Source of the DNA: Escherichia coli
GTDB taxonomy: Bacteria; Pseudomonadota; Gammaproteobacteria; Enterobacterales; Enterobacteriaceae
Strand: one strand, 5' to 3'
Length of the DNA: 64,000 nucleotides
NCBI RefSeq assembly: GCF_044324785.1
Contig: NZ_CP172127.1
This document shows, piece by piece, positions 1 through 64,000 of this stretch. The number at the start of each line of letters is the position of its first letter. Position 1 is the stretch's first letter. The position numbers were made by a program, and so were the translations under genes. The notes beneath the pieces are model-generated. The model did no database searches. It was not told where the DNA came from and saw only the letters and a list, made by a program, of their open reading frames with translations.

Positions 1-726
1 TCTATTTTTGAGAGTGCTTTTGGCTGGCAGGAAGCGGCAGGCGGCGCGGCGGGATATACCTTAAGCCAGGCGATTACTAACGGTTTTCAGCGCAGTATGT
101 TTTCCAATGAGGCGGGAATGGGGTCGACGCCAAACGCGGCAGCGGCGGCTGCGTCCTGGCCTCCGCATCCCGCAGCGCAAGGAATTGTCCAGATGATTGG
201 CATTTTTATCGACACCCTGGTCATTTGTACGGCAAGCGCCATGCTGATATTACTGGCGGGTAACGGCACAACCTACATGCCGCTGGAAGGTATTCAGCTT
301 ATCCAAAAGGCGATGCGGGTGTTAATGGGTTCCTGGGGTGCGGAGTTTGTTACCCTCGTGGTTATTCTGTTTGCCTTCAGCTCCATCGTTGCCAACTACA
401 TTTATGCCGAAAACAATCTCTTCTTCTTACGCCTGAACAACCCTAAAACGATCTGGTGTCTGCGAATCTGCACCTTCGCAACGGTCATCGGCGGCACCTT
501 GCTAAGTCTTCCGCTGATGTGGCAACTGGCAGATATCATAATGGCCTGCATGGCTATTACCAATTTGACCGCCATTTTACTGCTCTCGCCTGTGGTTCAT
601 ACCATTGCCAGTGATTATCTACGCCAGCGTAAACTCGGCGTGCGCCCGGTGTTTGATCCGTTGCGTTATCCGGATATCGGTCGCCAGCTTTCTCCGGACG
701 CGTGGGATGATGTTTCGCAGGAGTAA
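1..726 (+). CDS. yaaJ: Alanine/glycine:cation symporter (AGCS family), C-terminal part; 5' end lies upstream of the window
   Basis: ORF track 97..726 is in frame from position 1; multi-TM hydrophobic sequence; position next to yaaA matches the K-12 order. Confidence 0.85.
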   Translation, partial: SIFESAFGWQEAAGGAAGYTLSQAITNGFQRSMFSNEAGMGSTPNAAAAAASWPPHPAAQGIVQMIGIFIDTLVICTASAMLILLAGNGTTYMPLEGIQLIQKAMRVLMGSWGAEFVTLVVILFAFSSIVANYIYAENNLFFLRLNNPKTIWCLRICTFATVIGGTLLSLPLMWQLADIIMACMAITNLTAILLLSPVVHTIASDYLRQRKLGVRPVFDPLRYPDIGRQLSPDAWDDVSQE

Positions 727-795
727 TCACAACTATCGATCAACTCATTCTCGTTTTTTGCTAAAGTCGGCATAAATTTCCTGCAAGGACTGGAT

Positions 796-1572
796 ATGCT
801 GATTCTTATTTCACCTGCAAAAACGCTCGATTACCAAAGCCCATTGCCCACCACGCGCTATACGCTGCCGGAGCTGTTAGACAATTCCCAGCAGTTGATC
901 CATGAAGCGCGGAAACTGACGCCTCCGCAGATTAGCACGCTGATGCGCATCAGCGACAAACTGGCGGGTATCAACGCCGCTCGCTTTCATGACTGGCAGC
1001 CAGATTTCACGCCGGAGAATGCCCGCCAGGCGATTCTGGCATTTAAAGGTGATGTCTACACCGGCTTGCAGGCCGAAACCTTCAGCGAAGACGATTTCGA
1101 TTTTGCCCAACAGCATTTGCGAATGCTTTCCGGCTTGTATGGCGTACTCCGCCCGCTCGATTTAATGCAGCCTTATCGTCTGGAAATGGGGATCCGTCTT
1201 GAGAATGCCCGAGGGAAAGATCTGTATCAATTCTGGGGAGATATCATCACCAACAAGCTGAACGAGGCGCTCGCAGCACAAGGCGATAATGTGGTGATTA
1301 ATCTGGCGTCAGATGAGTATTTTAAATCGGTGAAGCCGAAGAAATTGAATGCCGAGATTATCAAGCCGGTGTTCCTCGATGAGAAGAACGGCAAATTTAA
1401 GATCATCAGCTTCTACGCTAAGAAAGCACGCGGTCTGATGAGTCGTTTCATTATTGAAAATCGGCTGACCAAACCAGAGCAACTGACTGGTTTTAATAGC
1501 GAAGGTTACTTCTTTGATGAAGCTTCCTCCAGCAATGGCGAACTGGTGTTTAAACGCTACGAGCAGCGTTAA
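796..1572 (+). CDS. yaaA: Peroxide stress protein YaaA (UPF0246/DUF328)
   Basis: ORF track 258 aa, [13 protein letters not shown]...; same length and context as K-12 yaaA. Confidence 0.95.
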
Positions 1573-1583
1573 GTTTGTAGTCA

Positions 1584-1605
1584 ATGCCGGATGGCAATCC
1601 GGCAT
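1584..1605. terminator. Inverted repeat between convergent yaaA and yaaX (atgccgga-N6-tccggcat); possible bidirectional terminator
   Basis: 8-bp perfect inverted repeat read directly; no strong T-tract, so weak call. Confidence 0.4.
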
Positions 1606-1611
1606 TGATAT

Positions 1612-1908
1612 TTAGCGATGATGTTTGTCAGGCCCCGGACGATGATCGCCACGATGATCATTGTGCTTGTTATGGCGCGGCGATGGCGGCGGTCCATATG
1701 GGTGCCAGCGATTGCCTCGCCATTCATAATGTTGTTTCCACCAGCCGTGGTCGCGCCAGTGACCGCCATCCCAGTAATAGCCACGATTATCACGATCGCC
1801 TATCTGTAATTTTACTGAAGGGACTAACGTAATTTCCGCAGCCTGCGCTGCCATGGGAGCGACCAGAACCAGGGAAAGTGCGAGTACGATAGATTGCATC
1901 TTTTTCAC
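1612..1908 (-). CDS. yaaX: DUF2502 secreted His/Trp/Gly-rich protein YaaX
   Basis: ORF track 98 aa with signal peptide [23 protein letters not shown]; adjacent to thrC as in K-12. Confidence 0.85.
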
Positions 1909-2062
1909 AGGTTACTCCTTTTATCATTGCCCGTTATGGGTCGATATCCGGAGATTACGCGATGAGAACGGCGGTTGTTATTCTCCGCAATCCTAATCTC
2001 TAAGTTACCGCATTTATTGAGAATTTCTTCTTTTTCCCTGTCGTTTCTCTCCATATTTTCTT

Positions 2063-2099
2063 CACAAAAAAGCCGGGCTGCATAAAAGCAAACCCGGCC
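2063..2099 (-). terminator. thr operon terminator (hairpin gccggg-N15-cccggc followed by U-tract on the minus-strand transcript)
   Basis: Inverted repeat 2072-2098 with A-run 2065-2070 on the plus strand (= U-run after the hairpin for the minus transcript), 23 nt after the thrC stop. Confidence 0.7.
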
Positions 2100-2121
2100 T
2101 GATTGAGATAATGAATAGATA

Positions 2122-3408
2122 TTACTGATGATTCATCATCAATTTACGCAACGCAGCAAAATCGGCGGGCAGATTATGCGAAAGCAAGGGTAAATCGGCA
2201 CGTTCTGCCAGCTCTTTTGGCAGATCCAACGTTTCACCGAGAATCGCTTCCACGCTCTCTTTAAATTTCGCCGGATGCGCGGTGCCGAGGAACAAGCCAT
2301 ATTCGCCTGGATTCAACTGGTCACGCAGCGCACGATAAGCTACGGCAGCGTGCGGCTCCGAGGTGTAGCCCAGTTCTTTTAACTCACGCATTGTCTGTTG
2401 CGTGGTTTCATCATCCACGGCTGCATAACCCAGCTCTTTCAGTTGCCAGATTTTGCGGCGGAACAACTCTTCCACACGCGGCCAGTTGTTCGGCTGACTC
2501 ACGTCCATCGCGTTGGATAACGTCGCCTGAGTCGCTTTGGGGGACCACTGACCGTCGTGCAGGAAACGTGGCACGGTATCGTTCACGTTGGTCGCAGCAA
2601 TAAAACGTTTCACCGGCAAACCGAGTGACTTCGCCAGCAGACCCGCCGTCAAATCGCCGAAGTTTCCGCTTGGCACCGAGACAACCAGCTGGTTGCGCGC
2701 TTCCTGCGGCAGCTGCGCAACAGCTTCAAAGTAGTAGCAAATCTGCGCCAGCAAACGGCTGATGTTAATCGAGTTAGCCGAGTTTAACCCCAGCGCCACT
2801 TTCAGCTCTTCATCATCAAACGCCTGCTTCACCAGCGCCTGACAGGCATCGAAATCGCCGTCGATGGCAACAGTTTCAATATTGCCGCCCAATGTACAGA
2901 ACAGTTTTTCTTGCAGTGGACTGATTTTGCCTCGTGGATAGAGGATAACCACTTTCACATTCGGCAAACCGTAGAAAGCATGAGCCACTGCCGCTCCGGT
3001 ATCACCGGAGGTCGCGGTCAGAATGGTCACTGGCTTATCGCCCGCAATATGGGTCAGCATTTGTGCCATAAAGCGACCGCCGAAATCTTTAAATGCCAGC
3101 GTTGGCCCGTGGAACAATTCCAGACAACCGACATCGCTTTCAACATTGGCGACCGGAGCCGGGAAGGCAAACGCCGCGCGTACGCGCTCTTCCAGGATTT
3201 CCTGCGGGATTTCATCACCAATAAACGCCGAGAGGATCTTCGCACTGCGGGTGACAAAATCCAGCTTCAGCATCTCATCAATTTCAGTCAGGCTGAATTC
3301 CGGCAGGTCGTGCGGAAAAAACAGCCCCTGATTTTTGCCCAACCCCTGGGTTACGGCTTGCGCAAAGCTGACCTGCTCATTGTGATCTTTCAGATTGTAG
3401 AGTTTCAT
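2122..3408 (-). CDS. thrC: Threonine synthase
   Basis: ORF track 428 aa, MKLYNLKDHNEQVSFAQAVTQGLGK... Confidence 0.97.
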   Translation of the reverse strand: MKLYNLKDHNEQVSFAQAVTQGLGKNQGLFFPHDLPEFSLTEIDEMLKLDFVTRSAKILSAFIGDEIPQEILEERVRAAFAFPAPVANVESDVGCLELFHGPTLAFKDFGGRFMAQMLTHIAGDKPVTILTATSGDTGAAVAHAFYGLPNVKVVILYPRGKISPLQEKLFCTLGGNIETVAIDGDFDACQALVKQAFDDEELKVALGLNSANSINISRLLAQICYYFEAVAQLPQEARNQLVVSVPSGNFGDLTAGLLAKSLGLPVKRFIAATNVNDTVPRFLHDGQWSPKATQATLSNAMDVSQPNNWPRVEELFRRKIWQLKELGYAAVDDETTQQTMRELKELGYTSEPHAAVAYRALRDQLNPGEYGLFLGTAHPAKFKESVEAILGETLDLPKELAERADLPLLSHNLPADFAALRKLMMNHQ

Positions 3409-4341
3409 TTAGTTTTCCAGTACTCGTGCGCCCGCCGTATCCAGCCGGCAAATATGAACAAAACCTTCCTGATTTTGCAGGTAGTTATTACCCAACCAGT
3501 CGGCAACGCGCTGGGCGGTATCCGGCTTGTCACACAGAGCGAACAAGGTCGGGCCGGAGCCGGAGATACCGCTCGCTACCGCGCCGATTTCCGCGACCGC
3601 CTGCCGCGCCTGCCGGAAACCAGGCAGTAACCGTTCACGGTAGGGTTCAGCGATAACATCTTTCATCAGCTTCGCGGCAAGCTCAGGCTGACGGGAATAG
3701 CAGGCGTGAATGAAGCCTGCCAGATGTCGCCCGTGCGCAATGCAATCCTGGCGGCGATACTGCGCCGGTAAAATAGCCCTGGCTTCTGCCGTCGAGACTT
3801 TAATCCCCGGATACGCCAGCACCCACAGCCACTCATCAAACCCTGGCACTTGCTGGCTGATGATGTCGTTTTCTTCGATCATCAACTGCATACCACCAAG
3901 AAAACACGGTGCCACGTTGTCGTAATGAATGCTGCCGGAGATACGCCCTTCCAGCTCGCCCATCAAAGCCAGCAAACGGGTGTCATTAAGCGGCTTGCCG
4001 CAGTGTTCATTCATCGCCATCAGCGCCGCGACCACTGAGCAGGCGCTGGAGCCTAAGCCCGAGCCGATTGGCATATTCTTTTCCAGAGTCATCGCCACTG
4101 GAATTTGCTTACCCAGCTCCTGGCAAAAACGCTCCCAGCACTGATAAACGATATTTTCCCGAGGTTCTGACGGCAGCTTATCGGCAAAGCGTCCGAGGTT
4201 ATTGAGACTGAATGTCTCTGCCGCCTCAACCGTGACTACATCTCCGAGCAATGCACCATCAACGGGTGTCACCGCCGCCCCGAGCACATCAAACCCGACG
4301 CTCATATTGGCACTGGAAGCCGGGGCATAAACTTTAACCAT
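3409..4341 (-). CDS. thrB: Homoserine kinase
   Basis: ORF track 310 aa, [24 protein letters not shown]... Confidence 0.97.
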
Positions 4342-4342
4342 G

Positions 4343-6805
4343 TCAGACTCCTAACTTCCATGAGAGGGTACGTAGCAGATCGGCAAAGACACCGGCAGCT
4401 GTAACGTCATTGCCCGCACCATATCCGCGCAGCACCAACGGCAGCGGCTGATAATAGTGGCTATAGAAGGCCAGGGCGTTTTCGCCGTTTTTCACTTTGA
4501 ACAGCGGATCATTACCATCCACTTCGGCAATCTTCACGCGACAGACGCCATCTTCATCAATATTGCCAACATAGCGCAAAACTTTTCCTTCATCACGGGC
4601 CTTCGCCACGCGAGCGGCAAAGCGATCGTCGAGCTGTGACAGATTCGCCATAAAAGCGGCAACATCACCCTCGGCGTTAAACTCTGCGGGCAGCACAGGT
4701 TCAATTTCAATATCCGCCAGCTCCAGTTCACGTCCCGTTTCACGAGCGAGAATCAATAGTTTACGCGCCACATCCATACCAGAAAGATCATCTCGCGGGT
4801 CCGGTTCGGTATAACCCATTTCCCGCGCCAGCGTGGTCGCCTCGGAGAAACTCATGCCTTCGTCTAACTTGCCGAAGATATAAGAAAGCGAACCAGAAAG
4901 AATGCCGGAGAACTTCATCAATTCATCACCTGCATTGAGCAGATTTTGCAGGTTCTCAATAACCGGTAATCCAGCCCCAACGTTGGTGTCATAGAGGAAT
5001 TTACGCCGCGATTTTTCCGCCGCATGACGCAACAGATGGTAGTAATCCATCGACGAGGTGTTAGCCTTTTTGTTCGGCGTAACAACGTGGAAACCCTCGC
5101 GCAGGAAGTCGGCATATTGATCCGCCACTGCCTGGCTGGAGGTGCAGTCAACAATGACCGGGTTCAGCAGATGATATTCTTTCACGAGGCGAATTAAGCG
5201 CCCGAGATTAAACGGCTCTTTGGCTTGCGCCAGTTCTTCCTGCCAGTTTTCCAGATTAAGGCCATGTACATTGGTGAGCAGAGCCTTCGAGTTGGCAACA
5301 CCGCAGACACGTAAGTCGATATGTTTATTCTTCAGCCAGCTTTGCTGACGCTTCAGTTGCTCCAGCAGCGCACCGCCAACGCCACCGACGCCAATCACAA
5401 ACACTTCGATAACCTGATCGGTATTGAACAGCATCTGATGAGTAACGCGCACGCCAGTGGTCGCATCATCGTTATTTACCACGACAGAGATTGAGCGTTC
5501 AGAAGATCCCTGAGCAATGGCGACAATGTTGATATTGGCGCGGGCCAGCGCGGCAAAGAATTTCGCCGAGATCCCACGCAAGGTGCGCATACCATCACCT
5601 ACCACCGAGATAATGGCCAGCCGTTCCGTCACCGCCAGCGGCTCCAGTAAGCCTTCTTTCAGTTCCAGGTAGAACTCTTCCTGCATTGCCCGTTCAGCTC
5701 GCACACAGTCGCTTTGTGGAACGCAGAAACTGATACTGTATTCGGAAGATGATTGCGTAATCAGCACCACGGAAATACGGGCGCGTGACATCGCTGCAAA
5801 GACGCGCGCCGCCATGCCGACCATTCCTTTCATCCCCGGACCAGAAACGCTGAACATTGCCATGTTATTCAGATTGGAAATGCCCTTGACCGGTAATTCG
5901 TCTTCATCACGGCTGGCACCAATGAGCGTACCTGGTGCTTGAGGATTTCCGGTATTTTTAATCAGGCAAGGGATCTGGAACTGGGCGATGGGGGTAATTG
6001 TGCGGGGGTGAAGAACTTTAGCGCCGAAGTAGGAAAGCTCCATCGCTTCCTGGTAGGACATCGACTTCAACAACCTCGCATCGGGCACCTGACGCGGGTC
6101 GCAGGTATAGACCCCGTCAACGTCCGTCCAAATCTCGCAACAATCGGCGCGTAAACAGGCAGCCAGCACCGCAGCAGAGTAGTCGGAACCGTTGCGTCCA
6201 AGCACCACCAGTTCGCCTTTTTCATTACCGGCGGTGAAACCTGCCATCAGCACCATGTGATCAGCCGGAATACGACTTGCCGCAATACGGCGGGTGGACT
6301 CAGCAATATCGACGGTAGATTCGAGGTAATGCCCCACTGCCAGCAGTTTTTCGACCGGATCGATAACGGTAACGTTGTGACCGCGCGCTTCTAATACGCC
6401 GGCCATAATGGCGATCGACATTTTCTCGCCACGGCAAATCAGCGCAGCGTTGATGCTATCCGGGCACTGCCCCAACAAACTAATGCCATGCAGGACATGT
6501 TTTATTTGGGCAAATTCCTGGTCGACGAAAGTTTTCAGTTGCGCCAGCGGGAATCCCGGCTGAGCGGCGGCGAGTCCCGTCAGAAGTTCGGCAAAAATAC
6601 GTTCGGCATCGCTGATATTGGGTAAAGCATCCTGGCCGCTAATGGTTTTTTCAATCATCGCCACCAGGTGGTTGGTGATTTTGGCGGGGGCAGAGAGGAC
6701 GGTGGCCACCTGCCCCTGCCTGGCATTGCTTTCCAGAATATCGGCAACCCGCAGAAAACGTTCTGCATTTGCCACTGATGTACCGCCGAACTTCAACACT
6801 CGCAT
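4343..6805 (-). CDS. thrA: Bifunctional aspartokinase I / homoserine dehydrogenase I
   Basis: ORF track 4343..6847; start set at the internal [17 protein letters not shown] (820 aa) as in K-12. Confidence 0.96.
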
Positions 6806-6830
6806 GGTTGTTACCTCGTTACCTTTGGTC

Positions 6831-6862
6831 GAAAAAAAAGCCCGCACTGTCAGGTGCGGGCT
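6831..6862 (-). terminator. thr attenuator (rho-independent terminator of the leader transcript)
   Basis: Minus-strand transcript reads AGCCCGCACCUGACAGUGCGGGC followed by a U8 run, directly downstream of thrL. Confidence 0.9.
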
Positions 6863-6885
6863 TTTTTCTGTGTTTCCTGTACGCG

Positions 6886-6954
<69 letters not shown>

Positions 6955-7001
6955 TGTTGTGTACTCTGTAATTTTTATCTGTCTGTGCGCTATGCCTATA
7001 T

Positions 7002-7030
7002 TGGTTAAAGTATTTAGTGACCTAAGTCAA
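7002..7030 (-). promoter_or_regulatory. thr operon promoter (-35 TTGACT, 17-bp spacer, -10 TAACCA on the minus strand)
   Basis: Hexamers read from the sequence at 7025-7030 and 7002-7007 (reverse complement); matches the known thr promoter region. Confidence 0.65.
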
Positions 7031-7164
7031 TAAAATTTTAATTTACTCACGGCAGGTAACCAGTTCAGAAGCTGCTATCAGACACTCTTTTTTTAATCCA
7101 CACAGAGACATATTGCCCGTTGCAGTCAGAATGAAAAGCTGAAAAATACTTACTAAGGCGTTTT

Positions 7165-7851
7165 TTATTTGGTGATATTTTTTTCAATATCATGCAGCAA
7201 ACGGTGCAACATTGCCGTGTCTCGTTGCTCTAAAAGCCCCAGGCGTTGTTGTAACCAGTCGACCAGTTTTATGTCATCTGCCACTGCCAGAGTCGTCAGC
7301 AGTGCCATGGCTCGTTCGCGTAAAGCTTGCAGTTGATGTTTGTCTGCCGTTGTGTCACTTTTCGCCGGTTGTTGTATTAATGTTGCTAATTGATAGCAAT
7401 AGACCATCACCGCCTGCCCAAGATTGAGCGAAGGATAATCCGCCACCATCGGCACACCAGTAAGAACGTCAGCCAACGCTAACTCTTCGTTAGTCAGCCC
7501 GGAATCTTCGCGACCAAACACCAGCGCGGCATGGCTCATCCATGAAGATTTTTCCTCTAACAGCGGCACCAGTTCTACTGGCGTAGCGTAGTAATGATAT
7601 TTCGCCCGACTGCGCGCAGTGGTGGCGACAGTGAAATCGACATCGTGTAACGATTCAGCCAGTGTCGGGAAAACTTTAATATTATCAATAATATCACCAG
7701 ATCCATGTGCGACCCAGCGGGTGGCTGGCTCCAGGTGCGCCTGACTATCGACAATCCGCAGTTTGCTAAACCCCATCGTTTTCATTGCCCGCGCCGCTGC
7801 CCCAATATTTTCTGCTCTGGCGGGTGCGACCAGAATAATCGTTATACGCAT
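7165..7851 (-). CDS. lasT: SpoU/TrmH-family tRNA/rRNA methyltransferase LasT
   Basis: ORF track 7165..7872; start set at MRITIILVAPARAENIGAAARAMK (228 aa). Confidence 0.9.
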   Translation of the reverse strand: MRITIILVAPARAENIGAAARAMKTMGFSKLRIVDSQAHLEPATRWVAHGSGDIIDNIKVFPTLAESLHDVDFTVATTARSRAKYHYYATPVELVPLLEEKSSWMSHAALVFGREDSGLTNEELALADVLTGVPMVADYPSLNLGQAVMVYCYQLATLIQQPAKSDTTADKHQLQALRERAMALLTTLAVADDIKLVDWLQQRLGLLEQRDTAMLHRLLHDIEKNITK

Positions 7852-8250
7852 ATTGCCACTCTTCTTGATCAAATAACCGCGAACCGGGTGATCACTGTCA
7901 ACTTATTACGCGGTGCGAATTTACAAATTCTTAACGTAAGTCGCAGAAAAAGCCCTTTACTTAGCTTAAAAAAGGCTAAACTATTTCCTGACTGTACTAA
8001 CGGTTGAATTGTTAAAAAATGCTACATATCCTTCTGTTTACTTAGGATAATTTTATAAAAAATAAATCTCGACAATTGGATTCACCACGTTTATTAGTTG
8101 TATGATGCAACTAGTTGGATTATTAAAATAATGTGACGAAAGCTAGCATTTAGATACGATGATTTCATCAAACTGTTAACGTGCTACAATTGAACTTGAT
8201 ATATGTCAACGAAGCGTAGTTTTATTGGGTGTCCGGCCCCTCTTAGCCTG

Positions 8251-8391
8251 TTATGTTGCTGTTAAAATGGTTAGGATGACAGCCGTTTTTGACACTGTCG
8301 GGTCCTGAGGGAAAGTACCCACGACCAAGCTAATGATGTTGTTGACGTTGATGGAAAGTGCATCAAGAACGCAATTACGTACTTTAGTCAT
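8251..8391 (-). CDS. yjjY: Small protein YjjY (46 aa)
   Basis: Reverse-complement translation MTKVRNCVLDALSINVNNIISLVVGTFPQDPTVSKTAVILTILTAT*; below the ORF-track size cut-off. Confidence 0.7.
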   Translation of the reverse strand: MTKVRNCVLDALSINVNNIISLVVGTFPQDPTVSKTAVILTILTAT

Positions 8392-8486
8392 GTTACGCCG
8401 ATCATGTTAATTTGCAGCATGCATCAGGCAGGTCAGGGACTTTTGTACTTCCTGTTTCGATTTAGTTGGCAATTTAGGTAGCAAAC

Positions 8487-9203
8487 ATGCAGACCCCGCA
8501 CATTCTTATCGTTGAAGACGAGTTGGTAACACGCAACACGTTGAAAAGTATTTTCGAAGCGGAAGGCTATGATGTTTTCGAAGCGACAGATGGCGCGGAA
8601 ATGCATCAGATCCTCTCTGAATATGACATCAACCTGGTGATCATGGATATCAATCTGCCGGGTAAGAACGGTCTTCTGTTAGCGCGTGAACTGCGCGAGC
8701 AGGCGAATGTTGCGTTGATGTTCCTGACTGGCCGTGACAACGAAGTCGATAAAATTCTCGGCCTCGAAATCGGTGCAGATGACTACATCACCAAACCGTT
8801 CAACCCGCGTGAACTGACTATTCGTGCACGCAACCTGCTGTCCCGTACCATGAATCTGGGGACTGTCAGCGAAGAACGTCGTAGCGTTGAAAGCTACAAG
8901 TTCAATGGTTGGGAACTGGACATCAACAGCCGTTCGTTGATCGGCCCTGATGGCGAGCAGTACAAGCTGCCGCGCAGCGAGTTCCGCGCCATGCTTCACT
9001 TCTGTGAAAACCCAGGCAAAATTCAGTCCCGTGCTGAACTGCTGAAGAAAATGACCGGCCGTGAGCTGAAACCGCACGACCGTACTGTAGACGTGACGAT
9101 CCGCCGTATTCGTAAACATTTCGAATCTACGCCGGATACGCCGGAAATCATCGCCACCATTCACGGTGAAGGTTATCGCTTCTGCGGTGATCTGGAAGAT
9201 TAA
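8487..9203 (+). CDS. arcA: Aerobic respiration control response regulator ArcA
   Basis: ORF track 238 aa, [43 protein letters not shown]... Confidence 0.97.
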
Positions 9204-9220
9204 TCGGCTTTACCACCGTC

Positions 9221-9258
9221 AAAAAAAACGGCGCTTTTTAGCGCCGTTTTTATTTTTC
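9221..9258. terminator. Bidirectional rho-independent terminator between convergent arcA and creD
   Basis: A8 run, stem aacggcgc / gcgccgtt with 6-nt loop, then T-rich run; read directly. Confidence 0.85.
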
Positions 9259-9262
9259 AACC

Positions 9263-10615
9263 TTATTTCCAGATACGTAATTCATCGTCCGTTGTAACTT
9301 CTTTACTGGCTTTCATTTTCGGCAGTGAAAACGCATACCAGTCGATATTACGGGTCACAAACATCATGCCGGCCAGCGCCACCACCAGCACACTGGTTCC
9401 CAACAACAGCGCGCTATCGGCAGAGTTGAGCAGTCCCCACATCACACCATCCAGCAACAACAGCGCGAGGGTAAACAACATGCTATTGCGCCAGCCTTTC
9501 AATACCGCCTGCAAATAAATACCGTTCATTAACGCCCCAATCAGACTGGCGATTATCCATGCCACGGTAAAACCGATATGTTCAGAAAGCGCCAGCAAGA
9601 GCAAATAAAACATCACCAATGAAAGCCCCACCAGCAAATATTGCATTGGGTGTAAACGTTGCGCGGTGAGCGTTTCAAAAACAAAGAACGCCATAAAAGT
9701 CAGTGCAATCAGCAGAATGGCGTACTTAGTCGCCCGGTCAGTTAATTGGTATTGATCGGCTGGCGTCGTCACTGCGACGCTAAACGCCGGGAAGTTTTCC
9801 CAGCCGGTATCATTGCCTGAAGCAAAACGCTCACCGAGATTATTAGCAAACCAGCTGCTTTGCCAGTGCGCCTGAAAACCTGACTCGCTAACTTCCCGTT
9901 TGGCTGGTAGAAAATCACCTAAAAAACTGGGATGCGGCCAGTTGCTGGTTAAGGTCATTTCGCTATTACGCCCGCCAGGCACCACAGAAAGATCGCCGGT
10001 ACCGCTTAAATTCAGGGCCATATTCAGCTTCAGGTTCTGCTTCCGCCAGTCCCCTTCAGGTAAAGGGATATGCACGCCCTGCCCGCCTTGCTCTAACCCG
10101 GTGCCGGGTTCAATGGTCAGCGCCGTTCCGTTAACTTCAGGCGCTTTCACCACACCAATACCACGCGCATCCCCGACGCTAATCACAATAAATGGCTTGC
10201 CTAAGGTGATATTTGGCGCGTTGAGTTCGCTAAGACGCGAAACATCGAAATCGGCTTTTAGCGTTAAATCACTGTGCCAGACCTGACCGGTATAAATCCC
10301 TATCTTGCGTTCTTCCACGTTCTGATTGCCATCAACCATCAATGACTCAGGTAACCAAAAATGGATAAAACTTCGTTTCCGCTCCACGGTTTTATCCTCT
10401 TCCTGCACCGTATAAAGCTCGGTCACAGGAATAGCGATGAGCGGCCCAACGAGTTTTTGCGGCCCGCTGGTACTTTGGCGAATCGCATCTTCCACATCGC
10501 TACGGTAATCAGCACGTTCGACAATCACCTGCCGAATCAGCATTATCGGAATCAACAACAGCAATACTGCACCAAACAGGGTGGTCATTTTCCAGAGCAG
10601 GGGGGATTTCAACAT
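9263..10615 (-). CDS. creD: Inner membrane protein CreD
   Basis: ORF track 450 aa; last gene of the creABCD operon. Confidence 0.93.
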   Translation of the reverse strand: MLKSPLLWKMTTLFGAVLLLLIPIMLIRQVIVERADYRSDVEDAIRQSTSGPQKLVGPLIAIPVTELYTVQEEDKTVERKRSFIHFWLPESLMVDGNQNVEERKIGIYTGQVWHSDLTLKADFDVSRLSELNAPNITLGKPFIVISVGDARGIGVVKAPEVNGTALTIEPGTGLEQGGQGVHIPLPEGDWRKQNLKLNMALNLSGTGDLSVVPGGRNSEMTLTSNWPHPSFLGDFLPAKREVSESGFQAHWQSSWFANNLGERFASGNDTGWENFPAFSVAVTTPADQYQLTDRATKYAILLIALTFMAFFVFETLTAQRLHPMQYLLVGLSLVMFYLLLLALSEHIGFTVAWIIASLIGALMNGIYLQAVLKGWRNSMLFTLALLLLDGVMWGLLNSADSALLLGTSVLVVALAGMMFVTRNIDWYAFSLPKMKASKEVTTDDELRIWK

Positions 10616-10672
10616 AGTCTTCTCCTTTGCAATGGCAGCAGGATACGAAGGCTATGTGGGAAGAATTTGAAG

Positions 10673-12097
10673 CTATGTGAAGTGACGGTGAAGTCGAAGC
10701 GAAGCCAGCACGCCACCTTCCTGCACGTTGCGCAGCGTGACTTCGCCGTTAAACAAACGGGCGACCTCACTGACGAACGCCAACCCCAGACCGCTGCTTT
10801 TTTGCCCATTTGCACGCGGCAAAGAGTAAAAGCGTTCAAAAATACGTGAAAGCGCGTAGTCAGGAATACCACTACCGGTATCCAGCACCTTAAGCGTGAC
10901 GTGTTCCTGATCCACTTCGGCGCTTAGCGTGATGCAACCGCTCTCGGGGGTAAAATCGATGGCGTTATCCAGTAAATTTCCCAGCGCCTGCTCCAGTAAC
11001 GCCGGTTCAGCAGCAACATTAACCTCGGTGGGCGTAACATGCAGAGTGATTTTTTTTTCTGCCAACTGCACGGTGCGCGCTTCGCTGACGCGGCGAAATA
11101 ATGCCGCCACATCAACAGCAGTCAGAACGACTTCCTGACGATTCTCCAGTCTTGCCTGGCGTAGTAACGTTTCTACTAATGCCTGCATACGCGCATTTTG
11201 CGTCAGAATGTTGTCAGTAAAACGAGCCACCACTTCCGGCGGCGGACCTTCGCGTAAAATTTCCGCCGCGCCACGAATCGCCGCCAGTGGGCTTTTTAGC
11301 TCATGGGTTAACGCATAAACATACTGCTCAATATAGTTTTTCCCTTCCAGCTTCACGCGCATACTTTCCAGCGCCTGCGCGAGTTTACGCAGCTCGCTAC
11401 TACCGAGATCGGGGAGAGGAACGGGCTTATTGTCAGTGACGGAATCAGCATAGCGAGTGAGCCGGGCAATGGAGCGGTTGATCCACCAAACCATGCCTGC
11501 GCCAATCACCAGTGCAATCCCCAACAAAATGGCGCTGGCCCATAAAATTCGCCGCTCGCTGCGCTTAATGACCGGAGCCATCGCCGCGTTCGGTTTGCCT
11601 ACGCTCAAAACGCCAATAAGCCGCGAGCCGTCCATAATCGGCGCGGCAACATACATCACCGAACTTTCGGGATCGGCAGGATTTTGCAACGTGCTGCGCG
11701 CACCATACTGACCACGCAACGTTAGCCAGACGTCATTCCAGCGCGAATAATCCTGTCCAACGGCTTTATTTGCCGAATCGAACAATACTTTGCCCTGCGC
11801 ATCGGTCATATAGACATGATATTCATTGCGCACTTTGTTAATGCCACCGATATTGGCGCGAAACGGGCGATGCTGTAGCTGATTAAACGCCTGCGCCAGT
11901 TGCCCATGCGTTGGGTCCCCAGAGAGCAAATCGGGACGCGCCAGCTCCGCCAGCAACGTTGCGGTGTCGATCAACGTCCCCTCCGTTGCTCTTCGCACGC
12001 CCGGTTTAACTTCTTTGACAAAAATAGCCAGTACGAACCAGGCCGCCACCGCCACCAGTAAAAAATAGCCCAGCAGCAACCGCATGCCGATACGCAT
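10673..12097 (-). CDS. creC: Sensor histidine kinase CreC
   Basis: ORF track 474 aa; HAMP and HisKA/HATPase motifs; overlaps the creB stop. Confidence 0.95.
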   Translation of the reverse strand: MRIGMRLLLGYFLLVAVAAWFVLAIFVKEVKPGVRRATEGTLIDTATLLAELARPDLLSGDPTHGQLAQAFNQLQHRPFRANIGGINKVRNEYHVYMTDAQGKVLFDSANKAVGQDYSRWNDVWLTLRGQYGARSTLQNPADPESSVMYVAAPIMDGSRLIGVLSVGKPNAAMAPVIKRSERRILWASAILLGIALVIGAGMVWWINRSIARLTRYADSVTDNKPVPLPDLGSSELRKLAQALESMRVKLEGKNYIEQYVYALTHELKSPLAAIRGAAEILREGPPPEVVARFTDNILTQNARMQALVETLLRQARLENRQEVVLTAVDVAALFRRVSEARTVQLAEKKITLHVTPTEVNVAAEPALLEQALGNLLDNAIDFTPESGCITLSAEVDQEHVTLKVLDTGSGIPDYALSRIFERFYSLPRANGQKSSGLGLAFVSEVARLFNGEVTLRNVQEGGVLASLRLHRHFT

Positions 12098-12786
12098 TAC
12101 AGGCCCCTCAGGCTATATCCCATGCCGCGATGAGTATTAATCGGTGAAAGATCGGGGTTGATGGCGCGCAACTTGGCACGCAGCGTTTTAATGTGGGTAT
12201 CGACGGTGCGATCGTAGGTGTCCTGCGCATCTTCCCACACGCTATCCATCAGTTGCTGGCGGGACCAGACGCGGCCTGGCGACTTGAGTAACGTCTTCAG
12301 CAATAAAAACTCATACCGCGTCAGCGCTAATGGCGTGTCAAACCAGCAGATCTGCGCCGCGGGTTCATTCAATTCAAAATGTCCAATACGGATGACGGGA
12401 GACGGCATCGAGAATTTCTTCACCCGACGCAGTAAGGTGCGCACCCTGGCGCACACTTCGCGAGGTGAAAACGGTTTAGCCACGTAGTCGTCAGCGCCAA
12501 TTTCCAGCCCAAGCAGGCGATCGACCTCTTCACTTCGGGCCGTCAGGAACAGTACAGGTAACGCCGGATGGAGCACCAGTAACTGGCGGCACAATTCAAA
12601 GCCGCTAATATCCGGCAGACCAACATCGAGAATCATGACGTCGGGTACCTGCTGGCGAGCTTTATCCAGCACCGGCAAGCCTCGCTCAAAGACCTCGACG
12701 GCAAAACCTTCCTGCTGCAACATGTAGACCAGCGTGTCGGCTATCCCTTGCTCATCTTCCACTAACCAGACCGTTTCCCGTTGCAT
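12097..12786 (-). CDS. creB: Response regulator CreB (OmpR family)
   Basis: ORF track 229 aa, MQRETVWLVEDEQGIADTLVYMLQQEGF... Confidence 0.95.
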   Translation of the reverse strand: MQRETVWLVEDEQGIADTLVYMLQQEGFAVEVFERGLPVLDKARQQVPDVMILDVGLPDISGFELCRQLLVLHPALPVLFLTARSEEVDRLLGLEIGADDYVAKPFSPREVCARVRTLLRRVKKFSMPSPVIRIGHFELNEPAAQICWFDTPLALTRYEFLLLKTLLKSPGRVWSRQQLMDSVWEDAQDTYDRTVDTHIKTLRAKLRAINPDLSPINTHRGMGYSLRGL

Positions 12787-12798
12787 AAATCGCCTCTG

Positions 12799-13272
12799 TT
12801 ATTGCCGCCACGGCATGACAGGAACCGCGCTAATCGCGTTTTTCGGCGAACCTTCTACAACTTTGTCGGAGTAAGCCAGATAAGCGAGCGCGTTGCGTTT
12901 GGCGTCATAAAAGCGCACGACCTGTAACGACTTAAAGACCAGGGACGTGCGTTTTTTGAATACTACCTCGCCCTGAGCTTTGCCGTTTTTAATACGATCC
13001 GACAGTTCAATCGGCCCGACTTGCTGACAAGAAATGGCCGCATCGGAGGTATCTTCCGCCAGACCCAATCCCCCTTTAATACCACCGGTTTTCGCCCGGC
13101 TCACATAACAGGTGACATTTTTCACATCGGGATCGTCAAAGGCTTCCACAACAATTTTGTGATCCGGGCCGATCATTTTAAATACGGTGTCGACCGAACC
13201 AATCTCTTCTGCATGAGCCAATGGCCCCAGCATTATCAGGCTTAAAGACAGGATCAAATGCTTGTATTTCAT
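12799..13272 (-). CDS. creA: Periplasmic protein CreA
   Basis: ORF track 157 aa with signal peptide [21 protein letters not shown]. Confidence 0.92.
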
Positions 13273-13482
13273 ATTGTTACCATTTTTATCTATTACACGA
13301 GCAATTAGTTCGTCACGGTAAATAACATATTGATTAAGAACAAAATCTCAATACTTTTATTTCCGTCAAGCCCTAAAACATACTCTACTAAGAAAAAAAC
13401 ACTGAATGCTAAAACAGCAAAAAATGCTATTATCCAATTACCTGATGTCAGGTGCTCGTTGTTGAAAGGATGAGGATATTTT

Positions 13483-14352
13483 ATGGATCAGGCCGGCATT
13501 ATTCGCGACCTTTTAATCTGGCTGGAAGGTCATCTGGATCAGCCCCTGTCGCTCGACAATGTAGCGGCGAAAGCAGGTTATTCCAAGTGGCACTTACAGA
13601 GAATGTTTAAAGATGTCACTGGCCATGCTATTGGCGCGTATATTCGTGCTCGTCGTTTGTCGAAATCGGCGGTCGCACTACGCCTGACTGCGCGTCCGAT
13701 TCTGGACATCGCGCTGCAATACCGCTTCGACTCTCAACAGACATTTACCCGCGCATTCAAGAAGCAGTTTGCCCAGACTCCTGCACTTTACCGCCGTTCT
13801 CCTGAATGGAGCGCCTTTGGTATTCGCCCGCCGCTACGTCTGGGTGAATTCACTATGCCAGAGCACAAATTTGTCACCCTGGAAGATACGCCGCTGATTG
13901 GTGTTACCCAGAGCTACTCCTGTTCGCTGGAGCAAATCTCTGATTTCCGCCATGAAATGCGTTATCAGTTCTGGCACGATTTTCTCGGCAACGCGCCGAC
14001 CATTCCGCCGGTGCTCTACGGCCTGAATGAAACGCGTCCGAGTCAGGATAAAGACGACGAACAAGAAGTATTCTATACCACCGCGTTAGCCCAGGATCAG
14101 GCAGATGGCTATGTACTGACGGGGCATCCGGTGATGCTGCAGGGCGGCGAATATGTGATGTTTACCTATGAAGGTCTGGGAACCGGCGTGCAGGAGTTTA
14201 TCCTGACGGTATACGGAACGTGCATGCCAATGCTCAACCTGACGCGCCGTAAAGGTCAGGATATTGAGCGATACTACCCGGCAGAAGATGCCAAAGCGGG
14301 AGATCGCCCAATTAATCTGCGCTGTGAACTACTGATTCCGATCCGTCGTTAA
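13483..14352 (+). CDS. rob: AraC/XylS-family transcriptional activator Rob
   Basis: ORF track 289 aa, MDQAGIIRDLLIWLEGHLDQPLSLDNVAAKAGYSKWHLQRMFKDVTG... Confidence 0.96.
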   Translation: MDQAGIIRDLLIWLEGHLDQPLSLDNVAAKAGYSKWHLQRMFKDVTGHAIGAYIRARRLSKSAVALRLTARPILDIALQYRFDSQQTFTRAFKKQFAQTPALYRRSPEWSAFGIRPPLRLGEFTMPEHKFVTLEDTPLIGVTQSYSCSLEQISDFRHEMRYQFWHDFLGNAPTIPPVLYGLNETRPSQDKDDEQEVFYTTALAQDQADGYVLTGHPVMLQGGEYVMFTYEGLGTGVQEFILTVYGTCMPMLNLTRRKGQDIERYYPAEDAKAGDRPINLRCELLIPIRR

Positions 14353-14996
14353 CGCTGCAGCTCATCTAATGCAGGGGCGTCCAGATGCGAGATGTCCCCT
14401 GCGGTTTCAACGACCCAGCCAGACGCCAGCCACAGGCTTTCCTGATAATCCACGCGCGAAATAGAACAGTTACGCAAACGTAAGCGACGCTCTGCCCATG
14501 CTGGTAATCCGAGAATCGTACTCACCAGGCATCCCAGTGCAATACCGTGGCTCACCAGCAGCGGTCGGCTTCCCTGCGGTAAGTCCCGGCAAGATTCCAG
14601 TGCCGCATTGACGCGATCGCTGAGCTCCTGCATTGACTCGCCTTCAGGAATACGCCCGTCAACGGTGCCATTGACCAGCTGCCGACGCCAGTTCTCTTCT
14701 TCTTCGGTCAGAGAATCGATATGTCTTTTTTCCAGCACACCCATGTTTAATTCACGCAGGCGAGAATCAAAGATGATGTCACAGCCGCAGGCCTGGGCGA
14801 TGATTTCCGCCGTACGCCGGGTGCGTCCTAAATCGCTACTGATGATATGCGTAATGCCAAGCTCTTTGGCACGGGTTGCCACCTGCATCGCCTGTTGCTC
14901 ACCTTTGGCGGTCAGCGGGCTGTCAGACTGGCCCTGAATACGTCGCTCGGCGTTCCACTGCGTTTCACCGTGGCGGACTAGGTATACCTGTAACAT
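14349..14996 (-). CDS. gpmB: Histidine-phosphatase family phosphoglycerate mutase GpmB
   Basis: ORF track 215 aa, MLQVYLVRHGETQWNAERRIQGQSDSPLT... Confidence 0.93.
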   Translation of the reverse strand: MLQVYLVRHGETQWNAERRIQGQSDSPLTAKGEQQAMQVATRAKELGITHIISSDLGRTRRTAEIIAQACGCDIIFDSRLRELNMGVLEKRHIDSLTEEEENWRRQLVNGTVDGRIPEGESMQELSDRVNAALESCRDLPQGSRPLLVSHGIALGCLVSTILGLPAWAERRLRLRNCSISRVDYQESLWLASGWVVETAGDISHLDAPALDELQR

Positions 14997-15035
14997 GCTT
15001 TTTTTCCGTATACTGCTGTAACGTTAATTTTCTGA

Positions 15036-15898
<863 letters not shown>

Positions 15899-15930
15899 TT
15901 AGCGGGGGAAGCAAAATGCCTCCCCCGGTT

Positions 15931-15948
15931 GTACTCGCTAAAGAGTAC
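15931..15948 (-). promoter_or_regulatory. TrpR operator in the trpR promoter (GTACTC-N6-GAGTAC palindrome)
   Basis: Minus strand reads ATCGTACTCTTTAGCGAGTACAACC, about 48 nt upstream of the trpR start. Confidence 0.8.
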
Positions 15949-15972
15949 GATAGCATATCATAAACGTGCGGA

Positions 15973-17910
15973 TCAGTAACGACGTCCCCATTCCGTGGCG
16001 CTCATCAATGTCGGTTTATCCCCCATGAAATAGCGGTAGTAAGCGTCATAAGCCAGCACGTTCTTCACATAACCGCGCGTCTCGGAGAACGGAATACTCT
16101 CGACAAATGCCACTGCGTCGATACGCCCGGCGCTGTTGCCAAGCCAGGTTCGCACCCGCCCTGGTCCGGCGTTATAAGCTGCTGAGGAGAAAATACGGTT
16201 ATTACCAAACTGCTGATAAACATATTGCAGGTAACTGGTGCCAATGTTGATGTTCGTTTCCGGATCCAGCAATTGTCCTGGGCTGCTATAACCAGGAATA
16301 GAGAACATCTTCACCGTATGGGTCGCCGTGCCCGGCATAATCTGCATCAGGCCGCTGGCCCCTACCGGTGATTTCACTTTCGGATTCCAGGCACTCTCCT
16401 GACGGGCAATCGCCATCGCATAGCTTTGCGGGATCTCCTTCCCACTGGTGTAACGTTTGAAAAGATCGTTGTAGGCCAGCGGGAATCTCTCTTCCAGATG
16501 ATCCCAAAGCTTCCCGGCGATCGTTGCCTGAACGCTAAGATCCCACCATTGGTTATTGAAAGCATACCGAGCCAGTTGCGCCTGCTCTGTTTTTGACTTG
16601 CTCTTCACCAGATTGGCCCACTCGCTACGCGCGGTATTATCGAGATTCCAGTACATCAACTCGCGCACGCGCGCCATCTCCGGCCCCTGAGTCAGGGCGC
16701 TGTCAACATTCTGCGGCGCTTTATCAATCTTCAGCTCATACTCTTCACCGATGCGTTGTGCTGCAACCATCGGGTAGAAACCACGCTGTTGCATGAGTTG
16801 ATGCAAAATCTCTTTTGCTTCAGCTTCACGTCCGCGTTCCAGCAGTAAATCCGCCTGCCAGTAACGCCATTCATCTTTCTCTTTCGCCTCCATCGGCAAA
16901 CGCGCCAGCCAGGTATTCAGGCCGCGACGATCGCCGGTGCCAAGCGCCATTCGCACACGGCGTTCAATAAGCGAAGTAGATTGCGAACGCATAATGGCGT
17001 CATCACGCCATTTCGCCTGTTCGTCGGTGACATCGTTGCCCATCAAACGCCAGGCGACGATATCGCGCAGCTCCTGAATCTGATCTTCATTAAGCTGCTG
17101 CGCCTGGGCAAGCGACGGGATCATCAGCCGTGCATTTTCAGCATCCTGCCGCGCCACACTGGCAAACGCCACCGCCGCCATTTGACGGGTAAAATCGGTC
17201 GCTCCGGTTGTACGCGCGAAGGTCAGTACCGTATTAGGATTGTTCGCCAATGAAATAATTGCCGAGGCGATAGTCTGGTAATCGGCAGGCATCTGCCCTG
17301 CCAGCACTGTTACGAGGCCAGTGTTACCCGCTTTCATCGCCAGACGGATACGCTCTAAATACGCCAGCGGATCTTGTTTACCTGACGCACGCCAGACGCT
17401 AAATAACTTGTCACAGGCGTTAGGCTGGCTCTTGCCGGTTAGCCACAGCTCTTTCGCCCCTTGCCAGGCTTCTTCACTCTGCCCGGTGTTCCATTTTGCA
17501 TAGTAGTAATTACATTGCGCTTCGGTAGTTCCGGGCTTTTCCGGGCTAAAGGCTAACAAGCCACGCCAGTCTTCACGCCGCGCCAGTTCATTGACGAAAC
17601 GAGATTGCAGCGTGCGAGCGGGAGGAAGCGTGGGGTTAGCGCGAACAAAGTTAGTGACCGTCACCGCCGGTTGATTCATCAGATCATCGGTGATCTGGCG
17701 GTATTCCAGGTAGGGATAAAGCGGATAATCCTTCAGTCCAGGCATCATTTGTTCGACCACATCCATCTGTCGATTATCCCAGGCCTGCTTGATTTGCGCG
17801 TAACGGCTACGCTGCTCATCCAGTGAGTCGGCTCGCGCCACGCTGCTGACCGTCAGCAGACAGACACCGGCAGCCAACAGCCGCCAGGTAACTTGTTTGG
17901 CTTTTTCCAC
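15973..17910 (-). CDS. slt: Soluble lytic murein transglycosylase Slt70
   Basis: ORF track 15973..17940; start set at the GTG codon giving (M)EKAKQVTWRLLAAGVCLL (645 aa). Confidence 0.93.
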   Translation of the reverse strand: MEKAKQVTWRLLAAGVCLLTVSSVARADSLDEQRSRYAQIKQAWDNRQMDVVEQMMPGLKDYPLYPYLEYRQITDDLMNQPAVTVTNFVRANPTLPPARTLQSRFVNELARREDWRGLLAFSPEKPGTTEAQCNYYYAKWNTGQSEEAWQGAKELWLTGKSQPNACDKLFSVWRASGKQDPLAYLERIRLAMKAGNTGLVTVLAGQMPADYQTIASAIISLANNPNTVLTFARTTGATDFTRQMAAVAFASVARQDAENARLMIPSLAQAQQLNEDQIQELRDIVAWRLMGNDVTDEQAKWRDDAIMRSQSTSLIERRVRMALGTGDRRGLNTWLARLPMEAKEKDEWRYWQADLLLERGREAEAKEILHQLMQQRGFYPMVAAQRIGEEYELKIDKAPQNVDSALTQGPEMARVRELMYWNLDNTARSEWANLVKSKSKTEQAQLARYAFNNQWWDLSVQATIAGKLWDHLEERFPLAYNDLFKRYTSGKEIPQSYAMAIARQESAWNPKVKSPVGASGLMQIMPGTATHTVKMFSIPGYSSPGQLLDPETNINIGTSYLQYVYQQFGNNRIFSSAAYNAGPGRVRTWLGNSAGRIDAVAFVESIPFSETRGYVKNVLAYDAYYRYFMGDKPTLMSATEWGRRY

Positions 17911-18120
17911 AAGCGCATCCTCTAAGTGTAAATACATCAATGCAGCGTCATGCCGCGTAATAGATTTATGCTAACCAGTCATTGCCGTTTACGCCACGTT
18001 ACGGACACTTTTTTACTTTTATCGGGAGGGTGATCGACCGGCTGGGATTAGATAAGGAAACAGGCTACACTTCGCCTTTGAAAACTCATCATCACGATAA
18101 ACATAGAGGCGAAGTCCAAC

Positions 18121-19788
18121 GTGGCTCAATTCGTTTATACCATGCATCGTGTCGGCAAAGTTGTTCCGCCGAAACGTCATATTTTGAAAAACATCTCTCT
18201 GAGTTTCTTCCCTGGGGCAAAAATTGGTGTCCTGGGTCTGAACGGCGCGGGTAAGTCCACCCTGCTGCGCATTATGGCGGGCATTGATAAAGACATCGAA
18301 GGCGAAGCGCGTCCGCAACCGGATATCAAGATTGGTTATCTGCCGCAGGAACCGCAGCTGAACCCGGAACACACCGTGCGTGAGTCCATTGAAGAAGCGG
18401 TTTCTGAAGTGGTTAACGCCCTGAAACGCCTGGATGAAGTGTATGCGCTGTACGCCGATCCGGATGCCGATTTTGACAAGCTGGCCGCTGAACAAGGCCG
18501 TCTGGAAGAGATCATTCAGGCTCACGACGGTCACAACCTGAACGTTCAGCTGGAGCGTGCGGCGGATGCGCTGCGTCTGCCGGACTGGGACGCGAAAATC
18601 GCTAACCTCTCCGGTGGTGAGCGTCGTCGCGTGGCGTTGTGCCGCCTGCTGCTGGAAAAACCAGACATGCTGCTGCTCGACGAACCGACCAACCACCTGG
18701 ATGCCGAATCCGTGGCCTGGTTGGAACGCTTCCTGCACGACTTCGAAGGCACCGTGGTGGCGATTACCCACGACCGTTACTTCCTTGATAACGTTGCAGG
18801 CTGGATCCTCGAACTGGACCGCGGTGAAGGTATTCCGTGGGAAGGCAACTACTCCTCCTGGCTGGAGCAGAAAGATCAACGTCTGGCGCAGGAAGCTTCA
18901 CAAGAAGCTGCGCGTCGTAAGTCGATTGAGAAAGAGCTGGAGTGGGTACGTCAGGGAACTAAAGGCCGTCAGTCGAAAGGTAAAGCACGTCTGGCGCGTT
19001 TTGAAGAGCTGAACAGCACCGAATATCAGAAACGTAACGAAACCAACGAACTGTTTATTCCACCAGGACCGCGTCTTGGCGATAAAGTGCTGGAAGTCAA
19101 CAACCTGCGTAAATCCTATGGCGATCGTCTGCTGATTGATGACCTGAGCTTCTCGATCCCGAAAGGAGCGATCGTCGGGATCATCGGTCCGAACGGTGCG
19201 GGTAAATCGACCCTGTTCCGTATGATCTCTGGTCAGGAACAGCCGGACAGCGGCACCATCACTTTGGGTGAAACGGTGAAACTGGCATCGGTTGATCAGT
19301 TCCGTGACTCAATGGATAACAGCAAAACCGTTTGGGAAGAAGTTTCCGGCGGGCTGGATATCATGAAGATCGGCAACACCGAGATGCCAAGCCGTGCCTA
19401 CGTTGGCCGCTTTAACTTTAAAGGGGTTGATCAGGGTAAACGCGTTGGCGAACTCTCCGGCGGTGAGCGCGGTCGTCTGCATCTGGCGAAGCTGCTGCAG
19501 GTTGGCGGCAACATGCTGCTGCTCGACGAACCAACCAACGACCTGGATATCGAAACCCTGCGCGCGCTGGAAAACGCCCTGCTGGAGTTCCCGGGCTGCG
19601 CGATGGTTATCTCGCACGACCGTTGGTTCCTCGACCGTATCGCCACGCACATTCTGGATTACCAGGATGAAGGTAAAGTTGAGTTCTTCGAAGGTAACTT
19701 TACCGAGTACGAAGAGTACAAGAAACGCACGCTGGGCGCAGACGCGCTGGAGCCGAAGCGTATCAAGTACAAGCGTATTGCGAAGTAA
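18121..19788 (+). CDS. ettA: ABC-F energy-dependent translational throttle protein EttA (YjjK)
   Basis: ORF track 555 aa, MAQFVYTMHRVGKVVPPKRHILKNISLSFFPGAKIGVLGLNGAGKSTLL...; two ABC domains. Confidence 0.97.
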   Translation: MAQFVYTMHRVGKVVPPKRHILKNISLSFFPGAKIGVLGLNGAGKSTLLRIMAGIDKDIEGEARPQPDIKIGYLPQEPQLNPEHTVRESIEEAVSEVVNALKRLDEVYALYADPDADFDKLAAEQGRLEEIIQAHDGHNLNVQLERAADALRLPDWDAKIANLSGGERRRVALCRLLLEKPDMLLLDEPTNHLDAESVAWLERFLHDFEGTVVAITHDRYFLDNVAGWILELDRGEGIPWEGNYSSWLEQKDQRLAQEASQEAARRKSIEKELEWVRQGTKGRQSKGKARLARFEELNSTEYQKRNETNELFIPPGPRLGDKVLEVNNLRKSYGDRLLIDDLSFSIPKGAIVGIIGPNGAGKSTLFRMISGQEQPDSGTITLGETVKLASVDQFRDSMDNSKTVWEEVSGGLDIMKIGNTEMPSRAYVGRFNFKGVDQGKRVGELSGGERGRLHLAKLLQVGGNMLLLDEPTNDLDIETLRALENALLEFPGCAMVISHDRWFLDRIATHILDYQDEGKVEFFEGNFTEYEEYKKRTLGADALEPKRIKYKRIAK

Positions 19789-19876
19789 TGCGTAAAATGC
19801 CGGATGCGGCGCGCCAGCATCGCATCCGGTATTAGTTAAATGATTAGTCCCCGGAAAAAGGCAGAATTTTCTTTAA
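19015..19876 (+). repeat. Left copy of a ~0.86 kb direct repeat (ettA codon Ser299 to stop, REP hairpin, decayed 3' tip of the antitoxin gene)
   Basis: Sequence from agcaccgaatatcagaaacgtaacg... through ...ccggaaaaaggcagaattttctttaa recurs at 23917-24776. Confidence 0.85.
19797..19831. repeat. REP-like palindrome downstream of ettA (gccggatgcg ... cgcatccggt)
   Basis: Inverted repeat read directly; same element recurs at about 24686-24720. Confidence 0.7.
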
Positions 19877-19943
19877 GCGTATTAGCTCAGATGCGGACTG
19901 ACACCTCAAATCAAGCGGGAACTCATGGTTCCCGCTTAACGTT

Positions 19944-20831
19944 TTATTCACCGCGCAGGATCTGGCGGAAATGGGAAACCAGCGGACGTTGGTTGGCTTT
20001 ATGCCAGGCTGCCCATAATTGCGTTGAATAATTCATCCACGGCAATTCACGTAATACCACCCCTTCCGGCGCATTATGACGCAGACTATGTTGAATTAAG
20101 GCCAGACCTAATCCCGCAGCGACCAGACCTAATGCCGTGAGGGGTTCACCCGCTTCCAGGCGAATATCAGGATTAAACCCGGCGTTAACACAGGCGGCGA
20201 CAAAATGATCGCGAGAATGCGCATCGTCGTTATGAATCACCGCAATCCACTGCTCATCGCCAAGTTGTGACGCGACAAGGTTTTCCTCCTGCGCCAGAGG
20301 ATGATTTTGCGGTAAGGCCAACAACATTCGATCATCCAGAACCTGAATATATTCCAGATCCTGCTCGCTGTCGGCGGGCGGCGTATCGACCAGAGAAAAA
20401 TCGAGACTGCGCTGGCGCAGGCCTTCAATCTGGGTAGCCGGTGGTTGGCTGTAAAGTGCGATATGCACATTCGGACGCGATACACGTAACGTACGTAGCG
20501 CCGTAGAAAGCACACCGGAATGCATGGCGTTTTCGATATAGCCAATACACAAGCCACCATCTTCCCCCCGTCCCAGGCGTTTGCCTAACGACTCCAGGCG
20601 GTTGGCGTGTGTCAGCAACGAACGTGTTTCGGCAAGGAATGTCTGTCCATCAGCGGTCAGGCGAATGCGCTGCTGATTACGCTCAAACAGCGTCAGCCCC
20701 AGCCGTTCTTCCAGTTGTGCAATCTGGCGGCTCAGCGGTGATTGCGAGATATGTAATCGCTCGGCTGCGCGTCCCACGTGCTCTTCTTCTGCGACCACCA
20801 CGAAGTACTTCAGTTGGCGTAAATCAATCAT
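19944..20831 (-). CDS. LysR-family transcriptional regulator
   Basis: ORF track 19944..20924; start set at MIDLRQLKYFVVVAEEEHVGRAAERLHISQSPLSRQIAQLEERLG (typical LysR HTH); divergent from the reductase genes. Confidence 0.85.
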   Translation of the reverse strand: MIDLRQLKYFVVVAEEEHVGRAAERLHISQSPLSRQIAQLEERLGLTLFERNQQRIRLTADGQTFLAETRSLLTHANRLESLGKRLGRGEDGGLCIGYIENAMHSGVLSTALRTLRVSRPNVHIALYSQPPATQIEGLRQRSLDFSLVDTPPADSEQDLEYIQVLDDRMLLALPQNHPLAQEENLVASQLGDEQWIAVIHNDDAHSRDHFVAACVNAGFNPDIRLEAGEPLTALGLVAAGLGLALIQHSLRHNAPEGVVLRELPWMNYSTQLWAAWHKANQRPLVSHFRQILRGE

Positions 20832-20964
20832 GTTAGACCTCAAAGGACTTAAGTCAGACGAATTATGTCCTATCAAGTCACAACCTCGCAAGGTATTGTG
20901 ATCCACGTCACAGGGCGATAGCAAAAAAACGCCCTAACCCAAACCGAATAATTGAGGACATCTT

Positions 20965-21975
20965 ATGAGCATCAAAAATTTACTTCCCGGCAAAATTGGC
21001 TTAGGTGGCGCACCACTCGGCAACATGTTCCGTGCCATTCCGGAAGACGAGGCCCACGCCACCGTGAGCGAAGCCTGGAACCTGGGCGTGCGTTACTTTG
21101 ATACCGCGCCGCTGTACGGCTCTGGCCTTTCTGAAATCCGCATGGGTGAAGCGCTGTCTCAGTATCCACGCGATGAATACGTTCTGAGCAGCAAAGTCGG
21201 TCGCATCATGCTGGACGAAATGGAAGATCCGGCAAAACGTGATTTCGGTGAAAAAGGTGGCCTGTTCGAACACGGCCTGAAAAACAAAATTCTGAATGAC
21301 TACTCTGCTGACGCCACGCTGCGCTCGATTGAAGACAGCCTGAAACGCCTGAAAACAGACCGTCTGGATATTGTCTGGATCCATGACCCGGCGCAGGACT
21401 TCTACGGTGACAGCTGGCTGGAACAGTTCAACATTGCCCGTACCGGTGCGTTTCGTGCGCTGACGCGTTTGCGTGACGAAGGTGTGATTAAAGCCTGGGG
21501 ACTGGGTGTGAATCGCGTCGAACCTTGCGAACTGACGCTGGCGCTGGACGAACCGAAGCCGGATGCGTTCCTGCTGGCGGGGCGTTATTCCCTGCTGGAT
21601 CACGAACGTGCGCTGCAACGCCTGATGCCAGAAGCACTGGAACAGAACGTGGATATTGTTGTGGGCGGTCCGTACAGCTCTGGCGTACTGGCAGGCGGCG
21701 AGCACTTTGAATATCAGAAAGCTTCTGCGGCCATCCAGCAGAAAGTGGCGCAAATTAACACCATTGCCACACGTTTCAATGTGAACGTTAAAGCAGCTGC
21801 GCTGCAGTTCGCACTGGCAAACCCGGCCGTTGCGGCGGTTATTCCTGGCTCCAGCCGTCCTGGCCGTATGGCAGAAGATCTGGCTGCACTGAATGCGCCT
21901 GTTCCGGCTGAATTCTGGGCAGAAATGCGCCGTCAAAATCTGGTTGCGGAAAACGCTCCGCTGCCGACCCGTTAA
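20965..21975 (+). CDS. Aldo-keto reductase family oxidoreductase
   Basis: ORF track 336 aa; AKR-type N-terminus (GLGGAPLGNMF...YFDTAPLYGSGLSE); GGAG-type RBS 8 nt upstream. Confidence 0.85.
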   Translation: MSIKNLLPGKIGLGGAPLGNMFRAIPEDEAHATVSEAWNLGVRYFDTAPLYGSGLSEIRMGEALSQYPRDEYVLSSKVGRIMLDEMEDPAKRDFGEKGGLFEHGLKNKILNDYSADATLRSIEDSLKRLKTDRLDIVWIHDPAQDFYGDSWLEQFNIARTGAFRALTRLRDEGVIKAWGLGVNRVEPCELTLALDEPKPDAFLLAGRYSLLDHERALQRLMPEALEQNVDIVVGGPYSSGVLAGGEHFEYQKASAAIQQKVAQINTIATRFNVNVKAAALQFALANPAVAAVIPGSSRPGRMAEDLAALNAPVPAEFWAEMRRQNLVAENAPLPTR

Positions 21976-21994
21976 TCAACCTGGTGAGAAAACG

Positions 21995-22792
21995 ATGAAA
22001 CTGGATCTGACAGGTAAAGTCGCGGTAGTCAGCGGCTCAACCTCCGGCATTGGGCAGGGTATCGCCGCCGGACTGGCAAAAGCAGGCGCAACGGTGGTTG
22101 TCGTCGGCCGTAAACAGCGCGGCGTTGATGACGCCATGGCTGCGATTGCGGCACAAACTCCCACGGCGTCACTGCGTGGCGTGGTGGCCGACCTCAGCAC
22201 CGAAGACGGCGTGGCTGCGCTGATCGCTGCAGTCCCAACGGCTGATGTGCTGGTCAATAATCTGGGCATTTTTAACGATAAAGATTTCTTTAGCGTTCCG
22301 GATGATGAGTGGATGCACTTCTATAACGTCAACGTCCTCTCCGGCGTTCGTCTGGCGCGTCACTATGCGCCAGGCATGACGGAACAGGGCTGGGGGCGGA
22401 TTATCTTTGTCTCGTCCGAATCCGGCGTGGCAATCCCTGGCGACATGATCAACTACGGCGTCACCAAAGCCGCGAATCTGGCGGTTTCTCATGGTCTGGC
22501 GAAACGACTGGCGGGGACCGGTGTGACCGTCAACGCCATTCTGCCAGGGCCAACCTTTACCGATGGCCTGAAAGAGATGCTGGCGGATGCCGCTGCACAA
22601 TCGGGACGCAGTGCGCGTGAACAGGCCGATGAGTTTGTTAAAACCTCGCGTCCGAGCTCCATCATCCAGCGTGCGGCGGATGTGGAAGAAGTGGCGAATC
22701 TGGCGGTTTATCTCGCGTCACCGCTTTCCTCGGCAACCACAGGGGCAGCCCTGCGCGTCGATGGTGGCGTCGTCGACACCCTGACTATGTAA
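21995..22792 (+). CDS. Short-chain dehydrogenase/reductase (classical SDR)
   Basis: ORF track 21893..22792; start set at MKLDLTGKVAVVSGSTSGIGQGIA (TGxxxGxG); YGVTK catalytic motif present. Confidence 0.85.
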   Translation: MKLDLTGKVAVVSGSTSGIGQGIAAGLAKAGATVVVVGRKQRGVDDAMAAIAAQTPTASLRGVVADLSTEDGVAALIAAVPTADVLVNNLGIFNDKDFFSVPDDEWMHFYNVNVLSGVRLARHYAPGMTEQGWGRIIFVSSESGVAIPGDMINYGVTKAANLAVSHGLAKRLAGTGVTVNAILPGPTFTDGLKEMLADAAAQSGRSAREQADEFVKTSRPSSIIQRAADVEEVANLAVYLASPLSSATTGAALRVDGGVVDTLTM

Positions 22793-22817
22793 CCCTATAA
22801 ATTAAGAGAAAATTATC

Positions 22818-23234
22818 ATGGCTAAAACAACTGTATCGATCGAAATTCCGGCTTCTGCCGACGCCGTATGGCAATTGATGGGCGGCTTTGATGCGCTGCC
22901 AGACTGGCTGCCGTTCATCCCGAAAAGCGTGGTGACAGAAGGCGGTCGCGTTCGTTCGCTGACAACCTCTGACGGCGGCACTGTGGTTGAACGTCTGGAA
23001 GCGTTTGATAACCGTCAACGCAGTTATACCTATTCCATTATTCAAGCACCGTTCCCAGTGGTGGATTACCTCTCCACCATTACCGTTCATGAAACCGCCG
23101 ACAGCCAGGTTTCCCGTGTGGAATGGTTCGGTGAATTCACCCCGGTGAATGTGACGAACGAAGAGGCCGAAGCGCTGTTTACCGGCATCTATCGGGATGG
23201 TCTCAAGGCGCTGAAGGACAACTTTGTTGCCTGA
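22818..23234 (+). CDS. SRPBCC (Bet v1-like / polyketide cyclase-dehydrase fold) protein
   Basis: ORF track 138 aa; size and composition typical of SRPBCC small-molecule binding proteins; family call from memory only. Confidence 0.6.
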   Translation: MAKTTVSIEIPASADAVWQLMGGFDALPDWLPFIPKSVVTEGGRVRSLTTSDGGTVVERLEAFDNRQRSYTYSIIQAPFPVVDYLSTITVHETADSQVSRVEWFGEFTPVNVTNEEAEALFTGIYRDGLKALKDNFVA

Positions 23235-23391
23235 TGCAATCGACAGGCGTCGGAACGTCCGGCGTCTGATTATTAACAAAAGCAGAATAGTCTATTGTCA
23301 TTTGTATCATTTATGTTATCAGGCAGCAGGCGTATTCTCTTCCCATCGCGTTAATAAACGCCAAACAATTAAGACACTCTGGAATATAAAC

Positions 23392-23604
23392 ATGAAAACG
23401 ATCATCGCAATTTTTACGGCTTCTCTTTTCTCTGTCGCGGCGTTTAACGCATCGGCGCAAAGCGTGACAGCAACCGGTACAACACTGGATTCTGCGGAAG
23501 CAGTTATTGCGCAGAAAGCGAAAGAGATGAACGCCTCTGAATACAAAATCACCAGCGCTCGCATGGGCAATACCGTCACCATGAGTGCCGAACTGTACAA
23601 ATAA
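23392..23604 (+). CDS. Small secreted DUF1471 (YdgH/BhsA/McbA-like) protein
   Basis: Internal start MKTIIAIFTASLFSVAAFNASAQ (signal peptide) within ORF track 23224..23604; 70 aa. Confidence 0.6.
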   Translation: MKTIIAIFTASLFSVAAFNASAQSVTATGTTLDSAEAVIAQKAKEMNASEYKITSARMGNTVTMSAELYK

Positions 23605-23652
23605 CCGCGCAAGGGACCCATTACGTAATTTGCTAAATATGCGCTGAATGCG

Positions 23653-23838
23653 TTGCCATTAAAAAACCGTATTGTAATGCCACCGATGACACGTTCCCGT
23701 GCGGGTGACGTTGCGACTGACATGATGGCGGACTATTACGCGCAGCGCGCTAGTGCAGGACTTATCATCAGCGAAGGTACGCAAATCAGCAGAAGCGCTG
23801 CGCATAATTTTCCACGGCCCGCTGATTTACTCCGGTAA
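23653..23838 (+). pseudogene. Remnant of an Old Yellow Enzyme (NemA-like NADH:flavin oxidoreductase) N-terminus
   Basis: ...LKNRIVMPPMTRSRAGDVATDMMADYYAQRASAGLIISEGTQIS resembles the OYE N-terminal region, then the frame terminates after about 60 codons. Confidence 0.5.
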
Positions 23839-23916
23839 ATAGACCAAAGCGCGCGCAGAAGCGGACTGTCAGATTTGATTGCATTCTGGCTACGCAACTG
23901 GTCGGTTGGAGTATGA

Positions 23917-24677
23917 AGCACCGAATATCAGAAACGTAACGAAACCAACGAACTGTTTATTCCACCTGGACCGTGTCTGGGCGACAAAGTGCTGGAAGTC
24001 AGCAACCTGCGTAAATCCTATGGCGATCGTCTGCTGATTGACTCCCTGAGCTTCTCGATCCCGAAAGGAGCGATCGTCGGGATCATCGGTCCGAACGGTA
24101 CGGGCAAATCGACGTTGTTCCGTATGATCTCTGGTCAGGAACAGCCGGACAGCGGCACCATCACTCTGGGTGAAACGGTGAAACTGGCATCGGTTGATCA
24201 GTTCCGTGACTCAATGGATAACCGCAAAGCCGTTTGGGAAGAAGTTTCCGGCGGGCTGGATATCATGAAGATCGGCAACACCGAGATGCCAAGCCGCGCC
24301 TACGTTGGCCGCTTTAACTTTAAGGTAAACGCGTTGGTGAACTTTCCGGTGGTGAGCGCGGTCGTCTGCATCTGGCGAAGCTGCTGCAGGTTGGCGGCAA
24401 CATGCTGCTGCTCGACGAACCAACTAACGACCTGAATATCGAAACCCTGCGCGCGCTGGAAAACGCCCTACTGGAGTTCCCGGGCTGTGCGATGGTTATC
24501 TCGCACGACCGTTGGTTCCTCGACCGTATCGCCACGCACATCCTGGACTACCAGGATGAAGGTAAAGTTGAGTTCTTCGAAGGTAACTTTACCGAGTACG
24601 AAGAGTACAAAAAACGCACGCTGGGCGCAGACGCGCTGGAGCCGAAGCGTATCAAGTACAAGCGTATTGCGAAGTAA
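23917..24677 (+). pseudogene. ettA: Frameshifted duplicate of the ettA 3' half
   Basis: Near-identical to ettA 19015-19788 but with a ~13-nt deletion near 24318; ORF track splits it into 23989..24435 and 24402..24677. Confidence 0.85.
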
Positions 24678-24776
24678 TGCGTAAAATGCCGGGTGCGGCG
24701 CGCCAGCATCGCATCCGGTATTAGTTAAATGATTAATGGGAGGCAAGTTCCCGGAAAAAGGCAGGATTTTCTTTAA
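23917..24776 (+). repeat. Right copy of the ~0.86 kb direct repeat (ettA 3' fragment, REP, and the true 3' end of the antitoxin gene)
   Basis: Aligns by eye to 19015-19876 with point differences and two small indels. Confidence 0.85.
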
Positions 24777-25017
24777 TTGTGGCAAGTACTTTTGCAGCCA
24801 ATCCCGTAGGATTTCTTCGCTTCGATTCCCAGCTTTTAATGGTATCCACACTGGTTCCCAGAGCTTTTGCCATCTCACTTTGAGAAACGTTGAGTTGCTC
24901 ACGAATAGCTTTAACATCCGCAATTTCGTAGCGGGTCACCCGTGCAGGTTCTTTTAAACCTTGTTTAATCTCGACAGCCTCTTCCAGAGAGGTTTTCAAC
25001 TCATCAAAAAAACTCAT
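24733..25017 (-). CDS. XRE-family HTH antitoxin (HigA-like)
   Basis: ORF track 94 aa, MSFFDELKTSLEEAVEIKQGLKEPARVTRYEIADVKAIREQLNVSQSEMAKALGTSVDTIKSWE...; starts 1 nt after the toxin stop. Confidence 0.75.
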   Translation of the reverse strand: MSFFDELKTSLEEAVEIKQGLKEPARVTRYEIADVKAIREQLNVSQSEMAKALGTSVDTIKSWESKRRNPTGLAAKVLATIKENPAFFRELASH

Positions 25018-25018
25018 T

Positions 25019-25351
25019 TTATACCTCGCCTTTGAGCAGTTTCGTCAACTTCTTTAGTTGAGCTTTTTCCGTATCTGTCAGACTATCTTTGGCATTTTTC
25101 GGATAGGCCATAATCAAATAAATAATCTCTTCCGTCGCCAGAAAGTAAATTATTCTGACACTGCCACTTTTTCCCTGTGAACCCGCAGCCATTCGGACTT
25201 TACGCAATCCACCAGTCTGCTGAATGAGATCACCTTTATCGGGAGTTCCGATGAGTTCTTTTTGTAATTCCTTTAATTCATCATCGGTTGCAATCTGCTT
25301 GATCTGACGCGTAAACATTGGCGTCTCTATAAATATTATCGCCTTGCCCAT
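25019..25351 (-). CDS. RelE/ParE-superfamily toxin, HigB-2-like
   Basis: ORF track 25019..25429; start set at MGKAIIFIETPMFTRQIK... with GGAGG upstream; GGLRKVRMA...GSVRIIYF motif region resembles HigB-2 toxins. Confidence 0.7.
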   Translation of the reverse strand: MGKAIIFIETPMFTRQIKQIATDDELKELQKELIGTPDKGDLIQQTGGLRKVRMAAGSQGKSGSVRIIYFLATEEIIYLIMAYPKNAKDSLTDTEKAQLKKLTKLLKGEV

Positions 25352-25367
25352 CCCCCCTCCCTGGCAG

Positions 25368-25402
25368 GTACATTGTACACCGAAATGGAGTACTAAGTAC
25401 AC
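25368..25402 (-). promoter_or_regulatory. Two GTAC-N3-GTACAC motifs 22 bp apart upstream of the toxin gene; candidate autoregulatory operators
   Basis: gtacattgtacac (25368-25380) and gtactaagtacac (25390-25402) read directly in the 90-bp nadR-toxin spacer. Confidence 0.45.
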
Positions 25403-25442
25403 TTTTGAATTAGTAATCCCACTCAACATCTTATAAAGATGA

Positions 25443-26675
25443 TTATCCCTGCTCCCCCATCATCTCCCGCACCAGCTCCACACAGCGCAGGAAACGGCTG
25501 TCGTAATCGTCCTCTTCAACCCGCACAAATTCGATATTGTTCTCTTCCAGCATCTCTACCAGCAAGTTCTGGAACTCTTTGCGATCCACCGAACTACCGA
25601 GGCTGCGTAAACCATCCGCCACCCACGGGGTGTTGTTCTCCAGCAAGATAACCAGATCAAAACGGTATTCATCGATCAGCGCCTGCACGAACGGATGCTC
25701 CCGCCCTTCGTACTTTTTGCAGAACGCCTGGGTAGTGACAAAATCAGTGTCGATAAACGCCACTTTATTGGCATATTTCACTGCAAAATCAATGTATTGA
25801 GCGTGTCCCAGCGCGATTTTATCGTAGTCGGAATACTGCAATGCGATCTCATCACCGCCAAGGTGTGAAAAGACATAATCGCGACCATATTCCCATGCAC
25901 TGGTAGTGTTGAAGATATTAGCAAGTTTGTTTACCAGGGTGGATTTACCGCTCGACTCGCCGCCAAGGATCGCCACGGTACGCACAAAGAACGGCTTCAC
26001 TTCGGTGGGAATATATTCCCAGTAGCGGAACGGGTTTTCGCGGATCTGCGCACCGCTGATACTCATAAAGGTACGCTTCGGATCGACCAGCACCGTCTCG
26101 ATCCCCAGATGTTCCATATACTGTGGCGCATCGGCTTCTTCCGAGGTGTAGATCAGGTCCGGCTGGATCCCCTTTTCAGCCATAAACTTTTTGATGCCGT
26201 TGCTCCACACATCCCAGCCGTGCGGATATGGCTCCATGCCCTCTTCGTTGAAAGCATGAATACGGATATTTTTCTGATATTTAAAGGTTTGCAATAACCA
26301 GCGCAGACGATCCGGCACGGTGGGCTGCTGCGACATGGCGCTGTCTTCAAACAACGCGCGGTCGCGGGTATCGTCAAAACCCATAATGATATGCAGCTCG
26401 TCAACCTGGCTACAGGCGCGCTGGATAAGGTAGATATGTCCGGTATGTAGCGGGTAGAACTTACCGAATACGACACCAATGGTTTTCTTCTGTCGGGGAA
26501 ATTCAAGCCCCAAAAAACGGTGCAACGCCTCCAGTTTTTGCGCGCTGGGGCTTTTAATTTTGGCATTCAGTAACTGGCTTAAATACCCTTTGGTCATACC
26601 GCTGGCATCAGCTACCTGCTGTAGCGTGCAGCCCTGTTGCTTGATGGCAGTTTTCAGGTAATCAAATGACGACAT
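25443..26675 (-). CDS. nadR: Trifunctional NAD biosynthesis regulator / NMN adenylyltransferase / ribosylnicotinamide kinase NadR
   Basis: ORF track 25443..26696; start set at MSSFDYLKTAIKQQGCTLQQVADASGMTKGYLSQLL (410 aa). Confidence 0.95.
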   Translation of the reverse strand: MSSFDYLKTAIKQQGCTLQQVADASGMTKGYLSQLLNAKIKSPSAQKLEALHRFLGLEFPRQKKTIGVVFGKFYPLHTGHIYLIQRACSQVDELHIIMGFDDTRDRALFEDSAMSQQPTVPDRLRWLLQTFKYQKNIRIHAFNEEGMEPYPHGWDVWSNGIKKFMAEKGIQPDLIYTSEEADAPQYMEHLGIETVLVDPKRTFMSISGAQIRENPFRYWEYIPTEVKPFFVRTVAILGGESSGKSTLVNKLANIFNTTSAWEYGRDYVFSHLGGDEIALQYSDYDKIALGHAQYIDFAVKYANKVAFIDTDFVTTQAFCKKYEGREHPFVQALIDEYRFDLVILLENNTPWVADGLRSLGSSVDRKEFQNLLVEMLEENNIEFVRVEEDDYDSRFLRCVELVREMMGEQG

Positions 26676-26695
26676 ATCTCCCTCCGTATCTCTCA

Positions 26696-28078
26696 TTATA
26701 AGTCGTCGAACACGCTAAGCGCGTCGGAGAGTTTTTTAACGCCAAAAATCTGCATCCCTTCCGGCGCTTTTTTCGGCACGTTAGCCGCCGGAACAATCGC
26801 CCGGCGAAAACCGTGTTTCGCCGCTTCAGAGATTCGTTCCTGACCGCTGGGCACCGGGCGGATCTCCCCTGCCAGCCCGACTTCACCAAACACCACCAGA
26901 TCCTGTGGCAGCGGTCTGTCGCGCAGGCTGGAAACCATCGCCAGCAGTAACGCTAAGTCGGCGCTGGTTTCGGTTACCTTCACGCCGCCGACCACGTTCA
27001 CAAACACATCCTGATCGGCCATTTGCAGACCACCGTGACGGTGCAAGACAGCCAGCAGGATTGCCAGACGGTTTTGTTCCAGCCCCACTGCCACGCGGCG
27101 CGGATTCGCCATCATCGAGTGATCGACCAGCGCCTGAATCTCCACCAGCAACGGACGCGTTCCTTCCCACACCACCATCACTGAGCTACCGGAGGTCACT
27201 TCATCACCGCGGCTTAAAAAGATGGCGGAAGGGTTGCTGACTTCACGCAGCCCCTGTTCGGTCATCGCGAAGACGCCCAGCTCATTCACCGCGCCGAAGC
27301 GGTTTTTATGGCTGCGTAAGGTGCGAAAACGGGAGTCGGCATCGCCATCCAGAAGCACCGAACAGTCAATACAGTGTTCCAGCACTTTAGGGCCAGCCAG
27401 CGAACCATCTTTGGTTACGTGCCCAACCATGACAATCGCCACGCCGCGCGTTTTGGCGAAGCGCGTCAGATAAGCCGCCGTTTCACGCACCTGCGCCACG
27501 CTGCCAGGCGATGATTGTACATCCGCCATATGCATCACCTGAATGGAGTCAATTACCATCAGCTTCGGTTGCTCTTCTTCGGCAATCAGGCAGATTTGCT
27601 CGATGCTGGTTTCCGACAACATATTGAGATTGTCAGTCGGCAGGCCAAGGCGATGAGCGCGCATTGCCACCTGTTGCAGCGACTCTTCGCCGGTGACATA
27701 CAGCGTTTTCATCTGCTGCGCCAGTTTGCACAGCGTTTGCAGCAACAGCGTGGATTTCCCCGCACCTGGGTTACCGCCAATCAGAATGGCGCTTCCCGGC
27801 ACCACCCCGCCGCCTAATACGCGGTCGAACTCTTTAAATCCGGTGGAAAAACGCGGCAGCTCTTCAAGGCTGATGTCGGAAAGTTTCTGGACTTTTGCCA
27901 CCCCGGCGCTACCGGCATAGCCACTGAGACGCTCGTTACGCGCCACCGTTGGTGACGCGGCAAGACGCACCTCGGTGATGGTGTTCCAGGCATGACAGGC
28001 ACTGCACTGTCCCTGCCAGCGCGGATAATCGGCCCCGCATTCATTACAAACAAAGGCGCGTTTTGGAGCTTTTGCCAC
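26696..28078 (-). CDS. radA: DNA repair protein RadA (Sms)
   Basis: ORF track 26696..28126; start set at the GTG codon giving (M)AKAPKRAFVCNECGADYPRWQGQCSACHAWNT (460 aa). Confidence 0.95.
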   Translation of the reverse strand: MAKAPKRAFVCNECGADYPRWQGQCSACHAWNTITEVRLAASPTVARNERLSGYAGSAGVAKVQKLSDISLEELPRFSTGFKEFDRVLGGGVVPGSAILIGGNPGAGKSTLLLQTLCKLAQQMKTLYVTGEESLQQVAMRAHRLGLPTDNLNMLSETSIEQICLIAEEEQPKLMVIDSIQVMHMADVQSSPGSVAQVRETAAYLTRFAKTRGVAIVMVGHVTKDGSLAGPKVLEHCIDCSVLLDGDADSRFRTLRSHKNRFGAVNELGVFAMTEQGLREVSNPSAIFLSRGDEVTSGSSVMVVWEGTRPLLVEIQALVDHSMMANPRRVAVGLEQNRLAILLAVLHRHGGLQMADQDVFVNVVGGVKVTETSADLALLLAMVSSLRDRPLPQDLVVFGEVGLAGEIRPVPSGQERISEAAKHGFRRAIVPAANVPKKAPEGMQIFGVKKLSDALSVFDDL

Positions 28079-28126
28079 GGTGTACCTCGTTAATGCTGTG
28101 CCGCCCGCAGGATGACGGGCGAGCAA

Positions 28127-29095
28127 TTACTTCTGATTCAGGCTGCCAGAGAGGATGCAGAATACCCCCATCAGGTCAGCGTGACGGATGGTGACTTCCG
28201 TCTTTTCATTCACTTTTGGCTTGGCATGGTAGGCAATCCCCAGCCCTGCCGCTTTGATCATCGGCAGGTCATTGGCTCCATCACCAATCGCCACGGTCTG
28301 CGCCAGCGGGATTTCATACTCCTGCGCGAGGCGAGTCAGAGTTTTCGCTTTGTACTGCGCGTCAACGATGTCGCCGATCACATTGCCGGTAAATTTACCG
28401 TCCATGATCTCCAGTTCATTGGCTACCACGGCTGTCAGGCGCAGCTTGTCGCGCAGGTATTCAGCAAAGAAAGTAAAGCCGCCGGAGGCAATCGCCACTT
28501 TCCAGCCCAGCGTTTCCAGCTTGAGTACCAGCTGCGTTAAGCCTGGCATCAGCGGCAGATTTTCACGCACCTGTTGCAGGATATTGGCGTCAGCGCCTTT
28601 CAGCGTCGCCACACGGCTGCGCAGGCTGGCGGTAAAATCGAGTTCGCCGCGCATCGCCCGTTCGGTTACCTCCGCCACCATCTCGCCCGTTCCGGCCAGT
28701 TTGGCAATTTCATCAATACATTCAATCTGGATGGCGGTGGAATCCATGTCCATCACCAGCAAACCTGGCGTGCGCAGGTGCGGGATTTTCCCCAGCGGCG
28801 CGACATCCAGCTGCGCTTCGTGGGCCAGGCGCGTAGCCCGCGCGGTGAGTGAACCTGCCAGACGAATCACCTGATAATCTTCCACGCACCAGGCGGCAAC
28901 AATCACCATAGCCGCGCCCAGTTTGCTCTGGTATTGGGTCAGACGTTGTTTATCCAGCCCACGACCATACAGCAGCCAGCCGCTACGACCTGCGTGGTAA
29001 TCCAGTGGCATCACTTCATCACCACTTAATGAAAGAGGCAGACCCGGCCATAAAGAGACATCTTCAGGCAGGTCGCACCAGGTAATGTTAGGCAT
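28127..29095 (-). CDS. serB: Phosphoserine phosphatase
   Basis: ORF track 28127..29233; start set at MPNITWCDLPEDVSLWPGLPLSLSGDEV (322 aa). Confidence 0.95.
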   Translation of the reverse strand: MPNITWCDLPEDVSLWPGLPLSLSGDEVMPLDYHAGRSGWLLYGRGLDKQRLTQYQSKLGAAMVIVAAWCVEDYQVIRLAGSLTARATRLAHEAQLDVAPLGKIPHLRTPGLLVMDMDSTAIQIECIDEIAKLAGTGEMVAEVTERAMRGELDFTASLRSRVATLKGADANILQQVRENLPLMPGLTQLVLKLETLGWKVAIASGGFTFFAEYLRDKLRLTAVVANELEIMDGKFTGNVIGDIVDAQYKAKTLTRLAQEYEIPLAQTVAIGDGANDLPMIKAAGLGIAYHAKPKVNEKTEVTIRHADLMGVFCILSGSLNQK

Positions 29096-29200
29096 TAAAG
29101 CTCCTGTAAAATCGTTCGAAGCAGGGAAAATAACGCATGAGGCTACCTTGTATCCATTGCTTCTGGCAACATTAAGTCTCAAATTTTCAAAGGGTGGAAG

Positions 29201-29845
29201 ATGGCTCGCACAAAACTGAAATTCCGGCTGCATCGGGCAGTGATTGTCCTGTTCTGTCTTGCCTTGTTAGTGGCGCTGATGCAGGGAGCGTCATGGTTTA
29301 GTCAAAACCACCAGCGACAGCGTAATCCGCAGCTGGAAGAACTGGCCCGCACCCTGGCGCGTCAGGTAACCCTGAACGTTGCACCGCTGATGCGTACCGA
29401 CTCGCCGGATGAAAAACGCATTCAGGCGATCCTCGATCAGTTAACGGATGAAAGCCGTATCCTCGACGCGGGTGTGTATGACGAACAAGGCGATCTTATC
29501 GCACGTTCTGGCGAAAGCGTCGAAGTGCGCGACCGGCTGGCGCTCGACGGTAAAAAAGCAGGCGGCTATTTTAACCAGCAGATTGTCGAACCGATTGCCG
29601 GGAAAAACGGACCGCTCGGCTATCTGCGCCTGACGCTCGACACCCATACGCTCGCCACCGAAGCCCAACAGGTGGATAACACCACTAACATTTTACGCCT
29701 GATGTTGCTGCTCTCACTGGCAATCGGCGTAGTGCTGACCCGCACGCTGCTACAGGGTAAACGCACCCGCTGGCAGCAATCGCCCTTCCTGTTAACCGCC
29801 AGCAAACCGGTGCCGGAAGAGGAAGAAAGCGAGAAAAAAGAGTGA
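29201..29845 (+). CDS. ytjB: Membrane protein Smp (YtjB)
   Basis: ORF track 214 aa, MARTKLKFRLHRAVIVLFCLALLVALMQGASWFSQ... Confidence 0.9.
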   Translation: MARTKLKFRLHRAVIVLFCLALLVALMQGASWFSQNHQRQRNPQLEELARTLARQVTLNVAPLMRTDSPDEKRIQAILDQLTDESRILDAGVYDEQGDLIARSGESVEVRDRLALDGKKAGGYFNQQIVEPIAGKNGPLGYLRLTLDTHTLATEAQQVDNTTNILRLMLLLSLAIGVVLTRTLLQGKRTRWQQSPFLLTASKPVPEEEESEKKE

Positions 29846-29872
29846 CCCATTACTACAAGAAAGGAAATCGTT

Positions 29873-30889
29873 ATGTCCACATTACGCCTGCTCATCTCTG
29901 ACTCTTACGACCCATGGTTTAACCTGGCGGTGGAGGAGTGTATTTTTCGCCAGATGCCCGCCACGCAGCGCGTTCTGTTTCTCTGGCGCAATGCCGACAC
30001 GGTAGTGATTGGTCGCGCGCAGAACCCGTGGAAAGAGTGTAATACCCGGCGGATGGAAGAAGATAACGTCCGCCTGGCGCGGCGCAGTAGCGGCGGTGGC
30101 GCGGTGTTCCACGATCTCGGTAATACCTGCTTTACCTTTATGGCTGGCAAGCCGGAGTACGATAAAACCATCTCCACGTCGATTGTACTCAATGCTCTGA
30201 ACGCGCTCGGCGTCAGCGCCGAAGCGTCCGGACGTAACGATCTGGTGGTGAAAACCGCCGAAGGCGACCGCAAAGTCTCAGGCTCAGCCTATCGCGAAAC
30301 CAAAGATCGCGGCTTCCATCACGGCACCTTGCTACTCAATGCTGACCTTAGCCGTCTGGCAAACTATCTCAACCCGGATAAAAAGAAACTGGCGGCGAAA
30401 GGCATTACGTCGGTACGTTCCCGCGTGACCAACCTCACCGAGCTGCTGCCGGGGATCACCCATGAGCAGGTTTGCGAGGCGATTCGAGAGGCCTTTTTCG
30501 CCCATTATGGCGAGCGCGTGGAAGCGGAAATCATCTCCCCGGACAAAACGCCAGACTTGCCGAACTTCGCCGAAACCTTTGCCCGTCAGAGTAGCTGGGA
30601 GTGGAACTTCGGTCAGGCTCCGGCGTTCTCACATCTGCTGGATGAACGCTTCACCTGGGGCGGCGTAGAACTGCATTTCGACGTTGAAAAAGGCCATATC
30701 ACCCGCGCCCAGGTGTTTACCGACAGCCTCAACCCCGCGCCGCTGGAAGCCCTCGCCGGGCGACTGCAAGGCTGCCTGTACCGCGCGGATATGCTGCAAC
30801 AGGAGTGCGAAGCGCTGTTGGTTGACTTCCCGGAACAGGAAAAAGAGCTACGGGAGTTGTCTGCGTGGATAGCGGGGGCGGTGCGGTAG
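29873..30889 (+). CDS. lplA: Lipoate-protein ligase A
   Basis: ORF track 338 aa, [57 protein letters not shown]... Confidence 0.97.
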
Positions 30890-32221
30890 TTACCCGCCCA
30901 TGCGGGCAACTTTCCCTTCGATTTGCCGGATTTTTTCCGGCATTTCTTGTGCAATGTGGCGAAATGCCTCGCTGATACGCGGATCTCCGGCGACCGTTTG
31001 CCAGAACTGCTGCGCCAGCGGGATCGCCGTTAACCATGCACTTTTACTGACGTTAAGATCAAACCTCACCTCAATGGCAGCATCACGCAACATTCCGGCG
31101 CTGTTTGGTGCATAGGCCATCGGCAGCATGTCGTAGACGGGCGTCAGCGCAAATGGTGGTTCAGATAAATAAAATGATAAATTGCCTGCGTGCATATCGC
31201 TGTTGGCGATAAGTCGCCCAAACGCCCAGATCACTTCTGTTTGCGCCACGCTCTGGTGAGTGACAAGTTGTTGCTCACACAAACGGCGCATAGCCTCCGG
31301 CCACGATCCCGGAGAAGAGATAAACTCACTCTGCACCGCCTCCAGCGACACAATGGGCAAACGACCATCGTTACCTTTGCAGTCAAATCGTTCCGCTTCA
31401 AGGAATACCTGCCTGTTACTTGTTACAAGCACCGTTGACTCGATGGCGTGGATCCCACCGTCGAGCAGGATTTGCGCGGCAATAGATTCCGCAATAAGCA
31501 AGTCGCCCCAACGTTGGCTGACCGCGGTTTGCTGTGGCACGGTGAATTTAACCAGCACATGTTTATTGCCTGACGGCGTTTGTGCATAGCAGGTAAATTT
31601 TGGCTGCTCGCCGCCCGCAGAAGAACCCACAATTTCTCCTGCCAGAGCATCGCTTGCCAGTTGTTCGTAATGGGTGAGTTTTTGATCCAGAGGAATTGCC
31701 GCAGGGCGTTGTGCAGTAATCCATCGCTGATAATTACCCTCCCCGACCAGCCAGCCGCCGGTGTATTCACCGCTAAATACGGTCAGGGCGTAGAGCACAT
31801 CTTCTTCCTGCCAGAGACGGATATCTTCAGTAAGATTCAGTTGCGCGGCTAACTTCCTGCCCCACGCGCGCCCCAAAAACCCCTGCGGTCGCAGATCGGT
31901 CAAATACCAGGGCAAACTATCAAACCACTGTTCGTCGCCATCTGCGCCTGTTACCAGACAACTTCCCTGCGGCCAGCACAACCGGATGTCGGCGAATTTA
32001 TGCGCCTTTCCGGCATCATCCACTCGCCATACGGGAATACGCTCAATTCCGCGATAAGGACGCAGCAGTGCATATCGCGTTGCCCGTGCTTTACCAAAGC
32101 GAATCACCCGATCTTCTCTGGCAACAAGGCGTGAGAACGTCGCCTGACTGATTGCCAGACGCTGGCGCAATTCCGGGGCAGAACGCGGCCCTTGCAGTAA
32201 AAGATCGGTCAGTTCGCTCAT
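30890..32221 (-). CDS. yjjJ: HipA-like Ser/Thr kinase with N-terminal HTH (YjjJ)
   Basis: ORF track 443 aa, MSELTDLLLQGPRSAPELRQRLAISQATFSRLVARE...; HipA-type C-terminal region. Confidence 0.9.
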   Translation of the reverse strand: MSELTDLLLQGPRSAPELRQRLAISQATFSRLVAREDRVIRFGKARATRYALLRPYRGIERIPVWRVDDAGKAHKFADIRLCWPQGSCLVTGADGDEQWFDSLPWYLTDLRPQGFLGRAWGRKLAAQLNLTEDIRLWQEEDVLYALTVFSGEYTGGWLVGEGNYQRWITAQRPAAIPLDQKLTHYEQLASDALAGEIVGSSAGGEQPKFTCYAQTPSGNKHVLVKFTVPQQTAVSQRWGDLLIAESIAAQILLDGGIHAIESTVLVTSNRQVFLEAERFDCKGNDGRLPIVSLEAVQSEFISSPGSWPEAMRRLCEQQLVTHQSVAQTEVIWAFGRLIANSDMHAGNLSFYLSEPPFALTPVYDMLPMAYAPNSAGMLRDAAIEVRFDLNVSKSAWLTAIPLAQQFWQTVAGDPRISEAFRHIAQEMPEKIRQIEGKVARMGG

Positions 32222-32387
32222 TAATGAATAGATTCGTGAATAGATACTTGAATAGATTTATTAACACATTTCACTGAAAAGTATAGCGAAAATATTCAAG
32301 CTGGAGAGAAAAATGAATAAATGCTAAAAAGCCGGAGCAGTCTCCCGCTCCGGCTTCACAAGGCAATCGCCTTTCAGCGAAACACAA

Positions 32388-33107
32388 TTACTCTTTATCA
32401 CCCAACAGAACGGATTCCAGTGCGATTTTGATCATGTCGTTGAAGGTGGTCTGACGCTCAGCGGCAGTGGTCTGCTCGTGAGTGCGGATGTGGTCAGATA
32501 CGGTGCAGATGGTCAGGGCTTTCGCGCCAAACTCTGCAGCCACGCCGTAGATGCCAGCGGCTTCCATTTCCACGCCGAGGATGCCGTATTTTTCCATCAC
32601 GTCGAACATTTCGCCGTCCGGAGAGTAGAACAGGTCAGCGGAGAACAGGTTACCCACGCGAGCATCAACGCCCAGTGCTTTAGCCGCGTCTACCGCGTTA
32701 CGCACCATGTCAAAGTCAGCGATAGCGGCAAAGTCATGATCTTTAAAACGGATGCGGTTAACTTTGGAATCGGTGCAGGCACCCATACCGATAACGACGT
32801 CGCGCAGTTTTACGTGCGGCAGAACTGCGCCACAGGAACCCACGCGGATAATTTTCTTCACGCCGAAATCGGTGATCAGTTCTTTGGTGTAGATGGAGCA
32901 GGACGGGATACCCATACCGTGACCCATTACGGAAATTTTGCGGCCTTTGTAAGTACCGGTGAAGCCCAGCATACCGCGAACGTTGTTCACTTCACGGGCA
33001 TCTTCAAGGAAAGTTTCAGCAATATACTTCGCACGCAGCGGGTCGCCTGGCATCAAAACTACGTCAGCGAAATCGCCCATTTCTGCATTAATGTGTGGGG
33101 TAGCCAT
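32388..33107 (-). CDS. deoD: Purine nucleoside phosphorylase DeoD
   Basis: ORF track 32388..33164; start set at [36 protein letters not shown] (239 aa). Confidence 0.96.
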
Positions 33108-33163
33108 TGTTTTATCCTTTTTGTGACATAACAAAGGCGGAGTCAACGCTCCGCCCAAATCCA

Positions 33164-34408
<1,245 letters not shown>

Positions 34409-34438
34409 TCAAATTTAAATGATCAGATCAGTATACCG

Positions 34439-35761
34439 TTATTCACTGATACGACGATAGACAGTTGGTGTGCTTTCCGGTGCTTTATCGGCAAGTTTAA
34501 TTGCCGCTTTCACCGCTTTAGCCGCTTCCTGCCAGCTGTTTTCGTCTTTCGCGTGGATAACCGCCAGCGGACGCTGACCGTCTACCTGGTCGCCCAGACG
34601 CGCCATATCAGTAAAGCCGACGCTGTAATCGATGGTGTCAGATGCCTGACGGCGTCCGCCGCCCATTGCAACCACTGCCATCCCCAGCGCACGGGTATCC
34701 ATTTCACTGACAAAACCTTCGGTATCAGCATAGACTGCTTTCGTCAGCATCGCTGTCGGCAGATACTTCGCGTAGTTCTCAACGAAGTCGGTCGGGCCTT
34801 TTTGTGCCGCTACCATACGACCAAAGACTTCTGCCGCTTTACCGTTGTCCAGCACCGCCTGCAATTTCGCGCGCGCTTCGGCGTCATCTTTCGCCAGTTT
34901 GCCGGAGATCAGCATCTCCACGCACAGCGCCATCGTGACATCAAACAGACGCGGGTTACGATACTCACCCGTCAGGAACTGCACCGCTTCACGAACTTCA
35001 ACCGCGTTACCTGCACTGGAGGCCAGTACCTGATTCATATCGGTGAGCAGCGCGGTGGTGCGCACGCCCGCGCCGTTAGCTACGCCAACAATCGCTTCGG
35101 CAAGGGCTTCAGAGAGTTCGTAGTTCGGCATAAATGCACCACTACCCACTTTCACGTCCATCACCAGCGCATCCAGACCTTCCGCCAGTTTCTTCGCCAG
35201 GATCGAGGCAGTGATCAGCGGGATGGAGTCCACGGTTGCGGTAATATCACGGGTCGCGTAGAAACGTTTATCCGCCGGAGCCAGTGAGCTGGTCTGGCCG
35301 ATAATCGCCACGCCGACGTCTTTAATAATTTCGCGGAAACGGTTGTCATCCGGGAAAATGTCGAAGCCAGGGATGGATTCCAGTTTGTCGAGCGTACCGC
35401 CAGTATGACCGAGGCCGCGACCAGAGATCATCGGAATATAGCCGCCGCAGGCTGCGACCATCGGCCCCAACATCAGCGAAGTCACATCGCCGACGCCACC
35501 GGTGGAGTGTTTATCAACAATCGGGCCATTCAGATGCAGGCTTTTCCAGTCGAGAACGGTTCCTGAATCTCGCATCGCCATGGTCAGCGAGACACGCTCA
35601 GGCATTGTCATATCGTGGAAGAAAATGGTCATCGCGAGGGCGGCAATCTGCCCTTCGGAGATAGTGTTGTCGCGAATACCGTTGATAAAGAAACGAATTT
35701 CTTCATCGCTCAGCGCATGACCATCACGTTTTTTACGAATAATTTCTTGTGCGAGAAACAA
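34439..35761 (-). CDS. deoA: Thymidine phosphorylase
   Basis: ORF track 440 aa, (M)[37 protein letters not shown]...; TTG start codon as read. Confidence 0.97.
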
Positions 35762-35796
35762 GGTAACCTCCCGTGGAAAAGAGTATGAGGCGGCTT

Positions 35797-35876
35797 TTGC
35801 CGGATGCGTCTACGCCTTATCCGGCCTACGGGTAGATACGTCTCGTAGGCCTGATAAGCGCAGCGCATCAGGCGTA
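35797..35876. repeat. BIME: two inverted REP elements between deoA and deoC
   Basis: gccggatgcgtctacgccttatccggcctacg and cgtaggcctgataagcgcagcgcatcaggcg read directly. Confidence 0.75.
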
Positions 35877-35887
35877 AAGCATCTTAC

Positions 35888-36667
35888 TTAGTAGCTGCTG
35901 GCGCTCTTACCGTCGCCGTGACCCAGCGCTTTCAGCAGGCTTGCCAGCAGGCTGGAAGCACCAAAGCGGTAGTGACGCGCATCAGCCCAGTCAGCACCGA
36001 ACAGTTCATCTGCGATGGCGAGATATTTCTGCGCATCTTCCGCAGTACGCACGCCGCCCGCCGGTTTGAAACCAACGGTTTTTTCTACGCCCATATCACG
36101 GATCACTTCCATCATGATGCGCGCGCTTTCCGGCGTCGCGTTCACAGCCACTTTACCGGTAGAGGTTTTGATGAAGTCCGCACCCGCTTTGATGGAGATT
36201 TCAGACGCTTTACGGATCAGCGCTTCGTCTTTCAGTTCGCCGGTTTCGATGATCACTTTCAGCAGTACATTCGCTGCCGCGCAAGCCTCTTTACAGGCTT
36301 TCACAAGGTCAAAACCAACCTGCTCGTTACCCGCCATCAGCGCGCGGTACGGGAACACAACGTCAACTTCATCAGCACCGTAGGCGATTGCCGCACGGGT
36401 TTCTGCCAGCGCGATTTCGATGTCGTCGTTACCGTGTGGGAAGTTGGTTACCGTAGCAATACGGATTTCCGGGGTGCCCTGCTCTTTCAGCGTTTTGCGA
36501 GCAATTGGGATAAAGCGAGGATAGATACAGATAGCGGCGGTATTGCCGACCGGGGTTTTGGCCTGATGACACAGAGCAATTACTTTCTCGTCGGTGTCGT
36601 CGTCATTCAGGGTGGTCAGGTCCATCAATTTCAGTGCACGCAGGCTGCTTGCTTTCAGATCAGTCAT
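35888..36667 (-). CDS. deoC: Deoxyribose-phosphate aldolase
   Basis: ORF track 35888..36691; start set at [54 protein letters not shown] (259 aa). Confidence 0.96.
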
Positions 36668-36711
36668 TTCATTCTCCTGGCTTGTCGCCAATAAAATTCA
36701 CCTTGCGAGTT

Positions 36712-36727
36712 TGTTAGTATTCTAACA
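36712..36727 (-). promoter_or_regulatory. DeoR operator O2 at deo promoter P2 (TGTTAGAATACTAACA on the deoC strand)
   Basis: 16-bp near-palindrome 45 nt upstream of the deoC start; matches the known DeoR operator. Confidence 0.8.
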
Positions 36728-36924
36728 TCTACTCCGCAACACACTTCGATATACATCACAATTAAGGAAATCTACTTACAAGTTTGCATCACTGTAATGC
36801 GATCTGGTTCAAATAATTCACTTTCAAATGAATGCGTCAGTGGTGGCAAACGCATCAGGATCAAAGTGAACATCACGAAACTTCTTACAATGGCGCATCA
36901 CCTTCGGCATAAAAGGAAAAGAAG

Positions 36925-38475
36925 ATGCCCACTTCTCATGAAAATGCACTGCAACAACGTTGCCAGCAAATTGTCACCAGCCCAGTGCTTAGCCCGGAGC
37001 AGAAGCGCCATTTTCTGGCACTGGAAGCAGAAAACAATCTGCCTTACCCACAGCTTCCTGCCGAAGCCCGCCGCGCGCTGGATGAAGGTGTAATCTGCGA
37101 TATGTTTGAAGGTCATGCGCCGTACAAACCGCGCTATGTCTTACCCGATTACGCCCGTTTTCTGGCGAACGGTTCCGAATGGCTGGAGCTGGAAGGCGCG
37201 AAAGATCTTGATGACGCCCTCTCTCTGCTGACCATTCTTTACCACCACGTACCGTCGGTCACATCGATGCCGGTCTACCTGGGGCAACTGGATGCGTTGT
37301 TGCAACCGTATGTTAGAATTCTAACACAAGACGAGATCGATGTTCGAATAAAACGTTTCTGGCGTTACCTCGACAGAACCCTGCCAGACGCCTTTATGCA
37401 CGCCAATATCGGCCCGTCTGATTCGCCCATTACCCGCGCGATCTTACGTGCAGACGCAGAGTTGAAGCAGGTTTCACCGAACCTGACCTTTATCTACGAT
37501 CCTGAAATCACCCCTGATGACCTGCTGCTGGAAGTGGCGAAGAACATCTGTGAATGTAGCAAACCGCACATCGCCAACGGTCCGGTGCATGATAAAATTT
37601 TCACAAAAGGGGGCTACGGGATTGTGAGCTGTTACAACTCACTGCCGCTGGCGGGTGGTGGCAGCACGCTGGTACGCCTTAACCTGAAAGCCATTGCCGA
37701 GCGCAGCGAATCGCTGGATGACTTCTTTACGCGCACTCTACCGCACTACTGCCAGCAGCAGATCGCCATCATCGATGCGCGGTGTGAATTCCTCTATCAA
37801 CAATCACACTTCTTTGAGAATAGCTTCCTGGTGAAAGAAGGGCTGATTAACCCTGAACGTTTTGTGCCAATGTTTGGCATGTATGGGCTGGCGGAAGCGG
37901 TTAACTTGCTGTGTGAGAAAGAAGGGATTGCCGCGCGCTACGGTAAAGAAGCCGCCGCAAATGAAGTGGGTTATCGCATCAGCGCGCAACTGGCGGAGTT
38001 TGTCGCCAATACCCCCGTGAAATATGGCTGGCAAAAACGCGCCATGTTACACGCACAGTCGGGGATCAGTTCCGATATCGGCACCACGCCGGGCGCGCGT
38101 TTGCCGTATGGCGATGAGCCAGATCCGATCACCCATCTGCAAACTGTCGCCCCGCATCATGCTTATTATTATTCCGGCATCAGCGACATTCTGACGCTCG
38201 ACGAAACCATCAAACGTAACCCGCAGGCACTGGTACAGCTTTGCCTCGGTGCCTTTAAAGCCGGAATGCGTGAATTTACCGCCAATGTCAGCGGTAACGA
38301 TCTGGTTCGCGTTACCGGTTATATGGTGCGTTTGTCGGATTTAGAAAAATATCGCGCCGAAGGTTCACGCACCAACACCACCTGGCTGGGCGAAGAAGCC
38401 GCACGCAACACTCGTATTCTGGAACGCCAGCCGCGCGTGATAAGCCATGAACAGCAGATGCGCTTTAGTCAGTAA
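36925..38475 (+). CDS. yjjI: YjjI, DUF3029 glycyl-radical-enzyme-like protein
   Basis: ORF track 516 aa, [55 protein letters not shown]...; followed by its activase yjjW. Confidence 0.88.
37311..37326 (-). promoter_or_regulatory. DeoR operator O1 at deo promoter P1 (perfect palindrome TGTTAGAATTCTAACA)
   Basis: Perfect 16-bp palindrome exactly 599 bp from O2, the documented O1-O2 spacing; lies inside the yjjI reading frame. Confidence 0.8.
37590..37605 (-). promoter_or_regulatory. DeoR distal operator OE candidate (TGTGAAAATTTTATCA on the deoC strand)
   Basis: Imperfect palindrome 279 bp beyond O1, matching the reported ~278 bp O1-OE distance. Confidence 0.55.
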
Positions 38476-39310
38476 GATTATCCCCTTCTCCTGCGTTGAC
38501 GGGCCAGGCAGTCGTCTGGCTCTGTTTTTGCAGGGCTGCAATCTGCGCTGCAAAAACTGTCACAATCCGTGGACGATGGGACGTTGCAATGACTGTGGGG
38601 AGTGCGTGCCACAGTGTCCGCATCAGGCGTTGCAGATTGTTGACGGCAAAGTGGTGTGGAACGCTGTGGTCTGCGAGCAATGTGATACCTGCCTGAAGAG
38701 GTGTCCGCAACATGCCACGCCAATGGCGCAATCCATGAGCGTGGATGAGGTGCTTAGCCATATCCGCAAAGCGGTGCTGTTTATTGAAGGGATAACGGTA
38801 AGCGGCGGCGAAGCCACGACCCAACTGCCGTTTGTAGTGGCGCTGTTTACTGCTATCAAAAACGATCCGCAACTGCGCCACCTCACCTGCCTGGTAGACA
38901 GTAACGGTATGTTGAGCGAAACCGGCTGGGAAAAATTGCTCCCGGTGTGCGACGGCGCAATGCTCGATCTCAAAGCGTGGGGGAGCGAATGTCATCAACA
39001 ACTCACCGGACGCGATAATCAGCAGATTAAGCGCAGCATCTGTTTGCTGGCAGAGCGCGGCAAGCTGGCGGAACTGCGTTTGCTGGTAATCCCTGGCCAG
39101 GTGGATTATTTGCAACACATCGAAGAACTGGCGGTGTTTATCAAGGGACTTGGCGATGTTCCGGTACGCCTGAACGCGTTTCATGCCCACGGCGTGTATG
39201 GCGAGGCGCAAAGCTGGGCGAGCGCCACGCCGGAAGACGTTGAGCCGTTGGCTGATGCGTTAAAGGTGCGCGGGGTGAGCCGCTTAATATTCCCGGCGCT
39301 GTATTTGTGA
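38447..39310 (+). CDS. yjjW: Radical SAM glycyl-radical-enzyme activating protein YjjW
   Basis: ORF track 287 aa; cysteine cluster near the N-terminus (CKNCHNPW) plus ferredoxin-like Cys motifs; overlaps the yjjI end by 29 nt. Confidence 0.9.
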
Positions 39311-39312
39311 CA

Positions 39313-39432
39313 TGCCGGATGCGGCCTACAGTTCGGCACAGACTTGTAGGCATGATAAGACGCGTCAAGCGTCGCATCAGGCATTGTGCGCCAACTGCCG
39401 GATGCGGCGTGAACGCCTTATCCGGCCTACGG
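39313..39432. repeat. BIME / REP cluster between yjjW and yjjV
   Basis: Three REP-like palindromes (gccggatgcggcctaca..., tgtaggcatgataagacgcg...gcatcaggcat, tgccggatgcggcgtgaacgccttatccggcctacgg); the last overlaps the yjjV stop. Confidence 0.75.
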
Positions 39433-40206
39433 CACGTTAAACAACGTATACGTGTTATTAAGCAACACTTCGGCAATTTCATCTGCGGGTTCCAGGCGTA
39501 ACTCACAAAGCACAGCAAACACCCGCGCGGCCTGTTCCGGGCGGTTAGGCTGCCCCTGAAAACCGTTGAGCGGCATATCCGGCGCGTCGGTTTCCAGCAA
39601 CAACGATGCCAGCGGTAATTTTGCGATGACATCGCGGGTTTTACTGGCGCGTGGATAGGTGATAGTACCGCCTACGCCGATTTTGTAGCCCAGCTGTACA
39701 AACCGCTCGGCCTGTTGGAGGCTGCCGGAAAAACCGTGAACCACGCCAGTGCGCGATAAATCGTGGCGTTTAAGATGCATCGCCAGTTTGTCGTGCGTGC
39801 GTCGTGAATGCAGGATCACCGGCAGATCGTAGCGTTTCGCCAGTTTCAGTTGTTCGTCGAGTAACCACTGCTGCCTCTCAAATTGCGGATCGTCGCCGAA
39901 GAGATCCAGACCGATCTCCCCCACCGCCACCACCTTCGCCGGACGCCTTTCCAGCGCCTGCTGTAGCTGATCAAGAGACACATCGCTATGTTTTTCCAAC
40001 ATACCAGGATGCAAGCCCAATGCGGCATACAGCGGTTGATATTTTTCCGCTAATGCCAACACACGGGCAAAATTTGCCGCCTCGGTTGCCGGAACAATGA
40101 TCTTGCCTACGCCCGCTTGTGCCGCGCGTTGCAGGCTGGCCTCTTCATCACCACTAAAAGGCGGGAAATCAAAATGGCAGTGGGTGTCGATAAAACGGCA
40201 AATCAA
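39427..40206 (-). CDS. yjjV: TatD-family metal-dependent hydrolase YjjV
   Basis: ORF track 259 aa, MICRFIDTHCHFDFPPF... Confidence 0.92.
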   Translation of the reverse strand: MICRFIDTHCHFDFPPFSGDEEASLQRAAQAGVGKIIVPATEAANFARVLALAEKYQPLYAALGLHPGMLEKHSDVSLDQLQQALERRPAKVVAVGEIGLDLFGDDPQFERQQWLLDEQLKLAKRYDLPVILHSRRTHDKLAMHLKRHDLSRTGVVHGFSGSLQQAERFVQLGYKIGVGGTITYPRASKTRDVIAKLPLASLLLETDAPDMPLNGFQGQPNRPEQAARVFAVLCELRLEPADEIAEVLLNNTYTLFNVP

Positions 40207-41276
40207 GCCAGATCCTCATTGTTAAATGTCGGGTCGTTCGCCTGCGGAGCGTCGATCACTTCGGCAACCAGCGTATCGTTGGCGACTGGCGCAGGCGGAA
40301 TAACGATCGACTCCGGCGTCACCACCGGCACCAGATGGCGGGTAAGCGGCGCTTTTTCAGTTAATAGCTTGCCAACCGTGGCGAGGAAATATCGCCCGCA
40401 TAAACGCCCAAGTTTATAGTCTTCACGCAGCGCCGGAATCCGACTGCCAAGCGCGATACTATGTAATGGCTTCGGTGGATAAATTTCGAATATTCGCAGC
40501 TTGCCCGGTGGTTTCTCAATAAATTGCTGGATGTCACGATAGCTGGTTTCATGATGCTGCACCAGATTGACCAGCGGCTGCAGGCTACTGTCACCCAGCC
40601 AGCGTTCCATGCGTTTGAACCACTGCGGCGTGTAGTACATTTGCGACGGCACGGTGCGAATGACGACCAACGTTTTTGCCCCTTGCCTTGCCGCCTCTTT
40701 AACCGGAATCGCATCACTGATCCCACCATCCAGGTAGTTAATGCCTTCCAGCGACACTCCGCTACGATAAAAGCCAGGTATCGCACTGGAGGCGCGAATC
40801 ACATCCAGCCAGTTTTGTTTGGTTGGTAAAAAGTAATTCGGCGCGTAGTCATCCTGACGACAGGCGCACATATAAAACGATTTGCCGCTGTCAAACAACC
40901 GCGCGGCGGTGTCCATTTGCAACGGCATCTGGCTTGCGGTGGCCTCCACCAGCCAGTCGAGATCGATAAGATTTCCTCCACGGACAAAGCGCAATGGATC
41001 GAAAAATTCGCGTTTTGTGGTATAGCGCATGATGACTTTGCGCGCGTAACCGGGCTGATTACAGATATACGCCGAGAGGTTCTGCGCCCCGGCAGATGTG
41101 CCGAGATAAAGATCGAAAGGATTAAACTGCGCGCGCATAAACTCATCCAGCACGCCTGCCGTGAAAATTCCACGCTGCCCGCCGCCTTCGCACACCAGAG
41201 CTATTCGTCCAGGCTGGAACGGCCTTAGCGACAACGGCGCAATATTACCAAGCGTTACAGGTATTCGCTGCCCCAC
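40203..41276 (-). CDS. yjjU: Patatin-like phospholipase family protein YjjU
   Basis: ORF track 40203..41312; start set at a GTG codon giving (M)GQRIPVTLGNIAPLS... (357 aa); GGGQRG and GTSAG patatin motifs. Confidence 0.88.
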   Translation of the reverse strand: MGQRIPVTLGNIAPLSLRPFQPGRIALVCEGGGQRGIFTAGVLDEFMRAQFNPFDLYLGTSAGAQNLSAYICNQPGYARKVIMRYTTKREFFDPLRFVRGGNLIDLDWLVEATASQMPLQMDTAARLFDSGKSFYMCACRQDDYAPNYFLPTKQNWLDVIRASSAIPGFYRSGVSLEGINYLDGGISDAIPVKEAARQGAKTLVVIRTVPSQMYYTPQWFKRMERWLGDSSLQPLVNLVQHHETSYRDIQQFIEKPPGKLRIFEIYPPKPLHSIALGSRIPALREDYKLGRLCGRYFLATVGKLLTEKAPLTRHLVPVVTPESIVIPPAPVANDTLVAEVIDAPQANDPTFNNEDLA

Positions 41277-41397
41277 CTCTGCCTTCCTGTTTTTGTTGTG
41301 AAAGAATGACAAAGTAACGCAATTTATTATTCGCTAAAACCGCAAAAGCCAGTCCGCTGGACTGGCTTTGGATAAAATTTTCTTAATGGTCTGAAAT

Positions 41398-41559
41398 CTA
41401 GGGTCGTTTTCGGCCCATGAACAAACTCACCAGGAACAGAATAATCCCGACGACAAAGACAATTTTAGCTGCGCCCGCAGCGGTACCGGCCAGACCACCA
41501 AACCCAAGTGCGGCGGCGATTAACGCGATAACCAGAAATATGATGCCCCAACGAAACAT
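41398..41559 (-). CDS. ytjA: Small inner membrane protein YtjA (53 aa)
   Basis: Internal start [53 protein letters not shown] within ORF track 41398..41589. Confidence 0.8.
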
Positions 41560-41685
41560 AAGCGTCTCCTTTACCATAGTTAATGTCACCGCTTGATATG
41601 AGCGTGAAAATCACTCAATGCGATATTTTTAGTGTGGTGCACATCGCGCCTCCCGACAAAGTTCGGGAGGACGAATTACGACGAA

Positions 41686-42291
41686 TTACTTAGTTTTCAG
41701 ATCATTTTTAACGCTTTTCACACCATCTACCGCTTTGGCGATACTTTCAGCACGGTCACTTTGTGCCTGAGAATCTACGGTACCGGAGAGCTGAACCACG
41801 CCATCGGTGGTTTCAACTTTCACATGACGGGAAGGGACGATATCGTCCGCCAGCAGTTTGGCTTTGATTTCACTGGTGGTGGCGGTGTCACCCGCGTAGC
41901 CCTTCACAGAGCCTTCTTTAGCGTCGCGAACGTGCAGTTTGTCGCTGACAGAGGTCACGCCTTCAACGCCTTTGGCCACTTTCACTGCCTCTTCGGCCTG
42001 GGCCTGGCTTTCAACGAAACCGCTCAGGGTCACGACTTTTTGATCGGTTTTGACAGAGATATCGGTGCTCTTGATGTTGTCATGATCCACCAGGGCCGCC
42101 TTCACTTTCGCTGTGATGGCGCTGTCATCCATGAAATTACCGACTTTATTCATAGAGCTATCGACTTTTTGCCCTGCGCTTTCATTGGTAGTCTGTGCGT
42201 TGTTTTCCGCGTAGGCAGAGCCGGTCGCGACGGCAGAGGTCAACATTACAGCCAGCAGAGTTTTCGAAATCTTCAGTCTTGTCATAGTCAT
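41686..42291 (-). CDS. osmY: Osmotically inducible periplasmic protein OsmY (tandem BON domains)
   Basis: ORF track 41686..42369; start set at [28 protein letters not shown] (201 aa). Confidence 0.93.
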
Positions 42292-42683
42292 CGATTTATT
42301 CCTGTATGTTTGCTCGTAATTTGAGCCTGGCAACACGAGGTTGCATTGCTGAATAGGGAGAGACTTCACCCTCTACAGAAGTCAATGGTCGCCATCACAA
42401 AAGCGATGGGTGATGAATAACGACCATTACAGCCTCTGAATCAGTTATTAATATCGGTAGAATGACAATCGACGGCTTTAGATACTGATATCTACGCATT
42501 GAACGGTATTTAACGCCGTCAGAAATGTCATTACTTTGTTAAATATAGATCACAATTTTGAAACCGCTCGGGATATCAGCTAAAACATAAGCAAAAGTGA
42601 ATGTTTTAAGAACATTCCGTAAGCGGCTAATAAGGAAGGGAAATTGACAGGGCGCAGCGGCTACCGCGCCCTGGAGGCAAGAA

Positions 42684-44273
42684 TTAATGCTCGCGGGTCT
42701 GGTGGAACTGAACGTCCGGATAACGTTCCTGCGCCAGGCGCAGATTGACCATGCTGGTAGCGATGTAAGCGAGGTTATCGCCGCCATCAAGCGCCAGTTG
42801 GCTTTCGTTCTTACGCTTGAACTCTTCGAATTTCTTCGCGTCCGCACATTCTACCCAGCGTGCAGTGGCAACGTTGACTGACTCATACACTGCTTCAACG
42901 TTGTATTCGCTCTTCAGGCGCGCTACCACCACATCAAACTGCAGCACACCAACCGCACCAACGATCAGGTCGTTGTTGGAGATCGGACGGAACACCTGCA
43001 CTGCGCCCTCTTCGGAAAGCTGTACCAGCCCTTTGAGCAGCTGTTTTTGCTTCAGTGGATCTTTCAGGCGGATACGACGGAACAGTTCTGGCGCGAAGTT
43101 CGGAATACCGGTGAACTTCATCATCTCACCCTGGGTAAAGGTGTCGCCGATCTGAATGGTGCCGTGGTTGTGCAGACCAAGGATATCGCCAGGATATGCT
43201 TCTTCAACGTGCGAACGGTCACCCGCCATAAAGGTCAGCGCGTCGGAGATCACCACATCTTTCGCAGTACGCACCTGGCGCAGCTTCATGCCTTTTTCAT
43301 ATTTACCGGACACCACACGCATAAACGCCACGCGGTCGCGGTGTTTCGGGTCCATGTTGGCCTGAATTTTAAATACGAAGCCGGTAAATTTGTCTTCGCT
43401 CGCTTCTACGGTACGGGTATCAGTCTGACGCGGCATCGGCGCAGGTGCCCACTCCACCAGGCCATCCAGCATATGATCGACACCGAAGTTACCCAGCGCA
43501 GTACCGAAGAATACCGGAGTGATTTCGCCCGCAAGGAACAATTCTTTGTCGAACTCGTTAGACGCGCCTTTCACCAGTTCCAGTTCATCACGCAGCTGCT
43601 GTGCCAGATCTTCACCAACCGCAGCATCGAGATCCGGGTTATTCAGCCCTTTAACAATGCGGACTTCCTGAATGGTGTGGCCTTTACCGCTCTGATAGAG
43701 ATAGGTTTCGTCTTTATAAAGGTGGTAAACGCCTTTAAACAGCTTGCCGCAGCCAATCGGCCAGGTGATCGGCGCACAGCCGATTTTCAGCTCGTTCTCA
43801 ACTTCATCGAGCAGCTCCATCGGGTCGCGGATATCACGGTCAAGTTTGTTCATAAAGGTGAGGATCGGCGTGTCGCGCAGACGGGTAACTTCCATCAGCT
43901 TACGGGTACGATCTTCAACACCTTTTGCAGCGTCGATAACCATCAGGCAGCAGTCCACCGCCGTCAGAGTACGATAGGTATCTTCCGAGAAGTCTTCGTG
44001 CCCCGGGGTGTCGAGCAGGTTAACCAGGCAGTCGTGATACGGAAACTGCATCACAGACGTGGTAATGGAGATCCCACGCTGCTTTTCCATCTCCATCCAG
44101 TCCGACTTAGCGTGCTGGTTAGAGCCACGGCCTTTTACTGTACCGGCGGTCTGAATGGCCTGTCCGAACAGCAGCACCTTCTCGGTGATGGTTGTTTTAC
44201 CGGCGTCCGGGTGAGAAATAATGGCAAAAGTGCGGCGCTTCGCCACCTCTTGCAAATAAGGAGACAACGTCAT
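42684..44273 (-). CDS. prfC: Peptide chain release factor 3
   Basis: ORF track 42684..44300; start set at [28 protein letters not shown] (529 aa). Confidence 0.96.
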
Positions 44274-44363
44274 AATTCTTTCTTCTTGAGTAAGCGGCAT
44301 CGCGCCGCGCTTGTTGAAAACGAAAAATTGCGGCTATTTTACCCATCAACGGGGGGGAGGCAA

Positions 44364-45041
44364 TCAGTGTTTACACAGGAGCTGCTCCAGTTCGTGCAAC
44401 GAAGAAACGGTCCAGGTGGGCGCGATGCCTTCTGGTTGCTCGCGATTGTGCGTATTCAGCCAGCAGGTCGCAAGCCCGGCGTTGATGCCACCGAGAATAT
44501 CGGACTCGGCAGTGTCGCCAACCATCAGCACGCGTGAACGGTCAGGATTGCCCGCCTGTTCCAGCGCATAATCGAAAATTTTCTTATTCGGTTTGGCAAC
44601 GCCAACTTCTTCGGAAATCACCAGCAAATCGAAGTAATCACGCAGGCCCGTGCGTTCCAGACGCACTTGCTGCAAGGCGCTAAAGCCGTTGGTGATGATG
44701 CCAATTTTAGCATTGCCACGAATGGCGTTAAGCAGAGAAACCGCGCCCGGCAGCGGCGTACAGATTTCCGCCATCGCATTAATAAAGGCTTCGTTGAGTT
44801 TACCCGGCTCGACGTTCAGCCGTTCGGCCCAGCTCTCAAACCGCCCGTGCTGAAGCTGTAATGAAGTGATCGCGCCGTTTTGATAATCCACCCACAGTGG
44901 CTTGTTAACGGCCTGATAGTCCTGAAAATCTTCAGCGGTAAAGGTGACGCTGTAATCAAGAAACATCCGCTGCAGGCCGGTGAATGAGTCAAAGGTAAAC
45001 AGCGTTTCATCGGCATCAAAGAAAATCCAGTCCCACTTCAT
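44364..45041 (-). CDS. yjjG: HAD-family pyrimidine 5'-nucleotidase YjjG
   Basis: ORF track 225 aa, [20 protein letters not shown]... Confidence 0.93.
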
Positions 45042-45055
45042 TATTCCACCTTGTC

Positions 45056-45502
45056 TTACATACTGATTGGCAACGCCATGATGATGGCGTCTTCGCGACC
45101 GTCCGTGGTGGGGTAGTAATTGCGGCGAATCGTCGCCTCGTTAAAGCCTAAACTTTCGTACAGGGCAATGGCGGCAGCGTTTGAAGCACGGACTTCCAGC
45201 CATAGTGTCGCCACGCCGCGTTTTTCCAGTTCGTCGATCAGATGTTCCAGCAGCGCCCTTCCCAATCCCTGACGCTGATAGTCAGGATCGACCGCAATAT
45301 TGAACAATGTAGCTTCATCCAGCACCACTTGCGTAATCGCAAACGCCGCCATTTTGCCGTTTTGCGTTAACTGAAAGTTGAGATAACGCTCGCCCTGGTT
45401 GCTGGCAAAGGTTTTTTCACTCCACGGAAAGGCGTGGGCGCGTTGTTCAATGTGGTAAGCCGCTGGTAAATCAGTCGTTTCGAGGGAAGAAATCGTGTTC
45501 AT
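45056..45502 (-). CDS. rimI: Ribosomal protein S18 alanine N-acetyltransferase
   Basis: ORF track 148 aa; GNAT motif [13 protein letters not shown]. Confidence 0.93.
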
Positions 45503-45884
45503 ATGTGCAAATTTGTTGCCATAACGCGGCGCGTGCCGTTGGGTTTGCCCGTAATTCGGTGAGCGCCGGTGATGCCACCTGAGCGCCTTCCAATGATAGC
45601 GGTTCGTCAGTACCCAACCGCCAGCTGTTGCAGCGACTGCCTTGCGGCAGCATCGCGATTTTTTCTGGCGTCAGTTGCAGCACTTGATCGGGGCTGACGG
45701 TTAATGCGCGCAGAACATCGCTCACTAAAGGATCAGTCAGGGCGGGAAGATCGTTTGCCACCATCACCAGACGGACGTGTGCCGGGATCGCAATGGCAAT
45801 CTCCCCCTGCAACGCGCCAGGGCGACGCAGCGACCACTGGGTAATGCCCAGTTGCTGTAACTGCCAGTCTCGTCGGGATGTCAT
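45471..45884 (-). CDS. holD: DNA polymerase III psi subunit
   Basis: ORF track 137 aa, MTSRRDWQLQQLGITQWSLRRPGALQGEIAIAIP...; 32-nt overlap with rimI. Confidence 0.93.
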   Translation of the reverse strand: MTSRRDWQLQQLGITQWSLRRPGALQGEIAIAIPAHVRLVMVANDLPALTDPLVSDVLRALTVSPDQVLQLTPEKIAMLPQGSRCNSWRLGTDEPLSLEGAQVASPALTELRANPTARAALWQQICTYEHDFFPRND

Positions 45885-45986
45885 AGCGAATCGCTCCTGT
45901 TGTCAGGGGCGCAAATATAGCAAATTCGTCGATACCGCGCCAACATATGGCTATAATCGCCGCCAGTATCAATTGAGGAGCATTCC

Positions 45987-47018
45987 ATGTCTGCATTTAC
46001 CCCGGCAAGTGAAGTCTTGCTGCGTCACAGTGATGATTTCGAACAAAGCCGTATTCTGTTTGCCGGAGACTTACAGGATGACCTGCCCGCGCGTTTAGAT
46101 ACCGCGGCCAGCCGTGCTCATACCCAGCAATTCCACCACTGGCAGGTGTTAAGCCGCCAGATGGGGGATAACGCCCGTTTTAGTCTGGTCGCCACGGCGA
46201 ATGATGTCGCAGATTGCAATACGCTGATTTACTACTGGCCGAAGAACAAACCGGAAGCCCAGTTCCAGTTGACGAATTTACTTTCTCTACTGCCGGTGGG
46301 CACGGATATTTTTGTCGTTGGCGAGAACCGCAGCGGCGTGCGCAGCGCCGAACAGATGCTGGCAGATTATGCGCCGTTGAATAAAGTCGACAGCGCCCGT
46401 CGCTGTGGCCTCTATTTTGGTCGTCTGGAAAAACAGCCGGTATTTGATGCCGATAAATTCTGGGGCGAATACAGCGTCGATGGCCTGACGGTCAAAACGC
46501 TGCCGGGCGTGTTTAGCCGCGACGGTCTGGATGTCGGTAGCCAGTTACTGCTCTCGACGTTAACTCCGCACACGAAAGGTAAAGTGCTGGATGTCGGCTG
46601 TGGCGCGGGCGTGCTTTCTGTTGCCTTTGCGCGCCATTCACCGAAAATTCGTCTCACTCTGTGCGATGTCTCTGCGCCAGCGGTAGAAGCCAGCCGCGCA
46701 ACACTTGCCGCCAACGGCGTTGAAGGTGAAGTCTTTGCCAGTAACGTCTTTTCCGAGGTGAAAGGTCGTTTTGATATGATCATCTCCAACCCGCCGTTCC
46801 ACGATGGGATGCAAACCAGCCTCGATGCGGCGCAAACGCTGATTCGCGGCGCGGTGCGTCATCTTAATAGCGGCGGCGAGCTGCGAATTGTAGCGAACGC
46901 CTTCCTGCCTTATCCGGACGTGCTGGATGAGACATTTGGCTTCCATGAAGTTATCGCGCAAACCGGGCGCTTCAAGGTGTATCGCGCCATTATGACCCGC
47001 CAGGCGAAGAAAGGTTAA
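45987..47018 (+). CDS. rsmC: 16S rRNA m2G1207 methyltransferase RsmC
   Basis: ORF track 343 aa; SAM-binding motif [12 protein letters not shown]. Confidence 0.95.
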
Positions 47019-47033
47019 GTATCTGGCACCTGT

Positions 47034-47077
47034 CGCCGCATACCGTGTCGGATGCGGCGTACACGCCTTATCTGACC
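47034..47077. repeat. REP-like palindromic element downstream of rsmC
   Basis: gccgcataccgtgtcggatgcggcgtacacgccttatctgacc read directly. Confidence 0.55.
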
Positions 47078-47148
47078 GACAAACGAATTATCCACAATTC
47101 GCTGATGGCCATTTTTCCAGCAATTACACCTCTGTCGATAATTAACTA

Positions 47149-47176
47149 TTGACGAAAAGCTGAAAACCACTAGAAT
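47149..47176 (+). promoter_or_regulatory. tRNA-Leu promoter (-35 TTGACG, 16-bp spacer, -10 TAGAAT, GC-rich discriminator)
   Basis: Hexamers read directly; AT-rich upstream stretch; 41 nt between the -10 and the mature tRNA 5' end. Confidence 0.75.
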
Positions 47177-47217
47177 GCGCCTCCGTGGTAGCAATTCTTT
47201 TTAAGAATTGATGGTAT

Positions 47218-47304
47218 GCGAAGGTGGCGGAATTGGTAGACGCGCTAGCTTCAGGTGTTAGTGTCCTTACGGACGTGGGGGTTCAAGTCCCCCCCCTCGC
47301 ACCA
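47218..47304 (+). tRNA. leuQ: tRNA-Leu (anticodon CAG), 87 nt with encoded CCA
   Basis: GCGAAGGTGGCGGAATTGGTAGACGCGCTAGCTTCAGGTGTTAGTGTCCTTACGGACGTGGGGGTTCAAGTCCCCCCCCTCGCACCA; class II tRNA with long variable arm. Confidence 0.95.
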
Positions 47305-47342
47305 ATTATCTTTACTTCCTTTCTTGTTGCTTCCCTGTTTTA

Positions 47343-47579
47343 TCATCCCTGCTTCAAATTCATTATCATCAGCATGATGCCAGCAATAAGCGCCAGGCAC
47401 GATGGCAGCAAAACGTAATGCCGCAACTGTTTGTGATACAGCATCACCGGCGTCAATACTAATCCCATCAGAATGATAATCCGCCATTGATCCGGCGATA
47501 AATCCGCATACATCAGCCCTGCAATCAGCAATCCCGGCAGCAACACTCCCCAGCCACTGCCCAGCGTACGTTGCAACAT
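47343..47579 (-). CDS. yjjZ: Small membrane protein YjjZ (78 aa)
   Basis: Internal start MLQRTLGSGWGVLLPGLLIAGLMYADLSPDQWRIIILMGL... within ORF track 47343..47690. Confidence 0.75.
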   Translation of the reverse strand: MLQRTLGSGWGVLLPGLLIAGLMYADLSPDQWRIIILMGLVLTPVMLYHKQLRHYVLLPSCLALIAGIMLMIMNLKQG

Positions 47580-47719
47580 GGTTTCATCTCTTTCATTGAT
47601 AATGATAACCAATATCATATGATAATTTTTATCATTTGCAAGCCAGAGAAATCCCTTGCTATCGGGTAAACCTATCGCTAGGATTAGCAATCATTATCAT
47701 TTAGATTACTATCACGATT

Positions 47720-48508
47720 ATGGCCTATCGTTCCGCACCGCTCTATGAAGATGTTATCTGGCGAACGCATCTCCAGCCGCAGGATGCTGGGCTTGCACAA
47801 GCCGTACGGGCGACGATCGCCGAACATCGTGAACATTTGCTGGAGTTTATCCGTCTGGATGAACCCGCACCGCTCCGTGCCATGACGCTGGCGCAATGGT
47901 CATCACCGAATACGCTAAGTTCTCTACTGGCGGTCTATTCCGATCATATCTACCGCAACCAACCCTTGATGATCCGCGAGAACAAACCGCTGATCTCACT
48001 ATGGGCACAATGGTATATCGGCCTGATGGTGCCACCATTAATGCTGGCGCTACTGACGCAGGAAAAAGCATTAGATGTGTCGCCGGAACATTTCCATGCT
48101 GAGTTTCACGAAACCGGACGCGCCGCCTGTTTCTGGGTCGATGTGTGTGAAGATAAAAACGCAACACCACATTCGCCGCAGCAGCGAATGGAAACGTTAA
48201 TCAGCCAGGCGCTGGTTCCGGTTGTGCAGGCACTAGAAGCGACCGGAGAGATCAACGGCAAACTTATCTGGAGTAATACCGGTTATTTGATCAACTGGTA
48301 TCTCACTGAGATGAAGCAACTGCTCGGCGAGGCGACGGTTGAATCGCTGCGCCATGCCCTATTTTTTGAGAAAACGCTCACGACCGGTGAAGATAATCCA
48401 CTCTGGCGTACCGTGGTGCTGCGCGACGGCCTACTGGTGCGCCGCACTTGCTGCCAGCGTTATCGCTTACCGGATGTGCAGCAATGTGGCGATTGTACGC
48501 TGAAATGA
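47720..48508 (+). CDS. fhuF: Ferric-siderophore reductase FhuF (2Fe-2S)
   Basis: ORF track 262 aa; C-terminal C-C-x10-C-x2-C motif (CCQRYRLPDVQQCGDC). Confidence 0.93.
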   Translation: MAYRSAPLYEDVIWRTHLQPQDAGLAQAVRATIAEHREHLLEFIRLDEPAPLRAMTLAQWSSPNTLSSLLAVYSDHIYRNQPLMIRENKPLISLWAQWYIGLMVPPLMLALLTQEKALDVSPEHFHAEFHETGRAACFWVDVCEDKNATPHSPQQRMETLISQALVPVVQALEATGEINGKLIWSNTGYLINWYLTEMKQLLGEATVESLRHALFFEKTLTTGEDNPLWRTVVLRDGLLVRRTCCQRYRLPDVQQCGDCTLK

Positions 48509-48544
48509 AGCACTGCCGGGGAAGTAAACCCGGCATCATGTGGA

Positions 48545-49222
48545 TTAATAGGGATGCAACACATTACTTGCTTCGCAATGCCGCATACATAACAGAATAT
48601 CTGCGGCCTCCAACAACCCTGCATCAGAACTGACGCCCAGTTTCGACATCACATTAAATTTATGTGCACGGATCGTTTTGATATTGCGTTTAAGCTGCTC
48701 GGCAATTTGTGTCATTGAGTAGCCACGCGACATAAAGCGCAATATTTCTCTCTCCGTCGGGCTTAGCGTTCGGCTTTGATTAATGTACCACTGATTGTTC
48801 AGTCGGTCGGTCGCCTGACGTACACCATTTAATGACAAAAAGAGTTCCTGATGAAAAATCTCCAGCGTTGACGCTTTACTTAATACACCGTCCAGCGGTG
48901 ATGGCGACAATGAACCGATCAGCCGAGCTTCAATATCATCATCCGCAATAACTAAACGTCGGGTACGCGGAAACTTAATCGCCAGTTCAGTCAGGCAAGA
49001 TAATCCCTCTCTGCGTTCACTTCTCATGGCAGAAAAAGAAAAAATGACCGCCGCAAACGAGATCCGCGACATGGCATCCTGAAATGACTCCTGACTGGTA
49101 TAGGTATGGAGCTTATAAGGGTTACCTGCAAACTTTCTGAATAAACTCTCAATACCGATACTGCTCATGACGCATTTTTCTATGAGTGCGACATTTCTCT
49201 TCTTAATTCGGCTGTGTTCCAT
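48545..49222 (-). CDS. bglJ: LuxR-family transcriptional activator BglJ
   Basis: ORF track 225 aa; C-terminal LuxR HTH ([25 protein letters not shown]). Confidence 0.9.
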
Positions 49223-49905
49223 TCTGCGGCATCTCCATAAACAGAAGGCAAGTTAAGTTCTCTTGCACCCTGCGCGCTATTTATCCATGCATACATTTCA
49301 GCGTTGCTGTGAATTGCCAGTCGACGCATCGCACTGTTTTTTTGGGCGCTGATAGTTTTATTACTTTTCTTAAGCAATGAAGCTATCTGGTTGATGCCCC
49401 ATCCTTTACCTAATAGCCGCAGTACCTTGCGCTCTGAAAGAGTGAGAATGACGGAGCGATAGCTAAAATCATGAGTTTCAGTCATTGCCGGAGAGGTCAG
49501 CATGGCGCTGATACGCTCTGCGTGCGTATTGCCGGAACGTACGGTCTTGACCAGATTCTCAATAGGTTCAACATCAGACAATAACGTCGCCGTAGGGCAC
49601 ATGAGCAATTCTACTGCCTGGGAATACCAGGAGCGTGACACCATGAAAACCCAGTGAATTTCCCGATATTGTGAGATTAAAGAATAATAATGTTCACAAA
49701 CAGAACGTGGATCTTCACTTTCACCGGCTAAATCAGCAATAACTAATCCGGAACGACGTAATTGTAATAAGGTAAGGTCCTCCGCAGAGGCGCTGGATAT
49801 TATTTCATATTCAGGGAAGTGAGTCCTCATGACCTCTTTTAACCCTGCTTGCATAACAGGTATTTTACTGATAACAATTCCATTTTTGCAGCATCCTGGC
49901 AACAT
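49180..49905 (-). CDS. yjjQ: LuxR-family transcriptional regulator YjjQ
   Basis: ORF track 241 aa; C-terminal LuxR HTH ([23 protein letters not shown]); overlaps bglJ by 43 nt. Confidence 0.9.
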
Positions 49906-50523
49906 ATTTCCTCCACATCCACTGTCTAAAAATCATGATGGTTTATTCAGGATATTCATTCCTTAAATGTTTCCAGCAAATTAATAGATTAAGCGAATAA
50001 ATTATCCTTAGCATTCACTTTCATATCAGCATACTCCTGCTGCACAACAACTCCACTGCATGTGTCAGAAGGTTAGCATCAAATGATAACCTGGTGAAAT
50101 AGCCTGGAGACATTTAAAATATCTACATTAAGTTGTTAGAAATACTTAATGAAAAACAGAATTCTCATTCATTTAATTTATAATTAACTGATATCCCTTC
50201 CCGCAGAATGCAAAATCACACAATCAATATTTATTCAATAAAATCTGATAGTTTTAACTTGTAAAAATTAAAAAACGCGCCCAGTTATCTTTTATCCTGA
50301 TTCGTAAAGGCTAAACAATAAATTCATTATAGTGATAATATTCATGCGATAATTTGTTTGCGGCGAGAGATAATTCGCTTTTTAACACCGAGCTTCTCCC
50401 GATAACCAGGATTAATCAGCGCAATTTTGATCTTAACCTACCGCAAAACAACCGTGCTTCATGATACAAATGGATTCTCATTATCTGAACAATACGCAGC
50501 ACGTCTATGACAAAGGGCGAGTT

Positions 50524-51294
50524 ATGCAAACTGAGCAACAGCGAGCCGTAACACGGCTTTGTATCCAGTGTGGATTATTTCTTTTGCAACATGGTGCGGA
50601 AAGCGCGTTGGTTGATGAGCTTTCCTCACGACTGGGTCGGGCGTTGGGAATGGACAGCGTCGAAAGTTCTATCTCTTCGAACGCCATAGTGCTGACAACC
50701 ATCAAAGATGGACAATGCCTGACATCGACACGTAAAAATCACGATCGCGGCATTAATATGCATGTGGTGACTGAAGTCCAGCACATTGTGATTCTGGCGG
50801 AGCATCATCTGCTGGATTACAAAGGTGTAGAGAAACGATTTAGCCAAATTCAGCCATTACGTTACCCGAGATGGCTGGTAGCCTTAATGGTCGGCCTTTC
50901 TTGCGCCTGTTTCTGTAAACTCAATAAAGGTGGCTGGGATGGTGCCGTCATCACCTTCTTTGCCAGTACGGTCGCGATGTATATCCGCCAGCTGCTGGCA
51001 CAACGTCATCTTCATCCACAGATCAACTTTTGCCTCACCGCTTTCGCCGCCACCACCATTTCCGGTTTGCTTTTGCAACTTCCCACTTTCAGCAATACAC
51101 CCACTATCGCGATGGCCGCCAGCGTTCTGCTGCTGGTGCCGGGTTTTCCGTTGATTAATGCCGTCGCCGATATGTTTAAAGGCCACATCAATACCGGACT
51201 GGCACGCTGGGCGATCGCCAGTCTGCTGACACTGGCTACCTGCGTCGGCGTGGTGATGGCACTGACGATTTGGGGGCTACGCGGATGGGTGTGA
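50524..51294 (+). CDS. yjjP: Inner membrane protein YjjP (ThrE-family-like)
   Basis: ORF track 50461..51294; start set at [27 protein letters not shown] (256 aa). Confidence 0.88.
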
Positions 51295-51758
51295 TCGAAT
51301 TTCTGTTCGCGTTGGCGCAGGATATGATCCTCGCCGCCATTCCAGCGGTCGGCTTTGCGATGGTGTTCAACGTTCCCGTTCGGGCGTTACGCTGGTGTGC
51401 GCTGCTTGGCGCGATTGGTCATGGTTCACGAATGATCTTAATGACCAGCGGGCTGAATATTGAGTGGTCAACCTTTATGGCCTCCATGCTGGTCGGCACC
51501 ATTGGTATTCAATGGTCGCGCTGGTATCTTGCGCATCCGAAAGTGTTTACCGTGGCGGCTGTTATCCCCATGTTCCCTGGCATATCGGCTTATACCGCAA
51601 TGATTTCGGCGGTAAAAATCAGCCAGTTAGGTTACAGCGAGTCATTGATGATTACCCTATTAACCAACTTTCTTACAGCTTCATCGATTGTTGGTGCATT
51701 ATCCATCGGTCTTTCCATTCCTGGATTATGGTTGTACCGCAAGCGCCCTCGCGTATAA
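51285..51758 (+). CDS. yjjB: Inner membrane protein YjjB
   Basis: ORF track 51270..51758; start set at [26 protein letters not shown] (157 aa); overlaps the yjjP end. Confidence 0.88.
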
Positions 51759-51865
51759 AATTGCCTCGCTTAAAGCACACGGATGAGAGACAGCCTCCTC
51801 TCCTCCGTGTGTTACTATAAAAGTTATCTCCCTTCTCGTTCATCGTTCCATATTTGAGAAACAGT

Positions 51866-52405
51866 ATGTCTTCCAGAGTTTTGACCCCGGACGTCGTTGG
51901 TATTGACGCCCTGGTACACGATCACCAAACCGTTCTGGCAAAAGCTGAAGGCGGTGTGGTTGCCGTATTTGCTAACAATGCCCCGGCGTTTTATGCCGTC
52001 ACGCCTGCACGCCTGGCTGAACTGCTGGCGCTGGAAGAAAAGCTGGCGCGTCCGGGAAGCGATGTCGCTCTGGACGATCAACTCTATCAGGAACCGCAAG
52101 CCGCTCCCGTTGCTGTACCCATGGGGAAATTCGCCATGTATCCGGACTGGCAACCCGATGCCGACTTTATCCGCCTGGCGGCGCTATGGGGCGTGGCGCT
52201 AAGAGAGCCGGTGACCACCGAAGAACTGGCCTCATTCATTGCCTACTGGCAGGCGGAAGGTAAAGTCTTTCACCATGTGCAGTGGCAACAAAAACTGGCG
52301 CGCAGCCTGCAAATCGGCCGTGCCAGCAACGGCGGACTGCCGAAACGAGATGTGAATACGGTCAGCGAACCTGACAGCCAAATTCCACCAGGATTCAGAG
52401 GGTAA
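51866..52405 (+). CDS. dnaT: Primosomal protein DnaT
   Basis: ORF track 51854..52405; start set at [29 protein letters not shown] (179 aa). Confidence 0.93.
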
Positions 52406-52407
52406 CG

Positions 52408-53145
52408 ATGAAAAACGTTGGCGACCTGATGCAACGCCTGCAAAAAATGATGCCTGCCCATATCAAACCTGCGTTCAAAACGGGTGAAGAACTACTGGCC
52501 TGGCAGAAAGAACAAGGGGCGATCCGCTCCGCCGCTCTCGAACGTGAAAATCGGGCGATGAAAATGCAGCGCACCTTTAACCGCTCCGGTATTCGTCCAC
52601 TGCATCAGAACTGCTCCTTTGAGAACTATCGCGTTGAGTGTGAAGGGCAAATGAATGCGTTAAGCAAAGCGCGCCAGTATGTCGAAGAGTTTGACGGCAA
52701 CATCGCCAGCTTCATCTTTTCTGGTAAGCCAGGAACCGGCAAAAACCATCTGGCGGCAGCAATCTGCAACGAGCTGCTGCTACGCGGTAAATCCGTATTG
52801 ATCATCACCGTGGCCGATATTATGTCGGCGATGAAAGATACCTTCAGGAATAGCGGTACCAGCGAAGAACAACTGCTTAACGATCTGAGCAACGTTGATC
52901 TGCTGGTGATCGATGAGATCGGCGTGCAGACCGAATCGAAATACGAAAAAGTGATCATCAACCAGATCGTCGATCGCCGCTCTTCTTCCAAACGCCCAAC
53001 CGGGATGCTGACCAACAGTAATATGGAAGAGATGACCAAGTTGCTGGGCGAACGCGTGATGGACCGTATGCGCCTGGGTAACAGTTTGTGGGTGATCTTC
53101 AACTGGGATAGCTACCGTAGCCGGGTAACGGGTAAAGAGTATTAA
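52408..53145 (+). CDS. dnaC: Helicase loader DnaC
   Basis: ORF track 245 aa; Walker A GKPGTGKNHLAAAI. Confidence 0.96.
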   Translation: MKNVGDLMQRLQKMMPAHIKPAFKTGEELLAWQKEQGAIRSAALERENRAMKMQRTFNRSGIRPLHQNCSFENYRVECEGQMNALSKARQYVEEFDGNIASFIFSGKPGTGKNHLAAAICNELLLRGKSVLIITVADIMSAMKDTFRNSGTSEEQLLNDLSNVDLLVIDEIGVQTESKYEKVIINQIVDRRSSSKRPTGMLTNSNMEEMTKLLGERVMDRMRLGNSLWVIFNWDSYRSRVTGKEY

Positions 53146-53193
53146 TCCCCGTTTCTGGCGGTATACTGCGACACAATTCCACCTTGAGTAATG

Positions 53194-53688
53194 ATGATGA
53201 AAACTGTTAAACATCTTCTGTGCTGTGCCATTGCCGCCAGCGCATTAATTTCCACCGGGGCACATGCTGCGTCATGGAAAGATGCGCTCTCCAGCGCCGC
53301 CAGCGAACTTGGCAACCAAAACAACACGACACAGGAAGGCGGTTGGTCGCTCGCGTCATTAACTAACTTGCTTAGCAGCGGGAACCAGGCCTTAAGCGCA
53401 GATAACATGAACAATGCCGCAGGCATTCTGCAATACTGCGCGAAGCAAAAGCTGGCTTCGGTAACCGATGCCGAAAACATCAAGAATCAGGTACTGGAAA
53501 AACTGGGCCTGAACAGTGAAGAGCAAAAAGAAGACACCAACTACCTAGATGGCATTCAGGGTTTGCTGAAAACCAAAGATGGTCAGCAACTCAATCTGGA
53601 TAACATCGGAACGACTCCGCTGGCAGAAAAGGTGAAAACCAAAGCCTGCGATCTGGTGTTAAAGCAGGGGCTGAACTTCATTTCCTGA
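53194..53688 (+). CDS. yjjA: DUF2501 secreted protein YjjA
   Basis: ORF track 53191..53688; signal peptide MMKTVKHLLCCAIAASALISTGAHA; start codon choice among three tandem Met is uncertain. Confidence 0.85.
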   Translation: MMKTVKHLLCCAIAASALISTGAHAASWKDALSSAASELGNQNNTTQEGGWSLASLTNLLSSGNQALSADNMNNAAGILQYCAKQKLASVTDAENIKNQVLEKLGLNSEEQKEDTNYLDGIQGLLKTKDGQQLNLDNIGTTPLAEKVKTKACDLVLKQGLNFIS

Positions 53689-53941
53689 ACCGCGAAACGC
53701 CGCGTTTTAGCTGTTACCCGGCTGACGCGGCTCTCTCCTGCCCTTTTCCCTGCCCCTGGACGGTTTTCCCCCTGTTACACGGGAAGCGACCGTAATCAAA
53801 AAAGTCTGTTTATAAACTAATTCCTAACAACATCGCATTTTTTTGACACTAGAATTGCAGCAATATGGCGACGCCATTACATTGTGCTTCTCAAAAAGCT
53901 TAAACGTTGGCTAAACGGCCCGGTTTAGTGAGGATCGCCCG

Positions 53942-56233
53942 TTGTCAGAACTACTCTCTTTCGCCCTTTTTCTCGCCTCTGTGCTGATTTACGCATGGAA
54001 AGCGGGACGTAACACCTGGTGGTTTGCAGCCACGTTAACGGTGCTGGGGCTATTTGTCGTTTTAAATATCACCCTGTTTGCCAGCGACTATTTTACTGGT
54101 GATGGTATTAACGACGCGGTTCTCTATACCTTAACCAACAGCCTGACCGGTGCTGGCGTCAGCAAATACATTCTTCCGGGTATCGGCATTGTGCTGGGGC
54201 TGACGGCGGTGTTCGGTGCGCTGGGCTGGATCCTGCGCCGTCGTCGTCATCATCCGCACCATTTTGGTTACAGCCTGCTGGCACTCTTACTGGCGTTGGG
54301 TTCAGTGGATGCCAGCCCGGCATTTCGTCAGATAACGGAACTGGTGAAATCCCAGTCACGCGATGGCGACCCGGACTTTGCGGCTTATTATAAAGAGCCG
54401 TCGAAAACTATCCCTGACCCGAAACTCAACCTGGTTTATATCTACGGCGAAAGTCTCGAGCGGACCTATTTTGATAACGAAGCTTTCCCGGATCTCACGC
54501 CTGAACTGGGCGCGTTGAAAAATGAAGGCCTGGATTTCAGCCACACGCAGCAGCTGCCAGGAACGGATTACACGATTGCGGGCATGGTGGCTTCTCAGTG
54601 CGGCATACCGCTGTTTGCCCCCTTTGAAGGCAACGCCTCCGCCTCTGTCTCCAGCTTCTTCCCGCAGAACATCTGTCTGGGCGATATCCTGAAAAACTCG
54701 GGTTATCAGAACTATTTCGTGCAGGGCGCGAATCTGCGTTTTGCCGGTAAAGATGTGTTCCTGAAGTCGCACGGCTTCGACCACTTATACGGCTCAGAAG
54801 AGCTGAAAAGCGTGGTGGCCGACCCGCACTATCGCAACGACTGGGGATTCTACGACGATACCGTTCTCGATGAAGCGTGGAAAAAGTTTGAAGAGCTTTC
54901 CCGCTCAGGTCAGCGATTCTCACTGTTTACCCTGACAGTCGATACCCATCACCCGGATGGTTTTATCTCGCGTACCTGTAACCGCAAAAAATATGATTTT
55001 GACGGTAAGCCGAATCAGTCATTCAGCGCGGTAAGTTGCAGCCAGGAGAATATCGCGACGTTTATCAACAAAATCAAAGCGTCACCGTGGTTTAAAGATA
55101 CCGTCATCGTCGTCTCTTCTGACCATTTAGCGATGAACAACACGGCGTGGAAATACCTCAATAAACAGGATCGCAATAACCTGTTTTTTGTCATCCGTGG
55201 CGACAAGCCGCAGCAAGAGACGCTGGCGGTGAAGCGTAACACGATGGATAACGGCGCGACGGTGCTGGACATTCTCGGTGGCGATAACTATCTCGGACTT
55301 GGTCGTAGCAGTTTATCCGGGCAGTCGATGTCGGAAATCTTCCTCAATATCAAAGAGAAAACATTGGCGTGGAAGCCGGATATCATCCGCCTGTGGAAAT
55401 TCCCTAAAGAGATGAAAGAGTTCACCATCGACCAGCAGAAAAACACGATTGCCTTCTCGGGTAGCCATTTCCGTTTGCCGCTGCTGTTGCGGGTTTCAGA
55501 CAAGCGCGTAGAACCGCTGCCGGAAAGTGAATACTCAGCACCGCTGCGTTTCCAGCTGGCCGATTTCGCTCCACGCGACAATTTCGTCTGGGTTGACCGT
55601 TGCTACAAGATGGCACAACTCTGGGCTCCGGAACTGGCACTCTCCACCGACTGGTGTGTCTCGCAGGGGCAGCTTGGCGGTCAGCAAATTGTTCAGCATG
55701 TTGACAAAACAACATGGAAGGGCAAAACGGCATTTAAAGATTCGGTCATCGACATGGCGCGTTACAAAGGCAATGTCGATACGCTGAAGATTGTTGATAA
55801 CGATATCCGCTACAAAGCCGACAGTTTCATCTTTAACGTCGCCGGTGCGCCGGAAGAGGTGAAACAGTTTAGCGGGATTTCTCGTCCGGAGTCGTGGGGC
55901 CGCTGGTCCAACGCACAGCTGGGCGACGAAGTAAAAATCGAGTACAAGCATCCGCTGCCGAAGAAATTTGACCTGGTGATTACCGCCAAAGCATACGGCA
56001 ATAACGCCAGCCGTCCTATTCCGGTACGCGTAGGCAATGAAGAACAAACTCTTGTGCTGGGCAATGAAGTGACCACCACCACGCTGCATTTCGATAACCC
56101 AACCGATGCCGACACGCTGGTAATTGTGCCGCCGGAACCTGTCTCAACCAACGAAGGGAATATCCTCGGACACTCGCCGCGTAAGCTCGGGATCGGCATG
56201 GTGGAAATTAAAGTGGTAGAACGTGAAGGGTAA
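53942..56233 (+). CDS. opgB: Phosphoglycerol transferase I (osmoregulated periplasmic glucan biosynthesis)
   Basis: ORF track 763 aa, (M)[31 protein letters not shown]...; TTG start as read. Confidence 0.95.
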
Positions 56234-56245
56234 TTCCTGACTGAT

Positions 56246-56290
56246 GTGTAGGTCGCATAAGGTGCGACCTACACGCCTTCTCCGGCTTAC
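56246..56290. repeat. REP-like hairpin between convergent opgB and lgoD
   Basis: gtaggtcgca-N5-tgcgacctac stem followed by acgccttctccggcttac. Confidence 0.6.
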
Positions 56291-56370
56291 AACACACTAT
56301 TAAGAAACAAAAAAAACAGCGCCCAACACTTCCCCGGACGCTGCATGGCAACTTTAATAATCTCGCCTTA

Positions 56371-57393
56371 TCAGAAAGTAATTACACCCTTAATCAACTC
56401 ACGATTGTTAATCACATCGCGCTCGTAGGTTTCTGCCAGCGTGGCGAACGGATAGCGATGGGTTAACATCATGTCAGCAGTGATTTTTCCTTCCGCCATC
56501 AGTCGACCGACTTTAGCAAAATCTTCCGGCGTGGCGTTGCGGCTGCCCATCATCGTCGTTTCTTTTTTATGGAATTCCGGATCGGAGAACTGCAACTCAC
56601 CTTTAAACAGGCCGACAAATACCACCGTGCCGCCGTGACGAATCAGATTCACGGTGTTATTCATCGCATGTTGATTACCTGTCGCGTCGATCACTTTCTG
56701 CGCCAGCGAACCACCAAACTGCGCCCGCAGCTGCGCGTCAAAATCTTCGGCTGACGGGTCCAGCACGGGCAACTCCAGACGCGTTGCCACATGTTCACGG
56801 CGCGCCGGACTGGTATCCGCCACCACTACCTGTGCGCCATCGGCTTTAGCGATTGCCGCCGCGCCCAGACCGATTGGCCCCGCCCCGACCACCAGCACCT
56901 GCTCGCCGGGAGCAATGGCTGCGCGACGCACCGCATGAGCGCTAATCGCGAAAGGTTCAATCAATGCTGCCGCCTGCGGGTCAATACCGTCTGCGGGCAA
57001 AATGTTCGCCACCGGCACGCTCAAATACTCACTAAAACCGCCATCCTGATGCACGCCAATGACTGAAATTTTTTCACAGCAATTGGTACGCCCGCTTTTA
57101 CACGCCGGGCATTGCTGACAAGAAATATACGGAATTACCGCAACTTGCTGTCCGATATTAAAATTGTGAATGTTTTTTCCTGATTCAATAATCTCCCCAC
57201 ATATTTCATGGCCTAAAACGCGTGGATAACTAAAAAATGGTTGATTGCCCGCCCAGGCATGAATATCTGTACCGCAAATCCCGACGGTTTTAATTTTAAT
57301 TAATGCTTCGTTATCGCCTGGCACCGGTCTTTCCCGGACTGTCCATACTAAATTCTTTATTTCCTGACAAATTAATACTTTCATTGTGGACAT
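56371..57393 (-). CDS. lgoD: L-galactonate 5-dehydrogenase (Zn-dependent MDR family)
   Basis: ORF track 340 aa; Zn-ADH motifs (GHEICGEI, CxxCxxC, GAGPIGLGAAA). Confidence 0.92.
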   Translation of the reverse strand: MSTMKVLICQEIKNLVWTVRERPVPGDNEALIKIKTVGICGTDIHAWAGNQPFFSYPRVLGHEICGEIIESGKNIHNFNIGQQVAVIPYISCQQCPACKSGRTNCCEKISVIGVHQDGGFSEYLSVPVANILPADGIDPQAAALIEPFAISAHAVRRAAIAPGEQVLVVGAGPIGLGAAAIAKADGAQVVVADTSPARREHVATRLELPVLDPSAEDFDAQLRAQFGGSLAQKVIDATGNQHAMNNTVNLIRHGGTVVFVGLFKGELQFSDPEFHKKETTMMGSRNATPEDFAKVGRLMAEGKITADMMLTHRYPFATLAETYERDVINNRELIKGVITF

Positions 57394-57531
57394 GATTCAC
57401 CGCTCCTTTTATTTTATGACTTTCAGATATCGTCGAATTTATAAGAGCGCCTGAATTTACCCATAAAATATGCGGATGATCACGCATAAAAATGTTTTAA
57501 ATCGGTTTTTAATGCCGGACTGGAGGGAAGA

Positions 57532-58437
57532 ATGAGTCGTTCGCAGAATTTACGTCATAACGTCATAAATCAGGTGATTGAAGATATGGCGAGGGGCAAT
57601 ATTCCTTCTCCGCTGCCTTCACAAAGTGGGCTGGCAGAAATGTATAACATCAGTCGCACTACGGTACGCCACATACTCCAGCATTTAAGCGCATGTGGCG
57701 TGCTCACCCTGGTGGGGAAAAATTATGTTATCGCCCGCAAACCCGAACAGAACGATGGATTTGATTGCATCACGGCCTCGCTGAAAGAGCAAAACCGTCT
57801 TTTCGAGCAGGCATTTTTCACCATGATTAACCTGCGCCAGTTACGCGCGGGAGAAAGCTTTTCCGAACTTCAGCTGGCGCGAGCGGCAGGCGTCAGTCCG
57901 GTAGTAGTACGAGAATATCTTTTGAAATTCGGTCGTTATAATCTTATTCAAAGCGAAAAGCGCGGCCAGTGGAGCATGAAGCAGTTCGATCAATCCTACG
58001 CCGAGCAACTGTTTGAGCTACGCGAAATGCTCGAAACACATTCCCTGCAACACTTTCTCAACCTTCCCGATGACGATCCCCGCTGGTTGCAGGCGAAAAC
58101 CATGCTCGAACGTCACAGGACATTGCGCGACAGCATTGGCAGCAACTTTCGGATGTTTTCTCAATTAGACCGTGATTTTCATGCCATGCTGTTATCCGCT
58201 GCTGACAACATCTTTTTTAATCAATCACTTGAAATTATCTCGGTGATCTTTCATTTTCACTATCAATGGGATGAAAGCGATCTCAAGCAGCGCAATATCA
58301 TTGCTGTTGATGAGCATATGACCATTCTCAGCGCCCTGATTTGCCGTAGCGATTTAGATGCAATAACGGCATTGCGAAACCATCTGGATACCGCCAAACA
58401 ATCAATGATTCGTTCCATCAGGCAACATCACCGATAA
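57532..58437 (+). CDS. lgoR: GntR-family regulator of L-galactonate catabolism
   Basis: ORF track 301 aa; N-terminal wHTH and C-terminal FCD-like domain; divergent from lgoD. Confidence 0.88.
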   Translation: MSRSQNLRHNVINQVIEDMARGNIPSPLPSQSGLAEMYNISRTTVRHILQHLSACGVLTLVGKNYVIARKPEQNDGFDCITASLKEQNRLFEQAFFTMINLRQLRAGESFSELQLARAAGVSPVVVREYLLKFGRYNLIQSEKRGQWSMKQFDQSYAEQLFELREMLETHSLQHFLNLPDDDPRWLQAKTMLERHRTLRDSIGSNFRMFSQLDRDFHAMLLSAADNIFFNQSLEIISVIFHFHYQWDESDLKQRNIIAVDEHMTILSALICRSDLDAITALRNHLDTAKQSMIRSIRQHHR

Positions 58438-58607
58438 ATTAAGTACAGATTAAAAACATTGATTCTTGGTTTATATCACTATGTTGTATTAATGCAGTAT
58501 TAATCCAGGCGATTGTTCTGCCTATAAGGAAATACATAGGGAATAAACGATGCTGGAAGTATTACTCTCAGCCATCATTTAACTCCCTATTACTGGTAGC
58601 GATAAAA

Positions 58608-60260
58608 TTATCGGCTATCCATGATTAACGTTTCCAGCACATCTAATTCACTGACTATTTTTGCCAGTGTTTCATCACTGACTTCTTGCCGTGCACGCAT
58701 CTGGTAAATAGCCGCACGCCTGGCATTTAACGCTGCCAGATTAAATGTTCTTTCCAGCTTCGCGCGCTGCATATGTAAAGAATTATCATTTTCCGACATA
58801 TCATCTTCGCTACGCCGCATATAACCGATAACTCTGGCCCCTGTTTCCATAATCAACTCGTTGTCGAGGTTTTCTGTACTGGTGCGTAGCAAACGTTGCT
58901 CAGTCTTTTGCACACTGAGTATGGCCATTTTGGCCATAAACAGATCGGCAGCTTCCTCTTCTTTTTGCCGGTTATCGCTGAAAATGCCCACATTTTTCCC
59001 CAGTAGTAACGGCAGAATAATAATGCCGCAAACCAGCGAAAAGAGGATCACACCTGTGGCGAGAAATACCAGTAAGTAACGCCCGGGAAAAGATGTGCCA
59101 TCCGGCAGCAATAACGGGATAGAAAGCACCCCCGCAAGCGTGATGGCTCCGCGCACCCCCGCAAAGGTCGCCAGCAGCATATGACGCGTTTTATATCCAG
59201 CAAACAGCATCGGATGTTTGCCGGGTCGTTTACGGCTATACAGACGCATCAGCCAAAGCCAGCCCAAGCGCACAACCATTAACGCCAGGTAGATCCAAAT
59301 GACATCAAGGAGCAGCGATCCGGTGTCTACCAGTGGATCGTTTTCTGCACGGATCAGTGATTCCGTAATAATGCCCGGCAGTTGTAAGCCTAAAATCAGA
59401 AACACCATGCCGTTAAAGACATATTCAAGCATCGACCAGCTACTTTTAGCTTTAATTCTCAGGCGAATAGGCGCGTGGTGGACTACGCCAATGCGACTGG
59501 TTGTTAACCCCGCGGCGACAGCGGCAAGAATGCCAGATAAGCCAAAATGTTCCGCAACCAGATAAACAATAAACGGCAACAGAAGCATCAATACAATCTG
59601 AATGGAAGGTTCATCGTGAGCATATCGACTGATCAACAGCAGCCCTTTGCCATATAACCAGGTAACAGCGATCCCCACGGCAATACCGCCCAACGCAACG
59701 ACAAAAAACGCAATGGTTGCGCCATGAACGCTGAATTCCATCGTTCCCATCGTCACTGCAACAGCAAATTTCAACGCCACCAAGCCGGAAGCATCATTCA
59801 TCAACGCTTCGCCTTCGAGCACTTCCTGGATGTTTTTGCTGATACGCCCTTTCCCGACAATCCCCAGCAACGCCACGGCATCGGTAGGCGACAACACGGC
59901 GGCTAATGCGAAAGCAGCGATGAGCGGCACATTCGGTAAGAGTAAATGAATCACATAGCCGACACCAAAAATAGTGATTAGCACCAACACAAGCGCCAGG
60001 CTGACAATTTCCCGACTGTGCTTGATCAATTCTTTAGGTTGTATTTTTGAGCTTTCAGCAAACAACAAGGGGGGTATAAACAATAAGAGAAAAAGTTCAG
60101 GATTGAATTCCACATGCAGACCAAATATGGGCTGGGCCAGTATAGCGCCAGCGGCAATCTGGATTAAAGGAAGTGGTATCTGAACAGGAGACAGACGCGT
60201 AAGCACGCTGGTTAATGATACTACCAACGTAAGAATTAAAATTGTTAAAAGTATTTCCAT
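58608..60260 (-). CDS. CPA1-family Na+(K+)/H+ antiporter (NhaP-type) with C-terminal cytoplasmic domain
   Basis: ORF track 58608..60281; multi-TM; CPA1 signatures AVLSPTDAVALLGIV and EGEALMNDASGLVALKF; start may be 60281 or 60260. Confidence 0.85.
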   Translation of the reverse strand: MEILLTILILTLVVSLTSVLTRLSPVQIPLPLIQIAAGAILAQPIFGLHVEFNPELFLLLFIPPLLFAESSKIQPKELIKHSREIVSLALVLVLITIFGVGYVIHLLLPNVPLIAAFALAAVLSPTDAVALLGIVGKGRISKNIQEVLEGEALMNDASGLVALKFAVAVTMGTMEFSVHGATIAFFVVALGGIAVGIAVTWLYGKGLLLISRYAHDEPSIQIVLMLLLPFIVYLVAEHFGLSGILAAVAAGLTTSRIGVVHHAPIRLRIKAKSSWSMLEYVFNGMVFLILGLQLPGIITESLIRAENDPLVDTGSLLLDVIWIYLALMVVRLGWLWLMRLYSRKRPGKHPMLFAGYKTRHMLLATFAGVRGAITLAGVLSIPLLLPDGTSFPGRYLLVFLATGVILFSLVCGIIILPLLLGKNVGIFSDNRQKEEEAADLFMAKMAILSVQKTEQRLLRTSTENLDNELIMETGARVIGYMRRSEDDMSENDNSLHMQRAKLERTFNLAALNARRAAIYQMRARQEVSDETLAKIVSELDVLETLIMDSR

Positions 60261-60940
60261 ATAATAAACAGGCTTCCTCATTCATAAATAATGGATATTA
60301 TTAATTTAACTTCATAAAAAGCGCCCTGGTTAGCACTTAACGTTAATCATTAATCACAGCGTTCACTCACATGCTCAGGAGGAAACCAGTGAGATGAGTT
60401 TTCCCGTTGATAACAAATTCACCATGTGAATATTTACTACCTTTAACCGTTGTAACGAATCATCCGTTACTCTTTGATCTCCTTGCCGAACAAGTTGTTT
60501 AGTGAATGATGGCTTTCTTTTAACGTCAGCATGAATTATACGTTCAGCAAATGTATTAAATCAGCACTAAATAAATTTAATGGATACCACCATTCTGCGT
60601 CAACACTTAGTTTTTATCTGTAAAAATAGCCGCAGCCAAATTAATGCTTTTATTTTTAATAAATCATCAACCGAATAAGAGATCTTATCAGCGGTAACTA
60701 AACTCATCAGTGGGTGTTCCTTGTAACGTCATACATTACATAACTTTAAGATATACAATCAAAAAATGCATTAAAAACCGATTAAAAGCAGCAAAGTATT
60801 ACCCGGTGCACGAATTTATGACACATTTGCAGCCATTCCGCTATTCACTGACTACTTTTCAGTAATGACTGCTTTTTCATAAGGTTTCACTCCCGACAAC
60901 AATGTTGGAGTTTTATTTCCTTAGCATGGAGTAAGTAAAG

Positions 60941-61912
60941 ATGAGCAAAATAATAGCGATGCTAATTACTGTCAGTACCCTTTTTTTACCGTCAATAATC
61001 CAGGCAAAACCTATTTCGATAAAAGTTGCCTATGAAAATAACCCTGGAGAACCCCTGGATGTGGTCATGCGTTACTGGGCAGACCTATTAAATAAAAAAA
61101 GTAATGGCGAAATAACACTTGCGCTCTATCCAAGTTCCCAATTGGGCTCAAAACAGGATGTCACCGAGCAAGCCATGATGGGCATGAATGTCATAACCTT
61201 GAGTGATGTGGCCTTTCTTGCCGATTATGAACCCGATTTGGGTATTTTGTTTGGACCGTATCTGACTGACGATCCGCAAAAACTGTTCAAAATATATGAA
61301 AGCGACTGGTTTAAACAAAAAAATGAAAGTCTGAAGAAAAAGGGAATTCATGTGGTAATGAATAATTATCTCTATGGCACTCGACAGATTATTTCGAAAA
61401 AACCCATTCGCACTGTTGACGATCTCGCAGGCTTAAAAATTCGTGTTCCTAATAACGTCATGCAAATAAAAGCCATTCAGGCGATGGGGGCAACACCAAC
61501 TCCCATGCCATTAGGCGAAGTTTATCCCGCATTAACCCAGGGCGTTATTGACGGCGTAGAAAACCCAATTTCAGTGCTGCAAGGGCAAAAACTGTATGAG
61601 CAGGCAAGATATCTGACAATGGTTAACTACCTGACAAATACCTCAGTATGGATAGGTGGTGAAGCCTTCTTTAGCACCCTTTCACCAGAACAACTGGAGA
61701 TGATCCACCAGACCGGCTATGAAGCGGGTGTCTATAGCCAGAAACTCACTCTTGAACGTGATGCCGAAATGTTGAAAACCATGCAGGCAGCGGGCGTCGA
61801 AGTGATCTATCCCGATACTGGACCATTCCAGAAGAAAGCACGCGAAGTTTACTCTCAATTCCCGGAATGGACACCAGGTCTGTACGAAACCATTCAACAG
61901 CAACTGCAATAA
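60941..61912 (+). CDS. TRAP transporter substrate-binding protein (DctP family)
   Basis: ORF track 323 aa with signal peptide; GGAG RBS upstream; first of three co-oriented genes with the DctP/DctQ/DctM size pattern. Confidence 0.8.
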   Translation: MSKIIAMLITVSTLFLPSIIQAKPISIKVAYENNPGEPLDVVMRYWADLLNKKSNGEITLALYPSSQLGSKQDVTEQAMMGMNVITLSDVAFLADYEPDLGILFGPYLTDDPQKLFKIYESDWFKQKNESLKKKGIHVVMNNYLYGTRQIISKKPIRTVDDLAGLKIRVPNNVMQIKAIQAMGATPTPMPLGEVYPALTQGVIDGVENPISVLQGQKLYEQARYLTMVNYLTNTSVWIGGEAFFSTLSPEQLEMIHQTGYEAGVYSQKLTLERDAEMLKTMQAAGVEVIYPDTGPFQKKAREVYSQFPEWTPGLYETIQQQLQ

Positions 61913-61975
61913 GCATTAATGCTCAGCGTCCTGCCTCATCTCTCTTAGGCAGGACACGCACTAACAGGAGGTTTC

Positions 61976-62449
61976 ATGCGTCTTTTTGGCAAAGTGGCAG
62001 AATTTAGTGCTGCCTTTGCGCTATTCGTTCTGGTTGTGATGACAATTGGAGCGGTATTTATGCGTTATTTCATCGGCCAACCGCTTCAATGGACAGAAGA
62101 AATGTCGGGAATGCTGATGATTTGGGTGGTGATGTTAGGTGGAGTAGTGGCGGAACGTGACAGGGCGCACCTGACCATTCCCTTCCTGATGGAGATGCTT
62201 CCAGGCAAGCTCAGGCGTGTTATTGCAGTACTGGTCGCCGTTCTCTCCATCGCACTGCTGCTGTATATGGCCTGGCTGGGCTACCGACTAGCCGAAATGG
62301 CGCAGTTTAAAGTGACACAAATTCTGAAGGTTTCCTGGTTCTGGATCGATCTGGCGGTCCCTGTCGGTGCACTGGCAACGGCTATTTATACCCTCTACTG
62401 GTTAATACACGATATAAAACAATCCGATAGCGGAGACAAAATGCAATGA
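61976..62449 (+). CDS. TRAP transporter small permease (DctQ family)
   Basis: ORF track 157 aa, four predicted TM helices; overlaps the next gene by 4 nt. Confidence 0.8.
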   Translation: MRLFGKVAEFSAAFALFVLVVMTIGAVFMRYFIGQPLQWTEEMSGMLMIWVVMLGGVVAERDRAHLTIPFLMEMLPGKLRRVIAVLVAVLSIALLLYMAWLGYRLAEMAQFKVTQILKVSWFWIDLAVPVGALATAIYTLYWLIHDIKQSDSGDKMQ

Positions 62450-63717
62450 GTTGGTTATTGATTATTCCGCTAATGATCGTCTGTTTGTTTCTCAACATTC
62501 GGGTCTATCTGGCGATGTTTATTGGCATCATCGCTTACTTTTTATTCTTCTCCAGCGTACCGATTGAAATTGCCGTGCAAAGACTGATCGCGCCAACGCA
62601 AAGCCCATCATTGCTGGCAATTCCGTTTTTTATCTTGCTCGGCACACTAATGAGCTACACCGGCATTGCCGAACGCATCCTGCACATTGCCAATGTTCTG
62701 GTGGGGAAAATGCGCGGCGGACTGGGCGTGGCAAACATTCTCGTCAGCACCATGATGGGCGGCGTCAGCGCCTCTAACCTTGCTGACGCGGCGATGCTGT
62801 CGCGCATGATGGTGCCGGAGATGGAGCGTAAAGGCTACAATCGCGCGTTTGCCGCCGCCATTACCGCTGGTGGCTCGTTAGTCACCCCGATCATACCGCC
62901 GGGAATAGCCCTGATTATTTACGGTCTGGTTGCCGACGTCTCTATCGGAAAAATGTTTATCGCCGGACTGGTACCTGGTTTGCTATGCGCAGTCGTATTG
63001 ATGTTTACCGTCTACCTGGTCGCCCGCAAAACTAACGCCAAACCCTCGCGTGAAAGCTGGCCTACGGGCAAAGAGGTGGTGTTCTCGCTGGGACAGGCCT
63101 GGCCTGCGCTGTTCCTCATTTTTGCTGTGGTGGGTGGTATTCGCGCTAACATTTTCACCCCAACAGAAGCAGGCGCAGCAGCGGTGTTAATCGTGCTGGC
63201 GATTGGCTTTTTTATCTATCGTGAAATGCGGATTTCTCATGTCGTCAAAGCATTGGGCGAAACGGCACGCGCTACCGCATCGGTGATGCTGGTAATCATG
63301 GCCAGCGCCGCGTTGGGATGGATTTTCTCAATGGAACATGCTGGTGTCGCAGTGGCGAATTTTGTGACTTCGCTGACCGAAAATAAATATATGTTCCTGT
63401 TGATTATCAACATATTGCTGCTGACGCTGGGGATGTTTCTTGAAGGAAACGCCATTTTGCTGATCCTGGTACCACTATTAAAACCGGTGGTCGAACACTT
63501 TGGCATCGATCCGGTGCATTTTGGCATCATCATGATCTTCAACCTGTCGATTGGCGCATTCACGCCACCGGTAGGTACCGTGATGCTGCTGGTATGTAAC
63601 ATCACGCAAGTTTCGGTGGGAAATTTCTTTAAACAATCCCTACCCCTACTGGCGGCTCTCCTGTTAATGCTAATGCTGGTGACATATATCCCGGCGATTT
63701 CACTGTTCCTGGTTTAA
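62446..63717 (+). CDS. TRAP transporter large permease (DctM family)
   Basis: ORF track 423 aa, highly hydrophobic, about 12 TM helices. Confidence 0.85.
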   Translation: MSWLLIIPLMIVCLFLNIRVYLAMFIGIIAYFLFFSSVPIEIAVQRLIAPTQSPSLLAIPFFILLGTLMSYTGIAERILHIANVLVGKMRGGLGVANILVSTMMGGVSASNLADAAMLSRMMVPEMERKGYNRAFAAAITAGGSLVTPIIPPGIALIIYGLVADVSIGKMFIAGLVPGLLCAVVLMFTVYLVARKTNAKPSRESWPTGKEVVFSLGQAWPALFLIFAVVGGIRANIFTPTEAGAAAVLIVLAIGFFIYREMRISHVVKALGETARATASVMLVIMASAALGWIFSMEHAGVAVANFVTSLTENKYMFLLIINILLLTLGMFLEGNAILLILVPLLKPVVEHFGIDPVHFGIIMIFNLSIGAFTPPVGTVMLLVCNITQVSVGNFFKQSLPLLAALLLMLMLVTYIPAISLFLV

Positions 63718-63759
63718 TAATAAAAACGCCGGATGAAATACTCATCCGGCGTCATTGCG

Positions 63760-64000
63760 TTAAAACGTTTCCCAGTTCTCCTCGCTATCTGCCACAGCCA
63801 TTTTACGCGGCGTAGCTGGCGTCACGGTTTTTACCACAGCCGATGTTTCACGCTGATGTTGCTGAATCCGGAACACTGCCACAGCTTCGGTCAGGCGACT
63901 GGCCTGCTCTTCCAGCGCGGCGGCGGCGGCGGCAGATTCTTCCACCAGCGCGGCGTTCTGTTGAGTTACCCGGTCCATCTCAGCAACCGCTAAGCCAACC
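63760..64000 (-). CDS. tsr: Methyl-accepting chemotaxis protein Tsr, C-terminal part (N-terminus beyond the window end)
   Basis: ORF track 63760..63978 ends ...[18 protein letters not shown], the NWETF pentapeptide of a high-abundance chemoreceptor. Confidence 0.9.

Follow-up and report, generated by a model that had tools for sequence, protein, structure and literature searches.

The locus examined here raises the question of how a cell keeps safe a HipA-type toxin kinase that has no antitoxin gene beside it. The gene, yjjJ (hipH), lies in a window, by which we mean the whole stretch of 64,000 nucleotides of Escherichia coli DNA that was analysed (contig NZ_CP172127.1, assembly GCF_044324785.1). 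The original prediction, made from that sequence, was that a domain of the helix-turn-helix (HTH) type fused to the kinase takes the antitoxin or regulatory role. The answer that we favour, and consider probable although well short of assured, is that this solitary kinase is kept safe by a nearly silent gene, with the HTH acting on repeats in the promoter of its own gene. Control of a solitary HipA-type toxin is the point at which the repeat array described below could matter, and it is a directly testable question.

The gene and its immediate surroundings comprise the following features.

30890-32221, minus strand: yjjJ/hipH coding sequence, an ATG-started open reading frame (ORF) of 443 aa plus stop

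29873-30889, plus strand: lplA, convergent with hipH

32329-32356, minus strand: terminator hairpin of deoD (deoCABD), a perfect 10-bp inverted repeat, followed by a T-run

Judging from sequence comparison, it is essentially certain that the ORF is E. coli yjjJ, since renamed hipH. Its product scores 674 bits against the NCBIfam equivalog NF007297, 'HipA family toxin YjjJ' (cutoff 401), and is identical to K-12 YjjJ at 430 of 443 residues (97%), with none of the 13 substitutions in the catalytic motifs; the DNA of the window matches yjjJ as annotated in E. coli genomes. The RefSeq label of the K-12 gene (b4385) is 'serine/threonine-protein kinase toxin HipH'. Thus, the gene had been correctly named as YjjJ, and its coordinates, its 443-aa ORF and its stop-to-stop convergence with lplA are all borne out by the ORF listing and the sequence. 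The last base of lplA immediately precedes the hipH stop codon, so that the convergent pair abuts without a gap (0 bp between the adjacent stop codons); K-12 and strain N3 have the identical layout, including this 0-bp junction. On the other side, deoD lies upstream on the same strand, across a 166-nt spacer that contains only a terminator and a promoter, and the deoD terminator parts hipH from the same-strand deo operon. Overall, the window and K-12 share gene, locus, flanks and every motif of HipH, and differ by the 13 substitutions and by a distal repeat that is degenerate in the window. The gene belongs to the HipH (YjjJ) family of Gerdes 2021 (PMC8262856), who renamed YjjJ and described a monophyletic, monocistronic clade X: it encodes a YjjJ-equivalent protein with a kinase core and a fused N-terminal HTH, and it is monocistronic.

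The HipH family is truly solitary. No small partner gene is present among the ORFs of the window, and when all ORFs on the strand of hipH that were no shorter than 50 aa and no further than 120 nt from the gene were clustered across 80 loci from Gamma- and Betaproteobacteria, no recurring partner was found, the only clusters in more than two loci being antisense shadows of ytjB and lplA. The original observation that no small HTH gene accompanies yjjJ is borne out, and the lack of a conserved partner gene in the 80 loci appears to be new. The linked proteinaceous antitoxin of a canonical type II toxin-antitoxin (TA) operon is absent from the window and from the 80 loci; nor does the locus have the HipB partner and the GltX substrate of HipA sensu stricto (hipBA), no hipB gene adjoining it. 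At E ≤ 1e-30, a search with a HipH profile yielded 885 clusters (50% identity); almost all of the best 150 of these 885 matches cover the full profile, including the HTH.

Orthologues with 48-59% identity occupy the same chromosomal site in Salmonella, Cedecea, Erwinia and Pantoea, with a shared gene order of deoD, hipH, convergent lplA or ytjB, serB and radA. Given these same-site orthologues, hipH is, as far as gene order and sequence tell, an ancestral gene of Enterobacterales that has been passed on vertically and was secondarily replaced in most E. coli. Of 5426 complete E. coli genomes, 5424 contain the flanks of hipH and only 1347 (~25%) contain yjjJ itself. In yjjJ-negative genomes, the lplA-deoD interval is ~1 kb shorter and is occupied by a gene for an Xre-type HTH_3 protein of 87 aa, which in some strains is a pseudogene; the right-hand boundary of the replacement is exactly the yjjJ start codon. 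This 87-aa gene was considered as what remains of the YjjJ N-terminus, or as a former partner since lost, and was rejected as such: it lies on the opposite strand, its Xre-type HTH_3 product is unrelated to the YjjJ winged helix, and it substitutes for yjjJ rather than accompanying it. The patchy distribution of a mobile TA system is not observed, yet yjjJ has been lost or replaced in ~75% of E. coli; the history of hipH is unlike that of a typical mobile TA cassette. The combination of deep synteny with this extensive loss argues that hipH behaves less as a selfish addiction module and more as a host regulator that can be dispensed with. The conservation of the hipH site as against carriage by only ~25% of E. 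coli appears not to have been described before.

The protein itself consists of three domains, the last with recognizable catalytic motifs.

32063-32215, minus strand: winged helix-turn-helix, residues 3-53, with the recognition helix at roughly residues 25-35 (SQATFSRLVA)

31637-32059, minus strand: N-terminal subdomain like that of HipA, residues 55-195, with a beta-sheet (62-100) followed by helices

30938-31624, minus strand: HipA_C kinase core, residues 200-428 (Pfam E = 9.4e-20; score 71.6 bits, cutoff 30.5)

31595-31627, minus strand: Gly-rich loop GSSAGGEQPKF, residues 199-209, including the autophosphorylation serines S200/S201

31196-31198, minus strand: catalytic D342, an invariant column, as is N347

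31130-31132, minus strand: Mg-binding D364, an invariant column

Domain annotation by HMM, suggested along with the original prediction, recovered HipA_C and, at the N-terminus, a sub-threshold match to Pfam MarR_2 (residues 11-35); no Pfam family matched the N-subdomain (residues 55-195). In a 33-sequence alignment, the kinase motifs are all invariant (GSSAGGEQPKF, K225, D342/N347 and D364), and alignment also reveals an invariant block in the N-subdomain, LPWYLxDLRPQGFLGRxWGR (residues 103-122). The AlphaFold2 model (pLDDT 89.9, pTM 0.89) consists of a three-helix winged helix, a beta-sheet with helices, and the kinase core. Because a sequence search of the PDB gave only marginal matches to HipT/HipA (E about 0.06), a fold search was needed. 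Foldseek aligned the full-length model to full-length HipA from Shewanella and E. coli (E = 6.6e-12, TM 0.57, ~455-470 alignment columns). This whole-chain alignment of the model suggests that the so-called N-terminal extension, past its first ~54 residues, is probably an ordinary HipA N-subdomain. By fold search, the N-terminal domain belongs to the ArsR/MarR class of winged helices. Altogether, the fold searches returned kinases and winged-helix regulators only, and PADLOC found no defence-system family matching HipH.

Comparison with the characterized systems shows both how closely HipH is related to them and where it departs. With HipBA of K-12 and Shewanella oneidensis, it has in common the whole-length HipA fold and the Gly-rich loop with autophosphorylated serines, and an HTH-mediated operator array at the promoter is a further likeness, although an inferred one in HipH. 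In contrast to HipBA, HipH has no hipB gene, its HTH is fused to the kinase and is an ArsR/MarR-class winged helix instead of the Cro/Xre type, and its candidate operators are direct repeats whereas those of HipBA are palindromic. The substrate of HipBA is GltX, whereas those of HipH are RpmE and CsrA, and HipH overproduction brings no antibiotic tolerance; HipBA is patchy, whereas hipH is chromosomally syntenic. In relation to HipBST (E. coli O127, Legionella), the HipH kinase core is colinear with HipT, and the two serines of the Gly-rich loop suggest a similar regulation by autophosphorylation. However, HipT lacks the N-subdomain, which is the separate HipS, and HipB is the product of a separate gene, whereas HipH holds all parts in one chain.

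Published work already covers the gene with its domain layout and orphan status, the hypothesis on the HTH and the suggested experiments. Toxicity of overexpressed YjjJ and its rescue by HipB were reported in 2017 (Maeda 2017, as described in PMC8262856 and PMC9948734), the family and the fused HTH as a cis-acting antitoxin were put forward in 2021, the latter as a hypothesis (Gerdes 2021; PMC8262856), and a kinase-dead mutant, phosphoproteomics by SILAC and assays of kinase activity in vitro followed in 2022 (Gratani 2022; PMC9948734), so that the observation was already known. Gratani 2022 identified autophosphorylation of HipH at S200, S201 and S217 and, as substrates, ribosomal protein L31 (RpmE S69) and CsrA (S56/S59); the phosphorylation of GltX during YjjJ overproduction came from HipA, not from YjjJ. 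In the same study, HipH overproduction led to filamentation, DNA degradation and RecA induction with no antibiotic tolerance, D342/D364 kinase-dead mutants were non-toxic, HipB in trans neutralised HipH, and hipH was found to be normally expressed at very low levels. The kinase activity and the overexpression toxicity of HipH are therefore established by others, in the 97%-identical K-12 protein.

The reported causes of this toxicity are in conflict, with the kinase implicated by Gratani 2022 and a DNase activity by Liao 2024 (PMC11452175). In the latter study, HipH-GFP cleaved plasmid DNA, and toxicity was ascribed to this activity; HipH localised to the nucleoid and elicited the SOS response and Gam-GFP foci; HipH lacking residues 340-372, with the catalytic motif, was still toxic; and deletion of the HTH abolished toxicity rather than unleashing it, with the caveat of the authors that HipH mutants are prone to aggregate. 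Furthermore, c-di-GMP bound HipH with a KD of 7.6 uM and inhibited cleavage, on which HipB had no effect, and c-di-GMP induced hipH only via the native promoter. On this basis, HipH would be a DNA-cleaving genotoxin that is targeted to the nucleoid by the HTH and restrained by c-di-GMP as a small-molecule antitoxin, the kinase being secondary; the DNA degradation and RecA induction seen independently (PMC9948734) are in line with such an activity. We nevertheless regard this explanation as unlikely. The winged helix and the HipA fold account for the whole protein, and neither Pfam, which matched HipA_C only, nor the fold search detected a nuclease fold or catalytic motif in HipH, which still leaves room for such an activity; the cleavage assay was carried out with HipH fused to GFP, the protein being otherwise insoluble (PMC11452175), so that a contaminating nuclease could have contributed; and kinase-dead point mutants lose toxicity (PMC9948734). 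Moreover, the invariance of the kinase residues across the family speaks for kinase activity as the function under selection and would be hard to explain if the kinase were dispensable.

The control of hipH expression is where the sequence upstream of the gene comes in, and three features are relevant.

32225-32257, minus strand: tandem array of three ATCTATTCA units, period 12 bp, at -36, -24 and -12 from the ATG, a candidate operator

32314-32322, minus strand: distal fourth copy of the repeat, at about -101, directly after the deoD terminator

32251-32280, minus strand: candidate sigma-70 promoter TTTTCA-18-TCTATT, a Shimada 2014 prediction, with the -10 inside repeat 1

The triple ATCTATTCA array fills the 5'UTR and the ribosome-binding position of hipH, and no Shine-Dalgarno (SD) sequence is present upstream of the hipH ATG in the window. 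The exact 9-mer occurs four times in the window, compared to 0.37 copies expected, and three of these occurrences make up the array. The remaining exact copy, isolated at 2112-2120, is within chance expectation. The distal copy is degenerate here (ATTTATTCA) and a perfect ATCTATTCA in K-12.

The array is not peculiar to this strain. It is present in K-12, Salmonella, Cedecea, Erwinia and Pantoea, within a spacer that is not otherwise conserved, it accompanies hipH in distant metagenomic homologues with unrelated genomic contexts, and the 9-mer in 12-bp phase follows hipH into Betaproteobacteria and unrelated neighbourhoods. A phased pair of 9-mers was detected at 66 of the 80 loci, against 8.3 expected from dinucleotide shuffles, with an offset of 12 bp at 56 loci and of 24 bp at 40, every other offset being found at no more than 10. 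At 70 of the 80 loci, which we denote class A, the recognition helix has the form SQxTxSR; ATTCA cores in exact 12-bp phase number at least two at 58 of these 70 and at least three at 42, compared to two chains of at least two cores and none of at least three in the remaining 758 kb, both strands included. The position relative to the gene is conserved as well: at 39 of 58 loci, the last core begins 6-10 nt before the start codon, with the array ending 1-5 nt away from it, a distal copy lies 87-90 bp upstream of the last core at 20 of 58, and an SD-like tetramer is found at only 2 of 58.

The repeats differ where the helix differs. Five proteins from Rheinheimera/Alishewanella carry the helix DRST(V/I)TR, and their loci contain no ATTCA but TAT(C/T)GATGCA units in 12-bp phase; in this class-B clade, the array is located at -108..-48, not at the start codon, with the 12-bp phase kept. 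Placed side by side, the two pairs of helix and unit are SQATFSRL with ATCTATTCA and DRSTVTRQ with TATCGATGCA. Conversely, the HipH of Rosenbergiella (locus L081, Erwiniaceae) is 37% identical to the query, within the range of the betaproteobacterial matches, and keeps the class-A helix (SQPTLSR) together with TATTCA repeats. Two Comamonas-type proteins have the helix SRATLAR, and neither repeat motif was found at their loci. From these comparisons, the repeat motif appears to change with the recognition helix of HipH and not with the taxonomy of the host, a co-variation that rests on one or two clades and hence on one or two evolutionary events.

Independent experimental data bear on the same DNA. 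A consensus sigma-70 scan of positions 30700-32600, in itself uninformative, detected no strong promoter, so that the candidate is a weak one. Shimada 2014 reported an RpoD-holoenzyme binding site and a predicted promoter with the -10 TCTATT in the deoD-yjjJ spacer, and flagged H-NS in this AT-rich spacer. Reg-Seq assigned two repressor sites to the K-12 yjjJ promoter, one for MarA at -24..+18 and one at +30..+45, an in vivo footprint to which no factor was assigned; the transcription start site (TSS) used, 4621716, is a computational prediction. Mapped onto K-12 with this TSS and the ATG at 4621769, the repeats fall at +17..25, +29..37 and +41..49, and the +30..+45 site corresponds to TCTATTCACGAATCTA, that is, repeat 2 and the start of repeat 3, the latter being cut off at +45, where the mutagenised stretch ends. 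With regard to the autoregulation that is typical of type II TA systems, the locus has a repeat array that co-varies with the HTH and matches a Reg-Seq site, and ChIP-exo was negative: with myc-tagged YjjJ, no peaks were obtained genome-wide (Gao 2021), although the gene is very weakly expressed.

Could the repeats be bound by a protein other than HipH, such as H-NS, MarA or another transcription factor, the HTH serving to tether HipH to the nucleoid or to recruit substrates? The H-NS flag in the spacer, the adjoining MarA site and a ChIP-exo experiment without YjjJ binding anywhere in the genome are all compatible with this explanation, which we find improbable all the same. The phased 9-mer travels with hipH, into Betaproteobacteria too; the motif tracks the HipH helix and not taxonomy, as in Rosenbergiella; and, elsewhere in the 758 kb, chains of ATTCA in phase are all but missing. 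To our knowledge, none of the candidates among familiar sites (the 'tor boxes' of TorR, IHF, DnaA and Fur boxes) convincingly fits the repeat or explains the co-variation with the helix.

We are evenly divided on whether the HipH HTH autorepresses hipH, a proposal drawn from the sequence comparisons above. Counting for it are the phased array, the co-variation with the helix, the overlap with the Reg-Seq site at +30..+45 and the need for the native promoter in the induction by c-di-GMP; counting against it are the ChIP-exo experiment without peaks, the direct repeats, the computational TSS, the H-NS flag and the adjoining MarA site. Winged helices of the ArsR/MarR type usually act as dimers on palindromic sites, and direct repeats arranged head to tail would be an unusual target for them.

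The single HipH chain combines the ArsR/MarR-like winged helix (3-53), an N-subdomain like that of HipA (55-195) and a Ser/Thr kinase core that is intact (200-428). Under the model of autorepression, the safety of the cell would come mainly from hipH being held almost silent. The winged helix would bind the three 12-bp-phased ATCTATTCA repeats and the distal copy ~65 bp further upstream, and these repeats span the -10 region of the candidate promoter, the 5'UTR and the Shine-Dalgarno position. Autorepression together with the missing Shine-Dalgarno sequence would explain the very low expression of hipH. In this arrangement, the HTH would take on the transcriptional-autoregulation half of the job of HipB and not the toxin-neutralising half. 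Release from the operator could be brought about by c-di-GMP or by autophosphorylation of the Gly-rich loop, and a single release event would couple the induction of hipH to a change in the activity of HipH. More speculatively, if it is c-di-GMP that releases HipH from its operator and so induces hipH, one mechanism would cover both c-di-GMP observations of Liao 2024. The full form of the model, one polypeptide that is both toxin and repressor, acts on a family-wide triple-repeat operator and is released by a ligand or a modification, we put forward more tentatively, as falling slightly short of an even balance. If true, the model would account for the control of an orphan toxin and would name the repressor at the yjjJ promoter of Reg-Seq.

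The alternative that was previously proposed for the HTH, also in the original prediction, is that of a cis-acting antitoxin that folds back on the kinase and replaces HipB/HipS (hypothesis stated in Gerdes 2021; PMC8262856). There is precedent for cis-acting antitoxin domains (Rocker & Meinhart 2015, as cited in PMC8262856): from what is reported there, such single-polypeptide toxins are, like HipH, solitary and composed of a toxin with an extra N-terminal domain, and the AlphaFold2 pTM of 0.89 would imply that the N-terminal domains pack against the kinase in a defined way. Against these similarities, full-length HipH, with its HTH, is toxic and kinase-active on overproduction (PMC9948734), and deletion of the HTH lowered toxicity to the point of ending it, in mutants described by the authors as aggregation-prone (PMC11452175), which sets HipH apart from the cis-antitoxin toxins; the deeply conserved repeat array, for its part, points to an HTH directed at DNA. 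We accordingly rate a cis-acting antitoxin as quite improbable. Thus, the domain layout and the orphan status that were originally proposed stand, and the 'antitoxin' reading of the HTH is, if anything, contradicted by the loss of toxicity on HTH deletion (Liao 2024); the alternative wording, a 'regulatory role', gains computational support from the repeat array that co-varies with the recognition helix and from the overlap with Reg-Seq. That the repeats act in the RNA, as an element for SD-less translation initiation or repression in the 5'UTR, would agree with an array that ends 1-5 nt from the start codon, is mostly transcribed if the predicted TSS is right and is accompanied by an SD-like sequence at only 2 of 58 loci, but is very improbable considering that the distal copy is upstream of any plausible promoter and that the class-B array at -108..-48 keeps the 12-bp phase, a better fit to protein-DNA geometry than to the binding of ribosomes.

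The conserved triple-repeat array, with autorepression as its favoured role, is apparently unreported and constitutes a modest lead: Gerdes 2021 and Gratani 2022 make no mention of operators, repeats or synteny of hipH, and among the matches listed for the repeat sequence in the literature there were only unrelated papers, although Maeda 2017 could mention promoter repeats.

One further element concerns the opposite end of the gene.

30924-30942, plus strand: terminator-like hairpin for lplA, from a terminator scan

This hairpin is located inside the 3' coding end of hipH, and the yjjJ-lplA pair is entered as a convergent excludon by ExcludonFinder (PMC12288877).

The lplA-deoD interval occurs in two forms across E. 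coli. One form, with yjjJ (hipH, the solitary HipA-type kinase gene with a fused HTH), is present in about 25% of complete genomes. In the other, seen in about 75%, the place of yjjJ is taken by a 264-bp gene on the opposite strand, which encodes an 87-aa Xre/HTH_3 protein (WP_000566150.1); in O111 strain 08-4377 this gene is interrupted by an internal stop. The following line gives the region that was compared between the alleles, and the next one a feature at its lplA end:

30857-32260, lplA 3' end to yjjJ start, compared with positions 1590-2046 of the comparison loci L004 and L005
30924-30942, + strand, terminator-like hairpin for lplA, located within the final ~17 codons of yjjJ

The right-hand edge of the difference falls exactly at the yjjJ ATG, and at the other end the last ~33 nt of lplA are also divergent between the two alleles. 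The yjjJ-negative allele still holds two of the proximal repeats and the distal repeat of the candidate operator, as relics. A third allele was observed in E. coli WB61 (L001, 2955-3146), where yjjJ has an internal deletion. Nothing of the gene is left beyond its initial 146 nt, which encode the HTH, and the annotation lists this remnant as a pseudogene of a partial 'transcriptional regulator'.

In other genera, the hipH frame stops early in Kluyvera (L036, ORF of ~107 codons), Enterobacter sp. Ag1 (L045, ~271 codons) and Ca. Pantoea persica (L050, ~69 codons). These sequences suggest that hipH was pseudogenised independently in the three, which is consistent with the gene being dispensable.

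In the junction region 30887-30942, which includes the hairpin, the stop codons of the convergent lplA and yjjJ are separated by 0 bp. The pair is included as a convergent excludon in the ExcludonFinder list (PMC12288877), so the two genes may interfere with each other's transcription.

In this strain, the distal repeat (32314-32322) is degenerate and reads ATTTATTCA; one more substitution lies immediately upstream of it. The repeat is the perfect ATCTATTCA in K-12 and most other genomes, the yjjJ-negative ones among them. Should this copy take part in repression, hipH expression in this strain might differ. The sole other exact ATCTATTCA in the window, at 2112-2120, lies just behind a 428-aa ORF (2122-3408, - strand), after its stop codon and before its terminator hairpin, a placement similar to that of the distal hipH copy, which comes after the deoD terminator; a single such occurrence is within the chance expectation (0.37 per window).

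Among the more distant homologues, a third recognition-helix variant, SRATLARAI, was detected in HipH of Comamonadaceae/Comamonas (L086 and L090), and both the ATTCA and the GATGCA repeats are absent at these two loci. The class-B hipH (DRST(V/I)TR helix) of the Alishewanella-like L011 (P0129, 1-1922) adjoins a phage-type integrase and an AlpA-like gene, and accordingly, some members of the family may, unlike the syntenic enterobacterial copies, reside on mobile elements.

Follow-up and report, generated by a model that had tools for sequence, protein, structure and literature searches.

DeoR operators and promoter P1 of the Escherichia coli deo operon, very probably the classical ones, superimposed on the coding sequence of the divergent gene yjjI

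Introduction

The closest described system is the classical E. coli deo region (Valentin-Hansen, Dandanell, Hammer and Amouyal, 1982-1989), which has the same operators over the -10 hexamers, the same spacings of 599 and 279 bp, and the same CRP/CytR arrangement at P2 as the locus analysed here, the E. coli sequence showing no difference. In that region, 599 bp separate the promoters deoP1 and deoP2, and a single DeoR loop locks them both (PMC3334521). O1 and O2 are single operators located at these tandem promoters, about 600 bp from each other, and OE is found about 300 bp further upstream (PMC8053113). Electron microscopy has visualised DeoR loops, and the predicted extent of looping in vivo is about 72% (PMC8053113). 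According to the deo literature, DeoR binding is cooperative and the resulting looping represses both P1 and P2, the repressor being released by deoxyribose-5-phosphate. These accounts predate the annotation of yjjI, and the P1-P2 interval was treated in them as regulatory DNA.

Three other types of system are comparable. In the lac operon, the auxiliary operator O2 is likewise located in an open reading frame, lacZ, and loops to the primary operator; nevertheless, the gene that contains lac O2 is part of the operon under its control, whereas O1, OE and P1 of deo lie in a different and oppositely oriented gene, which results in antisense transcription. Convergent promoters such as pR/pL of phage 186 and PR/PRE of lambda face each other and produce overlapping transcripts, as P1 and the yjjI promoter would do at a distance of about 413 bp if the predicted yjjI start holds. 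P1 differs from these phage pairs in its established role as a sense promoter of deoCABD, and any interference between deoP1 and yjjI is putative. Finally, transcription-factor sites in coding sequence are known to create dual-use codons, in which, as here, the site overrides codon preference and synonymous drift; in comparison with other such codons, the present case is bacterial, involves known operators and a known repressor, and offers a natural control clade without the sites.

Neither the system nor its overlap with yjjI is new: they are on record in the classical deo literature, in genome annotation and in a paper of 2019 (PMC6389913). What is new in this work is the synonymous freezing of yjjI codons, the rare codons involved and the dependence of the sites on deoC adjacency, which together belong to a known kind of phenomenon.

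Results

Layout of the locus

The window, i.e., the whole stretch of 64,000 nucleotides that was analysed, carries deoC at 35888-36667 on the minus strand, as identified by ORF and sequence and as annotated in E. coli genomes. This gene encodes a protein of 259 aa and is the first one of deoCABD; its ATG occupies 36667-36665 on the minus strand and the first intergenic base is 36668. The divergent gene yjjI (36925-38475, plus strand), with 516 codons, encodes a glycyl radical enzyme of the YjjI family and is separated from deoC by 257 bp. The end of yjjI overlaps by 29 nt with yjjW (38447-39310, plus strand), which encodes a radical SAM activase containing the Radical_SAM and Fer4 domains (Pfam). 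A 2.3-kb stretch of this region was matched in 5423 of 5426 complete genomes with 95-99.8% identity and with the annotations yjjW, yjjI and deoC. The orientation of the window is reversed relative to MG1655, and the two sequences differ by 11 substitutions over 1501 positions, none of which affects the operators. In MG1655, O1 corresponds to NC_000913.3 4616664-4616679, where deoC starts at 4617323, and to 4,614,687-4,614,702 in U00096.2 coordinates.

Sequence and spacing of the DeoR operators

Operators were defined by the 16-bp palindrome TGTTAGAA.TTCTAACA. The pattern search returned O1 (37311-37326) as the perfect palindrome TGTTAGAATTCTAACA, with 16 of 16 positions and no mismatch, O2 (36712-36727) as TGTTAGTATTCTAACA, with one mismatch to TGTTAGAATTCTAACA (15/16), and OE (37590-37605) as TGATAAAATTTTCACA, with four mismatches (12/16). 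When up to three mismatches to TGTTAGAATTCTAACA were allowed, only O1 and O2 were found in the 64 kb, with 0.15 matches expected by chance, and two matches were obtained in none of 100 shuffled sequences. OE is one of two sites with four mismatches within the window.

The centre-to-centre distance is 599 bp between O2 and O1 and 279 bp between O1 and OE, and there are 45 nt from the near edge of O2 to the A of the deoC ATG. For the classical region, the exact value of 279 bp for OE and the operator consensus go back to the work of Valentin-Hansen, Dandanell and Hammer in 1986-87. O1 covers yjjI codons 129-134 and encodes (Y)VRILT, using the rare codons AGA and CTA, and OE covers codons 222-227, encodes (H/N)DKIFT and ends 681 nt into the yjjI ORF. 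A -10 hexamer TAGAAT is present inside both O1 and O2 on the deo strand, preceded by TGn and forming an extended -10. The operator positions agree with the first-pass annotation, which had placed O2 45 nt upstream of deoC, a perfect palindrome 599 bp further at 37311-37326, and an OE-like site 279 bp beyond it, with both distal sites inside the 516-codon yjjI that starts 257 bp from deoC on the opposite strand; its coordinates were all within 1 nt of ours, and its estimate that the deo control region extends for about 680 bp into yjjI was accurate, for a frame that is real (see below).

The deo promoters P1 and P2

The extended -10 of P1, TGtTAGAAT, lies within O1, with the hexamer TAGAAT at 37318-37323 on the minus strand, and from its position the P1 start is predicted near 37311. 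The -10 of P2 (TAGAAT, 36719-36724, minus strand) is overlapped by O2 and predicts a start near 36712. This position fits the two conserved CRP sites, placing their centres at the -40.5 and -93.5 of deoP2. CRP site 2 of deoP2 (TGCGATCTGGTTCAAA, 36798-36813) is conserved in the intergenic alignment, and the CytR region lies between CRP sites 1 and 2. CRP site 1 (TTCGATATACATCACA, 36745-36760) is conserved in 60 species, and TTCGATATACATCACA has been named as the CRP motif of the yjjI/deoC ChIP-seq peak (PMC4287617). Upstream of the P1 -10, the block CGA ATA AAA CGT TTC TGG (37345-37362; GAAACGTTTTATTCG on the minus strand, where the element is read), at about -35 to -52, is the likely -35/UP region of P1 and includes the rare codons CGA and ATA. 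A generic promoter scan picked up neither P1 nor P2, owing to their weak -35 hexamers.

Published data are available for P1. One deoCABD promoter was placed "in an upstream gene, yjjI" (PMC6389913, 2019), and the supplement of that paper lists a sigma70 ChIP-seq peak at 4,614,642/4,614,709 (U00096.2), assigned to deoC at a distance of 704 bp; after coordinate mapping, this peak coincides with O1/P1. From the predicted start, the P1 leader would be 644 nt long, and its part at 36925-37311 (minus strand) would be antisense to yjjI codons 1-129, that is, to 387 nt of the 5' end of yjjI; it would also cross the predicted yjjI promoter. The geometry, the sigma70 peak on P1 and the 2019 paper all speak in favour of the earlier claim that P1 transcripts run antisense to the 5' part of yjjI. 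Two minus-strand ORFs in the leader (36898-37116 and 37141-37305) were considered as coding and rejected, since no more than 8-9 of the 63 species have them open, and an Rfam search of 36400-38000 found no RNA family with E up to 1.

yjjI is coding through the operators

yjjI was annotated only after the deo regulatory region had been defined, and its transcription start is listed as unknown (PMC3688515). Both facts would suit a misannotated start or an untranslated 5' third of yjjI, in which case the deo control region would be non-coding and there would be no overlap. Nevertheless, the protein evidence makes this explanation extremely improbable. The Pfam family PF11230 covers aa 22-504 of YjjI with an E value of 2.5e-220, spanning the entire profile (positions 1-485 of 485). 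In relatives of full length, with identities as low as 33% and in some cases lacking a deo neighbour, the alignment begins at residue 1-11, and the conservation of the N-terminal 227 residues equals that of the remainder. Among 63 non-redundant species, mean pairwise identity at codon positions 1, 2 and 3 was 0.86, 0.89 and 0.50 for codons 1-128, and the same pattern of coding periodicity was observed for codons 228-516. The yjjI ATG and a Shine-Dalgarno-like GGA motif also recur across genera.

The structural model points in the same direction. The AlphaFold2 (AF2) model of YjjI has a mean pLDDT of 91.5 and a pTM of 0.91, with the N-terminal half at 85-98 and forming part of the barrel, and its best structural matches are NrdD/class III ribonucleotide reductases, PFL-class and other glycyl radical enzymes (TM 0.70-0.76); a sequence search for a solved structure of YjjI found none. 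YjjI also has the features sought for a glycyl radical enzyme: the motif RVxG[FWY] is found close to the C terminus, a Cys loop is conserved, and the gene next to yjjI encodes a radical SAM activase. R462, G465 and C236 do not vary among 28 sequences, and Y466 is nearly invariant. As to the possibility, raised in the first-pass annotation, of a yjjI start downstream of 37605, the Pfam domain, the homologues, the periodicity and the AF2 model agree that the start is not there. On this sequence and model evidence, we regard the annotated yjjI start as correct and O1 and OE as located inside genuine coding sequence.

Synonymous constraint at O1 and OE

Synonymous-codon identity, normalised by amino acid, was scanned along the 516 codons in 63 non-redundant Enterobacterales with 2000 permutations. 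The first-ranked block was codons 129-134, corresponding to O1, whose residual of 0.428 exceeds the maximum of the 2000 permutations (0.356), followed by codons 222-227, corresponding to OE, whose residual of 0.346 exceeds the 99.9% permutation quantile, these levels not being strict probabilities and the species scanned being related. The third block (codons 508-513, residual 0.291, above the 95% level of 0.267) is the overlap with the yjjW start, and the fourth (codons 295-300, residual 0.276, marginally over the same level) is an unexplained feature, which was rejected as a fourth operator with a match of 8/16. Codons 141-146, which directly precede the -10 of P1 on the deo strand, ranked fifth with a residual of 0.250, under the 95% permutation level. 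Identity at codon position 3 reached 0.98 in O1 and 0.95 in OE, versus about 0.5 elsewhere. The rare codons AGA and CTA in O1 and CGA and ATA upstream of P1, all within codons 131-142, represent four of the eight in the whole gene.

This clustering of rare codons, together with the location of both O1 and OE at helix ends, could suggest that the codons are conserved for the needs of the YjjI protein or mRNA, as a motif or a rare-codon pause, the likeness to DeoR operators being incidental. The behaviour of the protein at these sites, however, argues strongly against it. In the AF2 model, the O1 and OE segments correspond to a helix end plus a loop, and in the wider YjjI family both sites lie in hypervariable, indel-prone segments, between LLxPYV and TxxEL for the former and between HIAN and YGIVSC for the latter. 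Residue 131 is not fixed and tracks the operator variant, being Gly/GGA in Hafnia, Edwardsiella and L083 (a homologue described below), Arg/AGA with the perfect palindrome, and Lys/AAA or Ile/ATA in others. Since the protein segments are hypervariable and residue 131 follows the operator variant, the constraint acts on the DNA and not on the protein. Moreover, where deoC is not adjacent, the codons are free to vary and the operator is absent (see below), and DeoR looping between these same sites has been reported (PMC8053113). An origin of the conservation in YjjI itself is therefore very improbable, and O1 and OE are DNA elements that overlie a real gene.

The sites follow deoC adjacency

In a scan with one genome per species, 80 yjjI loci were obtained, in 74 of which yjjI has deoC as its divergent neighbour. 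The two genes are 215-272 bp apart, or 457-473 bp in Hafnia and Edwardsiella. O1 was found at yjjI nt +386 in all 74 deoC-adjacent loci, perfect in 52 and with one or two mismatches in the others, and OE, at +665, was identical to that of E. coli in 62 of the 74. An O2-like site with up to four mismatches was present at the matching place in 72 of these loci, in 14 variants. The spacing between O1 and O2 varies from 567 to 626 bp among species, and that between O1 and OE is constant at 279 bp, indels between them being absent from all aligned coding sequences.

Loci that lack an adjacent deoC serve as a natural control. In the four Proteus loci, deoC is absent within 4 kb and the operator is absent as well; the Proteus codons that match O1 read GTG GGT GAG CTC ACC or similar, with synonymous variation among species. 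Three more distant homologues show the same dependence: L083, which is 66% identical, carries all three sites in matching places, and the sites are absent both in L084 (68% identical), located beside deoB-deoD without deoC, and in L085 (57% identical), without a deo neighbour. The pairing of yjjI with deoC and the operator positions are thus retained down to 66% protein identity. The sites are kept wherever yjjI and deoC are divergent neighbours; they are absent otherwise, as in Proteus, L084 and L085.

The yjjI promoter

A yjjI promoter is predicted at 36851-36891 on the plus strand, composed of an FNR-like site CGCATCAGGATCAA (36851-36864) and a -10 TACAAT (36886-36891) that sits 21 nt downstream of it. 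In the yjjI-proximal part of the intergenic alignment, conservation is confined to GGATCAAA (36859-36866) and TACAnT (36886-36891). The right half of CGCATCAGGATCAA, GGATCAAA, is perfect and conserved, and the left half is poor and unconserved. When the full FNR consensus was searched with up to two mismatches, the only candidate was TCGATATACATCAC, which overlaps CRP site 1; the conserved half-site at 36859-36866 was preferred. A class II FNR promoter would have TTGAT-N4-ATCAA centred near -41.5, upstream of the -10 hexamer; the conserved blocks would be compatible with such a promoter and a predicted start near 36898, although the left half-site is poor and CGCATCAGGATCAA as a whole falls below the two-mismatch search. 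An FNR ChIP peak was reported at 4,615,181 (U00096.2), with yjjI in the category 'directly activated' (PMC3688515), and this peak maps to about position 36832 of the window. If yjjI starts near 36898, P1 and the yjjI promoter would face each other about 413 bp apart, with O1 about 413 nt and OE about 692 nt downstream of the start.

Discussion

The analysis of this locus indicates that O1, O2 and OE are, very probably, the classical DeoR operators of deoCABD, and that O1, P1 and OE are superimposed on a genuine yjjI gene. O2 lies over the -10 of P2 and O1 over the extended -10 of P1, with OE 279 bp beyond O1, and according to the literature the cooperative binding of DeoR loops the DNA and represses both deo promoters. 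On the protein side, O1, P1 and OE occupy two structurally permissive, hypervariable segments of YjjI, where selection on the DNA sites has very probably frozen yjjI codons, including rare ones, and even set amino acids, as in the change of Gly131 to Arg or Lys.

The same arrangement may have consequences for yjjI. Judging from the geometry, P1 transcripts would be antisense to the yjjI promoter and to the first 387 nt of the gene, the predicted yjjI promoter would lie within the O1-O2 loop, and RNA polymerase transcribing yjjI would have to cross DeoR-bound O1 and OE; yjjI transcription may in return disturb P1 and DeoR. An antisense P1, a promoter in the loop and a DeoR-bound path make it plausible that the expression of deo and that of yjjI interfere with each other to some extent. 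Any such interference is not absolute, since yjjI has been described as inducible anaerobically and FNR-activated (PMC3688515), and the deo arrangement therefore does not silence it.

A different possibility is that the main function of O1 and OE is the control of yjjI-yjjW, through a DeoR roadblock, the loop or a dedicated antisense P1, and that deo repression is secondary. The predicted location of the yjjI promoter inside the O1-O2 loop, with both distal operators downstream of it, and the preservation of the yjjI-deoC pairing and of the operator positions to 66% protein identity are compatible with this idea, and the NrdD-like fold of YjjI hints at nucleotide or sugar-phosphate chemistry. 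On the other hand, classical genetics has established that O1 and OE enhance the repression of the deo promoters (PMC8053113; PMC3334521), a promoter of deoCABD itself occupies the position of O1 (PMC6389913), and no link to DeoR was found in the 29 papers that mention yjjI. We therefore consider it improbable that yjjI is the main target, and retain the repression of deoCABD as the primary role of the sites.

A secondary influence on yjjI is another matter. Our literature search returned no study in which yjjI had been measured in a deoR mutant. We rate the chance that DeoR or P1 measurably affects yjjI as somewhat below even, and consider a physiologically meaningful effect unlikely. It is with the same caution that we put forward the tentative idea that deoP1 and DeoR at O1/OE could be a real input to yjjI-yjjW, acting by convergent transcription under induced conditions and by roadblock or loop enclosure under repressed ones. 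If this were true, an orphan NrdD-like glycyl radical enzyme would be coupled to the availability of deoxyribonucleosides, and the lasting pairing of yjjI with deoC would reflect a functional link, for example an action of YjjI on pentose or deoxypentose phosphate, and not mere regulatory entanglement.

The deo region is a textbook example of long-range repression by DNA looping, and the present work adds no new system to it. What the comparison among species adds is that 12 codons in the gene of an unrelated enzyme have been kept frozen by a promoter and two operators throughout the history of the Enterobacteriaceae and beyond, and the embedded deo elements probably lock deoC and yjjI together on the chromosome. 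The deo/yjjI pair illustrates how a gene can harbour the regulatory DNA of its neighbour, which forces rare codons and amino-acid changes on it. Synonymous recoding could separate the YjjI protein from the deo elements, which would provide a simple handle on this orphan glycyl radical enzyme.

Discussion

An intragenic CRP ChIP-seq peak has been reported within yjjI in ETEC H10407 at position 5129400 (about 37471 in the window), and the site assigned to it by MEME is CGTACCGTCGGTCACA, at 37250-37265 (PMC4287617; region about 37250-37470). Synonymous conservation is absent from this site. The companion intergenic peak of the same study (PMC4287617) is displaced by about 175 bp from CRP-1, a CRP site of deoP2 (36745-36760), in the same direction as the intragenic peak. 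Therefore, the true source of the intragenic signal could be near the DeoR operator O1 (37311-37326) and its promoter P1; O1 itself differs from TGTGA-N6-TCACA at two positions. Alternatively, the signal could come from cross-linking via the DeoR loop. The second CRP site of deoP2 (36798-36813) is centred at 36805.5, that is -92.5 from the predicted yjjI start (~36898) and -93.5 from deoP2. If this predicted start is right, the site is almost equidistant from both divergent starts, and therefore CRP or CytR might act on yjjI as well (region 36798-36898).

Two other regulatory-like matches within yjjI do not exceed chance expectation. A sequence resembling a promoter, TCGCCA-16-TAAAAT preceded by TG (37571-37598, plus strand), reads in the same direction as yjjI and overlaps the operator OE; one such match was found against 1.3 expected from shuffles. 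Within the part of the P1 leader that is antisense to yjjI codons 9-13 there is a weak terminator-like hairpin with a 5-bp stem, GCAAC-GTT-GTTGC followed by AGTGCATTTT (36951-36963, minus strand); two such hairpins were found against 1.4 expected.

The third peak of synonymous constraint in yjjI (codons 508-513) is explained by the overlap with yjjW, the radical SAM activase gene, which starts 29 nt ahead of the yjjI stop (38447-38475), an arrangement consistent with translational coupling. The fourth-ranked block, CAC TTC TTT GAG AAT AGC TTC (codons 295-301; 37807-37827), is marginal, with a residual of 0.276 against 0.267 at the 95% permutation level. As a DeoR operator it was rejected, matching at only 8 of 16 positions. 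The FFxxSFLV motif of this region is kept at the protein level, Proteus included.

Regarding genomic context, a metagenome-assembled Enterobacteriaceae genome (locus L084, 1-4428) carries a yjjI of 68% identity divergent from deoB-deoD, without deoC or deoA between them and with no DeoR operators within or near yjjI. Among 5426 places matching the yjjI-deoC stretch in the E. coli genome collection, three are on plasmid-labelled records.

The best matches to the predicted structure of YjjI (36925-38475) are NrdD proteins, the class III anaerobic ribonucleotide reductases (TM 0.70-0.76, 13-16% identity), with PFL-type enzymes ranking behind. Since this NrdD-like orphan enzyme adjoins a deoxyribose catabolic operon, there is a hint, as speculation only, that YjjI may perform chemistry on a pentose or deoxypentose.

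Follow-up and report, generated by a model that had tools for sequence, protein, structure and literature searches.

The yjjI-yjjW pair of Escherichia coli: a probable two-gene glycyl radical enzyme system outside the NrdD, PFL and eliminase classes

The described systems closest to yjjI-yjjW are PFL with its activase (PflB/PflA), the glycyl radical enzyme (GRE) 1,2-eliminases (glycerol dehydratase, CutC, IslA, HypD, PflD, YbiW) and the class III ribonucleotide reductase (RNR) NrdD with its activase NrdG. In GRE eliminases the Cys loop is of the G-C-V-E type, with a Glu at the +2 position from the catalytic Cys, as opposed to S-C-Y-N in YjjI, and YjjI is 250-330 residues shorter than these enzymes and has no conserved downstream aldehyde-processing genes. 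NrdD is ~14-17% identical to YjjI, and has a second catalytic Cys, a zinc ribbon and an ATP-cone/allosteric region, all of which YjjI lacks; its activase is NrdG, whereas YjjI has a PFL-type activase that carries a ferredoxin insert with two clusters. E. coli nrdD mutants are unable to grow under strict anaerobiosis, and YjjI is therefore no substitute for NrdD. PflB/PflA resembles YjjI-YjjW in that the family profile aligns YjjI C236, G465, R251 and F157 with PFL C419, G734, R435 and W333, in that FNR activates PFL and, by published ChIP and expression data, yjjI, and in that PflA and YjjW share a DGPG motif, a CX3CX2C motif and a GGE SAM motif; it differs in that PflA lacks the two extra [4Fe-4S] motifs of YjjW, and in that PFL C418 is Ser in YjjI. 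Without a Cys-Cys pair, a Cys-x-Glu motif, or a second Cys and zinc ribbon, YjjI lies outside the PFL, eliminase and NrdD classes. Both the pair and the families it is assigned to already belong to curated knowledge: the present locus is the name-giving member of TIGR04040, TIGR04041 and PF11230 and does not differ from them, and these families are 'hypothetical equivalogs' with no reaction attached. The literature searched yielded no characterised function, functional study or assigned reaction for YjjI, no report of a YjjI glycyl radical, and no mutant phenotype, in agreement with the first-pass annotation, which had described the pair as conserved and without an assigned reaction.

The window, the whole 64,000-nucleotide stretch of E. 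coli DNA analysed here, contains the pair as follows.

36925..38475, + strand: yjjI coding sequence, 516 aa, ATG start, YjjI-family glycyl radical enzyme (ORF list; TIGR04040, PF11230; AlphaFold; fold match)
38447..39310, + strand: yjjW coding sequence, 287 aa, ATG start, radical SAM activase of YjjI (ORF list; TIGR04041; gene order)
38447..38475, + strand: 29 nt read out of frame by both the end of yjjI and the start of yjjW (ORF coordinates)

The K-12 counterparts, b4380 (yjjI) and b4379 (yjjW), have identical lengths. The 3-kb yjjI-yjjW region, labelled yjjI/yjjW by PGAP, is present in 5,422 of 5,426 complete E. coli genomes at 95-99% identity. This conservation, together with HMM coverage of YjjW from residue 5, rules out an annotation artefact, whether in the ORFs or in their overlap, and the original reading of two ORFs of 516 and 287 aa overlapping by 29 nt is upheld by coordinates, HMM scores and conservation alike. 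The overlap geometry (22 or 25 nt separate the YjjI stop from the DGPG motif of the activase, whose ATG lies at -29/-26) is found in 56 of 69 fetched loci, or 57 of 70 with the window included, with no Vibrionaceae or Shewanella among the conforming loci, and is kept from Gamma- to Alphaproteobacteria. Translational coupling, suggested earlier on the strength of the overlap, is on this geometry a plausible reading.

Profile searches and structure prediction place YjjI in the GRE superfamily. YjjI matches TIGR04040 (YjjI family glycine radical enzyme) with 787 bits against a cut-off of 498, over positions 1-497 of 497, and matches PF11230 ('Glycyl radical enzyme YjjI-like') with 732 bits. An AlphaFold model (pLDDT 93, pTM 0.92) shows a glycyl-radical-enzyme barrel, which in structure comparison matches NrdD and PFL-type enzymes. 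The reading of a glycyl-radical-enzyme-like protein paired with a radical SAM activase thus holds by family HMMs, motifs and fold. Two loops carry the superfamily motifs.

37627..37638, + strand: codons of the Cys finger loop S235-C236-Y237-N238, with C236 the proposed thiyl-radical residue (alignment, model)
38308..38322, + strand: codons of the glycyl radical loop R462-V-T-G465-Y466 (alignment, model)

In a family alignment of 22 diverse sequences (33-90% identity, including one archaeal and one actinobacterial member), S235, C236 and N238 are invariant and Y237 is nearly so, and C236 is the sole invariant cysteine; R462, G465, R70, R392, H159 and H376 are likewise invariant, and Y466 is conserved to at least 90%. 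The model places the Cys loop at the tip of a hairpin (231-234/238-241) and the glycyl radical loop at the tip of another (460-462/467-469). In a family profile alignment C236 falls on PFL C419, S235 on C418 and G465 on G734, the YjjI Gly loop aligning to PFL I-R-V-S-G734-Y; R251 falls on R435 and F157 on W333, equivalences that, lying outside the two loops, are tentative at the marginal similarity of YjjI to characterised GREs (PFL E 0.003 by HMM; hhalign probabilities 73% and 89%). Alignment to PFL-family enzymes had been proposed as the check on the glycyl radical motif; it finds both the G465 loop and the proposed active-site C236, invariant across the family. The superfamily features present in YjjI are thus an RVxG[YF] loop, a finger-loop Cys in a barrel, and an adjacent activase gene. 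A search with the YjjI sequence against all PDB chains returned nothing meaningful (best E 0.9); the PFL and NrdD chains were reached weakly, and by the family profile only. The hhalign alignment of YjjI with NrdD is misregistered near the Cys loop, where NrdD C384 falls in a YjjI gap ~8 residues off, and among NrdD active-site residues it was used for C175 only.

The partner gene encodes an activase that by score belongs to the YjjW family.

38537..38560, + strand: codons of the YjjW radical-SAM [4Fe-4S]/SAM cluster motif C31-x3-C35-x2-C38 (translation; Radical_SAM and Fer4_12 Pfam)
38585..38704, + strand: codons of the ferredoxin-like insert of YjjW, which holds two Cx2Cx2Cx3C motifs (translation; Pfam)

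YjjW matches TIGR04041 (YjjI activase) over its full length with 396 bits against a cut-off of 250; the next-best models, activases of HypD, PFL, CutC and others, score 122-140 bits, and NrdG models score 49-63 bits against cut-offs of 126-131. The extra ferredoxin-like cysteine clusters noted in the first-pass annotation are present as C47-x2-C50-x2-C53-x3-C57 and C76-x2-C79-x2-C82-x3-C86, with Fer4_9, Fer4_7 and Fer4 Pfam matches at residues 42-94; the insert is missing from the archaeal and actinobacterial activase homologues (247-250 aa). An activase gene follows yjjI in 71 of 78 loci, with all taxonomic groups represented, and also follows yjjI on the archaeal and actinobacterial contigs.

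Upstream of yjjI we identify candidate elements of a promoter under anaerobic control.

36851..36866, + strand: FNR site proposed for the yjjI promoter, CGCATcaggATCAA plus AG (footprint alignment; one half-site matches the consensus)
36886..36891, + strand: predicted -10 hexamer TACAAT of yjjI (T, A, A and T invariant in 11 genera)
36914..36917, + strand: yjjI Shine-Dalgarno core AGGA, 7 nt upstream of the ATG (invariant in the footprint alignment)

The block GGATCAAAG at 36858-36866 is invariant in 11 enterobacterial genera in the footprint alignment. The proposed FNR site is centred at ~36857.5, about -41 from the predicted start, with only one half-site, the invariant ATCAA, matching the consensus; the start is a prediction, and the published data give the yjjI promoter as 'TSS not known' (PMC3688515). 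The data of others show FNR binding and anaerobic induction: yjjI is a directly FNR-activated target by ChIP peak and expression (PMC3688515), stands on a further published list of FNR-activated genes, is induced 4.3-fold anaerobically in Yersinia intermedia, and is co-expressed with narG, with other respiration genes and with fermentation genes. In other lineages, full FNR boxes were not enriched upstream of yjjI when set against 303 control intergenic regions. A generic promoter/terminator scan was uninformative (1 promoter-like site, 2.1 expected), and one 'terminator' from the scan turned out to be the published sigma-54 site.

Taken with the motifs and the gene order, these results make it very probable that yjjI and yjjW together form a self-contained system of an oxygen-sensitive GRE and its activase, produced under anoxia and working as follows. 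YjjW, with one SAM-binding and two auxiliary [4Fe-4S] clusters, would cleave S-adenosylmethionine reductively, and the resulting 5'-deoxyadenosyl radical would take a hydrogen from YjjI G465, which would then carry a stable glycyl radical. With every turnover this radical would move from G465 to C236 on the opposing finger loop, and the C236 thiyl radical would draw a hydrogen atom out of a small substrate lodged in the barrel; the substrate would rearrange as a radical, and the product radical would regain the hydrogen. We infer radical formation and the roles of C236 and G465, as we do the reaction class and the substrate; gene structure, family membership, motif conservation, fold and synteny are shown by computation. 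Within the GRE/RNR barrel, YjjI (516 aa) may be placed as a third, minimal lineage whose structure lies between those of class III RNR and the PFL branch.

The first-pass annotation had also drawn attention to the nucleoside-catabolic deo genes, suggesting that the pair shares their control region and may have an anaerobic function related to nucleosides or sugars. The adjacency stands: the minus strand holds deoC, deoA and deoB, divergent from yjjI-yjjW. The regulatory layout is as follows.

36712..36727, no strand assigned: DeoR operator O2 at deoP2, TGTTAGTATTCTAACA (1 mismatch; chance 0.15 matches per window)
36745..36760, no strand assigned: CRP site 1 of deoP2, TTCGATATACATCACA (conserved in the footprint alignment)
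37311..37326, no strand assigned: DeoR operator O1 at deoP1, perfect palindrome TGTTAGAATTCTAACA (inside yjjI)
37590..37605, no strand assigned: candidate distal DeoR operator O_E, TGATAAAATTTTCACA, 4 mismatches (inside yjjI; 279 bp from O1)

O2 is conserved in enteric loci. O1 and O2 are spaced by exactly 599 bp, the published P1-P2 distance (PMC3334521). O1 encodes V-R-I-L-T, YjjI residues 130-134; all Enterobacteriaceae (31/31) and Hafniaceae (3/3) loci carry it at that codon position with no more than 1 mismatch, and loci of other groups lack it. The 279-bp spacing of the candidate O_E from O1 matches what we take to be the published O_E position (Dandanell et al. 1987), and one genus carries a 3-mismatch version at the same offset. 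CRP site 1 is the reverse complement of the ETEC CRP ChIP motif TGTGATGTATATCGAA, which has been assigned to yjjI/deoC (PMC4287617). The notion of a shared control region was imprecise: deoP1, O1 and the candidate O_E lie within yjjI, but yjjI has its own conserved promoter. We conclude that the deo link is closer than had been supposed, with deoP1 and two DeoR operators, one of them a candidate, within the yjjI coding sequence.

YjjI has relatives in at least 593 species genomes, which range from enterics of the gut and symbionts of bees to the marine Vibrio, Shewanella and Rhodobacteraceae. Synteny with deo is limited to three related families, Enterobacteriaceae, Hafniaceae and Orbaceae. 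A divergent deoC lies beside yjjI in Enterobacteriaceae and Hafniaceae, and in Gilliamella the pair stands at the end of a co-directional ten-gene nucleoside-catabolism block, deoB-deoD-nupG-add-cpdB-cdd-deoA-ushA-yjjI-yjjW. Among 31 other loci no deo linkage was found (Morganellaceae 0/4, Vibrionaceae 0/9, Shewanella 0/2, alphaproteobacterial loci 0/16), and the linkage may be mere inherited synteny among related orders. The nucleoside hint has weak support, from a linkage confined to three families, and is not new: Hu et al. (2009) had put YjjI in a deoxyribonucleoside-degradation context module (PMC2672614). Neighbourhood clustering of 80 species loci revealed no conserved third gene beside yjjI-yjjW. 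Lineage-specific neighbours were unconvincing, namely a methyl-accepting chemotaxis protein in Vibrio, ExaC in Shewanella, and, in a few Alphaproteobacteria, a histidine kinase, a dimethylglycine-dehydrogenase-like protein and a choline ABC permease.

The S-C-Y-N loop fits no characterised reaction class, and the reaction class of YjjI is therefore argued by exclusion. We hold it possible, if somewhat unlikely, that YjjI is an aldehyde-forming radical 1,2-eliminase/dehydratase like glycerol dehydratase, CutC, IslA, PflD and YbiW, acting on a non-nucleoside substrate, for example a marine/gut osmolyte, with induction by a substrate-sensing LysR regulator. In YjjI the Cys-x-Glu general base of such enzymes is replaced by Cys-Tyr-Asn, with Asn238 invariant at the +2 position; the ExaC link is loose, with a gap of ~197 nt that holds its own promoter-like signal and an occurrence in two related species; and microcompartment, transporter and aldehyde-processing genes are not conserved nearby.

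That YjjI is instead a PFL-like 2-keto-acid formate-lyase, or another carboxylate C-C lyase of anaerobic central metabolism, strikes us as quite improbable. The alignment of the Cys loop, the Gly loop and R251 to PFL speaks for this assignment, as do the published FNR activation, co-expression with genes of fermentation and respiration, the isolation of the cassette from any transporter or pathway partner, which is what would be expected for a common-metabolite substrate and product, and the older annotation of the H. influenzae orthologue as a pflB homologue. PFL chemistry, however, requires the adjacent C418-C419, and YjjI has an invariant Ser235 at the C418 position; moreover YjjI is ~240 residues shorter, its alignment starts at PFL residue 247, and the similarity as a whole is marginal (E 0.003).

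A divergent minimal class III RNR or ribosyl-compound reductase, with deoxyribosyl products linked to the deo pathway, is highly unlikely, for although NrdD comes out on top in both structure comparisons and in hhalign (89%, E 2e-6), an earlier structure prediction was NrdD-like (PMC3228777), nucleoside-catabolism genes adjoin in three families, and PF13597 (NRDD) matches YjjI weakly, below its gathering score (11.1 bits, cut-off 26.2, E 0.15), NrdD C175 (T4 C79) is aligned with no YjjI residue, falling in the gap that separates invariant R70-Y71 from P74, C236 as the family's one invariant Cys leaves no second catalytic cysteine, YjjI has neither a C-terminal CxxC...CxxC zinc ribbon (no CxxC pair in residues 400-516) nor an ATP-cone in its sequence, and the activase is PFL-type with ferredoxin inserts (134-140 bits) and not NrdG (49-63 bits).

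Because just one cysteine is conserved, the YjjI reaction is probably non-reductive, an elimination or bond cleavage, and not ribonucleotide reduction or PFL-type acyl transfer. Because R251 stands in place of the carboxylate-binding R435 of PFL, and R70, R392, H159 and H376 are invariant, the substrate is probably anionic, a phosphate ester or a carboxylate; these residues are assigned to the pocket from strand positions and alignment only. Our leading guess as to its identity, a weak one that we consider unlikely to be right, is a nucleoside-derived pentose phosphate or related deo-pathway metabolite. The combined reading, in which YjjI is a third functional GRE lineage with a non-reductive radical reaction new to the superfamily on a nucleoside-derived pentose phosphate, we regard as improbable. 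If it is true, the reaction might be a dehydration or a C-C/C-O cleavage, facultative anaerobes would have an oxygen-independent branch of deo nucleoside catabolism, and the deoP1/DeoR operators within yjjI would couple the two expression programmes in enterics.

YjjI appears to be the last E. coli glycyl radical enzyme without an assigned reaction: PDB entries of 2024 give the label 'probable dehydratase' to both PflD and YbiW and show PflD binding a sugar phosphate, and a 2025 paper listing the glycyl radical enzymes of E. coli omits YjjI. The present analysis adds constraints on YjjI (a single Cys, the absence of Glu, Arg in the place of PFL R435, and a minimal NrdD-like core), together with the Gilliamella nucleoside block and the operator-in-gene geometry of yjjI. 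The GRE superfamily has been a repeated source of important anaerobic gut and marine metabolism, and the YjjI reaction, once found, would bring to it a new chemistry or a new substrate class.

The pair consists of two plus-strand genes in different reading frames with 29 nt in common:

36925-38475 (+): yjjI, ATG start, 516 aa
38447-39310 (+): yjjW, ATG start, 287 aa

The sizes and the overlap are as the first-pass annotation had them, and the lengths are identical to those of the K-12 counterparts b4380 (yjjI) and b4379 (yjjW). The 3-kb yjjI-yjjW region is found at 95-99% identity in 5,422 of 5,426 complete E. coli genomes, and annotated yjjI and yjjW are flanked by deoC and yjjV. YjjI reaches 787 bits (cut-off 498) with the NCBIfam model 'YjjI family glycine radical enzyme' (TIGR04040) and 732 bits with the Pfam model 'Glycyl radical enzyme YjjI-like' (PF11230); for YjjW, the model 'YjjW family glycine radical enzyme activase' (TIGR04041) gives 396 bits (cut-off 250). 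The identification is thus curated knowledge already, not discovery, and both NCBIfam models are 'hypothetical equivalogs', that is, models with no reaction attached. The next-best models for YjjW, at 100-140 bits, are activases of hydroxyproline dehydratase, pyruvate formate-lyase (PFL), sulfopropanediol dehydratase, CutC, and others; models of NrdG, the class III ribonucleotide reductase activase, give merely 49-63 bits. YjjW carries C31x3C35x2C38 and two Cx2Cx2Cx3C motifs with Pfam Fer4 matches at residues 42-94, which bears out the extra ferredoxin-like cysteine clusters attributed to it.

Only 72 of 5,463 E. coli records match window positions 36500-39500 at ≥99% identity, most falling in the 95-99% band, so the window comes from a less commonly sequenced lineage (closest strain, N3). 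The yjjW-yjjV intergenic region (39311-39426) holds a REP/BIME-type element, 116 bp in the window vs. 419 bp in K-12, with an Rfam naRNA4 (RF02564) match at 39349-39427 (-; 76.6 bits); this element is the reason why megablast returns tens of additional 'places' in each genome. A lone 574-aa NCBI protein (P0004), from a 2.9-kb contig, joins PF11230 (100% identical to YjjI over 91%) to a DeoC-type aldolase domain (PF01791); since yjjI and deoC are divergent neighbours, the fusion probably arose from misassembly or a wrong gene call.

Searching 1.84 billion cluster representatives exhaustively with HMMER (E ≤ 0.001) gave only 541 relatives, about 20 of them diverse and full-length. In a 22-sequence alignment (33-90% identity, including one archaeal-contig and one Actinomycetota member), R462 and G465 of the Gly loop (VRVTGY) and S235, C236, and N238 of the Cys loop (VSCYN) are invariant, as are E62, R70, Y71, D150, F157, H159, N186, R251, E305, H376, Q378, D384, and R392. 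A single-sequence search against PDB chains detected nothing; the family profile reaches E. coli PFL (E 0.003), aligning YjjI 'YGIVSCYN' with PFL 'YAIAC418C419VS' and 'VRVTGY' with 'IRVSG734Y'. Comparison with PflB by hhalign (probability 73%, E 3e-5) confirms the pairing of S235 with C418, C236 with C419, and G465 with G734, and also pairs R251 with R435, one of two carboxylate-binding arginines of PFL, and F157 with W333. An AlphaFold2 model computed from 80 aligned sequences has high confidence (pLDDT 93, pTM 0.92); in it, hairpins 231-234/238-241 and 460-462/467-469 carry C236 and G465, respectively, at their tips, a modelled placement that corresponds to the two-finger-loop arrangement typical of glycyl radical enzymes. 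When the model is compared with the PDB by Foldseek, the top matches are class III ribonucleotide reductases (E 1e-17, TM 0.65-0.77), and PFL-type enzymes come next. With both catalytic loops and the right fold present, the reading of YjjI as a glycyl-radical-enzyme-like protein stands.

No characterised glycyl radical enzyme class fits YjjI. The class III ribonucleotide reductase NrdD is matched by hhalign with a probability of 89% (E 2e-6), but its second catalytic cysteine, C175, aligns to the gap between YjjI invariant residues R70-Y71 and P74, C236 is the sole invariant cysteine of the YjjI family, YjjI has neither zinc ribbon nor ATP-cone, and YjjW is not NrdG-like. PFL differs in that its essential C418 is replaced by an invariant serine in YjjI, and the 1,2-eliminases in that their Glu at Cys+2 is an invariant Asn. 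On this evidence YjjI appears to be a third lineage, reduced to a minimal barrel core and lying at about the same distance from the ribonucleotide reductase branch as from the PFL branch. Most likely, YjjW would generate the radical at Gly465, which would pass to a Cys236 thiyl and on to the substrate in the canonical relay. The single invariant cysteine argues against both reductive chemistry and acyl transfer, and the invariant Arg/His cluster, with an Arg in the place of PFL R435, points to a substrate that is anionic; we consider a non-reductive reaction of a small anionic molecule probable.

With one genome scanned per species, at least 593 genomes had a yjjI relative, and we analyzed gene context in the best 80 of these, calling ORFs in the loci and then clustering them. 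These 80 cover Enterobacterales, Orbaceae, Vibrionaceae, Shewanella, Rhodobacteraceae/Hyphomicrobiales, and uncultured Gammaproteobacteria (gamma MAGs). The activase is the only universal neighbour (71/78 loci, every group), and in archaeal, actinobacterial, and Ferrimonas contigs the two-gene cassette stands alone. The activases of these cassettes are 247-250 aa long, and those of the archaeal and actinobacterial contigs are missing the two-cluster ferredoxin insert, which is therefore not universal in YjjW-type activases. The archaeal yjjI-like genes are on metagenome contigs L002/L003 (8001-10364), with neighbours eIF-1A, eIF-5, NMD3, and RIO1; the actinobacterial genes are from Ilumatobacteraceae (loci L088-L090).

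The overlap has a conserved geometry: the activase DGPG motif starts exactly 22 or 25 nt past the YjjI stop and is in frame with an ATG at -29 or -26 in Enterobacteriaceae (26/26), Hafniaceae (3/3), Morganellaceae (4/4), Orbaceae (8/8), gamma MAGs (4/4), and alphaproteobacterial loci (12/13); the genes are separated only in Vibrionaceae and Shewanella. The suggested translational coupling is favoured by this conservation across groups, which falls short of proof. A LysR-type regulator repeatedly adjoins yjjW (Vibrionaceae, Shewanella, one gamma MAG, and locus L086), hinting at substrate-inducible catabolism. Two Shewanella species have an ExaC-type acetaldehyde dehydrogenase gene upstream, ~197 nt off, with its own promoter-like signal.

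The DeoR palindrome has 2 matches in the window vs. 0.15 expected, and a degenerate copy lies where we take the distal operator O_E to be.

DeoR operators
36712-36727: O2, at deoP2; palindrome match
37311-37326: O1, at deoP1; perfect 16-bp palindrome inside yjjI, coding V-R-I-L-T (residues 130-134)
37590-37605: candidate distal operator O_E; degenerate palindrome inside yjjI, 279 bp beyond O1 and 878 bp from O2

O1 occupies the same codon position, with ≤1 mismatch, in 31/31 Enterobacteriaceae and 3/3 Hafniaceae loci and is absent in every lineage lacking deoC as divergent neighbour; the same stretch of DNA is thus coding sequence and operator at once. The O2-O1 spacing exactly equals the published deoP1-deoP2 distance of 599 bp (PMC3334521). 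The yjjI promoter falls within the DeoR loop between O1 and O2, and deoP1, lying inside yjjI, fires antisense through that promoter and the first ~390 nt of yjjI. In ETEC H10407, besides the intergenic deoP2 site, a CRP ChIP-seq peak is reported within yjjI, its motif being CGTACCGTCGGTCACA (PMC4287617).

Alignment of the upstream region across 11 genera yields a footprint that contains the deoP2 elements O2, CRP-1, and a CytR-like block.

Invariant elements of the 11-genus footprint
36858-36866: GGATCAAAG
36886-36891: TAcAaT
36914-36917: AGGA

The proposal that yjjI shares the deo control region is imprecise: deoP1, O1, and candidate O_E lie inside yjjI, which nevertheless has a conserved promoter of its own. 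A candidate FNR site with its centre at ~36857.5 would lie ~41 bp before the predicted start, in the class II arrangement for FNR; of its two halves, ATCAA alone agrees with the consensus. Myers et al. 2013 (PMC3688515) report yjjI as directly FNR-bound and FNR-activated, and their peak, with coordinates converted, lies ~93 bp upstream of the yjjI ATG and ~25 bp from the candidate site. A published list of FNR-activated genes includes yjjI and yjjW, anaerobic expression is up 4.3-fold in Yersinia intermedia, published co-expression data group yjjI with narG and other respiration genes, and in a ygfI mutant yjjI drops along with adhE, hyb, and ynf. Full FNR boxes, searched for across lineages, were not enriched vs. 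control intergenic regions. The sigma-54 binding motif CTGGCTCTGTTTTTGCA has an exact match at 38516-38532 (+), within yjjW codons 24-29, a segment that a generic scan flags as terminator-like; Bonocora et al. 2015 (PMC4591121) report it as a strong intragenic, sense-oriented sigma-54 ChIP site (IS57) in yjjW.

With DeoA, DeoB, DeoC, and DeoD of the window as probes, deo genes were found within 10 kb of yjjI in Enterobacteriaceae (27/32), Hafniaceae (3/3), Orbaceae (7/8), and one gamma MAG, and in none of the Morganellaceae (0/4), Vibrionaceae (0/9), Shewanella (0/2), or Alphaproteobacteria (0/16) loci. In Gilliamella, unlike E. coli, yjjI is part of a block of ten co-directional genes with gaps of 26-313 nt: deoB, deoD, a NupG-type nucleoside permease gene, adenosine deaminase (add), cpdB, cytidine deaminase (cdd), deoA, ushA, yjjI, and yjjW. 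This salvage and catabolism block for nucleosides and nucleotides (L041-L048, ~1000-12400 in locus coordinates) ends with yjjI-yjjW and has no deoC. The two distinct architectures are suggestive of a tie to nucleoside catabolism, but the link is weak evidence, because the three families are related and it is missing everywhere else; nor is the hinted nucleoside function new, Hu et al. 2009 (PMC2672614) having already put YjjI in a deoxyribonucleoside-degradation context module. Of the candidate substrates we favour a nucleoside-derived pentose phosphate, though at low probability.

Full-text searches of the literature yielded neither reaction, structure, nor mutant phenotype for YjjI, in agreement with the earlier statement that the pair has no assigned reaction, and a 2025 study's list of E. 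coli glycyl radical enzymes names NrdD, TdcE, YbiW, and PflD and omits YjjI. We conclude that the first-pass finding is accurate and its interpretation supported, and that it restates how a well-known orphan is already annotated.

Follow-up and report, generated by a model that had tools for sequence, protein, structure and literature searches.

A single tRNA-Leu(CAG) gene preceded by its own promoter lies between rsmC and yjjZ in the window, that is, the whole 64-kb stretch of Escherichia coli DNA analyzed here. The 87-nt gene, its neighbors and its promoter had been described in the original prediction from the letters of the sequence, and this description is borne out by ARAGORN, Rfam, the open reading frames and a promoter scan. 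According to ARAGORN, tRNA-Leu(cag) at 47218–47304 on the + strand is the sole tRNA in the window, and the Rfam tRNA model RF00005 matches positions 47218–47301 with 48.5 bits. The minimum-free-energy fold of the tRNA alone contains no cloverleaf (z = –1.4), which is normal for tRNAs, and the ARAGORN and Rfam assignments, together with 100% identity to leuQ, are preferred. The features of the locus, in window coordinates, are listed below.

45987–47018, + strand: rsmC, 16S rRNA m2G1207 methyltransferase (343-aa ORF; K-12, Sakai and other genomes have rsmC annotated at the homologous place)
47030–47078, no strand assigned: REP-like palindromic element in the spacer between rsmC and the tRNA gene, with the core GCCGCATACCGTGTCGGATGCGGC at 47035–47058 (from the alignment of the window with K-12)
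47149–47184, + strand: promoter of the tRNA operon, sigma-70 type, near-consensus (–35 box TTGACG at 47149–47154, 16-nt spacer, –10 box TAGAAT at 47171–47176)
47218–47304, + strand: tRNA-Leu(CAG), 87 nt, with C at position 48 (ARAGORN; Rfam RF00005; 87 of 87 positions identical to both leuQ and leuV)
47305–47342, + strand: leuV-type 3′ trailer (ATTATCTTTACTTCC...), from the 55/60 match to the downstream flank of K-12 leuV
47343–47579, – strand: yjjZ, DUF1435 protein, convergent with the tRNA gene and conserved as its downstream neighbor in E. coli (78-codon frame inside the ORF 47343–47690)
47720–48508, + strand: fhuF, ferric-siderophore reductase, a marker of the downstream flank (262-aa ORF, annotated as fhuF in all compared genomes)

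The site TTGACG–16 nt–TAGAAT (47149–47176) has the best score in the promoter scan, 10 out of 12, and a G+C-rich discriminator, GCGCCTCC at 47177–47184, directly follows the –10 box. The arrangement characteristic of the operon, TTGAC(G)–16/17 nt–TAGAAT followed by GCGC and a tRNA start 26–56 nt downstream, is thereby present, and the conserved pattern of the –35 box, the –10 box, GCGC and the tRNA start has one match in the window, with zero expected by chance. From the discriminator, we infer that the tRNA operon may be under stringent or growth-rate control. The palindromic element at 47030–47078 is a putative REP, so called here because of its palindrome.

No intrinsic terminator is seen after the tRNA gene, as the + strand has no terminator-like site in the region 46900–47750. 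This agrees with the published end of the K-12 leuQPV transcript, where an unstructured Rho-dependent terminator follows leuV, the trailer being CCAAUUAUC, and the transcript is processed by RNase P (Mohanty and Kushner, 2007; PMC2190699). The stop codon of yjjZ lies 38 nt from the tRNA gene, the same as in K-12; yjjZ is annotated with a length of 237 nt in K-12, Sakai, WB61 and other genomes, at an equal distance from the last tRNA gene. Further downstream, the yjjZ–fhuF spacer (47596–47641) contains overlapping AT-rich palindromes (TTGATAATGATAACCAATATCATATGATAATTTTTATCATT) and promoter-like sites on both strands. In appearance these palindromes are similar to arrays of Fur boxes, which would fit the promoter of the iron-regulated fhuF.

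Comparison With the K-12 leuQPV Operon

In K-12 MG1655 the same place is occupied by three genes, as had been stated in the original prediction and is confirmed by the annotation: leuQ, leuP and leuV, in the order of transcription, 87 nt each, separated by spacers of 28 nt (s1) and 34 nt (s2), and constituting the leuV operon (b4370–b4368). The tRNA gene of the window is identical to leuQ and leuV at all 87 positions, leuP differing by C48T. The 60 nt preceding it are identical to the leader of K-12 leuQ, promoter included (60/60), and the 60 nt following it match the leuV trailer at 55 positions. Hence, the gene is joined on one side to what precedes the first gene of the K-12 array and on the other side to what follows the last one.

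The difference between the two loci is exactly 236 bp, or two repeat units, comprising one leuQ/leuV-equivalent sequence, s1, leuP and s2. In place of the three tandem copies of the leuQPV operon the window contains one, s1 and s2 are gone, and no remnant of either spacer is found anywhere in the window with up to three mismatches allowed. Neither a direct repeat nor a scar is found at the tRNA site. The junction falls inside the identical 87-bp repeat, the outer flanks are intact, and an integer number of units is missing. Based on this anatomy, the locus is best described as the leuQPV operon in a contracted state: it retains rsmC upstream, yjjZ and fhuF downstream, the promoter and leader, the tRNA sequence and a leuV-type trailer lacking an intrinsic terminator, and has one gene where K-12 has three.

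One more difference concerns the region between rsmC and the first tRNA gene, which in K-12 is approximately 68 nt longer than in the window, the extra segment holding a second REP-like palindrome. This difference is independent of the 236-bp loss. The spacer is 199 nt long in the window and 189, 266–267, 290, 300 or 308 nt in other strains; its length depends on whether REP-like palindromic units are present, and varies independently of the tRNA copy number.

Copy Number in Complete E. coli Genomes

To place the window among other strains, we used 5,426 complete E. coli genomes. The canonical center of the three-copy array (tRNA–s1–tRNA–s2–tRNA) is present in 4,963 of them (91.5%), with the same s1 and s2. 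The single-copy junction, defined as 60 nt of the leader, the tRNA gene and 60 nt of the trailer (207 nt in total), is found at full length in 424 of 5,426 genomes (7.8%), in one place each. The remainder (5,425 – 4,963 – 424) leaves about 38 genomes with two-copy arrays, of which about 36 have been identified individually. Both possible types of two-copy array are found, one retaining s1 (TUM2820 and the O157:H7 strain TR01) and the other retaining s2 (FDAARGOS_1283); as megablast introduced gaps through unrelated spacers, only the top rows of the two-copy junction queries were used, and only as a source of such examples.

In an evenly spaced sample of the 424 single-copy genomes, approximately 70% are of the O157:H7 type, and approximately 27% are unrelated strains isolated from chicken meat, cattle, baboon, wastewater and human urine. 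The finished reference genome of O157:H7 Sakai has a single gene, annotated as “leuQ” (ECs_R0127), at this locus, and so the single-copy state has been available in public reference genomes for years; it is already known and constitutes neither a new element nor a new mechanism. The departure from K-12 noted in the original prediction is real, but it is less unusual than was implied there, being both recurrent and observed in 7.8% of complete genomes.

Single-copy loci closely resembling that of the window are thus found in Sakai and approximately 300 other O157:H7 genomes. Sakai has rsmC, the promoter, one tRNA-Leu(CAG) gene and yjjZ in the same arrangement, with 98.6% identity to the window over the 207-nt junction. 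It differs in that it represents an independent event on another haplotype, with a 189-nt rsmC–tRNA spacer and O55:H7-like flanks, compared to 199 nt in the window.

Several records deviate from these patterns in minor ways. In O111:H8 and E. albertii three copies are present according to the annotation and ARAGORN, the middle one being a variant. In CRE10 (1654–1974 of the extracted segment), two of the three copies are annotated as 86 nt long, with the C8 run shortened to C7; this may be either a homopolymer sequencing error or a real indel at the leuP/Q/V/T hotspot. A 294-kb record of strain 1428_w1_hybrid (NZ_CP170379.1) carries a 100% identical tRNA-Leu(CAG) gene at 248292–248380, while only three are seen on the chromosome of this strain. 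In strain TUM2805, a 655-kb record (NZ_CP128951.1) carries the whole single-copy chromosomal junction at 549407–549613, and one of the 424 single-copy junctions was counted as plasmid-borne. Both records may be split or misassigned pieces of the chromosome rather than true plasmids.

Ancestral Copy Number in Enterobacterales

The array was surveyed in other species using a promoter-anchored pattern (the –35 box, the –10 box, GCGC and the tRNA start) which is conserved in, and retrieved from a genome collection, at least 120 species representatives of Enterobacterales, and copies were counted in 99 species loci with at least 420 nt of downstream sequence. Ninety-two of these 99 loci contain three tandem tRNA-Leu(CAG) genes behind the conserved promoter, among them E. 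albertii, Escherichia sp. MOD1-EC7003, Salmonella, Citrobacter, Klebsiella, Enterobacter, Pantoea and Erwinia. The spacers of three-copy arrays in the outgroups are similar, about 28 and 31–34 nt, and RsmC is encoded upstream of the array in most species loci with enough upstream sequence (tblastn). The remaining loci are as follows.

Two copies, 4 of 99 loci: Erwinia persicina, a Pluralibacter MAG, “Enterobacter” pulveris and Atlantibacter hermannii
One copy, 3 of 99 loci: E. whittamii, Enterobacter sichuanensis and Winslowiella iniecta

The E. whittamii representative is a draft assembly with approximately 8.8× coverage, according to the contig name. As 92 of 99 Enterobacterales loci hold three copies, the three-copy array is the deeply conserved ancestral state and the single copy a derived contraction.

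Independent Contractions and Probable Inheritance of the Allele

The direction of the change can be observed directly in one pair of lineages. O157:H7 originates from the O55:H7 lineage. The O55:H7 strain CB9615 has three copies and the same 189-nt rsmC–tRNA spacer as Sakai, and so does O145:H28. The 1-kb flanks of the array in these two genomes, Sakai and CB9615, diverge by 0.0% on the upstream side and by 0.1% on the downstream side. As the flanks of the one-copy and the three-copy locus are nearly identical, sequence comparison places one loss of copies on the O157:H7 branch, and this pair is the only unambiguous case.

Other single-copy strains have different closest relatives. In the flank trees, ST648 is closest to the three-copy O111:H8 and CRE10, while C311, also single-copy, is closest to the three-copy O104:H4 and CRE10. 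The rsmC–tRNA spacers of single-copy genomes fall into lengths of 189, 199, 266 or 300 nt. The nucleotide at position 48 also varies: the order along the array is C–T–C in K-12, O145:H28 and O104:H4, C–T–T in Nissle and C–C–C in O55:H7, and the lone copy has C48 in the window and T48 in EcPNK004. Gene conversion or exchange between the copies of an array would produce such patterns. Taken together, the flank neighbors, the spacer lengths, position 48 and the O157/O55 pair indicate several independent contractions in E. coli; flank-based assignment of origins can be blurred by homologous recombination between lineages.

The flanks of the window cluster with those of 22AR0750, WB61 and BCE049, all of which are single-copy and differ by 1.2–5%, and this cluster has a near-basal position among the E. 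coli sequences. WB61 is identical to the window over the 207-nt junction (100%). Since every one of the nearest flank haplotypes has a single copy, this strain probably received the allele by inheritance and did not form it anew. Hence, of the original statement that this strain had collapsed its array, the contraction holds, but it is probably not an event of the strain itself.

Alternative Explanations

Identical tandem repeats are a classic cause of assembly errors, and the single copy could be an artefact, with three real 87-bp repeats collapsed into one by the assembler; the single-copy E. whittamii outgroup, a draft of approximately 8.8×, could be such a case. For the window, this is very unlikely. 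A collapse would need to remove the unique 28- and 34-nt spacers as well, and no trace of them is left in the window; the locus lies inside a contiguous 64-kb stretch, with no contig break. Moreover, 424 genomes completed independently, the Sakai reference among them, have the same junction, and the closest flank haplotypes of the window in complete genomes are all single-copy. An even less probable explanation, to which we assign next to no weight, is that one copy is ancestral and K-12-like strains have amplified it to three. The position of the window flank group near the base of E. coli in the downstream-flank tree, as well as the single copy of E. whittamii, would fit such a scenario, but three copies, with spacers of similar length, are found in 92 of 99 Enterobacterales loci, s1 and s2 are the same in 91.5% of E. 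coli, and the comparison of O55:H7 (three copies) with O157:H7 (one copy) reveals a direct loss. The outgroup survey effectively refutes it.

A rather improbable, though less remote, explanation is that the single-copy allele was imported into this lineage by homologous recombination, that is, by allelic replacement from another single-copy E. coli. The region is mosaic, with identity to K-12 of approximately 97.9% to the left of the tRNA gene and 95.7% to the right; the trees of the upstream and downstream flanks differ in topology, and the best match among complete genomes over 24 kb around the locus is 97.9%. However, both flanks of the window group with 22AR0750, WB61 and BCE049, as predicted by vertical descent. 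Besides, an import concerns only the route of the allele, and a de novo contraction would still have been needed in some ancestor. We therefore retain contraction of the leuQPV array from three tandem genes to one, with which the locus is very probably to be identified.

A Model of Contraction

The K-12 array consists of three 87-bp repeats, identical or differing by 1 nt, which recur at 115 and 121 bp; repeats long enough to pair are likewise present in 92 of 99 outgroup loci. In E. coli, tandem repeats of this length are deleted either by RecA-dependent unequal sister exchange or by RecA-independent replication slippage. The simplest explanation of the contraction would be that identical 87-bp repeats recombined or that slippage occurred between them, and the collapse by recombination between identical repeats proposed in the original prediction fits the loss of two units, the three ancestral copies, the shared junction and the two-copy intermediates.

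In the proposed scenario, the ancestor would have had the arrangement promoter–leuQ–28 nt–leuP–34 nt–leuV. Misaligned pairing of the identical 87-bp genes, via unequal RecA-mediated exchange between sister chromosomes or via replication slippage, would remove an integer number of units, 236 bp in total, either in one step between leuQ and leuV or in two single-unit steps. The product would be one intact gene that keeps the ancestral promoter and 5′ leader upstream and is followed directly by the ancestral leuV trailer. The allele is heritable, and contraction has occurred repeatedly in E. coli and other Enterobacterales. The integer loss, the hidden junction, the intact flanks, the presence of both intermediates and the exchange among copies together form a signature of misaligned pairing. 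The parental copies are identical, so the crossover point is hidden, and the RecA route and slippage, as well as one step and two, would leave the same sequence; both the pathway and the number of steps are thus part of the model, while the anatomy of the locus, the direction of the change and its repeated occurrence are shown by the sequences.

Change of copy number by homologous recombination is a general phenomenon in tandem tRNA arrays, with identical units gained or lost in integer numbers and no scar left; glyVXY has been noted as such a tandem array, and close relatives differ by one or two copies (McDonald et al., 2015; PMC4539685). The duplications in Pseudomonas fluorescens (PMC7661048; PMC10954465), another example, are large-scale and laboratory-selected, whereas here we observe contraction of a deeply conserved three-gene array.

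Duplication of leuT-proM in O157:H7

In the argX-hisR-leuT-proM operon of O157:H7 the leuT-proM unit is tandemly duplicated, so that the order of tRNAs identified by ARAGORN is Arg, His, Leu(CAG), Pro, Leu(CAG), Pro. The PGAP annotation leaves the first, 75-nt Pro copy of this duplication unannotated. The compared positions in the extracted segments are as follows.

O157:H7 Z1833: 6077–6739
O55:H7 CB9615: 43303–43739
K-12: 1376–1812

The duplication is found in 288 of 5,426 complete genomes, essentially in the O157:H7 lineage, and is absent from O55:H7 CB9615. The total number of tRNA-Leu(CAG) genes in O157:H7 is therefore 1 + 2 = 3, and not two. On the O157:H7 branch, two copies have been lost at leuQPV and one has been gained at leuT, so that the loss is partly offset by the duplication of leuT-proM. 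A phage-borne tRNA-Leu(CAG) had also been considered as the source of the extra O157:H7 copy, and was rejected, as only misfiled bacterial contigs matched.

Gene Dosage and Possible Consequences

In the window, the promoter, leader, tRNA and trailer are all intact, and hence the remaining gene is presumably fully functional and only the dosage is altered. A search with the tRNA alone yielded 21,084 full-length copies across 5,425 genomes; the median genome has four, corresponding to leuQPV and leuT. The leuT gene lies outside the 64-kb window; if it is single in this strain, the genome-wide number of tRNA-Leu(CAG) genes would decrease from four (leuQPV and leuT) to two. In WB61 only two places are found with the junction query, and the total in this genome is probably two.

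CUG is the most used codon of E. coli, and tRNA-Leu(CAG) is among the most abundant tRNAs; for this reason, halved dosage of the gene could affect the maximal growth rate. The leuVPQ deletion in K-12 is viable and costly when nutrients permit fast growth, while redundant tRNA genes are costly in poor media (Raval et al., 2023, eLife; PMC9981150). The natural allele and this MG1655 deletion are similar in that the tRNA-Leu(CAG) gene dosage is lowered at the same locus, in the deletion strain at a tolerated, nutrient-dependent cost, but the deletion removes all three genes, whereas the natural allele retains one with its native promoter. In mismatch-repair-deficient lines, the C8 run of leuP/Q/V/T is the top hotspot for indels in tRNA genes (PMC8510543), and an evolution experiment on range expansion linked inactivating indels in these genes to larger colonies (bioRxiv 10.1101/355404). 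Many tRNA genes vary by about one copy among E. coli strains (PMC4539685).

It might be that the repeated contraction of leuQPV is adaptive and not neutral, lower dosage being favored in slow-growth or nutrient-poor niches, with O157:H7 re-tuned by the coupled gain of leuT-proM. We consider this doubtful, the points in its favor (PMC9981150; bioRxiv 10.1101/355404) being only suggestive, and any effect of the contraction on fitness being presumed. If true, the locus would represent a natural, reversible dial for translational capacity.

For this window, the single copy is an ordinary strain-level difference from K-12. More generally, annotators and comparative pipelines should expect one, two or three copies at leuQPV. 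The copy number is a handy lineage marker, since the single copy is fixed in O157:H7 and absent in O55:H7, and natural copy-number variants allow near-isogenic comparisons of the costs and benefits that redundant tRNA genes entail.

Other Features of the Window and Neighboring Loci

Two further regions of the window are absent from K-12; the genes in both are ordinary accessory ones, and IS elements are lacking. One, of approximately 5.6 kb (19814–25442), lies between ettA and nadR and encodes a LysR-type regulator, an aldo-keto reductase, a short-chain dehydrogenase, an SRPBCC-like protein, a small secreted protein and a HigB/HigA-like pair. Within it, at 23917–24702, there is a degraded second copy of the 3′ part of ettA, 95.7% identical to K-12, and this copy suggests insertion of the region with a target duplication. 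The other region, approximately 5.3 kb long (58419–63751), is unlike K-12, where lgoT is found at this place. Based on ORF translations, it encodes a Na+/H+ exchanger-like membrane protein (58608–60281, – strand) and a three-gene TRAP-type transporter (60941–63717, + strand).

The segment 30000–54000 has no match above 97.9% among the 5,426 complete E. coli genomes, and belongs either to a poorly represented lineage or to a strongly mosaic region. The identity to K-12 changes from approximately 97.9% to the left of the tRNA gene to 95.7% to the right (47217–58418), and a recombination breakpoint may lie at the tRNA locus.

Other Rfam matches above the gathering thresholds are naRNA4, a REP-derived nucleoid-associated RNA, on the – strand (39349–39427) and the thr operon leader, also on the – strand (6831–6950). 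From the thr leader it is evident that the coordinate origin of K-12 lies within the window, which runs in the reverse orientation. In O55:H7 CB9615, a prophage is located between yjjG and prfC, approximately 3 kb from the tRNA array; it is present neither in the window nor in K-12. This prophage, covered by two extracted segments (15969–32001 and 1–18744), encodes an integrase and, adjacent to it, the Dsr1 anti-phage sirtuin.

Follow-up and report, generated by a model that had tools for sequence, protein, structure and literature searches.

An AT-rich divergent spacer between yjjQ-bglJ and yjjP in Escherichia coli, orthologous to the H-NS-silenced, LeuO-activated region of K-12

Gene content and boundaries of the spacer

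The stretch of Escherichia coli DNA analysed here (64 000 nt; GCF_044324785.1, NZ_CP172127.1), hereafter referred to as the window, carries two divergent gene pairs, i.e. yjjQ-bglJ and yjjP-yjjB, which are separated by a long AT-rich spacer (Table 1). RefSeq annotation of K-12 and of strain N3 confirms the gene identities, as does Pfam: YjjQ and BglJ each have a GerE/LuxR helix-turn-helix, and YjjP, for which the K-12 annotation gives a putative succinate exporter subunit, belongs to the ThrE family. A first-pass annotation of the window had described a spacer of about 600 bp between the divergent yjjQ-bglJ operon and yjjP; the open reading frames confirm its exact coordinates, with a length of 618 bp between yjjQ on the minus strand and yjjP on the plus strand.

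This length depends on the start codon of yjjP. Translation from an ATG at 50461 would give a protein of 277 aa and shorten the spacer to 555 bp, the length that we take to be that of an older annotation. This extended reading frame is interrupted by frame-shifting indels in other Escherichia and its ATG is not preceded by a Shine-Dalgarno sequence, while the ATG at 50524 has AAGGG ahead of it. Therefore, the latter was taken as the start of yjjP.

The 3′ end of yjjQ and the 5′ end of bglJ share exactly the 43 nt that had been stated at first pass, and the overlap measures 37-58 nt in almost all of 80 related Enterobacteriaceae loci. Homology of BglJ to the proteins of other genera begins at residues 1-9, i.e. 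ahead of the alternative Met19, which supports the annotated bglJ start. While co-transcription of the two genes as an operon is established, the term ‘co-translation’ used for it at first pass was loose wording; translational coupling of yjjQ and bglJ through an overlap that is conserved across genera is plausible on the basis of the sequence.

Several features were noted on the bglJ side of the locus. On the plus strand, fhuF runs towards bglJ on the minus strand, and only 36 bp (48509-48544) separate the two stop codons; fhuF is iron-regulated, and read-through from it would run antisense to bglJ. In the divergent yjjZ-fhuF spacer, the best Fur-box match of the window (GATAATGATAACCAATATC, 47598-47616) differs from the 19-mer consensus at two positions. 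Further away, a single tRNA-Leu(CAG) gene is present at 47218-47304 where K-12 MG1655 (leuQPV) and N3 have three tandem copies, the other two having probably been lost from the window's strain by recombination between the repeats. Between rsmC and this tRNA gene, positions 47038-47077 gave a sub-threshold Rfam match to the REP-derived naRNA4/CssrE (29.8 bits, with a gathering threshold of 59.5).

Table 1. Features of the yjjQ-bglJ/yjjP-yjjB region, in window coordinates
Feature	Position	Strand	Basis
bglJ, LuxR/GerE-type regulator, 225 aa, second gene of the operon	48545-49222	-	ORF, annotation, Pfam PF00196
Overlap of yjjQ 3′ end and bglJ 5′ end, 43 nt	49180-49222	-	ORF coordinates
yjjQ, LuxR/GerE-type regulator, 241 aa, first gene of the operon	49180-49905	-	ORF, RefSeq K-12 and N3, Pfam PF00196
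Divergent AT-rich spacer	49906-50523	none	G+C 0.337; same length as in K-12; 96.8 % identical
yjjQ Shine-Dalgarno GGAGG	49910-49914	-	At least 90 % conserved in 74 sequences
Predicted sigma-70 promoter of yjjQ-bglJ, CTGATA-17-GATAAT	50001-50029	-	Promoter scan
Marbox GCATCAAATGATAAC, MarA site	50076-50090	+	Identical 15-mer, occurring once in the window
AT-rich core, about 74 % A+T; putative H-NS nucleation/silencing region	50106-50355	none	Composition in 50-bp blocks
44-bp block inside the core; candidate LeuO or H-NS site	50107-50150	none	Conservation in Escherichia
Interval of the K-12 IS5, IS2 and IS1 insertions	50268-50413	none	Mapped via the ungapped 618-bp alignment
TGATAATATTCAT block, overlapping the promoter-like TAAACA-16-GATAAT	50333-50345	+	Conserved within Escherichia only
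TTGATC(T), candidate regulator half-site, about -47 from the putative start	50427-50433	+	Invariance in 63 sequences
TGATACAAA, extended -10-like TGnTAnAA	50462-50470	+	Conserved bases at fixed distance from TTGATC
yjjP Shine-Dalgarno-like AAGGG	50513-50517	+	(A/C)AGGG or CAGAG in most of 63 sequences
yjjP, ThrE-family membrane protein, 256 aa	50524-51294	+	ORF, annotation, Pfam PF06738 (E 1.5e-69)
yjjB, second gene of the yjjP-yjjB pair, 10-nt overlap with yjjP	51285-51758	+	ORF, K-12 and N3 annotation

Relation to K-12 and distribution in E. coli

A 3.5-kb stretch around the spacer was matched in 5424 of the 5426 complete E. coli genomes, the best match being that of strain N3 (99.4 %) and nearly all others lying within 95-99 %; the annotation underlying these matches reads fhuF, bglJ, yjjQ, yjjP and yjjB. 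Compared with K-12 MG1655, the window shares the gene content, order and orientation of the region, the 618-bp spacer and the 43-nt overlap. The two spacers align without gaps at 96.8 % identity and differ by 20 SNPs, of which 18 lie inside 50140-50385, i.e. in the AT-rich centre. None of the 20 affects a promoter, marbox or TTGATC element; the window and K-12 agree in the marbox, in the hexamers of the predicted promoters and throughout the module next to yjjP described below. At position 50140, the window has the base common to all other Escherichia, the K-12 base being the derived one. The SNPs are predicted to make no functional difference, and, judged by both position and sequence, the window spacer is the orthologue of the K-12 spacer.

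SNP patterns in the yjjP/yjjQ spacer have been used as host-informative markers (PMC11267920). At least one strain among the complete genomes carries a natural IS1-associated deletion, i.e. E. coli PS3Tanimalfeces2, in which IS1 takes the place of everything from the 5′ part of bglJ through yjjQ and the spacer to the first codons of yjjP (locus L003, 4792-5999).

Base composition and predicted curvature

The spacer had been described at first pass as strongly AT-rich with many A/T tracts, and the numbers bear this out. Its G+C content is 33.7 % compared to 51.6 % in the window (A+T 66.3 versus 48.4 %), a value reached by merely 0.37 % of the 618-bp segments of the window, with the lone comparable trough elsewhere located at approximately 60000-61300. 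A or T homopolymer tracts of at least four bases (19.4 versus 9.8 per kb), A/T runs of at least six bases (32 versus 9.3 per kb) and TpA steps (0.087 versus 0.043 per base) occur at 2 to 3.5 times their density in the window. The low-G+C trough reaches past the spacer into yjjQ, covering about 100 bp of its 5′ end, and the most AT-rich part of the spacer, as determined in 50-bp blocks, is the core at 50106-50355. Taken together with the K-12 literature, this composition suggests that H-NS would bind the core.

More specific signatures of H-NS were sought with the high-affinity motif TCGATAAATT and with a curvature wedge model, the motif and the wedge parameters being those of the literature. 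Sites resembling TCGATAAATT with at most two mismatches number four in the spacer, i.e. 6.5 per kb versus 1.3 per kb in the window, a five-fold difference. Dinucleotide-preserving shuffles of the spacer contain 2.1 ± 1.5 such sites, against which the four observed are no clear excess; likewise, promoter-like sites in the spacer are no more numerous than in composition-matched shuffles. Curvature, the prediction of which the first-pass annotation had suggested as a check, is only moderate in the wedge model: the path reaches its minimum end-to-end/contour ratio of 0.875 at 50450, at the 2.4th percentile of the window, and the AT-rich core is nearly straight. No helical phasing of A-tracts or of AA/TT steps at 10-11 bp was found in the spacer. 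What the sequence analysis supports is thus confined to a composition that would favour H-NS.

Another long and AT-rich divergent spacer (60262-60941; 680 bp, G+C 0.346) separates a Na+/H+ antiporter gene from a TRAP dicarboxylate transporter operon, and its composition makes it a candidate for silencing of this type as well. It belongs to a 5.1-kb accessory segment (58600-63700) matched in 973 of the 5426 complete E. coli genomes; in 856 of these, the match spans at least 80 % of the segment.

H-NS and LeuO control in K-12

Repression by H-NS and activation by LeuO are documented for the yjjQ-bglJ operon of K-12 (PMC5025477, PMC3950696, PMC4264507, PMC2646131), all four papers citing Stratmann et al. 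(2008, J Bacteriol 190:926), and a genomic SELEX table lists an H-NS site as well as an RpoD-holoenzyme site in the yjjP/yjjQ spacer (PMC3946193). The leuO gene is itself activated by BglJ-RcsB, while under laboratory conditions H-NS dominates and both loci are off (PMC5025477, PMC3950696, PMC4264507, PMC2646131). Even when activated by LeuO, the native operon makes too little BglJ to close the feedback loop under these conditions (PMC5025477). The statement made at first pass, namely that the region is H-NS-silenced and LeuO-activated in K-12 and hence expected rather than novel, is thus in line with the literature on a region characterised in 2008. The title of that original study, by Stratmann, Madhusudan and Schnetz, also names yjjP as regulated by H-NS and LeuO, and its abstract is said to place H-NS binding at the centre of the spacer, distal to both promoters. 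Considering this literature and the orthology to K-12, the earlier reading is supported, and we infer from the same orthology that H-NS silencing also operates in the window's strain.

Two other loci invite comparison. The bgl operon, the classic H-NS-silenced locus, is activated by LeuO, by BglJ-RcsB and by IS insertion. With the yjjP/yjjQ spacer it shares an AT-rich upstream silencer, the off state under laboratory conditions and the relief of silencing by LeuO and by IS insertions ahead of the promoter. It differs in having an extra downstream H-NS site inside bglG and in being CRP-dependent, whereas the yjjP/yjjQ spacer serves two divergent promoters and its activating IS insertions were gut-selected for yjjP and not for the LuxR-type genes. 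The leuL-leuO spacer, i.e. the partner node in the LeuO/BglJ loop, is silenced by H-NS together with StpA, regulated by LeuO and BglJ-RcsB, and, as is the yjjP-yjjQ spacer, a MarA ChIP-seq target in enterotoxigenic E. coli (ETEC). It is nevertheless another locus with another sequence; BglJ-RcsB acts there, but no BglJ-RcsB box has been described for the yjjP/yjjQ spacer.

Conservation across Enterobacteriaceae

A scan with YjjQ, using one genome per species, yielded 80 loci in the Enterobacteriaceae, and essentially all of them keep the divergent arrangement of yjjP and yjjQ-bglJ. About 52 species have a single spacer of 387-709 bp with a G+C content of 0.32-0.44 (median 0.365), the values for yjjP and yjjQ being 0.55 and 0.47, respectively. 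With 618-627 bp, the Escherichia spacers are among the longest. In about 24 species, including Klebsiella, Kluyvera, Raoultella and some Citrobacter, 1.8-2.6 kb lie between yjjP and yjjQ. The example of Klebsiella pneumoniae ATCC 13883 (locus L071, 653-2735) contains two extra genes, encoding an FAD-dependent monooxygenase (394 aa, PF01494) and an AraC-type regulator (302 aa), and still has an AT-rich stretch of about 265 bp directly upstream of yjjQ.

The sequence itself turns over rapidly. Within Escherichia, nucleotide diversity (pi) is highest in the spacer centre, at 0.2-0.3 versus 0.09 in the flanking genes, and between genera the core is not alignable. Length and composition are thus kept while the sequence is not, as a composition-reading silencer such as H-NS would predict.

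The same pattern has to be weighed against the view that the spacer is passive AT-rich intergenic DNA, shaped by mutational bias and weak promoters, and that H-NS silencing does not operate in the window's strain. An H-NS motif density and a number of promoter-like sites that shuffled sequences equal, a moderate curvature and a core that is the fastest-evolving part of the spacer are all compatible with such DNA. We consider this view highly improbable, given that experiments on the K-12 region, which is 96.8 % identical, have demonstrated both silencing and activation by LeuO, that length and AT-richness persist in about 52 species despite the sequence turnover, which points to selection on composition, and that IS insertions in the spacer are adaptive and alter expression.

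Nor does the distribution of the locus favour the view that the AT-rich DNA was left as a scar by horizontal acquisition or by a mobile element, e.g. as an island junction or the remains of an IS element. The G+C content of yjjQ-bglJ (0.42-0.47) is indeed below that of the neighbouring genes, IS elements do insert in the spacer, and the two regulators evolve much faster than YjjP outside Escherichia, where identity to the window proteins is 82-91 % for YjjP, 55-74 % for YjjQ and 39-69 % for BglJ. However, neither direct or inverted repeats nor IS remnants are found in the spacer, matches in the plasmid collection are limited to chromosome-sized records (i.e. mislabelled chromosomes), and the divergent arrangement is present throughout the Enterobacteriaceae as well as in essentially every E. 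coli genome. Since the arrangement is family-wide, any acquisition would have to be ancient and would not conflict with the regulatory reading; as an explanation of the AT-rich DNA, such a scar is very improbable.

Two deviating loci were encountered within Escherichia. The yjjP gene of Escherichia albertii NBRC 107761 (locus L008, 2183-2376) has apparently undergone a large internal deletion, with only residues 1-12 and 204-256 detectable and with the spacer and yjjQ intact. In ‘E. coli’ SCPM-O-B-8794, a member of a divergent Escherichia lineage (locus L006, 3001-3435), the reading frame of yjjQ ends prematurely after about 144 codons, with bglJ and the spacer intact.

The predicted yjjQ promoter, the marbox and conserved blocks

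Against the variable centre, the parts of the spacer conserved within Escherichia are the yjjQ leader and promoter, the marbox, the block at 50107-50150, the TGATAATATTCAT block and the last 120 bp or so before yjjP. On the yjjQ side, the hexamers CTGATA-17-GATAAT are given as the yjjQ-bglJ promoter in the RpoD genomic SELEX table (PMC3946193), and an independent promoter scan of the window returned exactly these hexamers at 50029-50001 on the minus strand. Transcription of yjjQ would accordingly be predicted to start near 49994, with a leader of about 89 nt. The promoter is conserved in all Escherichia species. In the set of 74 sequences upstream of yjjQ (the window and 73 related loci), family-wide conservation is restricted to the Shine-Dalgarno sequence, to which the GATAAT -10 element is added in Citrobacter and Salmonella.

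A MarA ChIP-seq study of ETEC H10407 gives a peak in the yjjP-yjjQ spacer with the predicted marbox gcatcaaatgataac (PMC5684230); the yjjP-yjjQ fragment bound purified MarA in vitro at 0.3 µM, the lowest concentration tested (PMC5684230). The ETEC 15-mer occurs once in the window, in identical form, with its centre about 89 bp upstream of the predicted yjjQ start and about 394 bp upstream of the predicted yjjP start. Beyond the genus Escherichia, whose species retain it with 0-2 mismatches, the site is absent.

The 44-bp block at 50107-50150 is nearly invariant in eight Escherichia sequences while its surroundings have diverged, and its single SNP relative to K-12 is the one at 50140 mentioned above. 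The promoter proposed for yjjP in the SELEX paper, i.e. ATGAAA-17-TTTAAT at 50149-50177 (PMC3946193), is unconserved outside E. coli proper and is therefore not favoured here.

The yjjP-proximal module

A different picture emerges directly upstream of yjjP, where 63 sequences (the window and 62 related loci) could be compared. All six bases of TTGATC (50427-50432) are invariant in 63 of 63 sequences (alignment A2), and C50438, T50458, G50463, A50466 and A50468 are 90-100 % conserved at fixed spacing. The bases of TGATACAAA form an extended -10-like element, which is the probable yjjP core promoter and would place the start of yjjP near 50477, with a predicted leader of about 47 nt. TTGATC lies some 30-32 bp upstream of the -10 element; a distance of about 32 bp from the -10 hexamer is too far for a -35 element, and a half-site for a regulator is more likely.

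As to which regulator this might be, 8 of the 10 positions of the FNR consensus TTGAT-N4-ATCAA agree with the region, a score that about 52 sites in the window equal and that is not significant when taken alone. The left half TTGAT of this dyad is invariant in the 63 sequences, the right half (ACCTA) is poor with only its C conserved, and the centre of the dyad lies at about -43.5 from the predicted yjjP start, compared to -41.5 for class II sites. Scans of the spacer with the Fur and CRP consensus gave weak matches, the best having five and three mismatches, respectively. The BglJ-RcsB motif (wwTTCykA) was also considered for TTGATC and rejected, being an unrelated sequence.

Conserved blocks in a spacer of this length may also raise the question of a hidden, unannotated gene, encoding a small protein or a structured or small RNA. 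A spacer of 618 bp is unusually long, and conservation in the blocks 50107-50150 and 50405-50523 equals or exceeds that of the flanking coding sequence. Against this, an Rfam search at E ≤1 over 47000-53000 found nothing in the spacer, its hits (a tRNA and the weak REP-like match) lying outside, and RNAalifold returned zero consensus pairs for the 63 yjjP-proximal leaders, which makes an RNA element there unlikely. The only open reading frames in the spacer are 21-45 aa long, and indels in other Escherichia disrupt those that were checked as well as the reading frame of the longer, 277-aa YjjP. The conserved blocks are moreover short and resemble protein-binding or promoter elements. A hidden gene as the reason for the length and the conserved blocks is thus highly unlikely.

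Insertion sequences selected in the gut

IS insertions in the yjjP/yjjQ spacer are a recurrent adaptive target of K-12 in the mouse gut (PMC4674774, PMC5094792, PMC7064181). Insertions of IS1, IS2 and IS5 are reported 111, 185 and 256 bp upstream of the yjjP ATG (PMC5094792, supplementary tables), which corresponds to approximately 50413, 50339 and 50268 of the window, and in one IS-insertion clone the expression of yjjP was increased two-fold under aerobic conditions (PMC5094792). All three gut-selected insertions (3/3) lie upstream of the module formed by TTGATC and the extended -10 element, which fits the separation of an intact yjjP promoter from the AT-rich core.

It is tempting to go further and to regard TTGATC and the TGnTAnAA element at its fixed distance as a previously undescribed, regulator-dependent promoter of yjjP-yjjB, controlled by an FNR/CRP-family factor or by the conserved GATC as a Dam-methylation-sensitive switch, with the core acting only as a distal silencer. 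Such a promoter would explain why the gut insertions all fall between the core and the module and why they co-occur with mutations in dcuB, focA and arcA. If an FNR/CRP-family factor were indeed involved, yjjP-yjjB, the putative succinate exporter genes, would be linked to anaerobic metabolism. We regard this extended reading as unlikely, although less so than the passive, mobile-DNA or hidden-gene explanations.

A probable shared control region of two divergent transcription units

We consider it highly probable that the spacer is the shared control region of yjjQ-bglJ and yjjP-yjjB, orthologous to that of K-12, silenced by H-NS and activated by LeuO. As others have shown for K-12, H-NS holds yjjQ-bglJ off under laboratory conditions and LeuO switches the operon on, whereupon BglJ, paired with RcsB, activates leuO, bgl and other loci. 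The locus thus forms one node of the LeuO/BglJ feedback loop, normally kept off by H-NS. The anatomy of the spacer suggests how this might work: both core promoters would be situated near their own genes, i.e. PyjjQ at 50001-50029 and the extended -10 of PyjjP at about 50462-50470, and the core of approximately 250 bp between them (50106-50355) may serve as the H-NS nucleation platform. H-NS filaments or bridges starting from the core would then spread to both promoters or trap RNA polymerase there. LeuO, binding in the spacer, and, in Escherichia only, MarA at the marbox (50076-50090) may counteract or modulate the silencing. An IS element that comes to lie on the core side of PyjjP, as in the repeatedly gut-selected insertions, would free yjjP from the influence of the silencer.

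The spacer is real, correctly placed and correctly interpreted, it was already known, and there is nothing unusual about the copy in the window. As such, the finding re-identifies a textbook-type H-NS/LeuO-controlled region characterised in 2008 and matters little in itself. Its biological weight lies in what the locus controls, namely YjjQ and BglJ, which feed into motility, bgl, leuO and Rcs-dependent genes. Of modest value in its own right is the comparative result, i.e. a length and composition conserved without conservation of the core sequence, together with an invariant TTGATC, from which the silencer and the yjjP promoter can be assigned positions open to testing.
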